From: Owenia fusiformis | Taxonomy: Eukaryota | NCBI GenBank assembly: GCA_903813345.2 | Contig: CAIIXF020000001.1 | Location: forward strand, 24,986,001 to 25,050,000 | Reading direction: 5' to 3' | Length of the DNA stretch: 64,000 bases | Shown: positions 1 to 64,000 of the stretch, piece after piece | Layout: each line of letters opens with the position of its first letter | Numbering within the stretch: the stretch's first letter is position 1 | Translations under genes and position numbers: made by a program | Notes under the pieces: model-generated | What the model was told of the DNA's origin: nothing | Seen by the model: only the letters and a program-made list of their open reading frames with translations | Databases searched by the model: none

Positions 1-1452
1 ATTATAATATAGCTAAGTAGAATTTCATTTCAAAATGGCCTCCATTTTTCTGCTGATTGCGACTGAGCTGTATAAATGAATTTGAGGTTCCTTCCAAAAT
101 AAAATTTTGAAATATCTTAATCCAGACTATAGCAACGCTTCAACTTAAATATAATAAATATTCTTATGAATATTTATAGGCCCCTTTATCAGAATTATTA
201 TTGCTACATATGAAATCAATGAAGTCACATCTAGCTGTAAGCTACGGTACATGTACATGTAGAGACTCAAGTAACCAAGATGAGCTGCATGTAATAAGGT
301 GACAATCGGGAAATAAAACAGGTAACTAAGTTTCGAAAGGAACGCTGACTCAAGTGCGTGTGGACTGGACACCCACCTTTTTGGAACCCACTTCGCTCTC
401 AGTAATGCAAACCCGAACATTTGCACCCCTATTGACATTTGATCGCTACTCCCCTCGGATATATTCTTCTTCCAGAATCATTGGTATAAAGTATGGTATA
501 TATTTATTTATTTATTTATTTATTCATTCATTTATTTAAGTGTAACCTATCTTAAATAGCCAGTATATAAGGTATAGGTTATATATAAGTTCCATGAAGA
601 TACAGTTGGGGACAAAAATAAATGACAGGTCGATTTTCGATCACCATTTCCTAAGGTGGGGGACAAAAATAAATCTCAACCCTCAAAAGTTGTCACAATG
701 AGCTAAATTCTAAGTTTCATCTCTCAAACTCTCCCAAGTGGTAGAAAAATAATTCCCATCCACTTTAAGTAGCACAATAAATGAATCCAAAGCCTCATAC
801 CTGTAAATGATGGATAAATCCCTACCAAATCGGACTAATGTTTTCATGAATCGCCATGTTTGTGATCCAAGGAGGATTGACTCCCAGAATGCAACATCAA
901 GTAACCTTATTTATTCGTGACGTATTTCAAAACGGCGGAATGGCATTTTGAAAGCTGACACGTGTCATGTTGCATTCTGGGAGCCAACCCACATTGCGGC
1001 GTAATCTGGCTCCAAAATCACCTCAACATTTGAAGAGTCGGCATTAACATGTGAATTCCACATCAAATTTTTAAGTTCTTATTTGTCATTATGGACACAA
1101 ATTCCACTATATCTGGACTTACTATGACGGAGAAAATAGAGCACTGAATACACTGAGGTAAGAATTTATTACATATGCGACAACATGTAATTTCCGTAGG
1201 TTTTGTAATTCTTTATGCCCCCCACTGTAATTATGGTCATCTGAAAGCCCATAATTTCCAATATTGTCTAGATACATATCCCTTAAAATTTGTATATTTC
1301 ACATTTTGTATAATCTCATCCACTGATGTATGGCCTCTTGAAAATTCTCTTATTTTTAACATGGGAAATTCTCACTTCAGCAAATCCACCTGTCATTTAT
1401 TTATGTCCCGAACTGTAGAACGAATCTTCAAATAAATAAAATCTAAACTCAC

Positions 1453-1575
1453 ATCATTATATAGCCTATAAATTCGGACATCGTGTGACTCGGTGAAGAA
1501 TTCGTAGTCTTCTATTTGAGGCTCATCGAGTTCCTTGCATGCTTCGTCGAATTCAACTTTGCCAAACATACTCAT
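1453..1575 (-). CDS. PCTP: Phosphatidylcholine transfer protein (START domain) homolog, first coding exon; remaining exons not identified in the window
   Basis: MSMFGKVEFDEACKELDEPQIEDYEFFTESHDVRIYRLYND resembles the PCTP/STARD2 N-terminus (F.EAC.EL..P...IYRL). It is followed by a phase-0 GTGAGT donor at 1452. Confidence 0.75.
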
Positions 1576-1698
1576 CTTTGCTAGAATTAAAGTTTTTCAA
1601 TCAGTTTCAATATTACTTTTTTCAATTTTTCAATAAATCAACTTCCGGTGTGGTTGACGGCAAAATTGATCACATGATCAGTCACATGATTTGTCAAA
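1576..1698. promoter_or_regulatory. Compact bidirectional promoter between PCTP (-) and the PNGase gene (+)
   Basis: The two ATGs are 123 bp apart and divergent. The gap holds ACTTCCGG (ETS-type, 1641-1648) and two tandem TCACATGA E-boxes (1670-1677, 1682-1689). Confidence 0.65.
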
Positions 1699-4600
1699 AT
1701 GGAAGTGAAAAAGAGAAACGGGATAAGTTGTTTCTCCAACATCATATATAAAATACTCGTTCTTTACATCTTAACATTGTGTCTCAGTAACACAAACGGA
1801 TACGTAAATGTTTTAAATCACAGAAAAAACGATATTTTGACTGATCAGCCACAGCATTATAATGATCACAGAGAAACTCCAAACCGACTTCACTTTGTTG
1901 GTTTTGACATGAACAACAAAAAGAGACAAGTTGCTGAGGAAAATATGACATTTGAACAAAAGATGGTAGATAGAATAAAATATGTTAATTTTCGAGATGC
2001 AGCTCCTTATAACTTTAACCCTGGTGATCCAGCTTTGTCATTTTCTATCTACACAACAACTGCTTTGGATATTGGACTCTCTGGGAGCAATCTAGTTTAT
2101 CCCGGACCAATGATCAATCGTACGACACCCATTCTATTTAATTTCAAAGATAGCAGATCTGGTTTTCTGGAGGTACTTTGGGGAACAGATGCTATAACAT
2201 ACTTACTCGAAAATGGACCAAGCAATACCCATTACTTCTTTATCTTTAACGACTACAGCCCTTTTGAATCTTTGGAATCTGCGATTCTTAATGCCAAATC
2301 TAAACTACATGGAGTAGGAAAGAATCTAGTATTGAATAATAGGTAAAGAATAAACAATATGTCTTATAGTGTATATTTTCAGAACTGGTAGAACTTGAAC
2401 AAAAGCAGCTTTTTCACAAAAGCATCATTTTACATTTATGTGTTCATGGATACATACATGTACATGTACTGTACATGTATACATGTACATACAGCACATG
2501 TACATGTATGCCATCAGCTACATTTCGTGACAAGCAGCAGGATCTCAAAACATATTTTTTAGCAAAATTAGATCTCTCGCTATCATCATAGACATCTCTA
2601 GCTATCATTACATGTATAGATTTTGTCATTATTATCATTACTCTATAGTATATTGATGGTAAGTAAGACCACGCATTTACATGTATATTTAGCATACTAT
2701 AAAGAAGAATTTGATTTTGATTTTCAGGATTGATAAAGATGTCCTCTTTCAAATTTATGGCCGTATTCATTTTGTTACACTAAACACATATCAATTGGGT
2801 AATTGGATTCCTGCATTGGTGAAGTTATGGGCCTGTCAAGACCATAACTGTGGATATTATCAACTGAAGATAACATCAGAAGGTAAATTAAGAAGGACAT
2901 GAAGGAGTTTTTCTAATGTGATTTAAAGCAAATCTTTTAATGCTCATAAAAGTGCATCTAGGTGAGCTAGTCACTTGAAACTTCCTTTAGAGTTGCTACA
3001 TTGAGTCTAGTTATTTAATGTGCAAAAGAGTAACTCAGAAATCATGTAGAATTTATGCAACATTATATTATGCATATGTGGTGGCATTTTTTGTGTCACC
3101 CTGTAAGTCAGGTAACATTTTTCTCAAGATTATTTTTTATTTAATGATTTTATAGATGAAAAAGTTACTGGTCCAGAAAATATTGTAAAAAGGATAGATG
3201 GGAGATACGATTGGTTGCCCAGCCCACTATCGAAGGTTAAAAGTGACTCCATCCCAGGAGTTTATGTTGGATTTGGCTGTAACAAAACAGATAAGGTGAA
3301 GAATATGATTGCCATAGTTGATAAGGCCTGGGGAGATTGTACTCAATTCAACATAGTAAGTAATGCCAGAATTGATTTAATCTAGAATTGAGCCCCTGTA
3401 TCCCCATCCAAATTCTCAGTCTAACACAGATGTATAGAGAAAATTGTGAGGAGTACAGAGGGTTGATGGAAGGCAGGAGTCCATTCAGGTTACAAATCTA
3501 GGTATATAGATAAAACATTTTGTGTAGCACTAATGCATTGCATTCAAATTTATTTTATGCAGTGTTTGAATCAAACATGACACCTCAAATATGGTGCTTC
3601 TTTTTACAAAGATATGCAAAACTACTCATTTGTACACAGTATTTCAGTAACTAAATATTATATTATTAAACTCAAGTGATCCCCCATAATAATGTAATAT
3701 TGTTTTATTTTAAGATGGAAACAATGCAGGCATCAGGTGCAGTTGCGGTCATTGTGATGCAAGGGAAAAATGAGGGTTTGGAGGAATTAGATTGTTATGG
3801 CAACAAATGTGGCTCAATTGGAATTCCTGGAACTATCATTCCTTATGTTTCATTTTTAACAATCGGGTAAATTGAATTTCTTATGTTACATTTCTTTATA
3901 TATTTGACTATATATTGGACTACTATATTGGACAACCCTCATAATTATAAGTAGACACAAATTGTTAATACCGTACTTGATAAAACCAAACATCCAACTA
4001 ATCAATGATTGGTTCAGGCAAGACCACATAATGGCACAAGTATCAGGGCCATAGGGAGAGGGGGTCCCGAGGTTCGTGCGAACCCCCCCCCCCAAAATTA
4101 ATTTCTTGTAGTATTTCAGTAATTTATCGTTTTTTGATTAGGTACATGTATAACGCATATAACTTTTGAACATGTGTAAGTGCAGTAATGCAATGCACAT
4201 AATGCACCAAAGTTCTGAATGCTAGAAAACTCATACTTAAAATGTTCTTACTTTTTAATGCCGTAATTAGACTACACAGCAAGTATAAAGATCACTCACA
4301 ATATAATATCATGATATTTACTAAAAATAAATAAGTCTTGAAGTATTTATTTTTGGATTTTTTCTGACTTATCCAGAAAGTGGTTAAAACAGAGAATTTA
4401 AACATGTTAAAGGGATTTAAATAAGCCTTTGTTGAAAAAGGTCCTAGATTTTTGCCCTTATGTTCTAAATGAACGAAATTGGTCAAAAACCAGGATATTT
4501 CACCTATGATTTTACTTTTGCAATTAATTGTTTGGCAAAGATAAATCTCTTCAGCAAACTTGCAAAAATTAAGCAAATTTGCCAAAACATTAAGCAAAGG

Positions 4601-7600
4601 CAAAATTTAAGCAAATTTGGCAGAAATTAAGCAAAGGAAAAGTTTTCACCAAATTCACCGATAAGTGGCTCCAAAAAGTGTTTGCCGAAAATATTTGAAC
4701 ACCTGGCTTAATACATTTGTCTTGTCTTCAAACTGTCAACTGTACGATTCAAATTTTTCATTAAACTTGTATAATTTTTTATTTTCAGTCAAAAAGTAAA
4801 TGTAACGTACCAGACTACCCCCTCTGACAATTTCTTCTTTGGTATTGATGGAGAGGGCAACCTGGCAGAGGTGGGCTGGTTCCTGTATCCATCTTTCTCC
4901 TTCCTTGTCTACCAAGCTCAGTGGTAAGAATCCACTCAATGAGATAACACACAGTCACTTACAATAATCCGTGAAATAGCGGCAACTACATGTATGTGTA
5001 CTGTTATATACATGTGTATGTACATACGTATATCAACAATGTGGCAGCAATTCACTGACATACATGAATAAGAGAAAAAGAAACTTAGAGAAATATGAAT
5101 TTTTACTAAAAAGGTGAAATATCAAATCAATTTATATTGTAAATAAATGTGTTTCAATTATTTCAGGTTTAATTATGTGACAGAATTGAAGAAGAACTTA
5201 TCAGAGAAGGCATTGGTGATCAATGTATGTAATCATACAATGATGCAAGGAAAAGGAGTTTCTATTAAGCTAGATCTACCACCAGCTAAAGGTATTCTGT
5301 CTATTATGTGCAATAATCTATTGACCACTATTGGCCACTCATTGAAAAAAATATTAAAATCAAGTTACATGTACCTAGACTGAAGCTCTCTATGTAAGTG
5401 TTTATCAATACAATGTAAACAAGAATGGAATTCCGAAATTTCATGTTATTGGCATTCCCTTTGGGCTTACTATTATGAGCAATCTTTGAATGTCTGGTTT
5501 TTATCGATGGATGCTAAATATTCATTTTCTATATAAATGACCATTGGGACCAAAATTTTGAATATCCACGTACTGCATAAATTATAGATTATGTATATAC
5601 AATTGTGTTGTTCCTAAATTTCAGAACTTCAACAATATTCCAAGTTTGAGCTAGATTTGGCATTATCCTGCCCTGGTCATTTGGATACAGACTGTCCTCA
5701 TTGGGATCACACTGTCAATCTGTATGCATGTTGCCTACCAGGTTGTGTTGTGGGGGATGGAGTTGAGCTGGGCAGGTGGATCACTCCATTCAGAAGGTAC
5801 CGTTATAACCAGCTGTTATGCAATGCAAAATATCACTTCCTCTTATGCACTGCATTGTATCACTTATTCTTATGCACTGCAAAATATCACTTGCTGCCAT
5901 TCACTGCAAAATATCACTGTACTGTATATTATAATTTTATTATAATGGGGAATCTTACCTGAAGAGTCCATAAAAACTAGATTTTCTGTTCTGAAACAAC
6001 TAGACAACCAGATCTAGAGATTCAGAAATTCATTTGTTAATCCTACAGGGTGGGCCAAAAAAAACCACCCCCCTAGCCAATATTCCTGATAAATATTTAC
6101 TTTTTAACATACACACCAACAATGATGTATCATTTTAAAGATAATTTAATTTGCAACAAAATGATATATAATAGAACAATTTTCAGCAACCCTGGCTTGA
6201 GATATAACCATTTAGGTGACATGGGGGTAAAAAAACACCTTTTCAATTTTCATCGATTTTGCGAACAAATGCCTGCTTCAACCTTTTACTGTTCAGTAAA
6301 AAAATGCAACATTGTCATGAGTCTTTCATAATTGTATATTATATATTGTTTTCATTCAATTTTTGAACCATGCATGATCAATATACATGTGTATGCTTAT
6401 AAAACTAATTCATTTCTTCTTCAGTCTGTCCAAATATGGCTCAATAGAATCAACCCAAAACCCACCTTCTGATCGGATTATTCGCTTAAGACACAAAAGC
6501 CATTGGTAAAATTAATGGATCTTTGCGGAAGTACCATCCAACTCCTAATTATTCATTCTTTCAGTTTGTCTACACTCCTGGTTGACTAGGGATCTTCATA
6601 GACCAATTGTTCTAAATGCCCAAAGTACTATACATGTAATCAACAGGATACTCTATATATCAGTAAGCAAGAATAGTGACATTTGCGATAAAAGGCTACT
6701 CAAATTGAGACGACATTTTTCTGAAAGGGTAGTGGTGCCCACTCGGTGTTTCCCAAAAAGTAAAGACCGTACAGGCTCTGTTTTTGTTGAACCAGGAGCA
6801 AAAATATACTCTGAATATTAATGAAATGAGATGTTAAAAAAGGACTCTTCAAGGATATAAAAACATGTGAAAGAAATTTCATTTTCTGATAGGACAGTGC
6901 TCCATCACACAGGTCCAATGCTACCCTGGAGTTTTTGGAGATTCGAAATGTCACCATCTCGAGCCCGGACAAATGGCTTACTAACAGTCCAGATGCCAAT
7001 AATGTTGATTACCATATCTGGGGGCATCTAGAACAGTTGGTATTTAAAGATACTCAACCTATCAGGGATGTAGAGGAACTAAAAGAAAGAATAACTAGCA
7101 GTTGAATGGTACTTCCGCATACATTGATCAATTATGCCAACAACCAATGGTTTCCGTGTCTTAAGCGAATAATCCAATCAGAGGATGGATCCGGGGGGTG
7201 GATCTATTGAGCCATATTTGGACAGGCTGAAGAAGAAATGAATTAGTTCTATATGCATACACATGTATATTGATCATGCATGGTTCAAAAACTGAATGAA
7301 AACAAGATATAATATACAATTATGAAAGACTCCTGACATTGTTGCACTTTTTACTGAAGAGTAAAATTTGGAAGAAATAGGCAATTGTTTGCAAAATCGA
7401 TGAAAATTGAAAACGTGTTTTTTGACCCCCATGTCACATAAATGGTTATATTTCTATATGTGGTTGTTGAAAATGGTGCTGTTATATATCATTTTGTTGC
7501 AAATTAAATTATCCTTAATATGATATATCATTGTTGGTGTGCTTTTTAAAAAATAAATATTTATCGGGAATATTGGCTAGGGGGGTGGTTTTTTTTGGCC

Positions 7601-10600
7601 CACCCTGTAAATTCAGTATGCTGTAGTTTTAAATAGTAAAAATTGTTACCTGTATTTATAAAAACCTGGTGTAGCAGCCTGTTTAATTTCAAGGGGCCTA
7701 AGCATCTATATTATTAAAATAACTAATATCTAACATGATATTGTTTGGGCCATCATTTTTTCCGACCAGTGAACAAAGTTGGACCGTTTTTCACCATCAT
7801 AATTCAGTGTCTACAGCAAACTCTTACACCTTTTTTGTTTGCAATTCCATGATGTACAAATATGTCTTTATTTCTAATTAACAGTGTGAGTACTTTCTTA
7901 TTTTGCAACATGTATCCTTTCCAGGAGAATAGGTCGCTGGTTGACCGATATATCACCCCTGCTGCCATTGATTGCTGGAAATACATGTGTGTTCACCCTA
8001 AAGACTGCCCCATGGGCAATGACCTGGGTGCCCTCACTCAACCTTAGATTCACGGGAAAGACAGCAAAGGGTAAGCACTCAAGTCTTATCAAAGGATAGG
8101 GTATTATCAGTGACTAAAAATGGGAGTGCAATTATAGTCACAAGTATTATGGTCACGAATTACTCGATTCAACCATACAAATCATTCACCCATACAAATC
8201 ATTCTGCCATACAAATCATTCACACATACAAATCATTCACCCATGCAAATCATTCACCCATACAAATCCCTCACCCATACAAATTCCTCACCAATACAAA
8301 TCATTCTCCCATACAAATCATTCACCCATACAAATCATTCACCCATGCAAATAATTTTCCCATACAAATCATCCACCCACACAAATCATTCACCAATACA
8401 AATCATTCTCCCATACAAATCATTCACCCATACAAATCATTCACCCATACAAATCATTCTCCCATACAAATCATTCTCCCATACAAATCATTCACCCATA
8501 CAAATCATTCACCCATACAAATCATTCACCCATACAAATCATTCTCCCATACAAATCATTCACCCATACAAATCATTCTCCCATACAAATCATTCACCCA
8601 TACAAATCATTCTGCCATACAAATCATTCACCCATACAAATCATTCACCCATACAAATCATTCTCCCGTACAAATCATTCTCCCGTACAAATCATTCTCC
8701 CGTAAAATCATTCACCCATACAAATCCCTCACCCATACAAATCATTCTCCCATACAAATCATTCACCCATACAAATCATTCTGCCATACAAATAATTCAC
8801 CCATACAAATCATTCACCCAAACAAATCATTCTGCATTCAAATCATTCACCCATACAAATCATTCACCCATACAAATCATTCTGCCATTCAAATCATTCA
8901 CCCATACAAATCATTCACCCATACAAATCATTCTCCCGTACAAATCATTCTCCCGTACAAATCATTCTCCCGTAAAATCATTCACCCATACAAATCCCTC
9001 ACCCATACAAATCATTCTCCCATACAAATCATTCACCCATACAAATCATTCTGCCATACAAATAATTCACCCATACAAATCATTCACCCAAACAAATCAT
9101 TCTGCATTCAAATCATTCACCCATACAAATCATTCACCCATACAAATCATTCTGCCATACAAATTATTCACCCATACAAATCATTCACCCATACAAATCA
9201 TTCTCCCGTACAAATCATTCTCCCGTACAAATCATTCTCCCGTAAAATCATTCACCCATACAAATCCCTCACCCATACAAATCATTCTCCCATACAAATC
9301 ATTCACCCATACAAATCATTCTGCCATACAAATCCCTCACCCATACAAATCATTCTCCCATACAAATCATTCACCCATACAAATCATTCTGCCATACAAA
9401 TAATTCACCCATACAAATCATTCACCCAAACAAATCATTCTGCATTCAAATCATTCACCCATACAAATCATTCACCCATACAAATCATTCTGCCATACAA
9501 TTCATTCACCCATACAAATCATTCACCCATACAAATCATTTTCCCGTACAAGTCATTCTCCCGTACAAATCATTCTCCCGTAAAATCATTCACCCATACA
9601 AATCCCTCACCCATACAAATCATTCTCCCATACAAATCATTCACCCATACAAATCATTCTGCCATACAAATAATTCACCCATACAAATCATTCTGCCATG
9701 CAAATTTTTCACCCATACAAATCATTCACCCAAACAAATCATTCTGCATTCAAATCATTCACCCATACAAATCATTCTCCCATACAAATCATTCACCCAT
9801 ACAAATCAATCACCCATACAAATCATTCACACATACAAATCATGATGCCATACAATCATTTACCCATACAAATCATTCTTCCATACAAATCATTATCCCA
9901 TACAAATCATTCACCCATACAAATCATTCATCCATACAAATCATTCATCCATACAAATCATTCACCCATACAAATCATTCTTTCATACGAATCATTCACC
10001 CATACAAATTATTCACCTATACAAATCATCCTCCCATACAAATCATTCACCCATATAAATCATTATTCACTTTTTGTCATAATTTAACTGTCACACATTC
10101 CTATAAACATGCTGAAAATGAGGAGTAACAACTATCAACAAACAATGCACTACTGGAAATTAATAAAATAATGGCAGATGGAATTATATATTGATAACAT
10201 ATAATTAAAAATACAGTAAAACCTGTCTTAGTGAACACCTCTCTCTTGTGAACACCTGTGTTTAGTGAACACTATACACTTCAAGACACATTTTGCTGTA
10301 CATTTACTCTTGCATAAAATCCTCTCTTTGTAGTGAACATCTGCTACAGTGAACCTCTGTAGTGCACACTTCACTATATACAGATTTTATTGTAGTTAAT
10401 ATATTGATATTACAGTATTGGCCAAAAACTCTTTATTTTTAGCTCATATGGTGAGCTTTTTATGTTGCTTTTCAATGATAATTTTGCAGTGGATGCAGCA
10501 ATTAAAGAACAATTAATCCCCAAATCACATATTTATACAAGTATCTTTAGTGGTATTTGGATTGGAGCAACAATGGTGTGAATGCAAACTCCCGGCTTTA

Positions 10601-12301
10601 ATATTTCATGTTACAATCAATTTTATTATGATTTTAGTTATGCCCATATTAATATTGATAAAATCCAAATGGATGTCTTAATAATCAGGGAAACACATTA
10701 TTTATAGTACTGTAAGTGCATAACACCATTAAGGAAGATTAAACACCTGCTTCAACATCACTTAAAATGAAAACAAAGCTGGTTGGCAAAATTCTGTCTT
10801 TGGTCAGGAAGATTAGCAAAGGAAGTCCTTTTTAAGTTGTAGATTTCTATAGCACCTTATTGTTCTTCCCTACCATAAGCTAGTAGATTCCCTTACACAG
10901 GCAGATTCCCCCCCCCCCTTTTCTTGATGTTAATCAGTCTTTCTTCATCTTTCTTGATAAATGATATAACTTTATGAACCAAATCTTAAAACACAAGATA
11001 TTTTGAAAGCTTTTACAATTATAATTTTCTGATTCCAGGAGACCTATATGCCGACAGTATATTTAACCTCTATGGGCCTACAAGCTACACATTTGACAAG
11101 AACTACAATAAAGACTTTCCTATACGTACCTTTGAAGTCCCTCCTGATACTAAAAAGGTAGGCTTTACATGTTAAATGTTGGGAGCCGAGGCACATGTAC
11201 AAGTACATGTAGTGACTAATTAACTAATCAAATGAGTTTTTATGTCACCACCACAAGTGGTAACATTTTGTTCTCAAACTTTGTTATAGATGGTGTTCAG
11301 GGTTTGGCATTTGGTGTGTGGCGTTCGGCATTAGCTGTCTGTAACAAATGGCAGGTAGTGACATTATTTATGTGAATGCCTTGTTTTCAAAGTAGCAAAG
11401 ACATTTTGTATTGGTCACCTAATGGACCACTCTCCCTTCTGGTATTCCAAGCTCTTCTAATTTTATATCATGTGTTATTTCAGACTGTACTGGTATCAGT
11501 GATTACAGGGCATGGCAGTGATAACAATGGATGTGGGGAGTTCTGTATCTCATCTCACCATTTTGTTGTCAACTTTCAGCACACTTACAACAGATCATTT
11601 GATAATGCAGGTAACAATTACTATTGTTAGTACACAGTAAACCCTGTCTAAGATAACGCTTCAGGGAGCATGTTAATGTGTTTACATTGAAAAGTCTTCC
11701 ATTCAAAAGAATTGAAGTAGCTAGCCATTTACATGTCAAATACATGTGCATGCTTTTCTGTATTATCTTAAAAGATAAAGTTGTACAAGACCAATGAGAA
11801 TTCATTTTTGCCTGGTAACCAGGCTTTGACGTATTAGCCCACCTGCCAGTTCTTTTTCTTTTTGAACAAATGTTTTTTTAAATCAACCATCCACAGAGTT
11901 AAGTTTGACTTAGTTGCATTCAAACCTTTTATTCATCATAACATGTAAAAACAAAACAACGGTTATTTTTCCATAGATTGATTATTTTATTGTTTTTGTT
12001 AGAGTTTTGAATTGTTTTAGAGATAGTTGTTTTGATTACAGGTGATCAACTGGGCTGTGCCAAAGAAGTCCCTCGCGGGGTTGAGCCAAATGAGCATGGA
12101 ACGTGGCTGTATGGACGTGGCGGCTGGTGTGATGGCCAGGAGGTCTCACCATGGAATGTAGACATATCCAAACACGTCAACAATTTTACACCTAACAATA
12201 TCACATACTATGGCTGGTTTAATGGGACTGATCCTAACCCTACACAGAATCCGGGTGTTATGATTTACCAAGCATATGTGGTGTTTTACAAAATGCTCTG
12301 A
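1699..12301 (+). CDS. Secreted/lysosomal peptide:N-glycanase of the PNGase F fold with a PA domain, 11 exons, about 744 aa
   Basis: Exons 1699-2342, 2728-2882, 3156-3355, 3715-3866, 4789-4923, 5167-5291, 5625-5796, 7925-8070, 11039-11157, 11484-11610, 12042-12301. All introns are GT-AG with compatible phases (2235 nt in total). N-terminal hydrophobic segment; PA-like GC..IAIV..GDC..Q.SGAVAVIV; PNGase F-type motifs CPHWDHTV, ELGRWITPF, ITGHG..GCGEFC and GTWLYGRGGWCDG. Confidence 0.88.
5818..5920. repeat. Short intronic tandem repeat (about 27-bp unit, about 4 copies)
   Basis: Recurrent tatgcactgcaaaatatcactt-like units after the exon 7 donor. Confidence 0.6.
6046..7607 (+). mobile_element. 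Degenerate Tc1/mariner DNA transposon with long TIRs, in PNGase intron 7
   Basis: TA|CAGGGTGGGCCAAAAAAAACCACCCCC ... GGGGGTGGTTTTTTTTGGCCCACCCTG|TA, with roughly 390-bp imperfect inverted arms. Broken transposase remnants at about 6890-7040 (DSAPSH; W..NSPD; DYHIWGHLE). Confidence 0.9.
8172..10070. repeat. 17-bp minisatellite (CATACAAATCATTCACC)n in PNGase intron 8
   Basis: About 110 tandem units are directly visible. It explains the spurious 672-, 386- and 129-aa ORFs. Confidence 0.97.
10214..10392. mobile_element. Short TA-flanked MITE (Tc1/mariner/pogo-like), copy 1
   Basis: TA|CAGTAAAACCTG ... CAGATTTTATTG|TA with internal AGTGAACAC repeats; related to 12543-12723. Confidence 0.75.
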
Positions 12302-12542
12302 TGTTGACCACAAATTTCTGTACACCATGCAGTTAGCCCATATACCTAATAATGTGATCCTGACATTTCAACTTAGCAAACTGATATTTGCTCATATGCA
12401 ATTGGAAACTAACTAGTACTCAATATTAAGTTATTCTATTGGCTCATAGTAGAGAAGAGTCCGTGATAGGAAAACTCACAATGACAAACTGTAAGATTTA
12501 AGACTCTTCAGTGCACTTTACCTCAAATACATTGTCAGTATA

Positions 12543-12723
12543 CAGTAAAACTTGCTTTAGTGAACACCTCTCTCTAATGAACACCTGTCTCTGGTGGACA
12601 CCTTTCTCCGCACATACTCTACTAATTATTATATAAAGTACCCTCTCTGTAGTGAACACCTATACTTCCAATACTGAACGTTTTTTCTCGGAAAACAATG
12701 TCCAATATACACAGGTTTTACTG
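12543..12723. mobile_element. Short TA-flanked MITE, copy 2, downstream of the PNGase stop codon
   Basis: TA|CAGTAAAACTTG ... CAGGTTTTACTG|TA; same family as 10214-10392. Confidence 0.75.
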
Positions 12724-13059
12724 TATTACGAATTGACCGAACAAGGATTTTATATACCTAATGGGACATTTTTGATAAAGAATGGTAGTGCAAGGTATCT
12801 AGATAGCTCAAAAATCTCGGTTCTTGCAAATTTTTATTGAGGTTTGAGCTATTATTTCTCTGCTCTAGAAGATACAAAATAATGATGTGGTATCTTGAAA
12901 AAGAGCCGTCATAGAAAAACCACTGACAGGGGAATCATTGAAATTAACGAATGGCTTACTAGAACAAATTATTTTTTACATTTACATGTCAATGTTATAA
13001 ATACAATTTATATATGTAACGAATAACATCATTCTTGTTATGAAAATGACTAGTTATAA

Positions 13060-13866
13060 TGTAGGCCCAGTGTATTGTGACAAGGTATCGTGTAGGCCCA
13101 GTGTATTGTGACACAGTATCGTGTAACCCTAATGTATTGTGACAAGGTATTGTTTAGGCCCGATGTATTGTGACAAGGTATCGTGTAGGGCCAGTGTATT
13201 GTGACACGTTATCGTGTAACCCTAATGTATTGTGACAAGGTATTGTTTAGGCCCGATGTATTGTGACAAGGTATCGTGTAGGGCCAGTGTATTGTGACAA
13301 GGTATCGTGTAGGGCCAATGTATTGTGACACTGTATCGTGTAACCCTAATGTATTGTGACAAGGTATTGTTTAGGCCCGATGTATTGTGACAAGGTATGG
13401 TGAAAGCCCAATGTATTGTGACAAGGTAAGGTGTAGGCCCAGTGTATTGTGACAAGGTATCGCGTAGGCCCAGTGTATTGTGACAAGGTATCGTGTAGGC
13501 CCAGTGTATTGTGACAAGGTATCGTGTTGGCCCAAAGTCTCGGTGACAAGGTATCGTGTAGGCCCAGTGTATTGTGACAAGGTATCGCGTAGGCCCAGTG
13601 TATTGTGACAAGGTATCGTGTAGGCCAAGTGTATTGTGACAAGGTATCGTGTTGGCCCAAAGTCTTGTGACAAGGTATCGTGTAGGCCCAGCGTATTGTG
13701 ACAAGGTATCGTGTAGGCCCAGTGTATTGTGACAAGGTATCGTGTTGGCCCAGCGTATTGTGACAAGGTATCGTGTAAGCCCAATGTATTGTGACAAGGT
13801 ATCGTGTAGGCCCAGTGTATTGTGACAAGGTATCGTGTTGGCCCAGCGTATTGTGAGAAGGTATCG
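13060..13866. repeat. 31-bp minisatellite (GTGTAGGCCCAGTGTATTGTGACAAGGTATC)n
   Basis: About 26 tandem copies between the convergent 3' ends of the PNGase and NIT-GC-A genes. It produces the spurious ORFs at 13222-13937. Confidence 0.97.
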
Positions 13867-14657
13867 ACATATGTATTACTACTTCTTCTTCTGTGGAAGA
13901 AGTAGTAATACAGATGTCGACTCGCTATTTTATACATGTTCCCGGGGCCTATGGCACCAACAGTATTTTACGAGGCCCAAATTACAAAAACGATACAATA
14001 TTTGCAATCTACTCTAAATTTCCTTTCATTTGAGTATAATAAAGCTATATTTCAGAAAGATCTCAAATAATCGATAACATTAATGAGTAATGGATAAAGA
14101 CCAAGTGACAATGCCCAGATAAATTGAAAGATTTAATTTCGTTGTCAATATGCTTCTTTCTAAGATGATAGTTTATTCAGACCTTCTCACATTCATAAAA
14201 ATATTTCTGGGTTCAGTTTTATGTACTTTTAGACCATGGCCTATTAGATCTTGAAGCTGGAAACAAGCTACGAGGCTTGATAAAAAACAATGCTCTCAAA
14301 GAGATGATTGTCGTGTCATCAGTTCAGCAGGACAAAAAAAGATAATCAATTTACTTTTAATACAATTTACAAAGATACAGATACATACATACATGTATTT
14401 ACTCAATTAAAACCAATTTAAAACGCTTGTGTGTTAGTATTAGTTGTTTTTTTAGTTGACCGACTGCAAAAATCGTCCGAAGCGTTTTAAATTACTTTTA
14501 TATTTGGAATAGTGTTTCAAAGTTACTGTATTTTGCTCAGGCGAATATAACTTCTCTGATAGTGGCAATGTAACAAATTAGTTCAATGTATTGTGTCATT
14601 CACATTGTCACATTCAATCATATTGCAAGATGACATCAATGTAAGTGTGTCCGGGCA

Positions 14658-17600
14658 TCATATAGGGCCATCGTATTGTGGTAGGACATCAACCACAGTT
14701 AAACTCTTCGGGGTTCTGTTCTTTCCGATAAGCCAATGAGTCATCATATTCCCCTTACCCTGCAAGATTGACGAAACAATGAGTTGAGATTTCAAGTACA
14801 GGAATAATTAAAATTCAACACGTTTGAAATTAGAGTTGAATTATTTTATTTCCGGTTGATATAACGTCTTGGCGTTAGTGAAATCGAACGCGATTTCAAC
14901 TGATTGGATAACATGATGTGATCATGAGTAGGTTATGTGAGTGGATACACGATGGGATCGTGTTATTCTGCGAGTAGCAACCGAAGCGTTTATACACAGT
15001 TTTAGCATGATGCGTCTATTTTTGATGCATTCGGTCTGTATCATTTAGCCCTTGTTATATGCTTATATTGATACCTATACACGATGAACAGAGGATGCAT
15101 GTACTGCAATACCGTCAATGTGTTTCTACATTGGATTGATACTCATCTTTCATGCTGATGCAGTAAGAAAATCAGCGATTTGGCAAGGGTAAGAAGTAGT
15201 TTATATTGAAACAAGTATTACAATTTCGTGAGATGTTCCTCAGATAGAAAAGATTGTTGATTGGTTAGAGTAATTGGACCTTTTATGAAAATGCTCTGCA
15301 TAAACGATTTAAACGATTTTATACATGTAAACCCGAAAAGTGACCATGTGATCGTTTGAGTTTCAGTAACATCGAAAGATGCGACGCTACCCGAGAAGTG
15401 CGCTGGTGCATGAGAAAAAGTCAACGCTGAGGACCAATGTTTGGATTGTGAGTAACGCTAAACAAGGAGGGTTCAGCTATCGCAATGAATAAGATAAGTA
15501 GTTGTTAAGGTACAGCTGGAAAGTAACATTTTGGTAAAAAATTGCTATACCTGCACATGTTATTTTCTGGTACAAAATAAAGTATGAAGGCATGTGTCAA
15601 TTTCCTTGCTTTTTTCAGGAAAGTATCATTACATTGTCTTCTTTTAGAATATCTGGTAGGGGTTCAATGGAAACTCCAGAAAATTCTGATATTTCACACT
15701 TTCTATTTTTCCAAATTTTCTTTCAAAGTTTCCAGACAACACAGGAGCTACCATTGACCTGTTTCCAGATATTATAAAAGTAAACAGTGTAATGATACTT
15801 TCCTGAAAAAAGCAAGGAAATACACACATGACTTCATACTTAATTCTGTACCAGAAAATAACATGTGCAGGTATAGCAATTTTTTACCAAAATGTTACTT
15901 TCCAGCTGAACCTTAACAGATTTGCTTAGCATATCAAATATCCTTTTTTTAATGTAAGGATACTGAGTTTGTAAGTTTTGCTAAAAATATTTAGATTGGT
16001 CACAGGTGCAGGAGCACTAAAGATTGCAAGATCTATGGTTCAGTCACGGGCGAGACGCCACACTGCTACATACGTTGGATATTTGTAACTTGACTGTCAA
16101 ATGTTCATGTTTTTGAAATCATTCAGATATTTAGGTGACGACGCAACTGGTACTTTTTCCGAAGATTTGCAGAAACCGCATTTTAGGTGTTTTTAGGGAG
16201 ATGGGATCCATACAAACAAACATCCTATTCATATGTGGCAGATTTTAAACCGGAGTTACGGTTTTAGGATTGTTAAGTTGTTTCAGACATGGTAATAGCA
16301 AATATGCTCCCTCGGATTTTGCAAAAAACAGCGTTGGGCAAAGAATTTTAAAATGTTATTTTATAGCAAACGTTTTTCAAATGAACTCTGTGTTGCGCAT
16401 ATACACAGATAGATATTACAATTATAGTTTTTGTATAAAGTTGTGCAACGTAAGCATTTTAATGTTGTAAGTCATGACAAACAAATAACGAGTTGTGTTA
16501 CTGAGAAGTCATTGAATTGTTAAATGTCGTTGATTGGTGATCCATATTGGTATAGCATAATTACAAGCTAATAACGCGTATTTGTATTTAGAACAAACAT
16601 TTATTGTTGTGAATAGTTACCGGGAAGGTTGGATTCAGGCATACACCTTGGATACTTCATATCCTGCAAATAAAATTGTACTCTTGTATTTTCATATCTT
16701 TTATTATCAAGAGGATACTTGGATTCTACAGATTCATAATGAATTTTTTGTAAGCTATATGTTATCGCAAACATGTTCGTTTGCTACTCAAAACATTCAT
16801 TCATATTTAGAAATGATCAAAATGCCATTAAGGGGCTCTGTGAGTTATCATAACAGTCTTTTTGGTTGGGAAATGTCGTGAATCGTTATCAGGAGGGTAG
16901 GGTTCAGGCATATGTTTTTAGATACCGATTATCCGTACAAGAATAAATTGTATACTGTATAAGTTTCTATATTCAGAACTTTTCTTCTTCAAAGATAAGT
17001 TGCTTAATTATGGAGAATATTTTATTTGACTAATTCAGTTAAACAAACTGTTTGATCAAATGAGTTCTAAGAGTAGTCGTATTCAGCCTCAAACAGTTAA
17101 TGTTGATAGATGCAAAAAGGTTACTAGAATATTTTAATTTACATGTTCATAAATAGCTTTTTAGCTTAAATATCGGGGAGCGATATCGTTGAATACTGGT
17201 CATGTGAAATAGAAGTGAAATGCTGATCTATAAAAGTGAATTGTATAATATCAGCATTTTAAGTTTTCTAATAAGGTGTTTATACCAACAGTTCGGTCTA
17301 GTATCTCTGTTTATAACATTGATGAATAGGGTCTTTGAAGGTATGTTGTGAATCGATGGGTAGTCGGATTCAGACATATGCTTGGTACGCATACTTTACA
17401 ATAATCTGGTTGTATATGCTTACTTTTCGTCTTTAACACTCTTGTTTTCGATTTGTTTGAAAATCGATAGATACTTTTCTAAGGCGATTAGAAGATTTTG
17501 AATAAATACTTAAATAGTCTGATTAGGTAGGTGATTTCCCTATTATAATCATTTAGGTTTAAAACCTGGACTATTTTTATTTAGAACATAGTTGAATTGT

Positions 17601-20600
17601 CTTGACTCGAGACTGGGAGTAGTCAGATTTGGACATTTACTTTGGTTACATTGTTAGATAAATGCATAGTTATTGCATGTTGAATATAGTTTCTCGAAGA
17701 TTAAATAAAAACTTGCAGAGTTGCTCCATACTTGAGACATTTTGAAATAAGCGTTAGCTTAGTGTGTGACTCATGGTCCAAATGATAATTGTACATTTCT
17801 AGAGTTTACTGTATATAGCATAGAGAAATCGATGTAAGATAGACAATGGTTTGAGTTTATACATTGGGTATTTTGATCCAGGTATGTTCCCTGGATGATC
17901 CATGTTTTTTGGCAAACATTGATGTTTAAAATTTGTTACTGCATATAATTTTGGTTAAAATTAAACAAGTTATTTGAAAGATGATCAAATCTTTTTGGGA
18001 CTAGTTTAGTTCAAGCGACTGTGTTGGATCTAGTTCAGTTTTATTGAACGATACTTAGGCACGGTACTTAGGTATGCATTTGTGTCATCTATAGTTTATA
18101 CAGTTGAAAAGTCTTTAAGAAGAAAGATGAAATGCAAAGAAACTATTTTGAGCTGGCATATTCACAGATGTATTTAGGATGCAGAGCGAAGTTGAAATAT
18201 TGCATTTTTAGATTTTTAAAGAATCAAACGAATTTTTGTGAATTGATTTTTGAAGAAATACACTTGGTAAATTACATATTTGGACTCTGACTTAGGATTG
18301 TCATTATGTTTGGCATTATAGCCATTACGTTGAGTAGTTGTTCTGTTGAATAAAAATTGTTGTCATGCTTGACACTATAGCCATGACGTTGAATAGTTGT
18401 TAATATGGTTTTAAGATGATAGTTGTGTTCTTAACAACATTTATAATATTAGTGCGACAAACACATTAGAGAAGTGTTCGTTAGCTAATTGCATTCTATA
18501 TTGAATATGTTTGGCATTATGGCCATTACGTTGAGTAGTTGTTCTGTTAAAGCACAGTTGGCACTCCGACATAAAAATTGTTATGTTTGGCATAATTACC
18601 AGTACGTCGAATAGTTGTTCTGTTGAAGTACAGTTGGAACTCCGACGTGAAAATTGTTGTCATGTTTGGCATTATTTCCAGTGCGTCGAAAAGTTGTTCT
18701 GTTGTAATACAGTTGGAACTCCGACGTAAAAATTGTTATCATGTTTGGCATTGTAGCCATTACGTCGAGCAGTTGTTCTGATGCAGTACAGTTCGAACTC
18801 TGACGTAAAAGTCTATTTGTATCGTGGGTTGACGGATTCATATAATGCGTCGAACGCAGGTACAATTTAGCAACCTCAAAAGAGGTTTGTCGCTTGGAGC
18901 GACAATGCGATATTTGCATGTTTTTAATGCTAGTTCTGTGTAATTTCAGGAAATACAACCCATAGTAGGGTATGGACACACGCCTAAATGAATACTGGAA
19001 CACAAGTTGCCCTTATAAGATAGATACAAGTGTGATATAAACAAGATGCTTTGGACTGATTCAAGAAGACTACTTGGTTGGATTGAGATCCATATAAGAC
19101 AGATACAAGAAATACAACCCATAGTAGGGTATGGACACAAGCCTAAGTGAACACTGGAACACATTTTGTCCATACAAGATAGATACAAGCGTGATATAGG
19201 TTAGATGCATTGAGCTGATGACTAGAAGACTTTACTTTGTTGGATTGAGATCCGTATAAGATAGATACATGTACGTGTGATACAGAGAAGATGCCTTGGA
19301 CTGATTCAAGGAAGACTACCTTTGTTGGAAAGTCTCAATGAAAAGACATTTCGAGCTTTGGACACTAGTTTGCCCGTTTTTTAGGAGGTTCTGGCGTAGC
19401 TGCTGGCTCGAATTTAATCCTATAATATATATGATATTATGTTGTGTGGTTTGTGGTGAAGACTGTTTAATTAGGAAATAATTAAAATTCAACACGTTTG
19501 AAATTAGAGTTGAATTATTTTATTTCCGGTTGATATAACGTCTTGGCGTTAGTGAAATCGAACGCGATTTCAACTGATTGGATAACATGATGTGATCATG
19601 AGTAGGTTATGTGAGTGGATACACGATGGGATCGTGTTATTCTGCGAGTAGCAACCGAAGCGTTTATACACAGTTTTAGTTAATGTTGTAAGTTGTCATA
19701 CAACCGATTCGAAATTTTAGTTTTATTGTTCGAGGAGGCATACCTTTTTCCCTTTCGAAAGTCACAAATATTTTGATCTGGGTTTTAACGGTGTCAGGTC
19801 GATAAACTAAAGTTTTTCATATTGAAGTCAATGAACACTTTCTTTAGTGCTATTGACCAAATCAACGTTTTTGAATAAAGTATACGTGTTCTGACGTTGA
19901 TGTAACCTGTTCCCAATAATTACTATTTTGGGAAGTATATTTTTCTGCAATTATTACAAAGCATTGCATAGCATAGGATGTTAATTAAGTTAATTAAAAC
20001 ATTTAGATATTAGGTTTCTAAGAAGCAATTATGTAATTTGCATATAAATCTGAAACTTAAGGCATGGCTTTTTACTGACAGCGCATTGTATCTAAGCGAA
20101 TAAACATGTATTTAAGTGCGTTTCTGTCATATTGTTTCAAGGAAGGTACAAAGTTTTTCTTTTTAAGATATTGATTATATCCGGAAGTCCTTTATATTTT
20201 TAGATATGTAATATCTATTTCCAGAAGGGCATCAATTTTGGTATTTTAAAATGATAGTTGTGTTCCTTAACAACATTTACAGTAGTTGTGTTATATCAGT
20301 GTGACAAACACATTAAGAGAAGTGCTTGTCAGCTAATTGCATTTTATATTAAACAGATAGTATTTAGATTTACAACGTTTCGAAGAATTGTACTTTTGCT
20401 TTTGTTGCAATACGAGATCAGTTTGTATAAGGGTTTGTAAAGCTTGGTGCTTTCCAGATATTATATTGTTCATCACAATAGTTTTAGAAGATTGTATGAT
20501 TTTTGTAGTCCGGTCGTGGATTCTTGTGACAATCACGGAATTTTTGTCTTTTGTGACCAACAATGTCGCATATTACGACAGTCTATTAAAGAAGCAAGTT

Positions 20601-23600
20601 TCATTAACTTTCTGAGTTACGTGTTTTGCCAAAAGGCAATGTTATTGTTACAGTGCATGTCTGTAGACAGTGATTTAGATTATTGTTATGTATTAATGAC
20701 AGTGCGTGGTTACTGTATTAGATAGTGAGGTATGTTACTCACAGATTTTGCATAGTGCTAGAAGGCACTATATACGTGTGTTCCTTATACAAGTTTTTTT
20801 ATAGTGCAAGTTGACAGATAGTCACAATTTAGAATTGGTTTATTCCGAAATTTGTGAATTAATTTGAGATCTTTGACGTGTTAACAAACGTGTAGCCACA
20901 ATGGCTTTAATGACAGTTGATCATTAGATATTGATGGGTTGTTGGATTTAGATGTTATAATTAGGCACACGGTGCCTTTTTGGTGTCTTGAAGGCAGTTA
21001 AACATCGTAAATCAGCAGCGAGGTTGGGAGCCGAGGACGGATGTTGGGTATCTTTGAACCTAAGAGGTTTCTGGCATTAATGCCATCGGCATCGTGGCCG
21101 CTATGACATTGGCATCGTGGCCGTCATAGGTACCTGGATGCATCGCGAACTGGCTACATTTTTTCATTTTTTCACTCATTCTTTGTATCCGATGTACTTA
21201 ATGCTATTCCAATAAACGCGGGCTGCTGGCTCGAATTTAATCCTATAATATATATGATATTATGTTGTGTGGTTTGTGGTGAAGACTGTTTAATTAGGAA
21301 ATAATTACACAGGACACCACATACGTGTAACTTAAAAACAGATGTCATTTTTGTTAACTTTGAGTGCTTCTACTAATCGAAAAGAAATATTGTCAAATTC
21401 TTTGTTTGGAATCCTTGAACTTGCTGTTTCCACTACGATCATTTTATATTCAACCAAGGCCAGGAATGTCTCTACAGACGTAGGACAATAATTGACACTA
21501 CCATTTCTGTCGCATCGGTATTACATATTTCACTGAGATGGCTATAGAAAGTTATTGGGCATAACTTAATTGAATAAGAAAAATTGTAATTATGACAAGA
21601 GGGGACAATAAACGTGTTGGATAATTAAGAAATATAGACCGAAGAGCGGGAGTACTATTGTCGAATACACCCCGCAGGGCTAGCACACAGTGACTTTATA
21701 TAGTCGTAACTTATTGTACTTTTCTTACACCCTTTCACCGACTGATCTAGATTAAGAAGTAATTGGCCATGTTTTTTATTTATGTTTGCTATGCTTATTA
21801 TCCATTCCCAATATCAACCTCTACTCGGTCATTACCTTGCCCAGTTTTTTACCTTAATGTGTGTCATGCCTCTCTCCTCTGTAATAAACTTGCCGGTTCT
21901 CTCAAGGGCCGAATGCATAGCGTGAGATATGTGGATTTTCTGTGCTGCACAAACAGGCGTAGGAGATATATTAATTGCAATATTTATGGATTTAATACGA
22001 ATAACTCATTCTGTCAATACAGTAAAGTTATTCAAAATGGAAAGTTGCAAAATTCACATTTAATGAAAGAGCTCGTGATAATGACAATCGCATGTAAGTC
22101 ATGTTATTTTCGATACGATCATTTTACTTACGCTCTCCGCTTGTTTGCATTCTTGCAGCTGTATTAACGGTATCACCAAATAGGCAATACCTTGGCATTC
22201 TGTTTCCAACAATTCCTGCTACCACTGGGCCTTAAACAGGATGTGATTGAAAAGGTTACTTTACATATTAGGGAATTAGCTATTGAGGTCACCATTTGTG
22301 TTGTTTGTTTTTAAATATTGCCTTCGCGCTCTCTTGAAAGCCCATGTCATTAACAAGCTCAACAAAGTTAATGACGTTCTTGTATTTTGTACTTCAACTC
22401 ATTGTTAAATGTACATAAACATGCCAACTATACAAGCCGATTTAGATCAAAGACATTTTAGATGATTTTTCCAGTCTATGAGTCTAGATGTTCACATCAT
22501 GGTTTGAAAGAAAATTAGCCAACATGCTAATAAGAAAATCTCAAAAATCTTAATATCAGGGATCTTAAATAAAAAAGCAAGACAAGTACCTGTATGCATG
22601 CCGACCTGTAGTTGGATCTCCATACCTGGTAGATCGGATACAGCAACTCTCTTGACCCTGTAGATTACATCAAGTGCCAGAAGAGCTATCTCCAGAGTAT
22701 GTCGATCACCATTCCTGTGCGGTAGACCACTTGCGACCATGTAAACATCATTGATTGTCTCTACCTTATACACGTCATAACACTCGATCCTCTCATCGAG
22801 AAATGTATAGACAGTGTTGAGAAGATTCACCACCTGTCTAGGAGGGAGAGACGATGAGAGATCGGTGAAGCCAACAACATTACTGAAGTACACCGACACA
22901 CTCCCGAATTTCTCGGCGATGATCCGCTTATCGTTCTTTCGTCGCTTTAATCTCATCGCTACAATTCTTGGTATCATTTGAAACAGTAAATACTCAGTTT
23001 TCCGTTTCTCTTTTTTGAGCTGCTTCTTTTGTGTTTCTAGCTCTTTTGTGTAATTCGTAATGCCAGATGTAGCTTTGTAAAACATAAAGGTTAGAGTTGG
23101 AATGATGCATACGATTACAAGAAGGGTAATGATTTCACGAATCATCGCGTCATTGGCATTGTTAAATCCAAGCTTTAGGTCCTCAAGATGGTCCGCAAGT
23201 ACCATATCCCTCATGCTACCCAATGTCTCGATTTGGTACGTTTTGTTCGAAAACCAAACCAGTGCTTTGTAGCGCTGTGATCCTAAATCCGAACGACGCT
23301 CTGTAATTTCTGCTGTCATGTTTTCTAAACGTGCTTCGTACCCGGGAAGTACCCACTGCTCTTCGTAAAATGAATTCAGATCGGCATCCAATTCCCTAAC
23401 TTTGTTCATGTAAAATTCTGACAAAGCATTATTTTCAAGAAAATATTGAAAGTTGTTTTCATTCAGTCGACCATTTATAAAATAAACCGATCCAAGTGCT
23501 CGTTGTATCCCTATTCGGTCTTGGATATCTAGCAAATAACCGACGGCGATATCATTTTGCCACTCAGTGGTATCTTCATCGTAGGTTGCTTCATCGGGAT

Positions 23601-24186
23601 CGTAAATTGTAGACATAATCCAGTCCGTTATGTTACCAATTACCATTGTATAGAAGTTCAGTTCCTTTCGTACTGTAGTGCGAGTTCCAAATCGCGACAC
23701 AGTGGCCCGTCTGTCTTGGAGCACAGTTTTGAAGTCCAGTACGTTATCAAACGGAAAATCATCTGAGGTATCGGGCCACTCGGTAACAGAATTTATGGAA
23801 TGATCGGTAATGAGATAATGAGCATACATCTTTTGAAAAATGTCAGTATCGTAAGACTCTATGTACATGGATGTAAGTCCACGTTCTACTTGGAGTGCCT
23901 CGATCACTTTGCTGACATCAGCGAGAATAAGGACAGAGTTGTATTCGTTACTCGCCCATGTGTTCTTCTTCTGAGCATTAAATAAGTTGACGATAGATTG
24001 TGCGGTGAGGGCCAGTAAAGGAATTAAAAGAAGTGTGAGGAGTTTGATAAGTTGGATTCTTCTTCCATTCCTTGTAGATAGATCAGGGTTCAAAATAACA
24101 TTCGCCATCCGCCATTTTTGTAACGACAAACTCTCCACAGAGGCTTCTGAGTCTATTCGTTCTGTTCGTTGAAAGAAATTCTCCAT
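14658..24186 (-). CDS. NIT-domain, two-transmembrane guanylate-cyclase-like protein (NIT-GC-A), 4 coding exons, about 629 aa
   Basis: Exons 24186-22590, 22230-22132 ([33 protein letters not shown]), 21944-21853 ([15 protein letters not shown]) and 14759-14658 ([12 protein letters not shown]..stop), all GT-AG and in phase. Architecture: TM1, NIT motifs LQVERG and GIQRALG, TM2, coiled coil (..[11 protein letters not shown]), class III cyclase domain. Confidence 0.9.
14803..21307. mobile_element. Non-autonomous element with split direct repeats A1...B1A2...B2 (tyrosine-recombinase retroelement-like)
   Basis: A1 14803-15005 matches A2 19477-19679 (203 bp); B1 19399-19484 matches B2 21222-21307 (86 bp); both pairs are identical by eye. 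AATAATTA is present at all three junctions. No TIRs and no long ORF. Confidence 0.75.
15509..15912. mobile_element. Near-palindromic MITE with TTAA target duplication (Kolobok-like GG...CC ends), nested in the split-repeat element
   Basis: TTAA|GGTACAGCTGGAAAGTAACATTTTGG ... CCAAAATGTTACTTTCCAGCTGAACC|TTAA, with arms longer than 130 bp. Confidence 0.85.
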
Positions 24187-24662
24187 CGTTTCATTTGGTT
24201 AGGTCCAACAGTTACTTCTTATTTTCCTGATTACTGAAAATGGGTAACAGCATTAAGATAGTCGTCATGTTGATACAGGACCTTCAGAAAATAGTTTCCT
24301 TGTATCTTCCATCATTTGCCTCTGCTGTATATCATAAGAAAGTGTTCTGAAATAGAATCAAAAGTTCCTTTATTTTCTTTAATTAAGCAAAATAGATCTA
24401 GAGGGCCGTAATGAGATTATTTATCCAATGAAACTACTACTTCCAGGTGAATAACACGGGGGGATATTTTTGGTATTGAGAATGCGTATTCTCCCTCCCA
24501 ATCCCTCTCACGAAAATCGTATTCACCTCCCAATTCCACTCACAAAAATCGTATTCACCTCATGGGAATGCCTGCCAAACAATACTTTTTATTTCGTTCA
24601 GTTTGCTCGATAAATCGAGCTATGGTGGTGGTCATCATTTTAAAAAAATATCTTTTGCACAT

Positions 24663-25165
24663 ATAGTTCCACATATCATTTACATGACCGGGAACACAAT
24701 GGAAATGGTCAGAATGACCATAAACATGATGAAATAACCTTTTCAGCCCTCTGAAAATGTGACTGAAAAATAGCTAAATGTAGGTGCTCAGGAAAGGTCA
24801 ATGAACAGAATCTTTTGATTTTTCAGAAAATGTGTCCAGTATATTGCTCTAAATGATACAATCTTTGAAATTTTGAAAAAATTGTCTGAAACAATAATGG
24901 CTGTAGTAAAAATGAAAATAGATCAATTTTCACTTCAGTTTTTTCTCTTTCTAAGAATGATATCAAATTTTTTTAAATTGTATCATTTAGAGCAATATAT
25001 TGGGCACATTTTCTGAAAAAGTCAAAAGATTCTGTTCAGTGACCTTTCCTGAGCACCTACTCTTAGCTATTTTTCAGTCACATTGAGAGCTGAAAATGTT
25101 TCATCATGTTTATGTTCATTCTGACCATTTCCATTGTGTTCCCGGTCATGTAAATGATATTTGGA
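24663..25165. mobile_element. Fold-back MITE-like inverted repeat upstream of NIT-GC-A
   Basis: ATATCATTTACATGACCGGGAACACAATGG... versus ...CCATTGTGTTCCCGGTCATGTAAATGATAT, with about 210-bp arms. Exact termini and TSD are not resolved. Confidence 0.75.
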
Positions 25166-27154
25166 ACTAGTTAAACTGACTGGAGGTCCAAACAGAACTC
25201 TGTTATCTTGGTTCAAAAAACTTTTTGTTTTGTCATTTCCTGTTAACTTCCATTGCACCTTAAATGAACTGCTTATTGAACCGATAGAAAATGCTACGAC
25301 GTGTAAGATTCTGTAATATTGAATCTTAAGTCCTTCACTTGTCATAAACTGAAAATGTTCCTGCAAGGTCATTAATGATTTATTTCCTGATTGAGTCTCT
25401 TTTCATCCAGATACAAAACCATCAAGTTATTAACGACATTCCCCATAATTACGTCGCTGTAATAGTCTTAGGGTCAAATGAGAGCGGATTTATTGGAGAA
25501 GCATCCAAGCGTCATTGTTTACTTCACTTTTTCAATCAATCAGATGCGAGTAGGTAGTTACCAGTTTCACCACCAGGTGGCTGATTCGGGATTCGGTTTA
25601 ACATATATATAAGAAAGTCCCCTTCACCTTAAATATCATCAGTTTAAGTGGATCAATTTTCATATAATCCTTATGTGTCTGATAATTATATAAACGAAAA
25701 TATGTCCAGTAAAAGAAATAGTATCTTCAAAGTTGTTAAATACTTTTTTAAATCACATTTCTAATACCTCACTTCAAGTTTCTACTCGCATCTAGTATAT
25801 TCTTTCGACCTTTTTAGATTATATTTCATTTGGCATCCCAGAATTCTTCAGAAAATAGAATTAGGATTTAAAGGTTTTTGGCATGCGTTTTTAAAATAGA
25901 TATTGATAATTAATCAATATTTACAAATTTTTGCCAAGCATGCGCAACCGTGACAATGATCAATTGGTATATGGAATATTGCATATGAGCGAAGACTTAA
26001 AGTACAACTTAAATTTCACTTACCAATAATGATATTATGTCATATGTTCATAGCTATGTGACTTAATTACCAGCAGTAGTCTTCTGTCGACGACCGGCTT
26101 CGCTACTACCACAGAAAATGGTGATATAAGACACCCCTGGTCAAAAGATGAAATGCAATCCCCACCTGTATTTCCTGTTTTTGATACTGCAAGAGAACTT
26201 TTCCTTGGCATGTAATTTAAGGAATTGAGCGTCATTATTGGGTAACCATGACAACCAAGACTTAATGAAGTATCTAGCGTTGATGAATCGAAGCAGACAA
26301 ACAGAATTAGGCTCCAAATCGGATGGTGGCACATAGAATTTGATTAAAAATATAATACTCCTTGTTATTTCCGTGTTCTAGGTAAGGTAATAATAAAAGT
26401 AATACTCATAAATACAAGGACATCGTGTTGTGTGGATGGAAATTACAGAGAAGCCATTTTGAACTCATTCGGAGATGGATAAGATTTCTCATCATTTGAT
26501 TAGCCATAGTAAATTAAATCATGGATGTGTGAAAAGAATAACTGGAGAGTTAAAACATTTTTATTTTTCAAAGCAGTTTATTTAATATCATTTTCACATT
26601 AGCAGTCTATATGAATACACATACAAATGTTTATTTAACACACTGTTTCTAAACAATCTGTTCCGAATAGACCATCTTTTATTCTTGTTTTTCTTATATA
26701 TGATAACCATCAATTACTCTCATGTACATGTATTACACATTAATCTTCTAATGTTGTATGCTCCTTAGATTTTCTTTTACTTTTCCCATCTCTTTTCCAA
26801 TTCAATCAATCAGATTGTTGGTTGAAAAAGCTTTCAATGGAGACACATTTGGTATACTTACTAATACAATGGCTGAAATGGACACCACTTCCAGTCCTAT
26901 GGATGGACTCGCGTCTATCTAAATTATTTATAGCCACTATAATAATCATATCAATTTATTTTGTATATCTACATTTTGTTACAAAAAAACTCATCGCCTG
27001 GGCGCCGGATTGAAAATCGGAGCAAATGTGACCAAGGCGTAACACATGCTTGGATGGGCATGGGCAAATATCATGACGGTATAAGAAGCTGTGCCATCTA
27101 AAAGGCATTCGTACATCAATTCAAATCACGGTACATTGGTTAGCTTTGTTTGTT

Positions 27155-30100
27155 CTAACGTAACATAGCTGCAAACACTCCAGCAATTACGCATGTCATC
27201 GATGCAACAGTAGCGGTTGCCATGTTGTCCTTGGTTTCCTCTCCGCCCTCGAAACCACCACCGAATACAGCGTCTGTATCAGGCTGACCAAGTATTCTTC
27301 CCACAAATACTATCGAGCCGCTAGATTTTTCTCTTACGAAGAACATAAATGGGTGGTCGGCCTTGAACGCCACTGGAAACTGGACTGATGTCAGACTGAC
27401 CTCTGCTCCAGTACTTGCCGCAGCCTCTGTACCTACAGATAAAGTAATTGTACTTGTAACCTGGTAACGGTCTTGCGAATAAAGATACTAGAACACTTTC
27501 AAAAAGTGTATGCTAGGCAGGGATTCAGAAAATAAATATTTACAAAAGGCCCCGCGTTATCCTTAACCCCGTCAATGCAAACGGAAAATATTTAAGCGAT
27601 GCATTTGAAATATTTGCCTTTTTTTGTAGCATTGATAGGGTTCAACTAATATGACTATTTAATGTTTAAAAAATGCGGACTTTAAATGCGGAGTGGCATT
27701 CGAATATTATTTGAACAGTTCAACAAACCTGTTTAGGCTATTCGTTCTATCTACATCATACGAGGTCGTATACACAGAACCGTCGTCAAACACCGCAGAA
27801 TAAGTGACAGCTATATTGCTTGTTCAAACAATTAAAAATCTTACTGAATGACAAACGTTGAAAAAGAAAAGTTGCCACTGACATTGTTTTATCATTAGGG
27901 AGTTTAAGCTTGCATATAAAATCGAAACCGTTCACGTTTAGGTTGTGAAAAACATTGCAAGCTTAAACTCCCTAGTGTGAGGTCGTGTTCGTTTTTTTCG
28001 ATATACATGCATATACATGCAAGTAAATAAAAATTCAAACGTAAAGAGGCTTTAACACGTAGTTCAATGGAGAAAAAAGGTCGCCAAACTTATGGAGGGG
28101 AGTGTATTTAGCTTACCTTCTTCATTTACAATTACATAAGCTTTGTGGGCCAGCGCAGACACAAATAGATTTGCCCCCTCGCTGATACCATTCAGGTTTG
28201 CTTTTGTGTTGCTGAATAGGTCGGCCATCCCAAGTGCAGCCATATTAGATCGCAGATCAAACTTCTGAGCAATCTCAAATTTTGGAAGCGATACTTGGAC
28301 CAATTTTTCTTCAAAGTTAGCTGTGTCTACAAGTGTCTCCAAGGTTTCAATGTTCAATATTTTTTCAATATCTCCAAGTCCCATTTTCATGTCAGGTAGA
28401 ACTACATACATACTTAGGTCATCCCCTTCATATGGCAATTCAAGAACTTTCACCTTCAGCTCAGCATTTTCGTGAATTTGGAATTTCTTTTGCTGATTCA
28501 TGAAGTCCATTTGTATCCCATCTACGTCGTTATCAGATGTGTAGAATGATCCTTTTTTGGTGGCACCATCTACGAAGGGAGATTTCCACTTGCCTTTAAA
28601 GTACATTGCGTTGACGAGAACTAAAACAGTCATGGAAGTGATGGAGTCTTCAGGCATCAAATCCTCAATCTTCCCTTCCGTCCTCTCCTTGACCCATCCA
28701 TTGATCTTTTGCCTTGCAGCCTCGGCATCGGCGCGAAAATCAACTTCCTCCCACTTGGTAAAAAAGTAAAAATAATATAGAATAAAATGTTTAATATACT
28801 GCTAAATAAGTTGCATTAAGAGAGAATCGTAGAGAATATTTTTTCTTGTATAATAGGCAGTTATTTCTTTTATTATAACGGAAAAAAATATAATACGTAT
28901 TTTTAAGAATTATTTTTGATTTAATAATATTATTCGTGTATTATTTAAAGGGAACAACATATAATGCCAAATAAAATAGAATAATATTCCTGTCAGGAGC
29001 AAATAATATGTTGGCATTTGCAATCAAAAACCTATTATACGCGGTTATTTTCGAGCCGTTAATCCCTAATTATTCAATTCCTATGAAATGAGTTTCATTC
29101 ATACTGATAATTAATCTGTTTGTTAGGGTTAATCTCTACAGCTGATGGCTCTTAATTCCACAAAAATAATTTGCAAAATAAGTTTTTACATACATATTTG
29201 ATTGTATAATGTCCCTCATGTTATGATTAACATTGTGTTAAATTTTTGATTCAATCAATTAATTCATTGTAAAGTTAATTTTTGAATTTTTAATTAATTT
29301 GTTTTCCTCACATTTTAATCCATTGTTTCTCTGTCACATTAAGTTTATAGCAAACAACATTTAAATCGATCCCCTCTTACACAGGTACAAACAACCACCT
29401 GTATTCACTTTCCCAACCGGAAAAACAGTCATGACAGGGAACTGTTCAATATTCAATAAACACATTACGCATTGGCCAACAATTCTGTCAAAATCATGTA
29501 GTTTTTCACCATTCACATACATGTATTGACATTCCAGAGCAATATAATAAGTCAAACTTTAATCCCTAATTATTCAATTTCCATGATTTGAGTTTTGTTC
29601 ACAATGATAAATAATCTGTTTGTTTGAGTTAATGGATTAATATCCACAGCCAATGGTTCTAATTTCAACTGAAAAATAAATTGCAAATTAAGTTTTTCAT
29701 ATTTATTTGATTGTATAATGTCCCTTATGTTATGATTAACATTGTGTTAAAATTTGGATTTAATTGATTGACTCAACGGAAAGTTAATTTTTAATCAATG
29801 GGTTTCCTCACAATTTAACTCAATTGTTTTTCTGTCAAATTAAGTTTACAACAAACAACACTTAAAGCCCCCTCTTATACAGACACAAACACCTTTAATC
29901 ATTTCACAAACACCACAAAACATTTAAGACACGAAACTGCTATATATCAAAACATTACGAATTTGGTATAGGTCCATGGCCAGGGAGGGGGGGGGGGTTC
30001 AAGTAAATCCCCCCTTGCCAAAATTCTTTCAAAATCTTACATTTTTTACCAATCTGAGCACTGTTAAGTGATTTCGGGCCAAAATGATCAAGTGTGACCC

Positions 30101-32572
30101 CTTGGTTTGTTTTGAAAATTGATCCCCTGGGCTAAAACTTATTCCGAGCCTGTATTATATTGGATGTACATGTATTGCTCCGATTTCTTCTGGCAAATCG
30201 CTGATGATAAATAAGAAAGGTACATTAGGCTAGGTTAACTGATACAAGTGGTGTTAAGCCATGCTAAAACAAAATTAAAACGTGTATTCTCTCACATTTC
30301 ACAATTCATGCATTTTCTGTTATCCATATATCTGAGATATAAACTGGGGATATAAACAACAGATTAGTCCATGATGTAATACATTTGTTTCTACTACAAT
30401 TGGACCATTTAAAGCTGGTTTTAATTAATTTATTGTTTTCCATTTTCAAATGTATATTCGGTATGTTTAGTTGTTTGATAATAAAAAATAAGAAGCGGGC
30501 ACATTTTATATTTATTCCTAATGTTTCATCTGACATAGCGATGATTACGCTTTGAGCAAATTGATGCATGGTAGAACAAACTGATGTAAATAACATGTTG
30601 ACATACAGGACATGTATGTCAGAGCAATATGATAAGTAAAACTTTAATCCCCAATTATTCAATTGTGTTTTGTTAACACTGAAAGCTAATCTGTTTGTTG
30701 GAAGCGATGGATTAATTTCCTACAACCAACTGTTCTAAGTTCCACAAAAAAATAATTTAAAAACCAAGTTTTTCATATTTATTTGATTCTATAATGTCCC
30801 TTATGTTATGATAAACATTGTGTTAAAATTTGGATTAAATTGATTGACTCAACGGAAAGTTAATTTTTAATCAATGGGTTTCCTCACATTTTTACTCCAT
30901 TGTTTCTCTGCCATATAAAGTTAACAACAAACAACATTTAAGCGCCACTCTTATACAGGCACAAACAACCACCCGTATTCACTCTGCCAACCACAAAAAT
31001 AGTCTTGACACAGAACTGCTCAAATTTTAGCTAAAAGCATTACGCATTTTATACAGGCCCGTGCCTAATGAGTAACGATCCCCTCCCCTTGGCCAACAAT
31101 TCTTTCAAAATCATGAAGAGTTTCACCATTCACATACATGTTCATGTATTGATGACAGAGCAATATAAGTAATACTTTTGTTCACTGATAACTAATCCGA
31201 TTGTTAGAGTTAATCCGTTTGTTAGAGTGAATGGATTAATATCTAGAGCCGATTGTTTTATTTTCCACAAAAATAATAATTTGCAAATTAAGTTTTTCAT
31301 ATTTGTTTTATTGTATAAAATCCCTCTTTCTATGATTAACATTGTGTTAAAATTTGGATTGAATCGATTAACTCATTGGAAAGTTAATTATTTGATTTTT
31401 AATTGATGACTTTTGCACATTTTTACTCCATTGTTAACATTAATTTAAAACAAGTTAAATTTCTTTCTTCTAAACATTTATTTGTAAATATTTTTCAAAT
31501 AGAAATAGAACAGTCAAAATAAAATATGTGTGACATGTGTAAGTAATAGAGATGAGAAGGCCAGTAGAACAGTTAATCCTACTAACTGCCATGCTGTGCA
31601 TTCTTTGTTTTGTTTGGTTAAGTAATTAACCAGATGGATTGTACATCAAGTTGGACGAGAATAATCGAGTATAATATTTTTTAGAACCCAAATAATACAA
31701 TATAATTTGATATATTCTGCTTAGATTGGAAAATACTAGAAAATAATATTTTTTAGAATAGAAAAAATCTAAATAGACTGCAATCATCAGTTTGGATTGA
31801 TAAATATGACCAAATAATATTTTAGAAAGACAGAATAAATATAAATTGGCGCAAATAATTCTAAAAAAAGAATATTATACCGGAAATAAAACATTCTGCT
31901 ACATTTTCTTATTGAGAAAATCGGATTTGGTAAATGTTTATATGTACAAATAATATATTTGGATCTCACTTATTTCTAATTATATTATATTAATATCTAT
32001 ATAATGTAGTATATTATGCTGATTATATTTTTTTCCTTCATAATATAATATAATAATTACAATACTGAATGGAAATACTGTATTATTACGCATCTTTTTA
32101 CACAAATATCCCAAAATAAAACATATTTTTATATATTATTTTATCGATTTCACCAAGTGTCCAGTTCTGCATCGAAGAAGGTATTGGTATCAGTAAGAAA
32201 GGATTCTTTGATGGTAAATTGCTGGTCACCAAATAATCTGTTTGCTGATTTCAGTGTATAGTTGTTGTTTCTATTGTATAATCTTTTATTCAGGTCTTGG
32301 AACGTTTCCCTAAAGTTCTCACCAATGTTTTCGTACCTCATCACCTGCTCTATCTGTGTCTTAGTATCACCATCAGCGCCCATATACAACATTGCCATGG
32401 CGGTTGAAATGCTCAGTGGTCCAAAGAACAAATTCCCATCCGTCTCTTCGTTTAGCTTATTGTAAAGATTAAGAGCGAATTCGTTGTTAGACGATCCGAG
32501 TTTTTGCATGCTGGACATTTGGGAATGTACCGCACATGCCATCCCAAGCAATACAACTAACTGCTTCATCAT
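27155..32572 (-). CDS. Secreted serpin with a C-terminal hydrophobic (GPI-signal-like) tail, about 440 aa; this allele is interrupted by a transposon
   Basis: 32572-32160 joined to 28748-28117 forms one exon once the insertion and one TSD copy are removed, then 27432-27155 (1323 nt, open). Signal peptide MMKQLVVLLGMACAVHS; motifs NLFFGPLSIS, LVNAMYFKGKW, LELPY, hinge EEGTEAAAST, FKADHPFMF. Confidence 0.9.
28752..32159. mobile_element. 3.4-kb non-autonomous DNA transposon (CAC...GTG termini, 3-bp TSD; CMC/CACTA/Chapaev-like) inserted in the serpin coding exon
   Basis: TCC|CACTTGGTAAAAAAG ... CGATTTCACCAAGTG|TCC. About 45-bp imperfect TIRs, AT-rich subterminal regions, four internal copies of a roughly 500-bp repeat (shared core near 29170, 29680, 30760, 31280), no ORF. 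Confidence 0.88.
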
Positions 32573-32769
32573 CGTAGAACGCGACTCTATAAAAAGGAGC
32601 GAAATGCAGTGATAATAATTGAATATGTTCTGTTTAATAACTTCATATATATGTTATCAGTGATTTCTAGATGGTATCCATGAAGACTCTCTTTAATTTT
32701 TTACTAATTTTAGTATTTTATTTTATTAACTCAATATCTACATAGTAGAAATACCAATCTTGTCGTGTC

Positions 32770-33171
32770 CACGCTCGATTACGCTAGTTACCGAAACGGT
32801 TCGTTTCGGTAACAAAATGTCGGAACGTCGAAGGTACGATTTTTCTTTTTTCCTCATTTCACACGCTGTAGGCAGAATCCCACGACATTTTTTCCCACAA
32901 ACGTGTATCAGTATCATATGTCTTAGAAAAAGTACATGTAGATAAACGGTATGGGTTAAAAGTACAGATCTTAACGGTTTTTCGAAATACCGTTTATGTA
33001 ACTTAAGTATGTGTATATCTTCTTAAACATATGATACTGATACACGTTTGTGATGAAAATGTCGTGAGAATTCTGCCTACAACGTGTGAAATAAGGAAAA
33101 AAGAAAAATCGTACCTTCGATGTTCCGACATTTTGTTACCGAAACCAGCGTAATCGAGTGGATCACCAGTG
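32770..33171. mobile_element. MITE copy with degenerate left end, same family as 60694-61080
   Basis: Inverted arms CGATTACG..TTTCGGTAACAAAATGTCGGAAC..; right terminus GATCACCAGTG. Confidence 0.8.
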
Positions 33172-36100
33172 TCTTAGCTCATTCTAACGGATAATTTATG
33201 TGGCTCATATGCATTGACCTAGGACAAGCTCTAAAGATATTTAACGTTCCTTAATAGTACAATGACGTCATTTCTAAGGGCAATATAGTGAAATATTGGA
33301 CCGAGGGCCGAATGCCCAAGTATTATTACCACCGTTAACGACCAGGACTGAAACAGCAAAAAAATCATACGCATTGAACGATATCTAATTTCCCGGGGAA
33401 AATTGCCGGTCCAGAATATATTCTAGACCGGTCCATATCCCTATTATATGACGTCACACATTTCTCAGGTCGATATAGTAAAATGAATGCCTTCTAAACT
33501 AGCACTAAAACCCCTAGAACTGGCCCGGCAAGGTGGTAATAATAGACTATAACCCCGATGCCCTGATACATGTATTTATTGTACACCCACGTTGTTCCAA
33601 GGGCATATCTATAGTATCCAATTAACTACAATCCGAATATGAAATATAAAAAAAATTAAAAAATAGCATAATTAAAAAATACCTTTTATTTCCTTGGTAT
33701 ATACAGTCCTTACCCGAGATATACGCACAGGTTCAACGTTTCCCTTTTAGTGACGCCTTGAATAATGTAGATCTGCGCTTCTCTATTGTGTACACATATA
33801 TACGGGTAGTTCAAAAAGTTCTACACATGAGCTTCTCAAAGGAAGTGCTTTTACAATTTTACTTAAAATTTTATATCGATAAATCATGACCTTTCTTACA
33901 TATATGAAGTTTATTTGACATGAGTATAGTTCTTCCTGAGATGATGTACATAAACTTTGAAAATTTGAGCACACGGCTCCCGCCATGGTCCATATTAAAG
34001 AGAGAATCAGATCTAGCGAGCAGGCCAACAAAAAATTGTTTCAATTTTAGAAAATTTCTGGCTCATGTCATTCCTTGTCATGTCTAATTTCTAAAAATCC
34101 CTAAAGTGCACACTTTATATCAGGAAAACTAAAGATTTTTACATTAAGGTGTTATTTTTCTATAAGAATGGTTACAATTCTTATTATTTGGGAGAATTGA
34201 AACATTTTTAACACATTTTTGAACTTTGAATCCATAATAACTTCACCAATTTATAACGTATCATGAGATATTGTATTTGAGATTGTAAAGAATAGATTAA
34301 TAGGTCAATTGTACATGTTGCTTGTAATTTCTTCACCCCTATAGATCTGATTCTGCCTTTAAATTGGATTAATTTTGTAAATCATTTACAATCTCTAAAT
34401 AGAATTTGTGTGTAACTGTTTTCCCATTCTTCATCATGCAGCGGTATCAATGTTTCCCGCTTTCGCTTAATTCTCCCTTTCGCGGTTCGCCCTTTGAATC
34501 AGAACGTTCGCAAATATGCACTCAAAAAGCACTCAAAAAGGACAACATTTGATTGGTCAATATTTTCCCACTATGCATTTCGCGTAGCTATTTGCGTGAC
34601 CCGAAAGTTCTAAATCAAACTAATTACGCAATTTTGTTTTTACACCCGCACGCTAAATAAAACAATGTCACCATCGCAAGTGTTCTTCTTTGTCATTGCT
34701 TTAATAGTCAGTATACCGAGTTTAATCAATAAAAAATTGAACAATGAACAACAAAATTCGGAAACGAGTACTATAGATTTGCTTTCGGACCACTGAACAG
34801 ATTGACCTAGATAATAGCGACGCGTCTTCTTTGGTCTACTGCTCAGTTGTTTGTGGGTTTTCAACGTAACTCTATAATGTAATTTGAAGATGAATACTTT
34901 TATTCAGTTGTTGCATCGATGTTGCAGTTTGTAGTGCGGTAAGATTGGCATGAACGTATTGAAAGTCGAATGGAATTGTTTTTTCCAATATGGCGACTAG
35001 TCAACTGATCACGTGACCTTTTCTTCCGAAATATTTTCTCACTTTTCAATTATCGTTTTCACCACGCCATGAATCAATACAATGAAAAAAATAGCTGTTA
35101 TATTAAGATTAATAAGAGATCAATAGTTTCTCATGATTTTTTCTGTACTCTCGTACAGGAATATGAACGAATATATCGATTGAAAAATAAGTGTGAAAAT
35201 CCCCATGTTAAACCTATGAGGGAAAACAAGGAAGTATAAATTTGTTCCTCCGCGAACTGCATCATGGGAAATATTTTGACCTTATAAGGAAAGATTTTTG
35301 CGTCTCCTCTTTTGAAGAGGGAACAACGATTTCGAGAATTATCGTCTTGTTTTGAGTCATATTCTCCAATAAATTATTGGAGACCCATCTATTGGAACTA
35401 TTTATAGAAAAATTGATAGCTTTGGGGCAACTCCCTGCAAAATATGAATAAGATTGGGTGAGTATTCTTAAAGTTAGCTATATTTGTGCAAAACTTATTG
35501 AATAGTACAAAATCACTTCATAGCTTTTAAATGACTTCATAAAGTAAAAAATAAATGAACACAAATGGTGAACCTGGATGACAAACATAGCTGAGACGAA
35601 GAACAAACAACATGTACAATGAGTGAAAGGAACACCTTTGAACAGATATCGCCTTGAGGAGTATATTGCAGGGTATATTGGTATAATCGGCCTCTTGGTG
35701 TACCATCTTTATTTATTTTTGATGGCAGAATGAAATAGATTTTGAACGAGTAGTGTGTTATCAAAGGGCATGTTGACTGTTGCCAAGGCGATATGAATAT
35801 CAATATGATAATCGCTTGATTTTAAAAAACATGGTCATCACTGAATTGAAAACATATATCAGTGTCAGTATCAGTCAGTATCAGTATTAATATATCGAAA
35901 ATCTAAAATGCTATTGTTTGTCTAAGGGCTTCAGGATAACGCTACATTATATACTGAGTTTGAAACTTCAGTCACATCACAAAATACGACGTACGACTAC
36001 CGTAGCAAATTTGACTGGTAAAGTATCTGACCGTAGAATTTCCACGGCAGCATGACATATATAGTGATTGATCGCATTCGTTTGTACTTGTCCTATAGTG

Positions 36101-36904
36101 ACATCTATGCTTTCTCGTTAACGTGATTCTAAAAATTGTATTAAGAAGAGTCAACTGGAAACAAGATATTTGTTTGGGATGAAGGATGTTGGTTTTACAG
36201 CACAGTTCATTCTTCACTAATCTATATGCAGAGAGACTCGTCGACATCATTAAGAACAACCCAGTTGCATAACAATACGAAGTTCGAGCAATTTGTATGA
36301 TTCACCAAACAGCCCACAACCCCTTATTAGTACCACTCTTCAAACGCAAATAGTATAATTATCACTATAACAATATTATCCTTAGTAACCACAATACCTA
36401 ACGATGAAACTACCAACATCATCAACTATTATCACTTTATTATTACCACCTTGTGGGGCCTGTTCTAAAGGTATTCATGCAAATTCATGAAATTATTGTT
36501 CTGTATCGCATGGCCAAAAATAACATAACTTGCTGACGGGCCATAATGGATATTAGGGAGGTTAAGCTCCATATATTTAGGAACTTGTACTTATATGTGT
36601 ATTATGACCTCATGGATAACTGTCCCCCTCTCATTTGGTTATTACAACTATTTTCTGTATACTGTATACTCAATCAGGCAATTAAAATAGTACGAAGAGA
36701 AAAATTTACCCATAGAGGACCATAATATCTATGCTACAAGTTCACCTCCCTAATATATTCCCCGTAAAATGAGAAATCGTTAAGTGCGTATGGTTTTCGT
36801 TCAATTCCTGCTATTTTAGCCCTGAGCATAAACGTTGGTGATAAAAGTAAAAGATTTCACAATTTGCCCTTTGAAATGATGTTATTGTTATATTGACTCC
36901 TTAC

Positions 36905-38715
36905 GACAACTCTACCAACACAATCCTTTATTACAACTCTGTTTACGCAATCCCCTATAACAAATCTACAAACTCACTCTAGTACCAAAGGACTAAATTA
37001 CCACTCTACCAACAGAATTCTTTATTACAACTCTGTTTACGCAATCCCCTATAACAAATCTATAATCTCATTCTAGTACCACAGGACTAAATTACCACTC
37101 TACCAACAGAATGCTCTATTACAACTCTGTTTACGCAATCCCCTGTTATGCAAATCTACAAACTCACTCTACCAACACAGGACTTAATAACCACTCTACC
37201 AACACAATACCTTATTAAACTCCGTTTACGCAATCCCCTATTACAAATCTACAAACTCACTCTACCAACGCAGGACTTAATTACCACTCCACCCACACAA
37301 TCCTTTATTACAACTCTATTTCCACAATCCCCTATTACAAATCTACAAACTCTCTCTACCAACACATGGCTTAATTACCACTCTACCAACACAATCCTTT
37401 ATTACAACTCTGTTTACACAATCCCCTATTACAAATCTACAAACTCACTCTACCAACACATGGCTTAATTACCACCCTACCAATACAATCCTTTATTACA
37501 ACTCAATTTACAAAATCCCCTATTACAAATCTACAAACTCACTCAAACAACACATGGCTTAATTACCACTCTACCAACACAATCCTTTATTACAACTCTA
37601 TTTACGCAATCCCCTATTACAAATCTACAAACTCACTCTACCAACACGGGACTTAATAACCACTCTACCAACACAATACCTTATTAAACTCTGTTTACGC
37701 AATCCCCTATTACAAATCTACAAACTCACTTTACTAACACAAGACTTAATTACCACTCTACCCACAGAATCCTTTAATACAACTCTGTTTACGCAATCCC
37801 CTATTACAAATCTACAAACTCACTCTACCAACGCAGGACTTAATTACCACTCTACCCACACAATCCTTTAATACAACTCTGTTTACGCAATCCCCTATTA
37901 CAAATCTACAAACTCAATCTACTAACACAGGACTTAATAACCACTCTACCAACACAATACCTTATTAAACTCTGTTTACGCAATCCCATATTACAAATCT
38001 ACAAACTCACTCTACCAACGCAGGACTTAATTACCACTCTACCCACACAATCCTTTATTACAACTCTATTTACACAATCCCCTATTACAAATCTACAAAC
38101 TCACTCTACCAATACATGGCTTAATTACCACTCTACCAACACAATCCTTTATTACAACTCTGTTTACGCAATCCCCTATTACAAATCTACAAACTCACTC
38201 TACCAACGCAGGACTTAATTACCACTCTACCCACACAATCCTTTATTACAACTCTATTTACACAATCCCCTATTACAAATCTACAAACTCACTCTACCAA
38301 CACATGGCTTAATTACCACTCTACCAACACAATCCTTTATTACAACTCTGTTTACGCAATCCCCTATTACAAATCTACAAACTCACTCTACCAACACAGG
38401 ACTTATAACCACTTTACCAACACAATACCTTATTAAACTCTGTTTACGCAATCCCCTATTACAAATCTACAAACTCAATCTACTAACACAGGACGTAATT
38501 ACCACTCTACCCACACAATCCTTTATTACACCTCTGTTTACGCAATCCCCTATTACAAATCTACAAACTCACTTTACTAACACAAGACTTAATTACCACT
38601 CTACCCACACAATCCCGCTTTATTACAACTCTGTTTACGCAATCCCCTACTATAACTCTACAAACTCACTCTTCCAACATAATACCTAATCATTACTACT
38701 CTGTTTACACAATCC
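36905..38715. repeat. 94-bp tandem repeat, about 18-19 copies
   Basis: Unit CCACTCTACCAACACAATCCTTTATTACAACTCTGTTTACGCAATCCCCTATTACAAATCTACAAACTCACTCTACCAACACAGGACTTAATTA; period checked at 37001 and 37095. Confidence 0.96.
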
Positions 38716-39240
38716 CTACAAACGTACTCTATAACAACACATATACCTGTTATTACTAAAACAATCCATTATTTATTACCACTCTACAAGCAAAATATCT
38801 TTTATATCACCACGATTAGGACTCTGCAAACAACATGAAATCATTATCACGCTCCCAAACACTATCCCTTACTATCACTATTCCACCACAATCTTTGTTG
38901 CACCTCTATCAAAACTATCCCTTATTACAATTTGACTAAAACAATCAATTTTCTTTTTTATATCATCATTTATTTTATTTTACATTCCAAGAATATAAAG
39001 TTAAATTAAAAATTCCTCGGTCACTTTGCTACGATGGCCGTGTCCAGTGCCCTCTAAAATACGGCCAATAGCACAAGGTCACTAATACTACTTTAACCGT
39101 ACGGGATATTTTGAATTTTTGTATACAGAAACCTGTTTAGATTTCGGGGAACTACGACCACCGTAACCTTGCCGTAGAGCAAATATGAATAAATCAATTT
39201 CATTACATTTTTTTAACAAAACTACCACTTTTTACAACCT

Positions 39241-39745
39241 CACACCGGAATAGCCTGACAACGGTAAAGTCAGATACCGTTGTCACAAGTGGCGGACATA
39301 ACCGTCGCTTCAATTAGATTTTCACGAACTTTTAATGGAGCACCTGCACTAAATTCCCTTCAAATCAATCAAAATGTCTTTATATTCATTGTACAGTTAA
39401 TTATGTTCTACCATCGAAATGAAGTCTTTAATTTAACCGATCAAAATGAGATACGGGACAACGGACACTGTATAACCATATGCCGCTGTCTTTGTAAATT
39501 ATTTCAAATTCAGATTCCGTTGTCATTGACGATATCGAAGACGCTATATTGTGGCGATTCACGACCCAATTTGATCGAAATTGGGATTTCATAATGATAC
39601 ATCATCACAAGAGCTTAGCACATGCACAGAATTAGCGATTATAAAATCCAATGAAATGAGGACAAGTGATTGTTGAAGCGACAGTTGTGTCCGCCATTTG
39701 TGACAACGGTATCTGACTATACCGTTGTCAGGCTTTTCCAGTGTG
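39241..39745. mobile_element. MITE with CAC...GTG ends, copy 1 (Transib-like)
   Basis: About 75-bp TIRs beginning CACACCGGAATAGCCTGACAACGG; flanks AACCT / AAACT (5 bp, one mismatch). Confidence 0.8.
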
Positions 39746-40110
39746 AAACTGAGCCACATTTATATTTTAAATACATTCGACAATTACATGGCTGAGAAGT
39801 ATCAGAATACAAGAAACAAATTTGTTAGCCAAATCACTAGGCCTATCCAAAATACACAAAAGCTAGGTTATAATATTGTATTGTGTATCTTTGATTGCTT
39901 ATTTATAGGTGTTTTTGACGCGCAACTGAAAATATATTTTGACTGTTGAATGAATCTGAGGAGTTTATCATGAATTCAGTTCATGTTAAGTGCAAAAACA
40001 CTTTTGAAACGTTTGATTAACTATGAGATAAGATTTAATTCTGGTATTGGCAAAATATTTATTTCGTCAACTGGCAAGTCTGATGTCACATTGCTCAATG
40101 CTGTCACAGT

Positions 40111-40613
40111 CACCCCGGAATAGCCTGACAACGGTAAAGTCAGATACCGTTGTCACAAATAGCGGACATAACCGTCGCTTCAATTAGATTTTCATGAAGT
40201 GTATGTTTAATAGAGCTCCTAGACTAAATTCCTTTGGAACAACAATCAATCAAAGTGTCTTAATACTCATTGTACAGTTAATAATGTTCTACCATCGAAA
40301 TAAAGTCTTTACTTTAACTGATCAAAATGAGATACGGGACAACGGACACTGTAATTACCATATGCCGTTGTCTTTCTAAATTACTCAACTTCATATTCCG
40401 TTGTCATTGACGATATCGAAGACGCTATATTGTGGCGATTCACGACCCAATTTGATCGAAATGGGATTAAGAGAGATTAATGCATGCACAGAATTAGCGA
40501 CGATAAATTCCCATGAAATGAGGACCAAGTGATTGAACAGTTGAAGCGACGGTTATGTCCGCCATTTGTGACAACGGTATCTGACTTTACCGTAGTCAGG
40601 CTGTTCCGGTGTG
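40111..40613. mobile_element. MITE with CAC...GTG ends and a 5-bp TSD, copy 2 (Transib-like)
   Basis: ACAGT|CACCCCGGAATAGCCTGAC ... GTCAGGCTGTTCCGGTGTG|ACAGT; colinear with 39241-39745. Confidence 0.85.
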
Positions 40614-41113
40614 ACAGTATCACATATCGTTCAGGCGCACGAATAAAGTTACGTGACTCATATAAATAACAATATTGCATGTATAAGGTATCAAAGTGAG
40701 GATATTAAAAACTTAGTCTCAGTCACATTTGCTCTCTGGCAGTCGTACGCGGCGGTCTTAGCTTCACAAAATCGATAAAGAAAATCTAATTGTACTGCTT
40801 ATCACCATTTTTATGCTGCATATTTCTCTCGATTTTGGAAACCTACGGCCGCCGTACGGTTGCCGGAGATCCAATGTGACTAGGGCATTACTCTTTCACT
40901 AAGCCTGAAGCTGGCGGTGGTGCCTATTTGTAACTAGTTTCTTTTTTATTTAAACCTTTTATCCCGAGTCGCATCAAACTATTTCTCTTTCTCAAACGTG
41001 TTGCCGAACGGGCTCACGCTGACCACGAAACGACTATATCATTTACTATTCTTATTTATCATATTTTATATGATATATAAGAAAATCTAATTTCTGCATC
41101 CATATTTTGAAAA

Positions 41114-42027
41114 CAGGGTGTTCAAAAAAACGCAACCCAAAGAAATTGCTATATCTTGATGAATACTAGTTCAATTATGTTCTTTTTTCAGGAAAGGAAG
41201 AAGAGACTGTGTATGTATAGCTCATTTAGTTTGTTAGATGTAAAGCATGATGCATTGGACACCTGCTCAAAAGACAGTTGTACTAGGAAAATACGAAAAA
41301 CCCAGTCACGGCTGACTGCAACCGCAAAAAAACTAAATAACTTCCTAGCCATGGTGTTTTGGCTCTTCAAATTTGGCACAAATCATTTTCATTCACTGTA
41401 TGGTAAATTTGTAAAGTGAAATTAAAATCACGTAAGGGACTTTACAGTTATGATTGAAATGCTTTCAAATCGCAGCCAAACGCTCTGGTTCCAGCAGACT
41501 TCAGAAGGCATTTTGACCATGACTGTAAAGTCCCTGAAGTGATTTTGATAAAACTCCACAAATACACCACACATTAAGTGAGGATAATTTGTGCCAAATA
41601 TGAAGTGCCAAAACACTATGGTTAGAAAGTTGTTAGGTTTTATTGCTGTGGCAGTCACCTCTGACTGCGTTTTTCGTATTTTCCTAGAACAACTGTCTTT
41701 TGGGCAGGTGTCCAATTCATCATGTTTTATAATTTACTAAGAACAGGAGCTATACATACACAATATCTTCTTTTTTTCCTGAAAAAAATGAACATAATTG
41801 AATCAGTATTTTCCAAGATATAGTGATTTTCCATTCGCGTTTTTCGTATTTTCCTAGTACAACTGCCTTTTGAGCAGCTGTACAAGACATCATGTTTTAC
41901 AACTAACTAACAACAGGAGCTATACATACACAGTCTCTTCTTTCTTTCCTGAAAATATGAACACAATTGGATAGGAATTTTTCAAGATATAGCGATTTCT
42001 TTGGGTTGCGTTTTTTTTAACACCCTG
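41114..42027. mobile_element. Tc1/mariner-like fold-back MITE with a partly duplicated right arm
   Basis: CAGGGTGTTCAAAAAAACGCAACCCAAAG ... CTTTGGGTTGCGTTTTTTTTAACACCCTG. A right-arm segment appears twice (about 41665-41830 and 41836-42000). The TA flanks are degenerate. Confidence 0.8.
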
Positions 42028-42316
42028 TGCTATCAATTCAACGTAATTGATCACTGATTAGTTGAAAAGTTGAAATTCATGTTCGCCCCAAAATATCAAA
42101 ACTTTGTTTTTTGCCTAAAATTCATGTATCAACACACCGCAGTATGTAATAAAACGTCAGAAATCTGATACATCAGTTATCGCAAAAAGACCCGTGTGCA
42201 CTGTAATATTTCTATTATCTACATGTAGTATAATTGTTTTGTCACTTAACGCAACAGCGTAACGTCACACTGGTGGATCCAGAAGCTAACGAGGTGGGCT
42301 AAATTTCAAATCTTAA

Positions 42317-45300
42317 GGGGACTCATCTCTAACCCTTACGACAATGGTGATACACCTGCAAATGACAGAACAGAAAATAAACATCTTCAGGCAAAGCTTG
42401 TTTGTTAACTTCACGTTTGACAAGTGTTCTATAATTAAATGTTAATGACGCTGAATGACGGTATGTGTCACTTTACGACATATTCAAACATGACCGTGCT
42501 CTATTCGAATTTCTCAACCAATCAGAATGCAGCATAGCCAATATAGAACGTTCTCTAATTCGCCATAGATGCACGACCATGCTCTATTCAATCTGCAATT
42601 TGCATTGTTTTGAGTGACGTCACATCTCAGCTGCACATCTGGGGCTCTGTCCGGGGATAGCTGTTCTTTTTTACTCCCTCCGTAACTACTGTAACTATTT
42701 AACTATGGCTGACTTCAAGTTTATACACCGTATAAAATCTAAAACGGGGAGTAAAATAGAACAGCCCAAACAAATTCTAAAATTTTCCGGCCAACTTCAG
42801 AATCTTGACAGCATGCGTATTCTTCCTTCATGCCCGTTCCACAGACACGGCTTTTACTAATTTTTATGTTTGAATCGGAATAAATAATGATAGGCCATTC
42901 AATATGGTGAAATTCAGCACTCGTTGGACAGAATGTTAGTACAAATGCACTCACCTTCGGTTCGTGCTTTGTACAACATTCTGTCCAACTCGTGCTGAAT
43001 TTCACCATATTGAATGGCCTATCATTATTTATTCCTTAAGTAACTCATAGCAACTATGAGCTCCTCACTCGAAGCAGTGTTTTATCATGACGTCATATAA
43101 CACTCTTGTTCACGAATTCTTGAAATATGGTACCATCATCTGTGACGTCAGTCACACATTGCCCCATCAACAATTAAACAAACAAATGAACTATACGTCA
43201 CTGATTTCCCAAATAATTGCATAATTTGGGTGTTTGCTTTGTTTTCTTGTATTCGTTCAAGTTTAGTTCGCTATATTCCAGCAGTATAACAAGCATGCAA
43301 ATGTTTTACAGACATGGCAAACCAGCATGTAACTTGCTTTTTTTCTTTTTTCCACTAAATGCCATTTGTATGAGCAATTCATATAAGGTTTCATCATATA
43401 TTACCTTTGAAATCAAAATGATAAGTATCCCATATATTACTGATGAATAAGAAAATCGTTTTAGCCTACGGTATAGCCACCGAGTTGTGTGCCTCTTAAT
43501 AACATCTAAAATAAAAAAGTTTCACAATCGATTTTTTACTTCAAATAATATCAAAGTTTATTGAAATAAAGAGGCGATTGAAATTCAACATGGCGTCAAG
43601 AACCATTTACAAATGTTAGTCTTATAAGGCTTTAATTTATTTACCCTCATTTGAATTTTCTTGGAATTCAAACTATTCAGATAATAAAAGGCATTGAATT
43701 TGTATCACTTTAAGCGATTATAAAATAATTCGCATGCCCAATAACACGTATAGCGAGATCATACCGTTTCGAACTAAAAAAAAAATTGTTGGTGAAAATC
43801 GATGAAATTCTTGAAAATATAAGAAAAAGCCGAAACTCCGAAAATAAATAGAAGAAAAAATCGACGGTGGAACCTTTTTATATTTTCAGATGTTATTTAG
43901 GGGTACGTGAACTATTGTTTAAAACAATAAAAACAATACGTCAATGTTCCAGTTATTCCCTAAAAATGTCAAAGTTTATGAAAATTGAAAGTCAATTAAA
44001 ATCTGATATGGCGTCAATTGTACTGTCGAATTTGGGTAAGGGGTCACAGGCCTTTACAAAGATTGGTATAATAATGCTTTATTTACCTCGAATCGAATTA
44101 TCTTGGAACTCAAACTCTTCAGATAATCAAACTGAAGTTAATCAAAGACATTTTTAGCTATTGTATAATGATTCACATGTCTTATACTCGTATGGCGAAA
44201 CTATACCGGTGAGCAATGTAAACATTTCTTGTTGGAGATAATCGATGAAATTCTTAGAAATATCAGAGAAAGCCGAAATTTTGAATCTAAATAACAGAAG
44301 AAATCGACGGTGGAACCTTTTTATATTTTCAAATGTCATTTAGGGGTACATGAACTGTTGTTTAAAACAATAAAAACAATATATCAATGTTTTATTTTTC
44401 TCCTCAAAGAATGTCAAAGTTTATGGTAATAAGGTGATTTAAGTTCGACATGGCGTACTTTTTATTGCCGAACTTGGGTGAGGGGTCACAACCCTTTACA
44501 AAGGTTGGTCTTATGATGCTTTATTTACCAGAATTTTAATTTTCTTAACATTCAAACTATTCAGATAATAAAAGGCATTGCATTATTATCATTTTAAGCG
44601 ATTGTAAAATGATTCGCATGCCCAATAACGCGTATAGCGAGATCATACCGTTTCGCACTAAAAACATTTTTTGCTGGTGGTAATCGATGAAATTCTTGAA
44701 AATATAAGAAAAAGCCGAAATTCCGAAAATGAATAACGGAAAAAATCGACGGTGGAACGTAATTAAATTTTCAAATGTTATTTAGGGGTACGTGAACTAT
44801 TTTTTTAAACAATAAAAACAATATGTCAATGTTTTAGTTTTTTCCTCAAAAAATGTCAAAGTTTATGAAAATTGAAAGCCAATTAAAATTTGATATGGCG
44901 TCAATTGTACTGCCGAATTTGGGTAAGGGGTAAGAGGCCTTTACAAAGATTGATATAATAATGCTTTATTTACCCCGAATCGAATTTTCTTGGAACTCAA
45001 ATTCTTCAGATAACCAAAGTGAAGTTAATCAAAGACATGTTAAGCGGTTGTATAATAATTCACATCTCTTATATGCGTATGGCGAAACTATACCGATGAG
45101 CAATATAAACATTTCTTGTTGGAGATAACTGATGAAATTCTTAAAGATATCAGAAAACGCCGAAATTTTGAATCTAAATAACAGAAAAAATCGACGGTGG
45201 AACCTTTTTATATTTTCAAATGTCATTTAGGGGTACGTGAACTATTGTTTGAAACAATAAAAACAATATGTCAATGTTTTAGTTTTTTCCTCAAAAAATG

Positions 45301-45755
45301 TCAAAGTTTATGAAAATTGGAATACAATTAAAATTTTATATGGCGTCAATTGCACTGCCGAACTTGGGTAAGGGGTCAAAACCCTTTATCTAAGCTGTTC
45401 TTACTATGCTTTATTAGTACCCATGAAAAATAATTGGCATCAAAAGTCTTCAGCTTATCAAATGCCGTAAATTAAAAACAATCTTGTTGGCCGTGTGACG
45501 ATTTTCCTATCAATCATCGATAAATTGAGAACGTGTCGCTTTTAAAGCAAGCGTATGCTAGTGAAGCGGGTAAATTGAGGAGCTTTTTCCGTAACGTCAC
45601 ACCCATCTTTCAGACGATATAGTGAACTATTTTGAGGGCTAACATCCAATGTTTTTTACATCAATTAAAAGCATATATAATACCCTTCAGAAAAAAGAAA
45701 CATTAACAGTGCTTTCAGAGTACCCCAAAATCGGCTAGGTTAGAGATGAGTCCCC
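42317..45755. mobile_element. 3.4-kb non-autonomous TTAA-flanked element (Kolobok-like) carrying an internal tandem array of about 443 bp
   Basis: TTAA|GGGGACTCATCTCTAACC ... GGTTAGAGATGAGTCCCC|TTAA (perfect 18-bp TIR). The marker AATCGACGGTGGAAC recurs at about 43859, 44303, 44745 and 45189. Confidence 0.88.
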
Positions 45756-46219
45756 TTAAGGAATTCTATGCGTTAAAAATAAGAAACTATTGCTTCTGGG
45801 ACAAGACCAAACGACTTTTACATATTCTTTACCCTAACTATTTTGTAATTTATCAATCAACACAAGTATACATACCATATTTCAGCAGATATCTAAAAAA
45901 TCATGGATTATAAAACCGGAAGTGTTTTCTCTGAGGAAGTTGTCGTGAATACCTTTCAATCCTCAGTCTAAATATGGCTTTTCAAGATTCAATAGACGAC
46001 TTTGAATGGACCTGCATGCATAGTTCGAAAATAAAATCATCAGAGAAGGTTTTAAACCATGAAATCGACTCTAAAGACTATTTTACAATATGCCTTAACA
46101 CGCGTTTTTTTTAAATTTTGAAAATTAAAGGCCCATTGTTTGATAATTTGGCCTATTATCAAAAATATGTCCCCATTTTTCCCCATATGTCCCAATTTTT
46201 CTGGGCATATCCTGAATTT

Positions 46220-46408
46220 GGTGGAAAATTGAACTTAATTTTGGCCAAACACTAAATTTTGAAATGCCTGTATTTTTCACATTTTAGGGTAGAACCAATA
46301 TACTTGGAGTATCAACGTAACTTTGGATAAGCTCTAAAATGATATATGACAAATACTATGACGACACTGGTATATGTCTGTCTTGGGGGCATACTTTGGG
46401 GACACCCT
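46220..46408. mobile_element. Partial (right-arm) copy of the 49003-49623 MITE
   Basis: Shares TTGAACTTAATTTTG.CCAAACACTAAATTTTGAAATGCCTGTA ... GGACACCCTG|TA. Confidence 0.7.
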
Positions 46409-49002
46409 GTAGACCTGTAGACTTAATAAGCTGATATTCAGTATCTACTTACTTGAATCAATTGCCATTTCGGTGATGAAGCTTATCTGGTAACAAAACT
46501 GTTACATCTACTATAGTACATATCATTTAATCTCAATTTCGACGGAACTTATCTATTTCAGTTGTTCCTGTCATATAATCATGTTAGACTAAAGTTATAG
46601 CATCCCTTTAAATGTGATGTGACGTCATAGCCTCGTTCTGGATTCAATAAATGACTAATCAATATGAGGCCTTAAATTGTCTGCTAGTTGGCCAGAGACC
46701 AATATTCCAGCAGAATTTGAGGATAGAATCGATTTTTCATTCTGCTTAGGGCAAACAATGATTTGAAATCACTTTCAACCATTCTGTGAGTATAAGAATG
46801 GTCATAAGAGGCCCGTGGAGGGTCACGAATGAAAGAAAGCCCTCTGAAATTCCGTCAAAATTGCAGGTTATTTCTTCATTTTTTGCTAAAATTGCATGAT
46901 TTTCAGGGCCCATATCTCAGTAAAATTGCTACAATGTAGCAATTTTTCATTTTTACAGGCTAGATACACGTGTCAGGTCGACAGAAACAGTAAGCATGTA
47001 TGATTTTTAAATTGCTACATTGTAGCAATATTTATTTCAAAATACAGGTGTGAGGGAAACTGCAATTTAGTTAGATTTGGGCGAAAATGGCCAAATTTCA
47101 GTCAAAATCCTCGGGACACAGGGCCTTTGTCTTAGATTTAGTCAATGATGCAACTCTTAGTAGAGATAGTCAGGTTAGATTTGTGACGTCACAGTGGCAA
47201 AGTTAGACTAGCATATTTAGACGTATTTGGGGTAGGGCAAATTAACCCTTTCTAGCCTAAATGGATAAATTTTTCACATATTCAGCCAATTTCGACGTTT
47301 TTATGCATTTTTGAACTAAAAATGATATTTTCCGCCAAAAAAAGTTGCAGAGACAAAAATCAGTGTGATGTCATAAGACATTAAGGTATGAGGTTCCATA
47401 TCCATCCGCCAAAAGGTATGACCCCTATATAGTCCATTTAAAAACCTGTGGTATTGTTCTAAATAACGCCATAGTTGACTTCTAGGGTACCTAGTATGCC
47501 ACTATTTGGTATCAAAATGAAGAGGAGGAGTTCAACTTTCATTTGAATTACGAAAATAGCGATGTATGTCAAAAATAGTTCCGACGTGAGCATGTCTACT
47601 ACGCGTTTGCTCGTCATATCAGAATTGAGGAAGTGGTGGCAAACGCGAGTTACAATAAATGGACGCTGATATCTCAAAAAGTAACCTGACTCCCTATAAT
47701 ATGATGTAGATCAATCGAACCCCTATATGAACAGGTACATTTTGATATATAACACTATGGGGGGTAAGCGTTTTATAGTTGGTCACGAACGCCATATGTG
47801 CAAAGTATTGTTATGAATTTTCGAATTTGGTGTTGGATTACGGTACTCATACCTCAAGGAGAAACCGTTTCCGTTTATGTTCTGTTACAACTCGGTGTTT
47901 ATTGTCTCATTACAGTTCCAACTTGTGTTAAATCTCATAGTATGTTTCTAATCAGTTGAAACACTACTTGAACTTATTTAACTTAGTTCAAAATTGCCCT
48001 CTACACTTTTTAATTTTTAAACGAAGTTGCAATATCACTTTCACTGATATATCCTTCTTTCGAGATCAGCCACCAGGTTCTCAGATTCGATCCCTGAAAA
48101 CACACAAATATAGTACAATCCTTAGCCCCTTGTCACTTCAATATGTATGTGTATAAGTTATATCGTTGAAAAACTAGAAAAACAGCAACTCAACGGAGTA
48201 GCAAATCCCACTGAACAAAACACATTTTGATAAATAGCGGCCATCAGGAGATATTAAAATACGTGTACATACATCAGAGATACATCAGAATTTTCACCGA
48301 TTTAAGCATTTTGGTGACCATTTAAGAGTTTCAAAGGCACAAATAATAATGACAATATATTTTAGATCTAATAAAGTATCATATCACCATACTTTAAAGA
48401 AATATTTAAGTAACAGCGAATTCTTGCTAGGCAGCCAATTTGAATTTTCTGGGGCACAAATCAGAAAAACAATACCATAAATGTTACCTACCCCATACTC
48501 AAATGAAAGGTAATTTAGAGTAGAATGCAAATATCACTTTTCTGATTTGGGCCTCGTAAAATTCAAATTTATACTCAAATTAAAGGAAATATTATTTGTA
48601 GTAAGATAGCTAGTAAGATGACCTGGTAAATCATAAATCATAAGGCAAGCTACTTTGAAAATTCTTTTCATCTGTTTTTAATCAACACAGAACATAGCAG
48701 AAAATGTTTGGGACATCAATTTGAATGACAGCTTTTATATACAGATGGGATAGGATAAGGATGTGCCATTTGATAACAATTTGGTAATTCAATACCACAA
48801 TATAGTCGTTTTGCAACTCGATATAATGAAACAAATAGCAAACATTTTTCCTACATGTTCCTTTAAATCTGATAAAGCATGTTCACCATTTCGACTAATA
48901 TCTTCTTAAACATTGAAAAAATTATTTTTACATGATTTACACGAGTTACAAGTTTTACAAGATTTACATGATTTACAGTCTACCATTTTATACTACAATA
49001 TA

Positions 49003-49623
49003 CAGGGTGTCCCGAAAGTATGGGGCCCCCCTAGGCAGACATATTCAAGTGTCCTCATAGTATGTGTCATATATCATTTTGAAGCTTATCCAAAGTTACA
49101 TTGATTTGCCAAGTATCATGGTTTAACTCCCAAATCGGAAAAAGTTACAGTCACTTTAAAAGTCAGTGTTTTGTCAAAATAAAGTTCAATTTTACACCAC
49201 ATTACAAGTCAATGTGTCCCCCCTTGGCCATATTAACAGCAGCAATTATTTTCAGATATGACCTTAAAAGCCCTTCAAATAGGGGTGTGGAATTTTATAA
49301 CCCTCTTAAACCTGTTAAGGGACTTTAGAAGAGTTTCCTTAGAGTTTCTACCCTTTCTACCCTCAACGTTCTCTTTTTCCAACTCAATATCCCTCTGACC
49401 CGAAAAGAAATGCTGCTGTTAAGATGGCCCGGGAGGATTGAACTTAATTTTGACCAAACACTAAATTTTGAAATGCCTGTAACCTTTTCCATTTGGGAGT
49501 TAAACCATGATACTTGGCAAATCAATGTAACTTTGGATAAGCTTTAAAATGATATATGACACATACAATGGCGACACTGGTATATGTCTGCCTAGGGGGG
49601 GCCCATACTTTCGGGACACCCTG
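49003..49623. mobile_element. Tc1/mariner-type MITE with a TA TSD
   Basis: TA|CAGGGTGTCCCGAAAGTATGGG ... CCCATACTTTCGGGACACCCTG|TA, with about 190-bp arms. Confidence 0.9.
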
Positions 49624-50839
49624 TAGTTGTTTTGCAACTAAATATAATCTGAGATATAATGAAACAAACCAGCATAGATTTTCCTACATGCTCTTTTAAA
49701 TCATATAAAGCCATTTTCAATGTTTTTTGCTATTTCGACTTCATATCTTAAACATCGAAAAATGTATTTTTACAAGATTTACAAGATCTACACGTTTTCC
49801 AAGTTTTACATGATGATTTACAGTGTACCATGGCTTCTTTGACCTTTTGACTTCTTCTGAGGTAAAAAGAAAAACTATGTACTATTTAAAAGGAAATATG
49901 AACTGAAAATTATAGTTTATCAGGCTCATTTGAAAGGTATTTAAACCTCTTGATTTTCCATTTTCTCCTATTTCAGACATACAGATGTAAATGTCATGTC
50001 ATCTTTAGTTTTTCCTTTAGAAATATTGCTTGGAATCTCAAATTTCTCCTTCTGAAGTGCATATTAATAATAATATTGTATGTGAGTTTTACGTTGTTCT
50101 CTGAGGCAACCAGATCCTGGTACAGTATCTAAGCAAATGACATAGGATTTAAGCCTTGGGCTCGGTGAAATGTGGAAGGACCATTCCTTGAAGGCGTTGC
50201 ATTCCAAAGTTTACACAAGATGCATAGCATCGAATGTTAATTTTAGGACAAACGCCTGAAAGGAATGGTCATTCCACAATACATCGAGTTTGGGGCTTAA
50301 GTTCTTTTCACACATTGCAAAATATTTTCTACCTTGTCACTAAATGATACGACATTATTAAAAGAACATTATTTTCAATGAAACTTTTTGCAAATGTCAA
50401 TTGCAAGTTGACAAAGCATCAATTTCAATCTGAGTCAAGTTGTCACCTTGACAACCACATGAGGAATTACCTTTGATGCGGTGATTGGATATATAATGCA
50501 CTTCAGTTGTATGAAATACTGTCTTCGGATTGGCTGGAATCGGGCATACCTTTCCTAACTATGTGTGAATGTGCTTATTCACACGTGGCTAGGCAAGGCA
50601 TATCAGATTCAAGCAGTATTTCAAATAATGTGAATACTTGATATTACAACCAAGCACCCGGGCCATTTTTAGATTCAGTGAAATATCTTCTTTCTGGGAA
50701 AGAAGGAGGTACGGATTCAGGACAACTGCTTAGGAGGATGCAGTTGACTGAAAACTTATAAATTGTTTCAAAGGGAATAACAAGACAGTCGCTAATGCAG
50801 GTCAAATGCAAAATGTTACTGTTGACTTACCGTACTATC

Positions 50840-53373
50840 ACACCAAACGAGTTCTCACTACGTTCTCGAAAACGGGCTTCACCTGTCCGTAAGACACTTT
50901 TCTCCAAGGGGGGTGCGGTTTTTAGCTTACTAAAGAGAATATAAAATTGTCATTTTTTGCCGCGTAAATCAAATCGCGTAAGACAGAGGGGTGGGGGCAG
51001 GTCAGTTACTCCCTATATTGGTTTGGAATTAACAAATGCATGCAACTTCCAAACGTTCCAATTGTTTTGTGTGGGATGTGAGTAGTGGTCCACTCCCCCT
51101 AGAAAATTTTACAGTTTTGAGATGCTATTTGGTGCTTTCTGGCCACTTTCAAAGTGTAAGTTTGTAAGTAGTACGCCACAACCACGGGTATAAGAGTTGA
51201 GTGTATAAAAAACGAGCATTCAGGGGGGTCTGGGGGTTCTCCCCCAGGAAAATTGTGAAATTTGGTTGTGTATTTGGAGCGAATTTGCAACCATCTGGTA
51301 CGCCTGTGCGATATGAGTCAATAAGAAAAATGTGAATTTTTTTCAAATTCTTTTGGGGGTGTCAAAGAGGATGAGAGGGTGAAGTGGGGTGGGGTGCCAG
51401 TAGGGGAGCAAGGGGTTGTCCCCCAGAAACATTGACCATATCATGTCAAGGTGCTATTTGATGATGTCTGGGCACTTAAAAAATGTCTGAGACAATACAT
51501 GAAATTCAGAATATTTTCTTTTGTTTTGTGGGGGATGTGAGGGGTGGCTAACTCTCCTAGAAAATTTTACAATTTAAAGATGATATTTGGTGCTTCTGGG
51601 CACTTTTAAAGTGTATTAGTCAATAAAAACATTGAAAAACAATCACAATTTTTTTCAAATTTTGGGGGTGTCAAAGGGGGGGGAGGGGTGCCAGAGGGGG
51701 GAGGTTGGGCTGGGGTGCCAGAGGGGAAGCAAGTGTTTGTCCCCCATATCAAAATTTACAATATCAAGGTGCTATTCGATGAAGTTTGGGCACTTTGAAA
51801 TTGTCTGTGCCTAAAAGTGCCTATTTCCCAAGAAAATTTTACAATTTTAAGATGCTATTTGGTGCTTTCTGCGCACTTGCAAAGGATGAGTCAATAAAAA
51901 AATTTGAAAAATCTCAATTTTTTTTTTTGGGGGGGGGTGTTAAGGGAGGGGGGCTGCAAGAGGGGGAGGTGGAGTGGGGATGCCAGTGGGCAATAAGTGT
52001 TAGTCTTCCAGAATCATTAACTTTATCAAGGAGCTATATGATGTTGTCTGGGCAATTTAAAAGTGTCTGAGACAATACATAAAACAAATTCAGAACTTTT
52101 CCATTGTTTTGTTTGGGGTGTGAGGGGTGGCCCACTCCCCTTAGAAAATGTTACAATTTTACGACGCTATTTGGTGCTTTCTGGGCACTTTCAAAGTGTA
52201 TGAGTCAATTAAAGAATTTGAGAAAATCACATTTTTTGGGGGGGGGGCGCCAGAGGGGGGGGAGGTTATGCAAGTGCAAAATGCAAGAGGGGGAGTAAGT
52301 CCCCCAGAAACACTAACTATATCAAGGAGCTATTTGATGATATCTGGGCACTTAGAAAGTGTCTTGAGACAAAACTCTAAAATAAATTTAGAACTTTTCC
52401 ATTGTTTTGTGGGGGGGTGTGATGGGTGGCCAATACCCCTAGAAAATTTTACAATTTTAAGATGCTATTTGGTGCTTTCTGGGTACTTTCAAAGTGTATG
52501 AGTCAATGAAAAAAAATTACAAAAAAAATATTTTTCAAATTTTTTTTTTCAAATTTATTTTGGGGGATGACAAAGGGGGGTGCGGTCGCACCCATCGCAC
52601 CCCCCCCCCCCCATCTGACGGCCCTGCGCTGTGTATGAACGGACTGGACGTACTTAGAACCTTTTGGGGTCTATTTACAAACTTCGTCGAACGTACTTGA
52701 ACGGGTAGGTCCTCTAGAACTTAGAACATGCTCAAAATGCTCGCGTGGTCGTCACGTTCTATTATTAGAACGAGTGACAACGTACTAACGACGAGCTGGA
52801 CGTACTACGAACGGAACCGTCGTACTTCAATCCTACTAGGGACGTTTTTACAACGAGTTGAACTGTCTAGGGACGTATTGAGAACGAGGTAGAACTAATT
52901 GCGAACGGGTTTAAACTGATTAAGAACGTATTAAAGACTGCTTATGAACGAGTTAGCAAAAATATAGCTATCACACCAAACAAGTTGCCACTGCGTTCTT
53001 CAAAACTGGTTTGAAACTGTGTGCGAACGGAATGAACGTAGCTGCAACTTTCTAAGGTCTATTTACGAACTTCATGAACGTTCTCAGACGGGAGGGTGAT
53101 TTTAGAATTTTGAATCTATTCAAAATTCGATGGCGACCATACCGTTCTGCAATCAGATCATGATGACCTTCTAGACTAAGGGACGCGTTATACGACGTTG
53201 CACACCGGCGTGGTGCGACCTGAACGAACTGCGAATGAGACGGACGTATTGAAGACTGATTATGAACGAAGAAGCTAATTATTTTAGACATATTTCCCGA
53301 CCACAGCCAGATTGAGCCCGTTTTACGACGTTTTTGTAGGACTGGCAAGAACGGGTAAGAACTAGTTTGGTGT
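50840..53373. mobile_element. Composite repeat: TIR-bounded element or elements with a nested G-rich degenerate tandem array (about 50882-52627)
   Basis: ACACCAAACGAGTTCT ... AGAACTAGTTTGGTGT inverted termini, with a second left end near 52970. The motif AGAAAATTTTACAATTTTAAGATGCTATTTGGTGCTTTCTG recurs five times between 51100 and 52480. Confidence 0.6.
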
Positions 53374-53506
53374 TTTCTTATTACCTTTGCAAAATGTATC
53401 CTTGCAAAAATCATTATTTAAGGTCCCGTTGTAGTTAACAGGAAGAGACAAAACAGGAAGTCACAAAAAACATACTGAATTTTTGAAATTTAATTCTTAG
53501 ACATAC

Positions 53507-56500
53507 CTCAAAGTGAGTTTCTTCCCTTGCTTGTACCTCATACAGGTTGTTTGGTCTCAAGAGTACAAACGCTGCTTCACTAATCTGAATCTTTGAAGCT
53601 AAAAAAATTAGAATGTCATGATGGTAAACAACACTTTGTAAAATAATAGAATATTCTATTTCAATCAATTTTCATTAATTGCAATAGACTAGATGCGAGT
53701 AGATATAATCTTGATTTACGTCATTAAATATTCAAAATTCAGTCAAAATGATGTCATATTTGGAATCTAAGTACATCTGAAATATGGTTTCGAAATGATG
53801 TAAAGATTGCTTAATTTTATTCTTAAGACAACACGTATGGTAGAATTAGTGCTAGCTTTTCTGATTTTGTTTATTGGTTCGTTTGAACTTTAAACATTCA
53901 TTGATTTTAAATTCCGATGTACAGACACAATTTTATAATTCTCCTCTTTCTGACCATCTCATTTTAATTCTCGGCAAACACAAATACGTGACTGTGTAAA
54001 ATGCAGTTGAAAACTCAAATTGTGCTATGAATTCGTGCAAAAAGTATATTCATTAAAAATAACAATTTTAAATATCTGACTCGTACATAAGTTAAATACT
54101 ATATTTTATAAGTACCAAAAATCAATGTGCTACGATAAAATGCCATAATTTGGTACATTTTTTACGAAAACGGTTGGGCATAATTTATCTAAAATTATAT
54201 CAGATCAGCAAGTTTTTACTAGGGGACTAGTTTTACTAGGGTGGCTAAAGGTGCGATAGAAAGAAACTACGGTACCTATACCAGTGGACTCCATAAAAGA
54301 CGCAGTTGTGACGTTATCTCCAAACAAACAATAGCGAGGCATCTTGAAGCCTACCATTCCAGCAACACAGGCTCCTGCAAAAGTCATTAAAATAAGAGTT
54401 GAAACTTGAAATAACTTGAAAAAACGCTGGATTAGAGTGGTGCGCCAAAAGACAGGATTTTCTCTATAAGAACGAGGAGTTGGGGTAAAGCTAGCCGAAC
54501 ACATTGGACGTTGCCCGGCTTTGTCCGCTTGTCCGTTTTTTCCGAACTTGTCCGTCGTTGTTCGTCGGACAATGTTGCACGATGTCCAACCCAAACGCTC
54601 TTACATGCACGACGGAGCGTTTCATTCACGCGGAAACGCTGTAAAGCGTAATAAAATGGCGGCTAATGAAGATCCCACTATGACCGTAAGTAATTGTTTT
54701 ACTCGTTTCATGGTGACTTATTATGTGCCATTCGATGAACAATACCCTGAGCAAAGATTTTATTTATTCAACTTCTGGTGGTAAGCTGTTATTTGCTTCA
54801 TCAAAGCTCCGCAGTGTAGATCGAACGAATCTGAAGTTGACGAATTGACCACAAATTACGAATTAAAGGGGCAACAAGGCCTGTAGAAAGAAAAAAGGTC
54901 AATTTTCAGCCAGAAACCATCGGCCAGACAACTTTTATCTCCGAGATAAAAATTTCCCAGCGCCCGTACGTCTAAAAATCAGCTGTTGGTTCCCGATAAT
55001 CGTCCGACGCCCGGCCGATGCCTAAGCTTTCCGACCGATTTTGAACAAAACACTCATTGGAAATGGATGTGACCAATGCATTATATAGCCTATCGTAGGC
55101 TCTGAAAGCATGAAAATATTATAAGCATGAAGCTTGAAATATCATATCAAGCTGTTAACGGATCGTTTATTATGACAAATCAATTCCCATAGTCAAACAG
55201 GTCAGCTGAGTCAAAATGTAAACGTGCCTGAATGAAAACCACTCCTAAGTACAAGATGCCTGTCTACCATATGAGGCACAGCTATGTTAGCAACAGCGTC
55301 AACGAGGCTAAGTGCCATTGTAGCTATCTCCGTCACATGGTTGACTCCATTACATTCTGGTACTCCAGATGCCACCATAAATGATGCATCCCCTGGAAGT
55401 ATACAGTTTTCACAGAATTGTGATCACGTTACTTAGTCCACACAATGAATGCGGATAAACCTTCATTTGAAAGAGTTTTATTAAGTCTATCTGAAAAATG
55501 CCTCATTTGTATTTAAATGGAAACTGTATAATAGTGTTTTACTTTTCAATGATCCACCCTGTATGTTAGCGGGTGGCATACTATGCTGTTAAAACTGTAT
55601 CAAAATTGGACATCTTATATTTATGTGATATCTCTAACAAAAAATAAATTCCATACAGGTGCGCACCCGGGGTACAAGAGCTCATAATGATGAAATACAT
55701 TCGAGTGTGTCTTCTATTTACGTTATGTCACTCACCTATTGTTTCGACCTTATAAACATCGAACAACTCCATCTTTGAGTCCAATGTCTGGTGTAGTTTA
55801 TTCAGCATAACTATCACTTGGCGAGCTGTACTTTGAGCAGAAATATGTTTGAAACCAACAATACTACCAAAGTAAATCGTACAATGGTCGAAAATTTCAG
55901 GCTTGATGGGCTGGTGATTTTTCAATCTGTCAGCGACACTTCTTGGTAGCATTTGATACAACAGAAAGTCGGTTACTCTCCTCTCTGCACTTAGATCTTC
56001 TGTTTTCTCTTTTAAAATTGAGGCGACGTTTTGAATGTCAACAGTCATTTTGTGAATAAAGAACAAAACAGTCGGACACAGAATGCAAATTCCGATGAGA
56101 ATGAGAACCTGGACGACTATTGTAGTGATAGAGTCTTTCGCTTCCTTCTCTAAAGTTAACACTATCTCGTGTGCAAGATCGTCTTGTATTATACCAAGAA
56201 CATTTATCAACTCGGTCATATTTTGGAACCAATATGTTCCCATCTGTACATGCGGTCCAGTAATATTGTTTAAAGTTATGTCTATTCTCATTGATGCTAT
56301 TTCCCTAGCAAATTTCATTTTCATAAATTGCTGCTCAAATCGAGAGGCAACGAGGGGATAATATTCTGTGCAAGTTTTGTAATATGTCGCGGCCATCTGT
56401 TTCTTTTTCTCGTACGAAAGAAGTCGTTCCTTGTCAAACCCACCTAAAAACGAAAATGTAATGAATAGTTCAGTACAAGTTATCATGTGTAAACCAGAAA

Positions 56501-59500
56501 TCCACAGGAGGTTTTGGATATGTGGTTTATCCAGAGGGATATATGCATATCTACCCGAGGGACAGTAGGGACCGATGTGCATCTCACGAGGGATAAACCC
56601 CATATCCAAACCGACCGTACATAACTGATTTATCCTATACCCAGTAGTTTTCTAATTTTTTATTTTTTTTCATTTTTGTGAAATTATTTTTCAATTTTTT
56701 TCAAAGCGGGAAGATATGCCCTGGGGCAGGAGATATGGCGGGAGATATGGAGGTTCGGGATATGGAAACCTCAAAATCAGGATACGGGATATATCTTACC
56801 AAATTATCTCCCTAAACTCTACTTGGCATAGGATAAGTAGCGAAGCGATATCTATCAGAACAGAATATATTATTATCATTACATCTCGACACCCTCAAAC
56901 CAAACCAATGCACCCGCGCCTGTTTCACATTGACTTTCACTCAATCATCCGGCAGTCGCCTCCTGGTTTGCTAAATTCAATGCCCCGTGTGGGAATCGAA
57001 CCTAAGACCATTGGTTCCAAAGTCTGTTGCTCTACCTACCGATTTATGAAGGCTTAATCAAATTGCTATCATAGGATGCGACACATTGTTACACTATATG
57101 ACACGAACAAAGTTACTGAGCATCCAGTTTTGACACTACAATCGTGTTGGTGGAGTTACATATATTTCAGTCAAATTCATGCTAAGCATAGTTTTACGGT
57201 TTCGATTTTATGATCTCTATACATGACCCTGATGATGAACAGTCAGAATCAATCGAAAAATCTGAACCGTAAAACTGTGCTCAATGTGAATGTTAAAAAT
57301 GAACTTTGCCTGATATTTCTTCCATCAAATGGCAGCCATCTTATTTTTTTGAAAACATTCTGTAAAAACAAGATCCCTTATTCGATGTGAAGATTATATT
57401 TTATATAATATATAATTGTTTTTGTGAACACTTTTTGTTTTTTGTGCAATTGAGAAAGAAATGAACCTTGTTGAAACTCAATACCATAGTCATACAAAGG
57501 AAAATGAGGTTTATATCAAAAACAGTACAGTATCCAAAAAATTAAATTAAAAAACAAAAAAAAGATAAAAATTAAATTATACCTTTCATTTCATGAATAA
57601 GATACTTATTTGTACAATTACAATATTGAGAGACCTAAACATGTATACCAGTGCCCTTGGCACGTCCGTCCGTCAATAGCTCAGCGCGGTAGTGCACTCG
57701 TCCGGAAAGCGAGGGGTCGTGGGTTCTATCCCGACAGAGGAAGAACTGACTTTTTCATATCAGTCCTTAGCGTAATAGTTCATACTATACTGTGTTTTCA
57801 TTAGTACTAATTAATAGAAAAATACCGTGAGGAAAGTTCGGCAGCTCTTCATTTGCAGATCAAATTTAATATATTAGTCTAGAATTGGTATGTTGAAAAT
57901 AAAATGACATCTTACATTTTGGCGAGCACCTTAACCATGGTTATCAAATGAAAGGAAATGGGTTCCTTTTTTGATACTGAGATTTGCCAAGATGAAAAAG
58001 GTGTCGAAGTGAGTTTTTGGGTAAAAAATGTGTTTTTTTGCAAAAAGAAATTTCCAATTGATAAAAAAAATATTTTTGAAAATTTATAATATAAAAACAG
58101 TCTTGTTGACCCTCAAAAGTCGAAATATACCATGTTTAATAAACTTGGGGGGATTTTGGGAGCTTAATAGTTTTTTCTTTGTGATTTGCATGCAATATCG
58201 ACTAAAACAAGTGTATGTTCAAAATATGATGACACCGTTAACATTTTTGACGAGCAGCTTAACCATGGTTAATAATTGAAAGGTAAATGATTCTTTTATT
58301 GATACTGAGATTTGCCAAGATGGAATATGTGTCAAAATGAGCTTTTGGGTAAAAACTGTGTTTTTGCAACAAATTTAAATTGATAAATAATATTTTTGAA
58401 AGTTTATTATATAAAATACAGTCTAGTTGACTCTCAAAAGACGACATATACCATGTTTAATCAATTTGGGGGGATTTTGGGAGCTAAATAGTTTTTTCTT
58501 TGTGATTTCCATGCAATATCAATTAAAACGAGTGTGTTCAAAATATGATCGTTACCATATTTTGACAAGCAGCTTAACAATGGGCATGTTGCTCATATTG
58601 CATGTGAAGTATTAAAGATCTCAATGGATGCAATCATTTTCATTGGAATCGACATAGAAGTATTCTGGCACTTACAATGACTAAGGTGTGCAAGCAACAT
58701 TTATCATTTCGGGTAAAGGCCAAACATTCATCATAGGGAACGACAAACGGCATTCAAAATATAATATCATGAAAAAACACGCAGCGTGAACAATGAGGGA
58801 ATAAGAAACATCATTCAAAGTTGTATGGTTATGTGTCAGTCATGGAAATAAAAAAGAAAGCACAGCATGTTGAATAGAAATGTAAAGCATTGCTATTCCC
58901 ACAAAGTCTTAAGATGATCATATGTGAAACTGAGAATGAAATATATTGTTTCTTGGTTTTGCAAAGACTCATTCGTTGCTGTAATTTAAATATAAACATA
59001 AAAATACGAATACAACTAACTTTTGATTGTACTTTTATATTTCACATAATTTTGAAGTCATTTTGTATCCTCCAACACATGCTTAATTAAGTTTTACAAA
59101 GACAATTCAAATAATTCAAAGATTAAATAATGATGATCTAAACACTTTTATTAAGTACTTTCATTTCTCAAAATAATAATCTAAAAATATTTTTTCCCAA
59201 AGATGATATTTTAATGTTTGGAGGATACAAAATATTGGACAGCCTAATCTAGACAACTTGAATTCACGACAGAAATACCTACACTCAATCATATATCTCC
59301 ATTGTCTGCAATCGAAGATATTTTATCAAAATGTACCTTCTGGCATAGCTTTCACCAAAATAATGAATCAATAGTGTATATTAATATGTCCGATGTGTTG
59401 GAGGATACAAATATTTGACAAATCGTATACATATAGTAAAACATACTTAATTATGTGACTAAGACATATCAAACATCCCGCTTTCAAGAGTTAGTAGCAC

Positions 59501-61830
59501 ATACATTTTATTAACATGCTCAAAAATGTCAACGCAATCGATACATTTTAGGTTAAGAAATCCGAGTTTATATTTGCCGAAAGAATAAAATATTTCTTAA
59601 TTGTCAAAAATTCCATCATTAAAGTGATATTTTAAAAAAAGATAAGCAATGTTCCAAACAAGTACCTTGTGGTAATGATTGCTTAAAGTCTGGTCAACAA
59701 AAAATAACACATTGCATGTCCATAAAATCAACATATATGTCGCAGTCTCTAGTACAACACCAGATTTTTAAAATATCAATTATCGTAAATTGTCCCATGT
59801 GTACTTTTTGGAATCTTTATGCAGCCGTCTTTATGTTTATAGTCACATGTTATTTCCAGGAATACATAACTCATTTAATAAATGATGTACATCTTTCGCA
59901 TTTGCACAAATAGTGCACCGAGATACCCAGAAAAGAAATAATATTCCATATGCCTTCAATTGCAACAGTTGTTCCTGGCACAATCATGAGTATGTTATTA
60001 ACTTGCACAAGGATCTTGGAGTTGCACTTTTAGCTAGAATGCATTGTATCATCATGTAAGCAAGATGCTGATTGGTTCATAATTCACGGCGCTAAAATGA
60101 ACTCGACGGGCGTATAAGATGTTTTTCAACGGGTGTTAGATAATGTCTTGACACCCGCTATTGAACATTTTAACGCCGTTTAGTTTATGCCTGTATTTGT
60201 TTTAACGCGTATAGAATTCACTTCTTAACGGGCGTAATTAACGCCTTCATGGGCGTAATTAACGCCTACACAGGCGTAATTTACGCCTACACTGGCGTAA
60301 ATTACGTCTGCACGGGCGTAATTTCACGTCTACACACCCGTAAACAACACGTGCATACATAGGGTAGGATGGCAAACCATACTATTCTGGTATTTATGTG
60401 GTGATCAACACTGGTTGTATTGATTGAACTAGTTAAGAAATAAGAAATGATTATTTAATCGTCTAATTAGTGCCTTTCGACACCACGTTCACTTTGGCAA
60501 ATCTCACAAATCGTTTGTAAGGTATGAGGGATTATTTTGAAACAAGTCTCTTGGGTGCTCGCCAAAATGTAAGAACTTTTTCTTTCCAGTAGAGGCTTTT
60601 ATTTGGTAAAATGCTAGACTATATAGTGATAATTATATACTTATATAAATAATGATACTTGTATAACCATATCTGCCCAGTCGGAGTAATAATCACTGGT
60701 GATCCACTCGATTACGTTGGTTATCGAAACGAACGTTTCGGTAACAGAATGTCGGAACATCGAAGCTACGATTTTTCTTTTTTCCTTATATCACACCTTG
60801 TAGGCAGAATTCTCACGGTATTTCGAAAAACAGCTAAGATCTGCACTTTTTACCCAAACCGTTTCTGTAACTTAAGTAAGGAATTGTATCGACGATTCTG
60901 TTGTCTTCTGAGCTCTTCTTTCGCAAACATGTACATTTTTTAAAACATATGATACTGTGTGAAAAAACGTCGTGGGGATACTGCCTACAACGCGTGAAAT
61001 AGGGAAGAAAGAAAAATCGTACCTTCGACGTTCCGACATTTTGTTACCGAAACGATCCGTAATCGAGCAGATCACCAGTGAATAATAAGACTATCATATT
61101 CACCAGCTGCAAAATAGGAAGATCCCAAAGCCCTCTCCACTCCAGTTTGTTCTTTGCTTAACACCAACATATGGTAGGCAACCAGCGTTTTCCAAATCGG
61201 CGCATCATTTGTCGCGTTCACACTTATCCCGACCCACTTCAGCAATTCATCGATGATTTTGGAATAAAATACGATGATGTCTGAAATGGTGACGTTCTTG
61301 TCGATTGTTACTCGTATTCTAAAGCCTTGAATATACGACTGCAGAGCTTTCACGTTTTTAAAATGATCCGTTGAAGATGACGATAACCAGGATTCTCCGC
61401 TTAGGTGGTGATCCAAGCCGGTATCAGTTTGTCGATAGGTTGACATTAGTTCCTTGGACAGAGAGGCATCATTGTTAGAGCTGAGGAAGAAAACCGAAAT
61501 CCCTCGCTCAAGTTGCAACAGATGGACGATCTGGCCAGTTTTTGTTGAGAACACGACATTACCACGAACGCTATCTTTGTTAGCTTTATCATTAAATCTA
61601 TCATGCAGAATGACAAACGTTTGAGAGGCCAATATAATGACAGGCAGGACTGCCAGAAGCATCATACGAACGACTTGTATAGTTTTCCCCCTCTTGGTAA
61701 TCGGGTCACTTGGCACCCCGCAACACATCGTCTCACTCAGTCTTCTGGATCGTCTCCATTCAGAAATTGCTTTAGTACCATCTTGAAATATATCGGTCAT
61801 CGGAACAATTTGCCGTGCGTTCTTATTCAT
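53507..61830 (-). CDS. Second NIT-domain, two-TM guanylate-cyclase-like protein (NIT-GC-B); terminal exon not found
   Basis: Exons 61830-61104, 56443-55736, 55392-55228, 54374-54276 and 53598-53507 are in phase (597 codons). NIT motifs LLQLERG and [36 protein letters not shown]. The 99- and 92-nt exons match NIT-GC-A in size. Confidence 0.88.
56981..57053 (-). pseudogene. tRNA-derived sequence (pseudo-tRNA or SINE head)
   Basis: Reverse strand reads GCCTTCATAAATCGGTAGGTAGAGCAACAGACTTTGGAACCAATGGTCTTAGGTTCGATTCCCACACGGGGCA. It has a B box (GGTTCGATTCC), but the stems pair poorly. Confidence 0.6.
57670..57741 (+). pseudogene. tRNA-derived sequence (pseudo-tRNA or SINE head)
   Basis: A box TAGCTCAGCGCGG, anticodon-like stem CTCGT/GCGAG, degenerate B box GGTTCTATCCC; the acceptor stem is imperfect. 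Confidence 0.6.
57915..58582. repeat. Tandem duplication of about 325 bp (two copies plus the start of a third)
   Basis: TTTTG.C.AGCA.CTTAAC at about 57917, 58245 and 58560; both copies share TTGGGGGGATTTTGGGAGCT blocks. Confidence 0.85.
60229..60340. repeat. Short tandem repeat of about 21 bp (GGGCGTAATTAACGCC..)
   Basis: Five degenerate copies are visible. Confidence 0.75.
60694..61080. mobile_element. MITE with CACTGGTGATC TIRs and a 3-bp TSD (AAT), CMC-like
   Basis: AAT|CACTGGTGATCCACTCGATTACG ... CGTAATCGAGCAGATCACCAGTG|AAT. Confidence 0.88.
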
Positions 61831-63217
61831 ATCAACACCTCACACATTGAGCTTTGCAAATCTGTTATTAATGCCTCCTGGTAGGAGAATGTCATTTATA
61901 TGATTATGCAAAGGCAATAACATTATGTAATACTTTTGTAATTTCATATCACTTCGCTGAGTCATACACTTGCAGTCACCCTATGTATACAGAGCGAGTG
62001 AAATTACAAGGTTACGGGGGTGGGAGTATCACCGCGACAAGGTGGTCTAATAAACACGACTTATAGAATACTGCAGGGCTAGGTAGAAACGTTTTCTGTA
62101 ACCCGAACGATCAAATGGAGTAAGGGGTTCGAAAGCTTTTGTGCCAAGTCCTTAGAAGGTATTTATTACTCGATATAATACCTGATCTGAGGAAAACTCA
62201 CCAACATTTTTTTTAATTATAACCATACCAAATCCAATAGTGTATAGTAAGCTTAGTGCATATACAGTGGCCATATGGCAAAACCAGGCAAAACAGCCCA
62301 ATTAACGCCATCATACTAGTCAAGATTTCTTATCTCGAGTTATGTCTAAGCTACATTTTGACACTAAAGTCAATAGGGTTCAAACATCTACTTTTTGAAA
62401 TAATTGGTCAATTGTGACACTACCCCCCCCCCTCTCCATCTCTCTCTCTCTCTACTTTTTTTATTCAGCGGAAGTATTTAGGTGTACGGTGTCACTATTA
62501 ACTGATTTGAAGCGAAAACTATGATGTAGGTTTGATGTAGGTTTTCAATGAATTAATTTGAGGAATACATAAAGTAATTCATGTTTGATTTCGTACATGT
62601 ATTCAATTTGGAGGACATTTACCTTTCTAATTTCGATTTTTTTCGTTGTTAATCTACCCATGTAATTGGTCGGTTGGAAAATTGTGTTTTTTACACATTT
62701 CCTTTGATCGTTTTCACCCCTGTCGTCTAAGAGTGCCGAATATTTTTTATGAGAATATGTTTTTCTAGACTACACAATTTAACACGGTTGAAGGTTTAAT
62801 AAATATTCATGAATTTGGTATAGTTTAAGAAAATGAAAAATGTACGTTGTCATCTCCAATGTACGTTGTCCCGGTACTTGAAATGCATGAGATATAATAT
62901 TAAACAATGCAATGATTTAATTTCAAAACGCATTAAGGGTTTTATGAGTAACAAGTGATGTTCAACGAACATGTTCATGTATCCCTGGTACAGATTAACA
63001 GGTAAAAGTGATTTTTTTACCCCTTGTTGAATGCTATTTCATTTTATGAAAGTGTTAATATGGTGATTAATATTTGATCTGACCATAGGGTGTTATCTTC
63101 CAACCTCTTTGACCATTCGGCGTCGGTACGTTACGTTATGTTATGTTGCACTTTATGAATTTTAATAATCTTAAGGAGATCTATACGAGCTAATCGAAGA
63201 TGACTTTCAAAATCCAG

Positions 63218-64000
63218 TTTTTTTTTAATAATCATTTATTTCAAATATATACTATACATACAATAATACAATAATAACGTTTGACTAGGTTACAAGTAAC
63301 ATTATTGTCAAACTAAAAACCTTAATGTAGTTACATTCATAAATTTTTACTTTACAAAGAAAGATTCATTATTTTATTTAAAATGGTCAAGTTGTGTGCT
63401 TAATGTGTAGAGTTTGGTTACGGGTCCAGTAGGTCTTTGGTGGATTGCAAAAATGATACACTTGCTTTGATTATTAAAATATTAGTATTATCATCAAAAT
63501 CAGGGTGACCAAATAAAAGCATGTCTATTTTATCAGAAGAATTACAATCTAAAAATGCACTTAAGCAATCCGCCATATGGAGATCTCTAAGGAGTTGACA
63601 TCTTGGGTTCGTGTATAGAGGGCATTGTAGAAAAAAGTGTTTTGGTGTTTCAGAGCGATGACCACAGGCACATTCTGGTGAAGGCACGTTGTTAAAATTA
63701 TGTGCAAAAAGCTGGCTTTTCAAATAAAGATCTACTCTGAGTCTATTAAATGAAACTTCATTTTTCCTTTTAACATTACTATAAGTTATGAAATTTGTAC
63801 CATTGAAATTTTCAAAATGTGCCTTGATCCTGCGTTTAAAAATTGAAATTCGCTCACAATTTCTTATATCATCAGGTAAAGTATTCCAAGTTTCAATTGC
63901 TGCATAGAAAGTAGATTTCTCAAACCTTTTACTTATATCTAAAGGAATATTGTATTCTCTGAAAGCTCTTAGAGTTCGAGTTGGAATATTTCTGCAACCA
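63218..64000 (-). mobile_element. 3' end of a non-LTR retrotransposon (LINE, CR1/L2-group-like ORF2 C-terminus)
   Basis: ORF tail ..PSPECACGHRSETPKHFFLQCPLY.. (CxC..E...H....C motif typical downstream of LINE RT), preceded by FFYAAIETWNTLP-like sequence. AATAAA and a short A tract lie at about 63218-63242 on the minus strand. Confidence 0.8.

Follow-up and report, generated by a model that had tools for sequence, protein, structure and literature searches.

TOC1, a PAT-type element of the green alga Chlamydomonas reinhardtii, measures 5.7 kb, has a split-repeat arrangement, carries no enzymes of its own and has coding relatives (TOC3). It has been termed a non-autonomous DIRS retrotransposon (PMC9940879), and SIRE is likewise described as a truncated, non-autonomous VIPER (PMC6681497). 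In published accounts, the arrangement that defines PAT, Ngaro and VIPER is a set of direct repeats in the order A1-B1A2-B2 with identical partners (PMC4157794, PMC9210276, PMC6681497, PMC8547959). For nematode Pat1 and for Kangaroo, the internal repeat is reported to lie between MT and YR (PMC4157794, section 7).

Here we analyze a 6505-bp element within a 64-kb stretch of the genome of the annelid Owenia fusiformis, the whole of which is referred to as the window. The first-pass annotation had proposed this element as a candidate for a new, non-autonomous tyrosine-recombinase retroelement. Its A1...B1A2...B2 layout, its lack of coding capacity and its clean insertion speak for that proposal, while the word "new" overstates it: TOC1 and SIRE have already been published as non-autonomous members, so the kind of element is not novel. 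Our preferred reading, to which we give about an even chance of being right, is that of a mobile element that inserted recently, is non-coding and hence non-autonomous, and is built on the split direct repeats of the PAT, Ngaro or VIPER type within the DIRS order.

Repeat layout, boundaries and insertion site

A repeat search of positions 13000-23000 returned two pairs of direct repeats, A1 with A2 over 203 nt and B1 with B2 over 86 nt, each 100% identical (Table 1). Both pairs were recovered independently by blastn of the element against the window (A, 203/203, E 1e-102; B, 86/86, E 3.5e-39). Reading of the bases placed sharp edges at 14802 (g) versus 19476 (a), at 21308 (c) versus 19485 (a), and at 19398 (a) versus 21221 (g). 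The identical, sharply bounded pairs recorded at first pass are thereby confirmed. The sequence downstream of A1 is unrelated to that downstream of A2, and chance cannot account for perfect repeats as long as 203 and 86 bp.

The 8 bp by which B1 and A2 overlap, AATAATTA, also open the element (14803-14810) and close it (21300-21307). Because the overlap is an 8-mer found at both element ends, B1A2 is what results when the right end is fused to the left via a single copy of this 8-mer, exactly as had been claimed. The element thus presents two features that mark PAT, Ngaro and VIPER, namely split direct repeats with A1 equal to A2 and B1 equal to B2, and an internal repeat that equals the joined element ends, as a circle-junction template would. 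The flank strings quoted earlier proved correct: ACAGG followed by AATAATTA on the left, TTAGGA followed by AATAATTA at the junction, and CACAGGACACC on the right. At the level of the letters, the left flank does resemble the junction (AGG-AATAATTA versus AGGAAATAATTA), but the likeness amounts to three extra bases and a gap, and alone it is not significant. Both ends and the junction carry AATAATTA, and nothing else is duplicated; in a single copy, an 8-bp target-site duplication would look identical.

As located by tblastn and by splice sites read in the sequence, the element lies in the last intron of the O. fusiformis NIT-guanylate cyclase gene, with its left end 43 nt from the intron acceptor. 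Subtracting the element leaves about 596 bp of host intron. The insertion is a clean one, the host gene is conserved, and the intron would be short but for the element.

[quoted passage not shown] If the window derives from that assembly, such a history could favor an artefact, in which A-x-B and A-y-B, as two haplotype versions of one insertion, were placed one after the other or a mis-join arose during long-read assembly, and polishing may inflate the apparent identity of repeats. The reported read N50 of 25-31 kb is far above 6.5 kb, so that single reads would span the element (PMC9977687). We regard an artefact as very improbable, given also that an 8-bp overlap is too short for assembler joins and that a false haplotype duplication would have doubled the flanking intron DNA too, where no such doubling is seen.

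Direct repeats combined with an 8-bp repeat at the ends superficially resemble LTRs or a hAT-type duplication. LTR derivatives carry a full repeat at both ends, TG..CA termini, and PBS and PPT next to the repeats. The ends of this element are instead different halves of the internal BA unit (A on the left, B on the right), not two full copies; BA begins with GC and ends with AG, and by eye no TGG primer-binding-site-like sequence follows A, which rejects an LTR derivative of the LARD or TRIM kind. A hAT-like, cut-and-paste element was rejected on the lack of terminal inverted repeats: the first 60 nt aligned to the reverse complement of the last 60 nt gave a best local score of 9 (shuffle mean 8.4; 199 of 500 shuffles scored at least as high), and the repeat search returned no terminal inverted pair at the element ends. 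Among the accounts considered, an ordinary LTR-type or cut-and-paste element with its 8-bp duplication, or a pair of them, is therefore the one to which we give the least credence. Helitrons and Helentrons insert between host A and T, start with TC at the 5' end, finish with CTRR at the 3' end and have a GC-rich hairpin in subterminal position; wherever the ends are set within the 8-mer, such termini do not result by eye.

Table 1. Features of the element and its host intron (positions in the window)
Feature	Position	Strand	Description and evidence
Whole element	14803..21307	+	6505 bp, [8-mer]A'-x-B'[8-mer]A'-y-B'[8-mer]; sequence reading, repeat search, blastn
A1, left terminal repeat	14803..15005	+	203 bp; several small hairpins; CpG-rich, observed/expected 1.99
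x, non-coding DNA between A1 and B1	15006..19398	+	4393 bp; no ORF >138 aa, no Pfam match
Foldback in x	15503..15918	.	two 175-nt arms, 90% complementary, 66-nt loop; repeat search
79-bp tandem repeat array in x	18301..18814	+	TRF 18507-18810, 3.9 copies, 85% matches; more degenerate copies upstream
~159-bp repeats in x	18947..19329	+	2 to 3 copies, 83-85% identical; repeat search, blastn
B1, internal copy of right terminal repeat	19399..19484	+	86 bp, 100% identical to B2
Perfect 8-bp inverted repeat across the B1/A2 junction	19466..19486	.	TTTAATTA-GGAAA-TAATTAAA; inverted-repeat search
Imperfect hairpin, 5' arm crossing the junction	19474..19528	+	fold versus shuffles
A2, internal copy of left terminal repeat	19477..19679	+	203 bp; overlaps B1 by AATAATTA at 19477-19484
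y, non-coding DNA between A2 and B2	19680..21221	+	1542 bp; no ORF >138 aa, no Pfam match
AATAAA	21211..21216	+	5 nt upstream of B2; GT-rich run then within B
B2, right terminal repeat	21222..21307	+	86 bp; terminates in AATAATTA (21300-21307)
Host last intron	14760..21852	-	7093 bp; GT 21852-21851, AG 14761-14760; tblastn of P0001, splice sites by reading
Last coding exon of host gene	14658..14759	-	ends ...PI, then stop; tblastn, sequence reading

Interior, strand composition and folding

The earlier description of an element without long ORFs holds: the longest stop-to-stop frame that overlaps it spans 138 aa, and when 14700-21400 was translated in six frames, none of the 89 pieces with a length of 35 aa or more reached a curated Pfam cut-off. 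The element pieces gave just four weak sub-threshold rows (E 0.0026 to 0.025), none of them related to transposition. No match to, or remnant of, RT, RNase H or YR (tyrosine recombinase) was found in these 89 pieces, nor did any of the three appear among 94 ORF pieces, each 70 aa or longer, from the rest of the window (123 pieces minus 29 lying in tandem repeats or covered by an earlier scan). Neither the element nor the window thus shows the RT-RNase H and tyrosine recombinase coding of its own that characterizes the DIRS order, and this absence of remnants counts against our preferred reading. The two interior segments have only 110 bp in common, at 80% identity, and are otherwise unrelated; the foldback in x probably came along as a passenger or represents an earlier, nested insertion.

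When the element was compared with the 64-kb window by blastn, neither A nor B nor the internal DNA turned up in any extra copy. The junction ORF found no second copy in a protein database, and two exact words (20 and 21 bases) had no match among metagenome contigs; neither collection is expected to include the Owenia genome, so these blanks say little. The element is thus seen in a single copy, a further point against the preferred reading, with its presumed repetitiveness and mobility. A single copy is also the situation expected of a one-off event, in which circular or tandem DNA with two BA segments arose elsewhere (e.g., as extrachromosomal circular DNA derived from a long-period repeat) and a repair process joined it in through 8 bp of microhomology, or a local replication template switch duplicated A and B. 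The 8-bp identity at the joints is within the range of microhomology-mediated joining, and a non-coding, repeat-rich interior would suit such an origin.

The composition of the element bears on this alternative. The C fraction is 0.13, 0.14, 0.08 and 0.14 in A, x, B and y, respectively, and the G fraction 0.23, 0.20, 0.22 and 0.20, while the right flank shows no strand bias (C 0.18, G 0.18). Since a uniform bias over 6.5 kb differs from the flanks, the element did not arise as a local copy of intron DNA, and a bias common to A, x, B and y agrees with a unit that is single-stranded at some stage.

The inverted repeat across the junction, with its 5-bp spacer, is complete solely there and is a candidate recombinase site; 57 sites of such kind occur in 64 kb (1.3% of bases covered), and for this AT-rich palindrome the chance odds are about 1-2%, only modestly unlikely. 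The junction hairpin reaches -9.5 kcal/mol (z -2.9; 1 of 200 shuffles equally good). At the left element end it is only partly rebuilt, with host GG helping (-6.6, z -1.5, 15 of 200 shuffles), and at the right end the same folding test found it absent. The whole BA unit folds far better than its shuffles (z -4.35 and -5.47; 0 of 200 as good), and so strong a structure suggests function. A one-off event would require the donor break to coincide with a junction bearing both a perfect inverted repeat and a hairpin, and no part of the 6.5 kb recurs in the surrounding 64 kb; we consider such an event quite improbable.

The AATAAA ahead of B2 could act as a poly(A) site were the + strand sense, and no such signal lies upstream of B1. 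Together with the strand bias, it offers an indirect hint of replication through RNA and a single-stranded or circular cDNA. Hints on the sense strand conflict: AATAAA before B2 points to the + strand, and the A-rich, G-poor composition of the - strand points to the - strand.

One renewed unit or two units head to tail

The main rival to the retroelement reading holds that two different non-autonomous elements lie head to tail, one of about 4.67 kb (A'xB') and one of about 1.82 kb (A'yB'), with their ends in common, the second having entered as a circle or site-specifically, exactly at the end of the first. B1A2 would then be a seam, and the machinery that of a DNA element (a Crypton-like tyrosine recombinase, or rolling-circle/HUH) with no reverse transcription. 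This pair would predict the same local structure as our preferred reading, and the geometry [8]A'xB'[8]A'yB'[8] is exactly as it requires; unrelated x and y are what two families would give, and the right end of a resident copy, being half the junction site plus the core, would make a natural target for a second unit. In addition, x is full of internal tandem repeats, as is often the case for the non-autonomous derivatives of rolling-circle elements in marine invertebrates.

Published descriptions of Cryptons lend this alternative some substance, as they include 4-6 bp direct repeats at both ends that act as recombination substrates, a proposed excised circle, and abundant non-autonomous copies sharing several hundred bp of both ends with their parent (PMC3212892). 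Each putative unit A'..B' of the Owenia element is bounded by AATAATTA; the repeats described there belong to fungi and oomycetes, and animal Cryptons are reported without any terminal repeats (PMC3212892). Helitron-type ends (5' TC, 3' CTRR, GC-rich 3' hairpin) are not visible either, and Pfam scans of the element and of the ORF pieces gave no recombinase or Rep in the window. The ends would be identical at 289 of 289 positions between otherwise unrelated elements, with identity stopping abruptly, while ends that different families have in common are usually a few percent diverged, as in the 98% reported for a non-autonomous Crypton (PMC3212892). By our own arithmetic, zero differences in 289 bases at 98% end identity has a probability of about 0.003. 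We judge the head-to-tail pair unlikely, while treating it as the leading alternative.

Zero differences in 289 repeat bases beside unrelated x and y fit repeats renewed from one template better than two separate families, which speaks for the split-direct-repeat retroelement we favor. By analogy with described relatives, transcription would start within one terminal repeat and stop within the other, and the enzymes of an autonomous relative, acting in trans, would copy the element RNA into DNA. The internal B1A2 would provide a template from which both incomplete ends are completed and linked, giving a circle with the junction B-AATAATTA-A, which a tyrosine recombinase could cross with a genomic site bearing the same short sequence. 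Recombination at a shared short sequence is proposed to leave an integrated element that starts and ends with that sequence, here AATAATTA, and no other duplication. The target in this case would have been a copy of AATAATTA within the intron of about 596 bp, upstream of the last acceptor of the guanylate cyclase gene. Known families differ in where their internal repeat lies, so the 1.5-kb interval between A2 and B2 falls within the known range.

Comparison with known tyrosine-recombinase systems

Cryptons match what is proposed for the Owenia element in that they use a tyrosine recombinase, are suggested to form a circular intermediate and, in fungi and oomycetes, end in short direct repeats; their non-autonomous derivatives also keep both ends of the parent (PMC3212892). 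They differ in having no RNA step, and in the account given in PMC3212892 an internal copy of the joined ends is not among the features described for them.

DIRS1-like elements (DIRS-1, and CaspDIRS1 of the annelid Capitella) provide a parallel for the proposed integration, as a short circle-junction sequence is proposed to recombine with an identical genomic sequence, and the element starts and ends with the shared sequence without target duplication (PMC3266345, PMC7192593). Their 3-bp junction is mostly AAT or ATT, the annelid included (PMC3266345, Table 3), and AATAATTA includes both. In contrast, they carry inverted terminal repeats and an internal complementary region, not split direct repeats, and their shared sequence is 3 bp versus 8 bp here, a discrepancy that counts against our preferred reading.

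VIPER of Trypanosoma cruzi is described with A1...B1A2B2 repeats that are 100% identical in some copies, and SIRE as a short non-coding derivative built of VIPER end sequences (PMC6681497). SIRE, at about 0.4 kb, consists of the A2-B2 region only, whereas the Owenia element keeps the full split-repeat set and a 6-kb non-coding interior.

Ngaro and PAT-like elements (DrNgaro1 of zebrafish, Pat1 and the Ngaro-like elements of Xenopus) share with it split direct repeats with identical partners (PMC9210276, PMC4157794, PMC8547959), a total size of about 4-7 kb and an internal repeat whose position is variable between families. These elements encode gag, RT-RNase H and YR (some with MT or a hydrolase), unlike the non-coding Owenia element, and the compact B1A2B2 tail of Ngaro differs from its longer 1.5-kb A2-B2 spacer.

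TOC1 is not known to be related to the Owenia element in sequence, and it differs from it in its host, a green alga versus an annelid, and in its documented mobility and copy-number variation, versus a single copy here. Compared by description, the two are alike as split-repeat elements that would need to be mobilized in trans.

Repeat architecture and insertion site

The repeat search revealed two pairs of direct repeats within the 6505-bp candidate element, designated A and B, whose copies (A1/A2 and B1/B2) are 100% identical (see table). Both pairs were recovered when the element was compared by blastn with the whole 64-kb window, in which no further copy of any part of the element was found, and reading of the sequence showed that identity ends abruptly on all four sides. 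The coordinates, lengths, perfect identity and sharp limits of the repeats are therefore as the first-pass annotation had described them. B1 and A2 overlap by the 8-mer AATAATTA, which also forms the first and the last 8 bp of the element, so the layout can be written [8]A'-x-B'[8]A'-y-B'[8], where A' and B' are the unit ends besides the shared 8-mer, x is the interior between A1 and B1, and y that between A2 and B2. The internal B1A2 (the BA unit) is thus the exact product of end-to-end joining through one common 8-mer; the earlier proposal that it reproduces the joined right and left ends is borne out by the presence of AATAATTA at these three places.

Readings as an LTR, TIR or Helitron element were rejected on end structure. 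LTR elements carry TG..CA ends and a primer site, and Helitrons carry TC/CTRR ends; none of these was visible by eye at the ends of the element. An LTR-type reading also fails because the left end is one half of BA and the right end the other. Terminal inverted repeats were absent, with a local score of 9 against a shuffle mean of 8.4 (199 of 500 shuffles scored at least as high). Nor is the arrangement at all likely to be an assembly artefact: the published Owenia fusiformis reference was built from long noisy reads, as reported in PMC9977687, and if the window comes from that assembly, the read N50 of 25-31 kb given there would span the element; the 8-bp overlap offers no basis for a mis-join and the flanking DNA carries no duplication.

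The insertion lies within a minus-strand gene for a guanylate cyclase with a NIT domain. A 568-aa minus-strand frame of this gene (22492-24198) is 99% identical to P0001, a public protein of 629 aa from the annelid Owenia fusiformis, whose exons were mapped to the window. Reading of the sequence placed a donor GT at 21852-21851, preceded by ...ACACATTAAG, and an acceptor AG at 14761-14760, followed by GGTAAGGGG; splicing gives ...THIK + GKGNMMTHW, which belongs to a conserved stretch of the cyclase domain. These splice sites, together with the exon mapping, place the element within the last intron, which measures 7093 bp; the acceptor lies 43 nt downstream of it. With the element taken out and a single 8-mer left behind, the intron would measure about 596 bp, so that it has been lengthened about twelvefold, and the locus looks like a short intron that received an insertion. 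Given this proximity to the acceptor and the lengthened intron, splicing may be affected. The predicted empty site is TTCAAGTACAGG-AATAATTA-CACAGGACACC, and the element would be antisense to the host gene if its plus strand is the sense strand.

The surroundings of the element contain several other features. A 30-nt inverted pair (14775-14804 / 22377-22406, 77% complementary) links the left flank with DNA 1.1 kb to the right of the element and is probably due to chance. A 31-bp tandem repeat lies about 0.9 kb to the left of the element, directly downstream of the last cyclase exon, with degenerate copies reaching about 14683. A serpin gene separates the cyclase gene from a second, paralogous NIT-domain guanylate cyclase gene in the window; the two paralogues share about 29% identity across 242 aa. 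Further left, exon-like frames separated by long gaps match peptide-N-glycosidase F, both in its N-terminal domain (Pfam N-glycanase_N, E 5e-08) and in its C-terminal domain (N-glycanase_C, E 7e-09 and 4e-13). This family is bacterial, and an intron-bearing animal gene with N-glycanase domains may reflect an old gene transfer. Between the glycosidase-like exons, a 17-bp satellite (GC skew about -0.8 over 8001-10000) is a source of long spurious open frames. Finally, an open 193-aa frame runs past the window end and has a Cys-x-Cys...His...Cys motif close to its C-terminus; it has no Pfam match and by eye resembles the tail of a non-LTR retrotransposon ORF2.

Coordinates of the element, its host gene and other features of the window
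Feature	Position	Strand	Details
A1, A2	14803-15005, 19477-19679		203 nt
B1, B2	19399-19484, 21222-21307		86 nt
Shared 8-mer	14803-14810, 19477-19484, 21300-21307		first 8 bp, B1/A2 overlap, last 8 bp
x	15006-19398		4393 bp
y	19680-21221		1542 bp
Foldback in x	15503-15918		416 bp; 175-nt arms, 90% complementary; 66-nt loop
Tandem array in x	about 18301-18814		79-bp period
Repeats in x	18947-19329		~159 bp
P0001 exons	24186-22576, 22231-22133, 21945-21847, 14765-14661	minus
Cyclase paralogues	22133-24186, 54280-61839	minus
Serpin exon frames	27158-27487, 28064-28801, 32150-32653	minus
Glycosidase-like frames	5618-12298	plus
Satellite	8167-10064		17-bp period, 112 copies, 87% matches
Tandem repeat	13060-13866		31-bp period, 26 copies, 86% matches
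Tandem array	36909-38679		94-bp period, 18.8 copies
Tandem array	41667-41998		170-bp period, 2 copies
Tandem array	43636-45378		445-bp period, 3.9 copies
Tandem array	57888-58583		321-bp period, 2.2 copies
Open 193-aa frame	63421-63999	minus

Coding capacity, interior and junction

The longest stop-to-stop frame touching the element is 138 aa, in agreement with the initial observation that it lacks long ORFs. Six-frame translation of 14700-21400 gave 89 pieces of 35 aa or more; scanned against Pfam, they returned no family at the cut-off, and the four weak rows obtained (E 0.0026 to 0.025) have no relation to transposition. These pieces contained no remnants of a reverse transcriptase, RNase H or recombinase, and Pfam detected none of the three in the rest of the window, where 94 frames of 70 aa or longer were scanned (out of 123, after omission of 29 that were tandem-repeat frames or had been scanned previously). 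Rfam, at E up to 1 over 13000-23000, gave no match in the element; a tRNA scan of the window placed none inside it; and a bacterial promoter and terminator scan, irrelevant to animal DNA, showed no enrichment.

The repeat search further showed that the interior is made up of repeats, including a foldback, a tandem array and a set of longer repeats in x. The foldback has no evident target duplication, and its arms have diverged far more than A and B, which makes it a probable passenger of the element. The possibility that x and y are diverged copies of each other was rejected, as a stretch of 110 bp at 80% identity (18409-18505 / 20244-20353) is all they share.

The BA unit (19399-19679) folds more stably as a single strand than any of 200 shuffles (z -4.35 for the plus strand and -5.47 for the minus strand). 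It includes an imperfect hairpin at 19474-19528, whose 5' arm crosses the junction (-9.5 kcal/mol, z -2.9, matched by 1 of 200 shuffles). At the left end, a host GG partly rebuilds this hairpin (-6.6 kcal/mol, z -1.5, equalled by 15 of 200 shuffles), and the fold test found no such hairpin at the right end. The junction is also spanned by a perfect 8-bp inverted repeat with a 5-bp spacer, TTTAATTA-GGAAA-TAATTAAA (19466-19486), which is complete at the junction only. The window has 57 such inverted-repeat sites, covering 1.3% of its bases, so the chance of one falling at the junction by coincidence is about 1-2%, a suggestive value that is not compelling in AT-rich DNA.

In composition, A, x, B and y all have a C-poor, T-rich plus strand: C is 0.141 and G 0.20 in x as in y, compared with 0.18 for both bases in the right flank. 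The CpG observed/expected ratio of A is 1.99, against 0.75 for the window. The indications of sense strand are mixed. A plus-strand AATAAA at 21211-21216, 5 nt ahead of B2, points to the plus strand as the transcribed one; no plus-strand AATAAA precedes B1, and each copy of A carries one on the minus strand. Sense strands of retroelements are usually A-rich and G-poor, and in this respect the minus strand looks more like the sense strand.

These features bear on whether the locus arose by a one-off event, such as the insertion of circular or tandem DNA through 8-bp microhomology, or a template switch. Such an event would account for the absence of other copies from the sequences searched; it leaves unexplained why the break point should carry a palindrome and a hairpin and why the element has a strand bias of its own, and we consider it improbable. 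Two further searches gave no match: a 67-aa frame across x-B1-A2 had no candidate in the protein database, and exact queries of metagenome contigs with a 20-mer of A and a 21-mer of B each returned 0 matches. Since neither collection is likely to hold the DNA of this animal, these blanks carry little weight and are not evidence of uniqueness.

Origin of the element

The reading we favour, and to which we give roughly even chances, is a recent non-autonomous split-direct-repeat insertion that depends in trans on an autonomous tyrosine-recombinase retroelement for its mobility. The first-pass annotation had likewise proposed a non-autonomous element of this kind (PAT/Ngaro-type, DIRS order); this proposal is partly supported, in that the split-repeat architecture stands, and the scanned frames of the element and window yielded no remnants of the corresponding enzymes. 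Under this reading, an autonomous relative would supply the enzymes, the two ends would be rebuilt with the internal B1A2 copy as template, and site-specific recombination would produce insertions at AATAATTA-like or AGGAAATAATTA-like sites without duplication. The RNA step, the circle, the recombinase and mobility itself are all inferred.

The strongest rival, also named in the first-pass annotation, is a head-to-tail pair of different non-autonomous units with common ends, A'xB' and A'yB', in which one unit inserted at the end of the resident other by the machinery of a DNA element, either Crypton-like or rolling-circle. This pair predicts the local geometry equally well, and all that speaks against it is that the ends are perfectly identical and that similarity is lost abruptly beyond them. 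If the ends of two families were 98% alike, the value given for a non-autonomous Crypton in PMC3212892, the calculated probability of 0 differences in 289 bases would be about 0.003; renewal from one template in a young copy, by comparison, would be expected to leave 289 identical repeat bases beside unrelated x and y. We regard the pair as rather unlikely. The retroelement reading that we prefer builds on this identity, on the split-repeat architecture and on an end scheme resembling that of DIRS1-like elements.

A stronger version of the retroelement reading, which we hold to be unlikely, is that the element is active and wholly non-coding, that its circle junction, with an 8-bp core within a 21-bp palindrome and an adjoining hairpin, is a genuine attachment site, and that its targets match 8 to 11 junction bases. 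If true, it would be the first in its order in which target choice by extended homology to the junction can be read from an insertion; with a predicted empty site and without coding sequence that would burden constructs, it would also be a convenient natural substrate for the unproven circle-and-recombinase model. Among retrotransposon orders, that of the tyrosine-recombinase retroelements is understood least, with circle formation and site choice still resting largely on models. The present element appears young, is non-coding and sharply bounded, and has a predictable empty site; if its family is active, it would offer a simple substrate for studying cis requirements, the rebuilding of ends from an internal copy and target choice. 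A single-copy rearrangement would be of local interest only. On the host side, the gene that carries the insertion is a sensory-type guanylate cyclase.

Comparison with known tyrosine-recombinase retroelements

An A1-B1A2-B2 order with identical partners is the structural definition of split direct repeats, as described for PAT, Ngaro and VIPER (PMC4157794, PMC9210276, PMC6681497, PMC8547959). In nematode Pat1 and Kangaroo, the internal repeat is reported between the methyltransferase and recombinase domains (PMC4157794); its position depends on the family, so the 1.5-kb A2-B2 interval is not foreign to the order. DIRS1-like elements, including one from an annelid, are described as having the same trinucleotide at start and end, mostly ATT or AAT, which also forms the circle junction and has its counterpart in the target, with no target duplication (PMC3266345). 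Our element fits this scheme, although the shared sequence is 8 bp rather than 3 bp. A model in which the ends are restored from an internal template is reviewed in PMC7192593 and in part put to the test; in that study the cDNA was mainly linear and single-stranded and the circle junction could not be amplified.

Non-coding derivatives of the DIRS order are already in print: TOC1 of Chlamydomonas is termed a non-autonomous DIRS retrotransposon (PMC9940879), SIRE is described as a truncated non-autonomous VIPER corresponding to its A2-B2 region (PMC6681497), and solo AB repeats of Ngaro have been reported from Cafeteria (PMC8547959). The element, if our preferred reading is right, therefore joins a known kind. 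The literature searched yielded no description of a non-autonomous split-repeat element from an annelid, and the main texts of PMC11292947 and PMC9977687 on Owenia fusiformis do not mention DIRS, Ngaro or Crypton. The repeat structure is textbook-like for the DIRS order, and what distinguishes the element are its 8-bp shared ends, its palindromic junction, 6 kb wholly devoid of coding sequence and the long spacer between A2 and B2.
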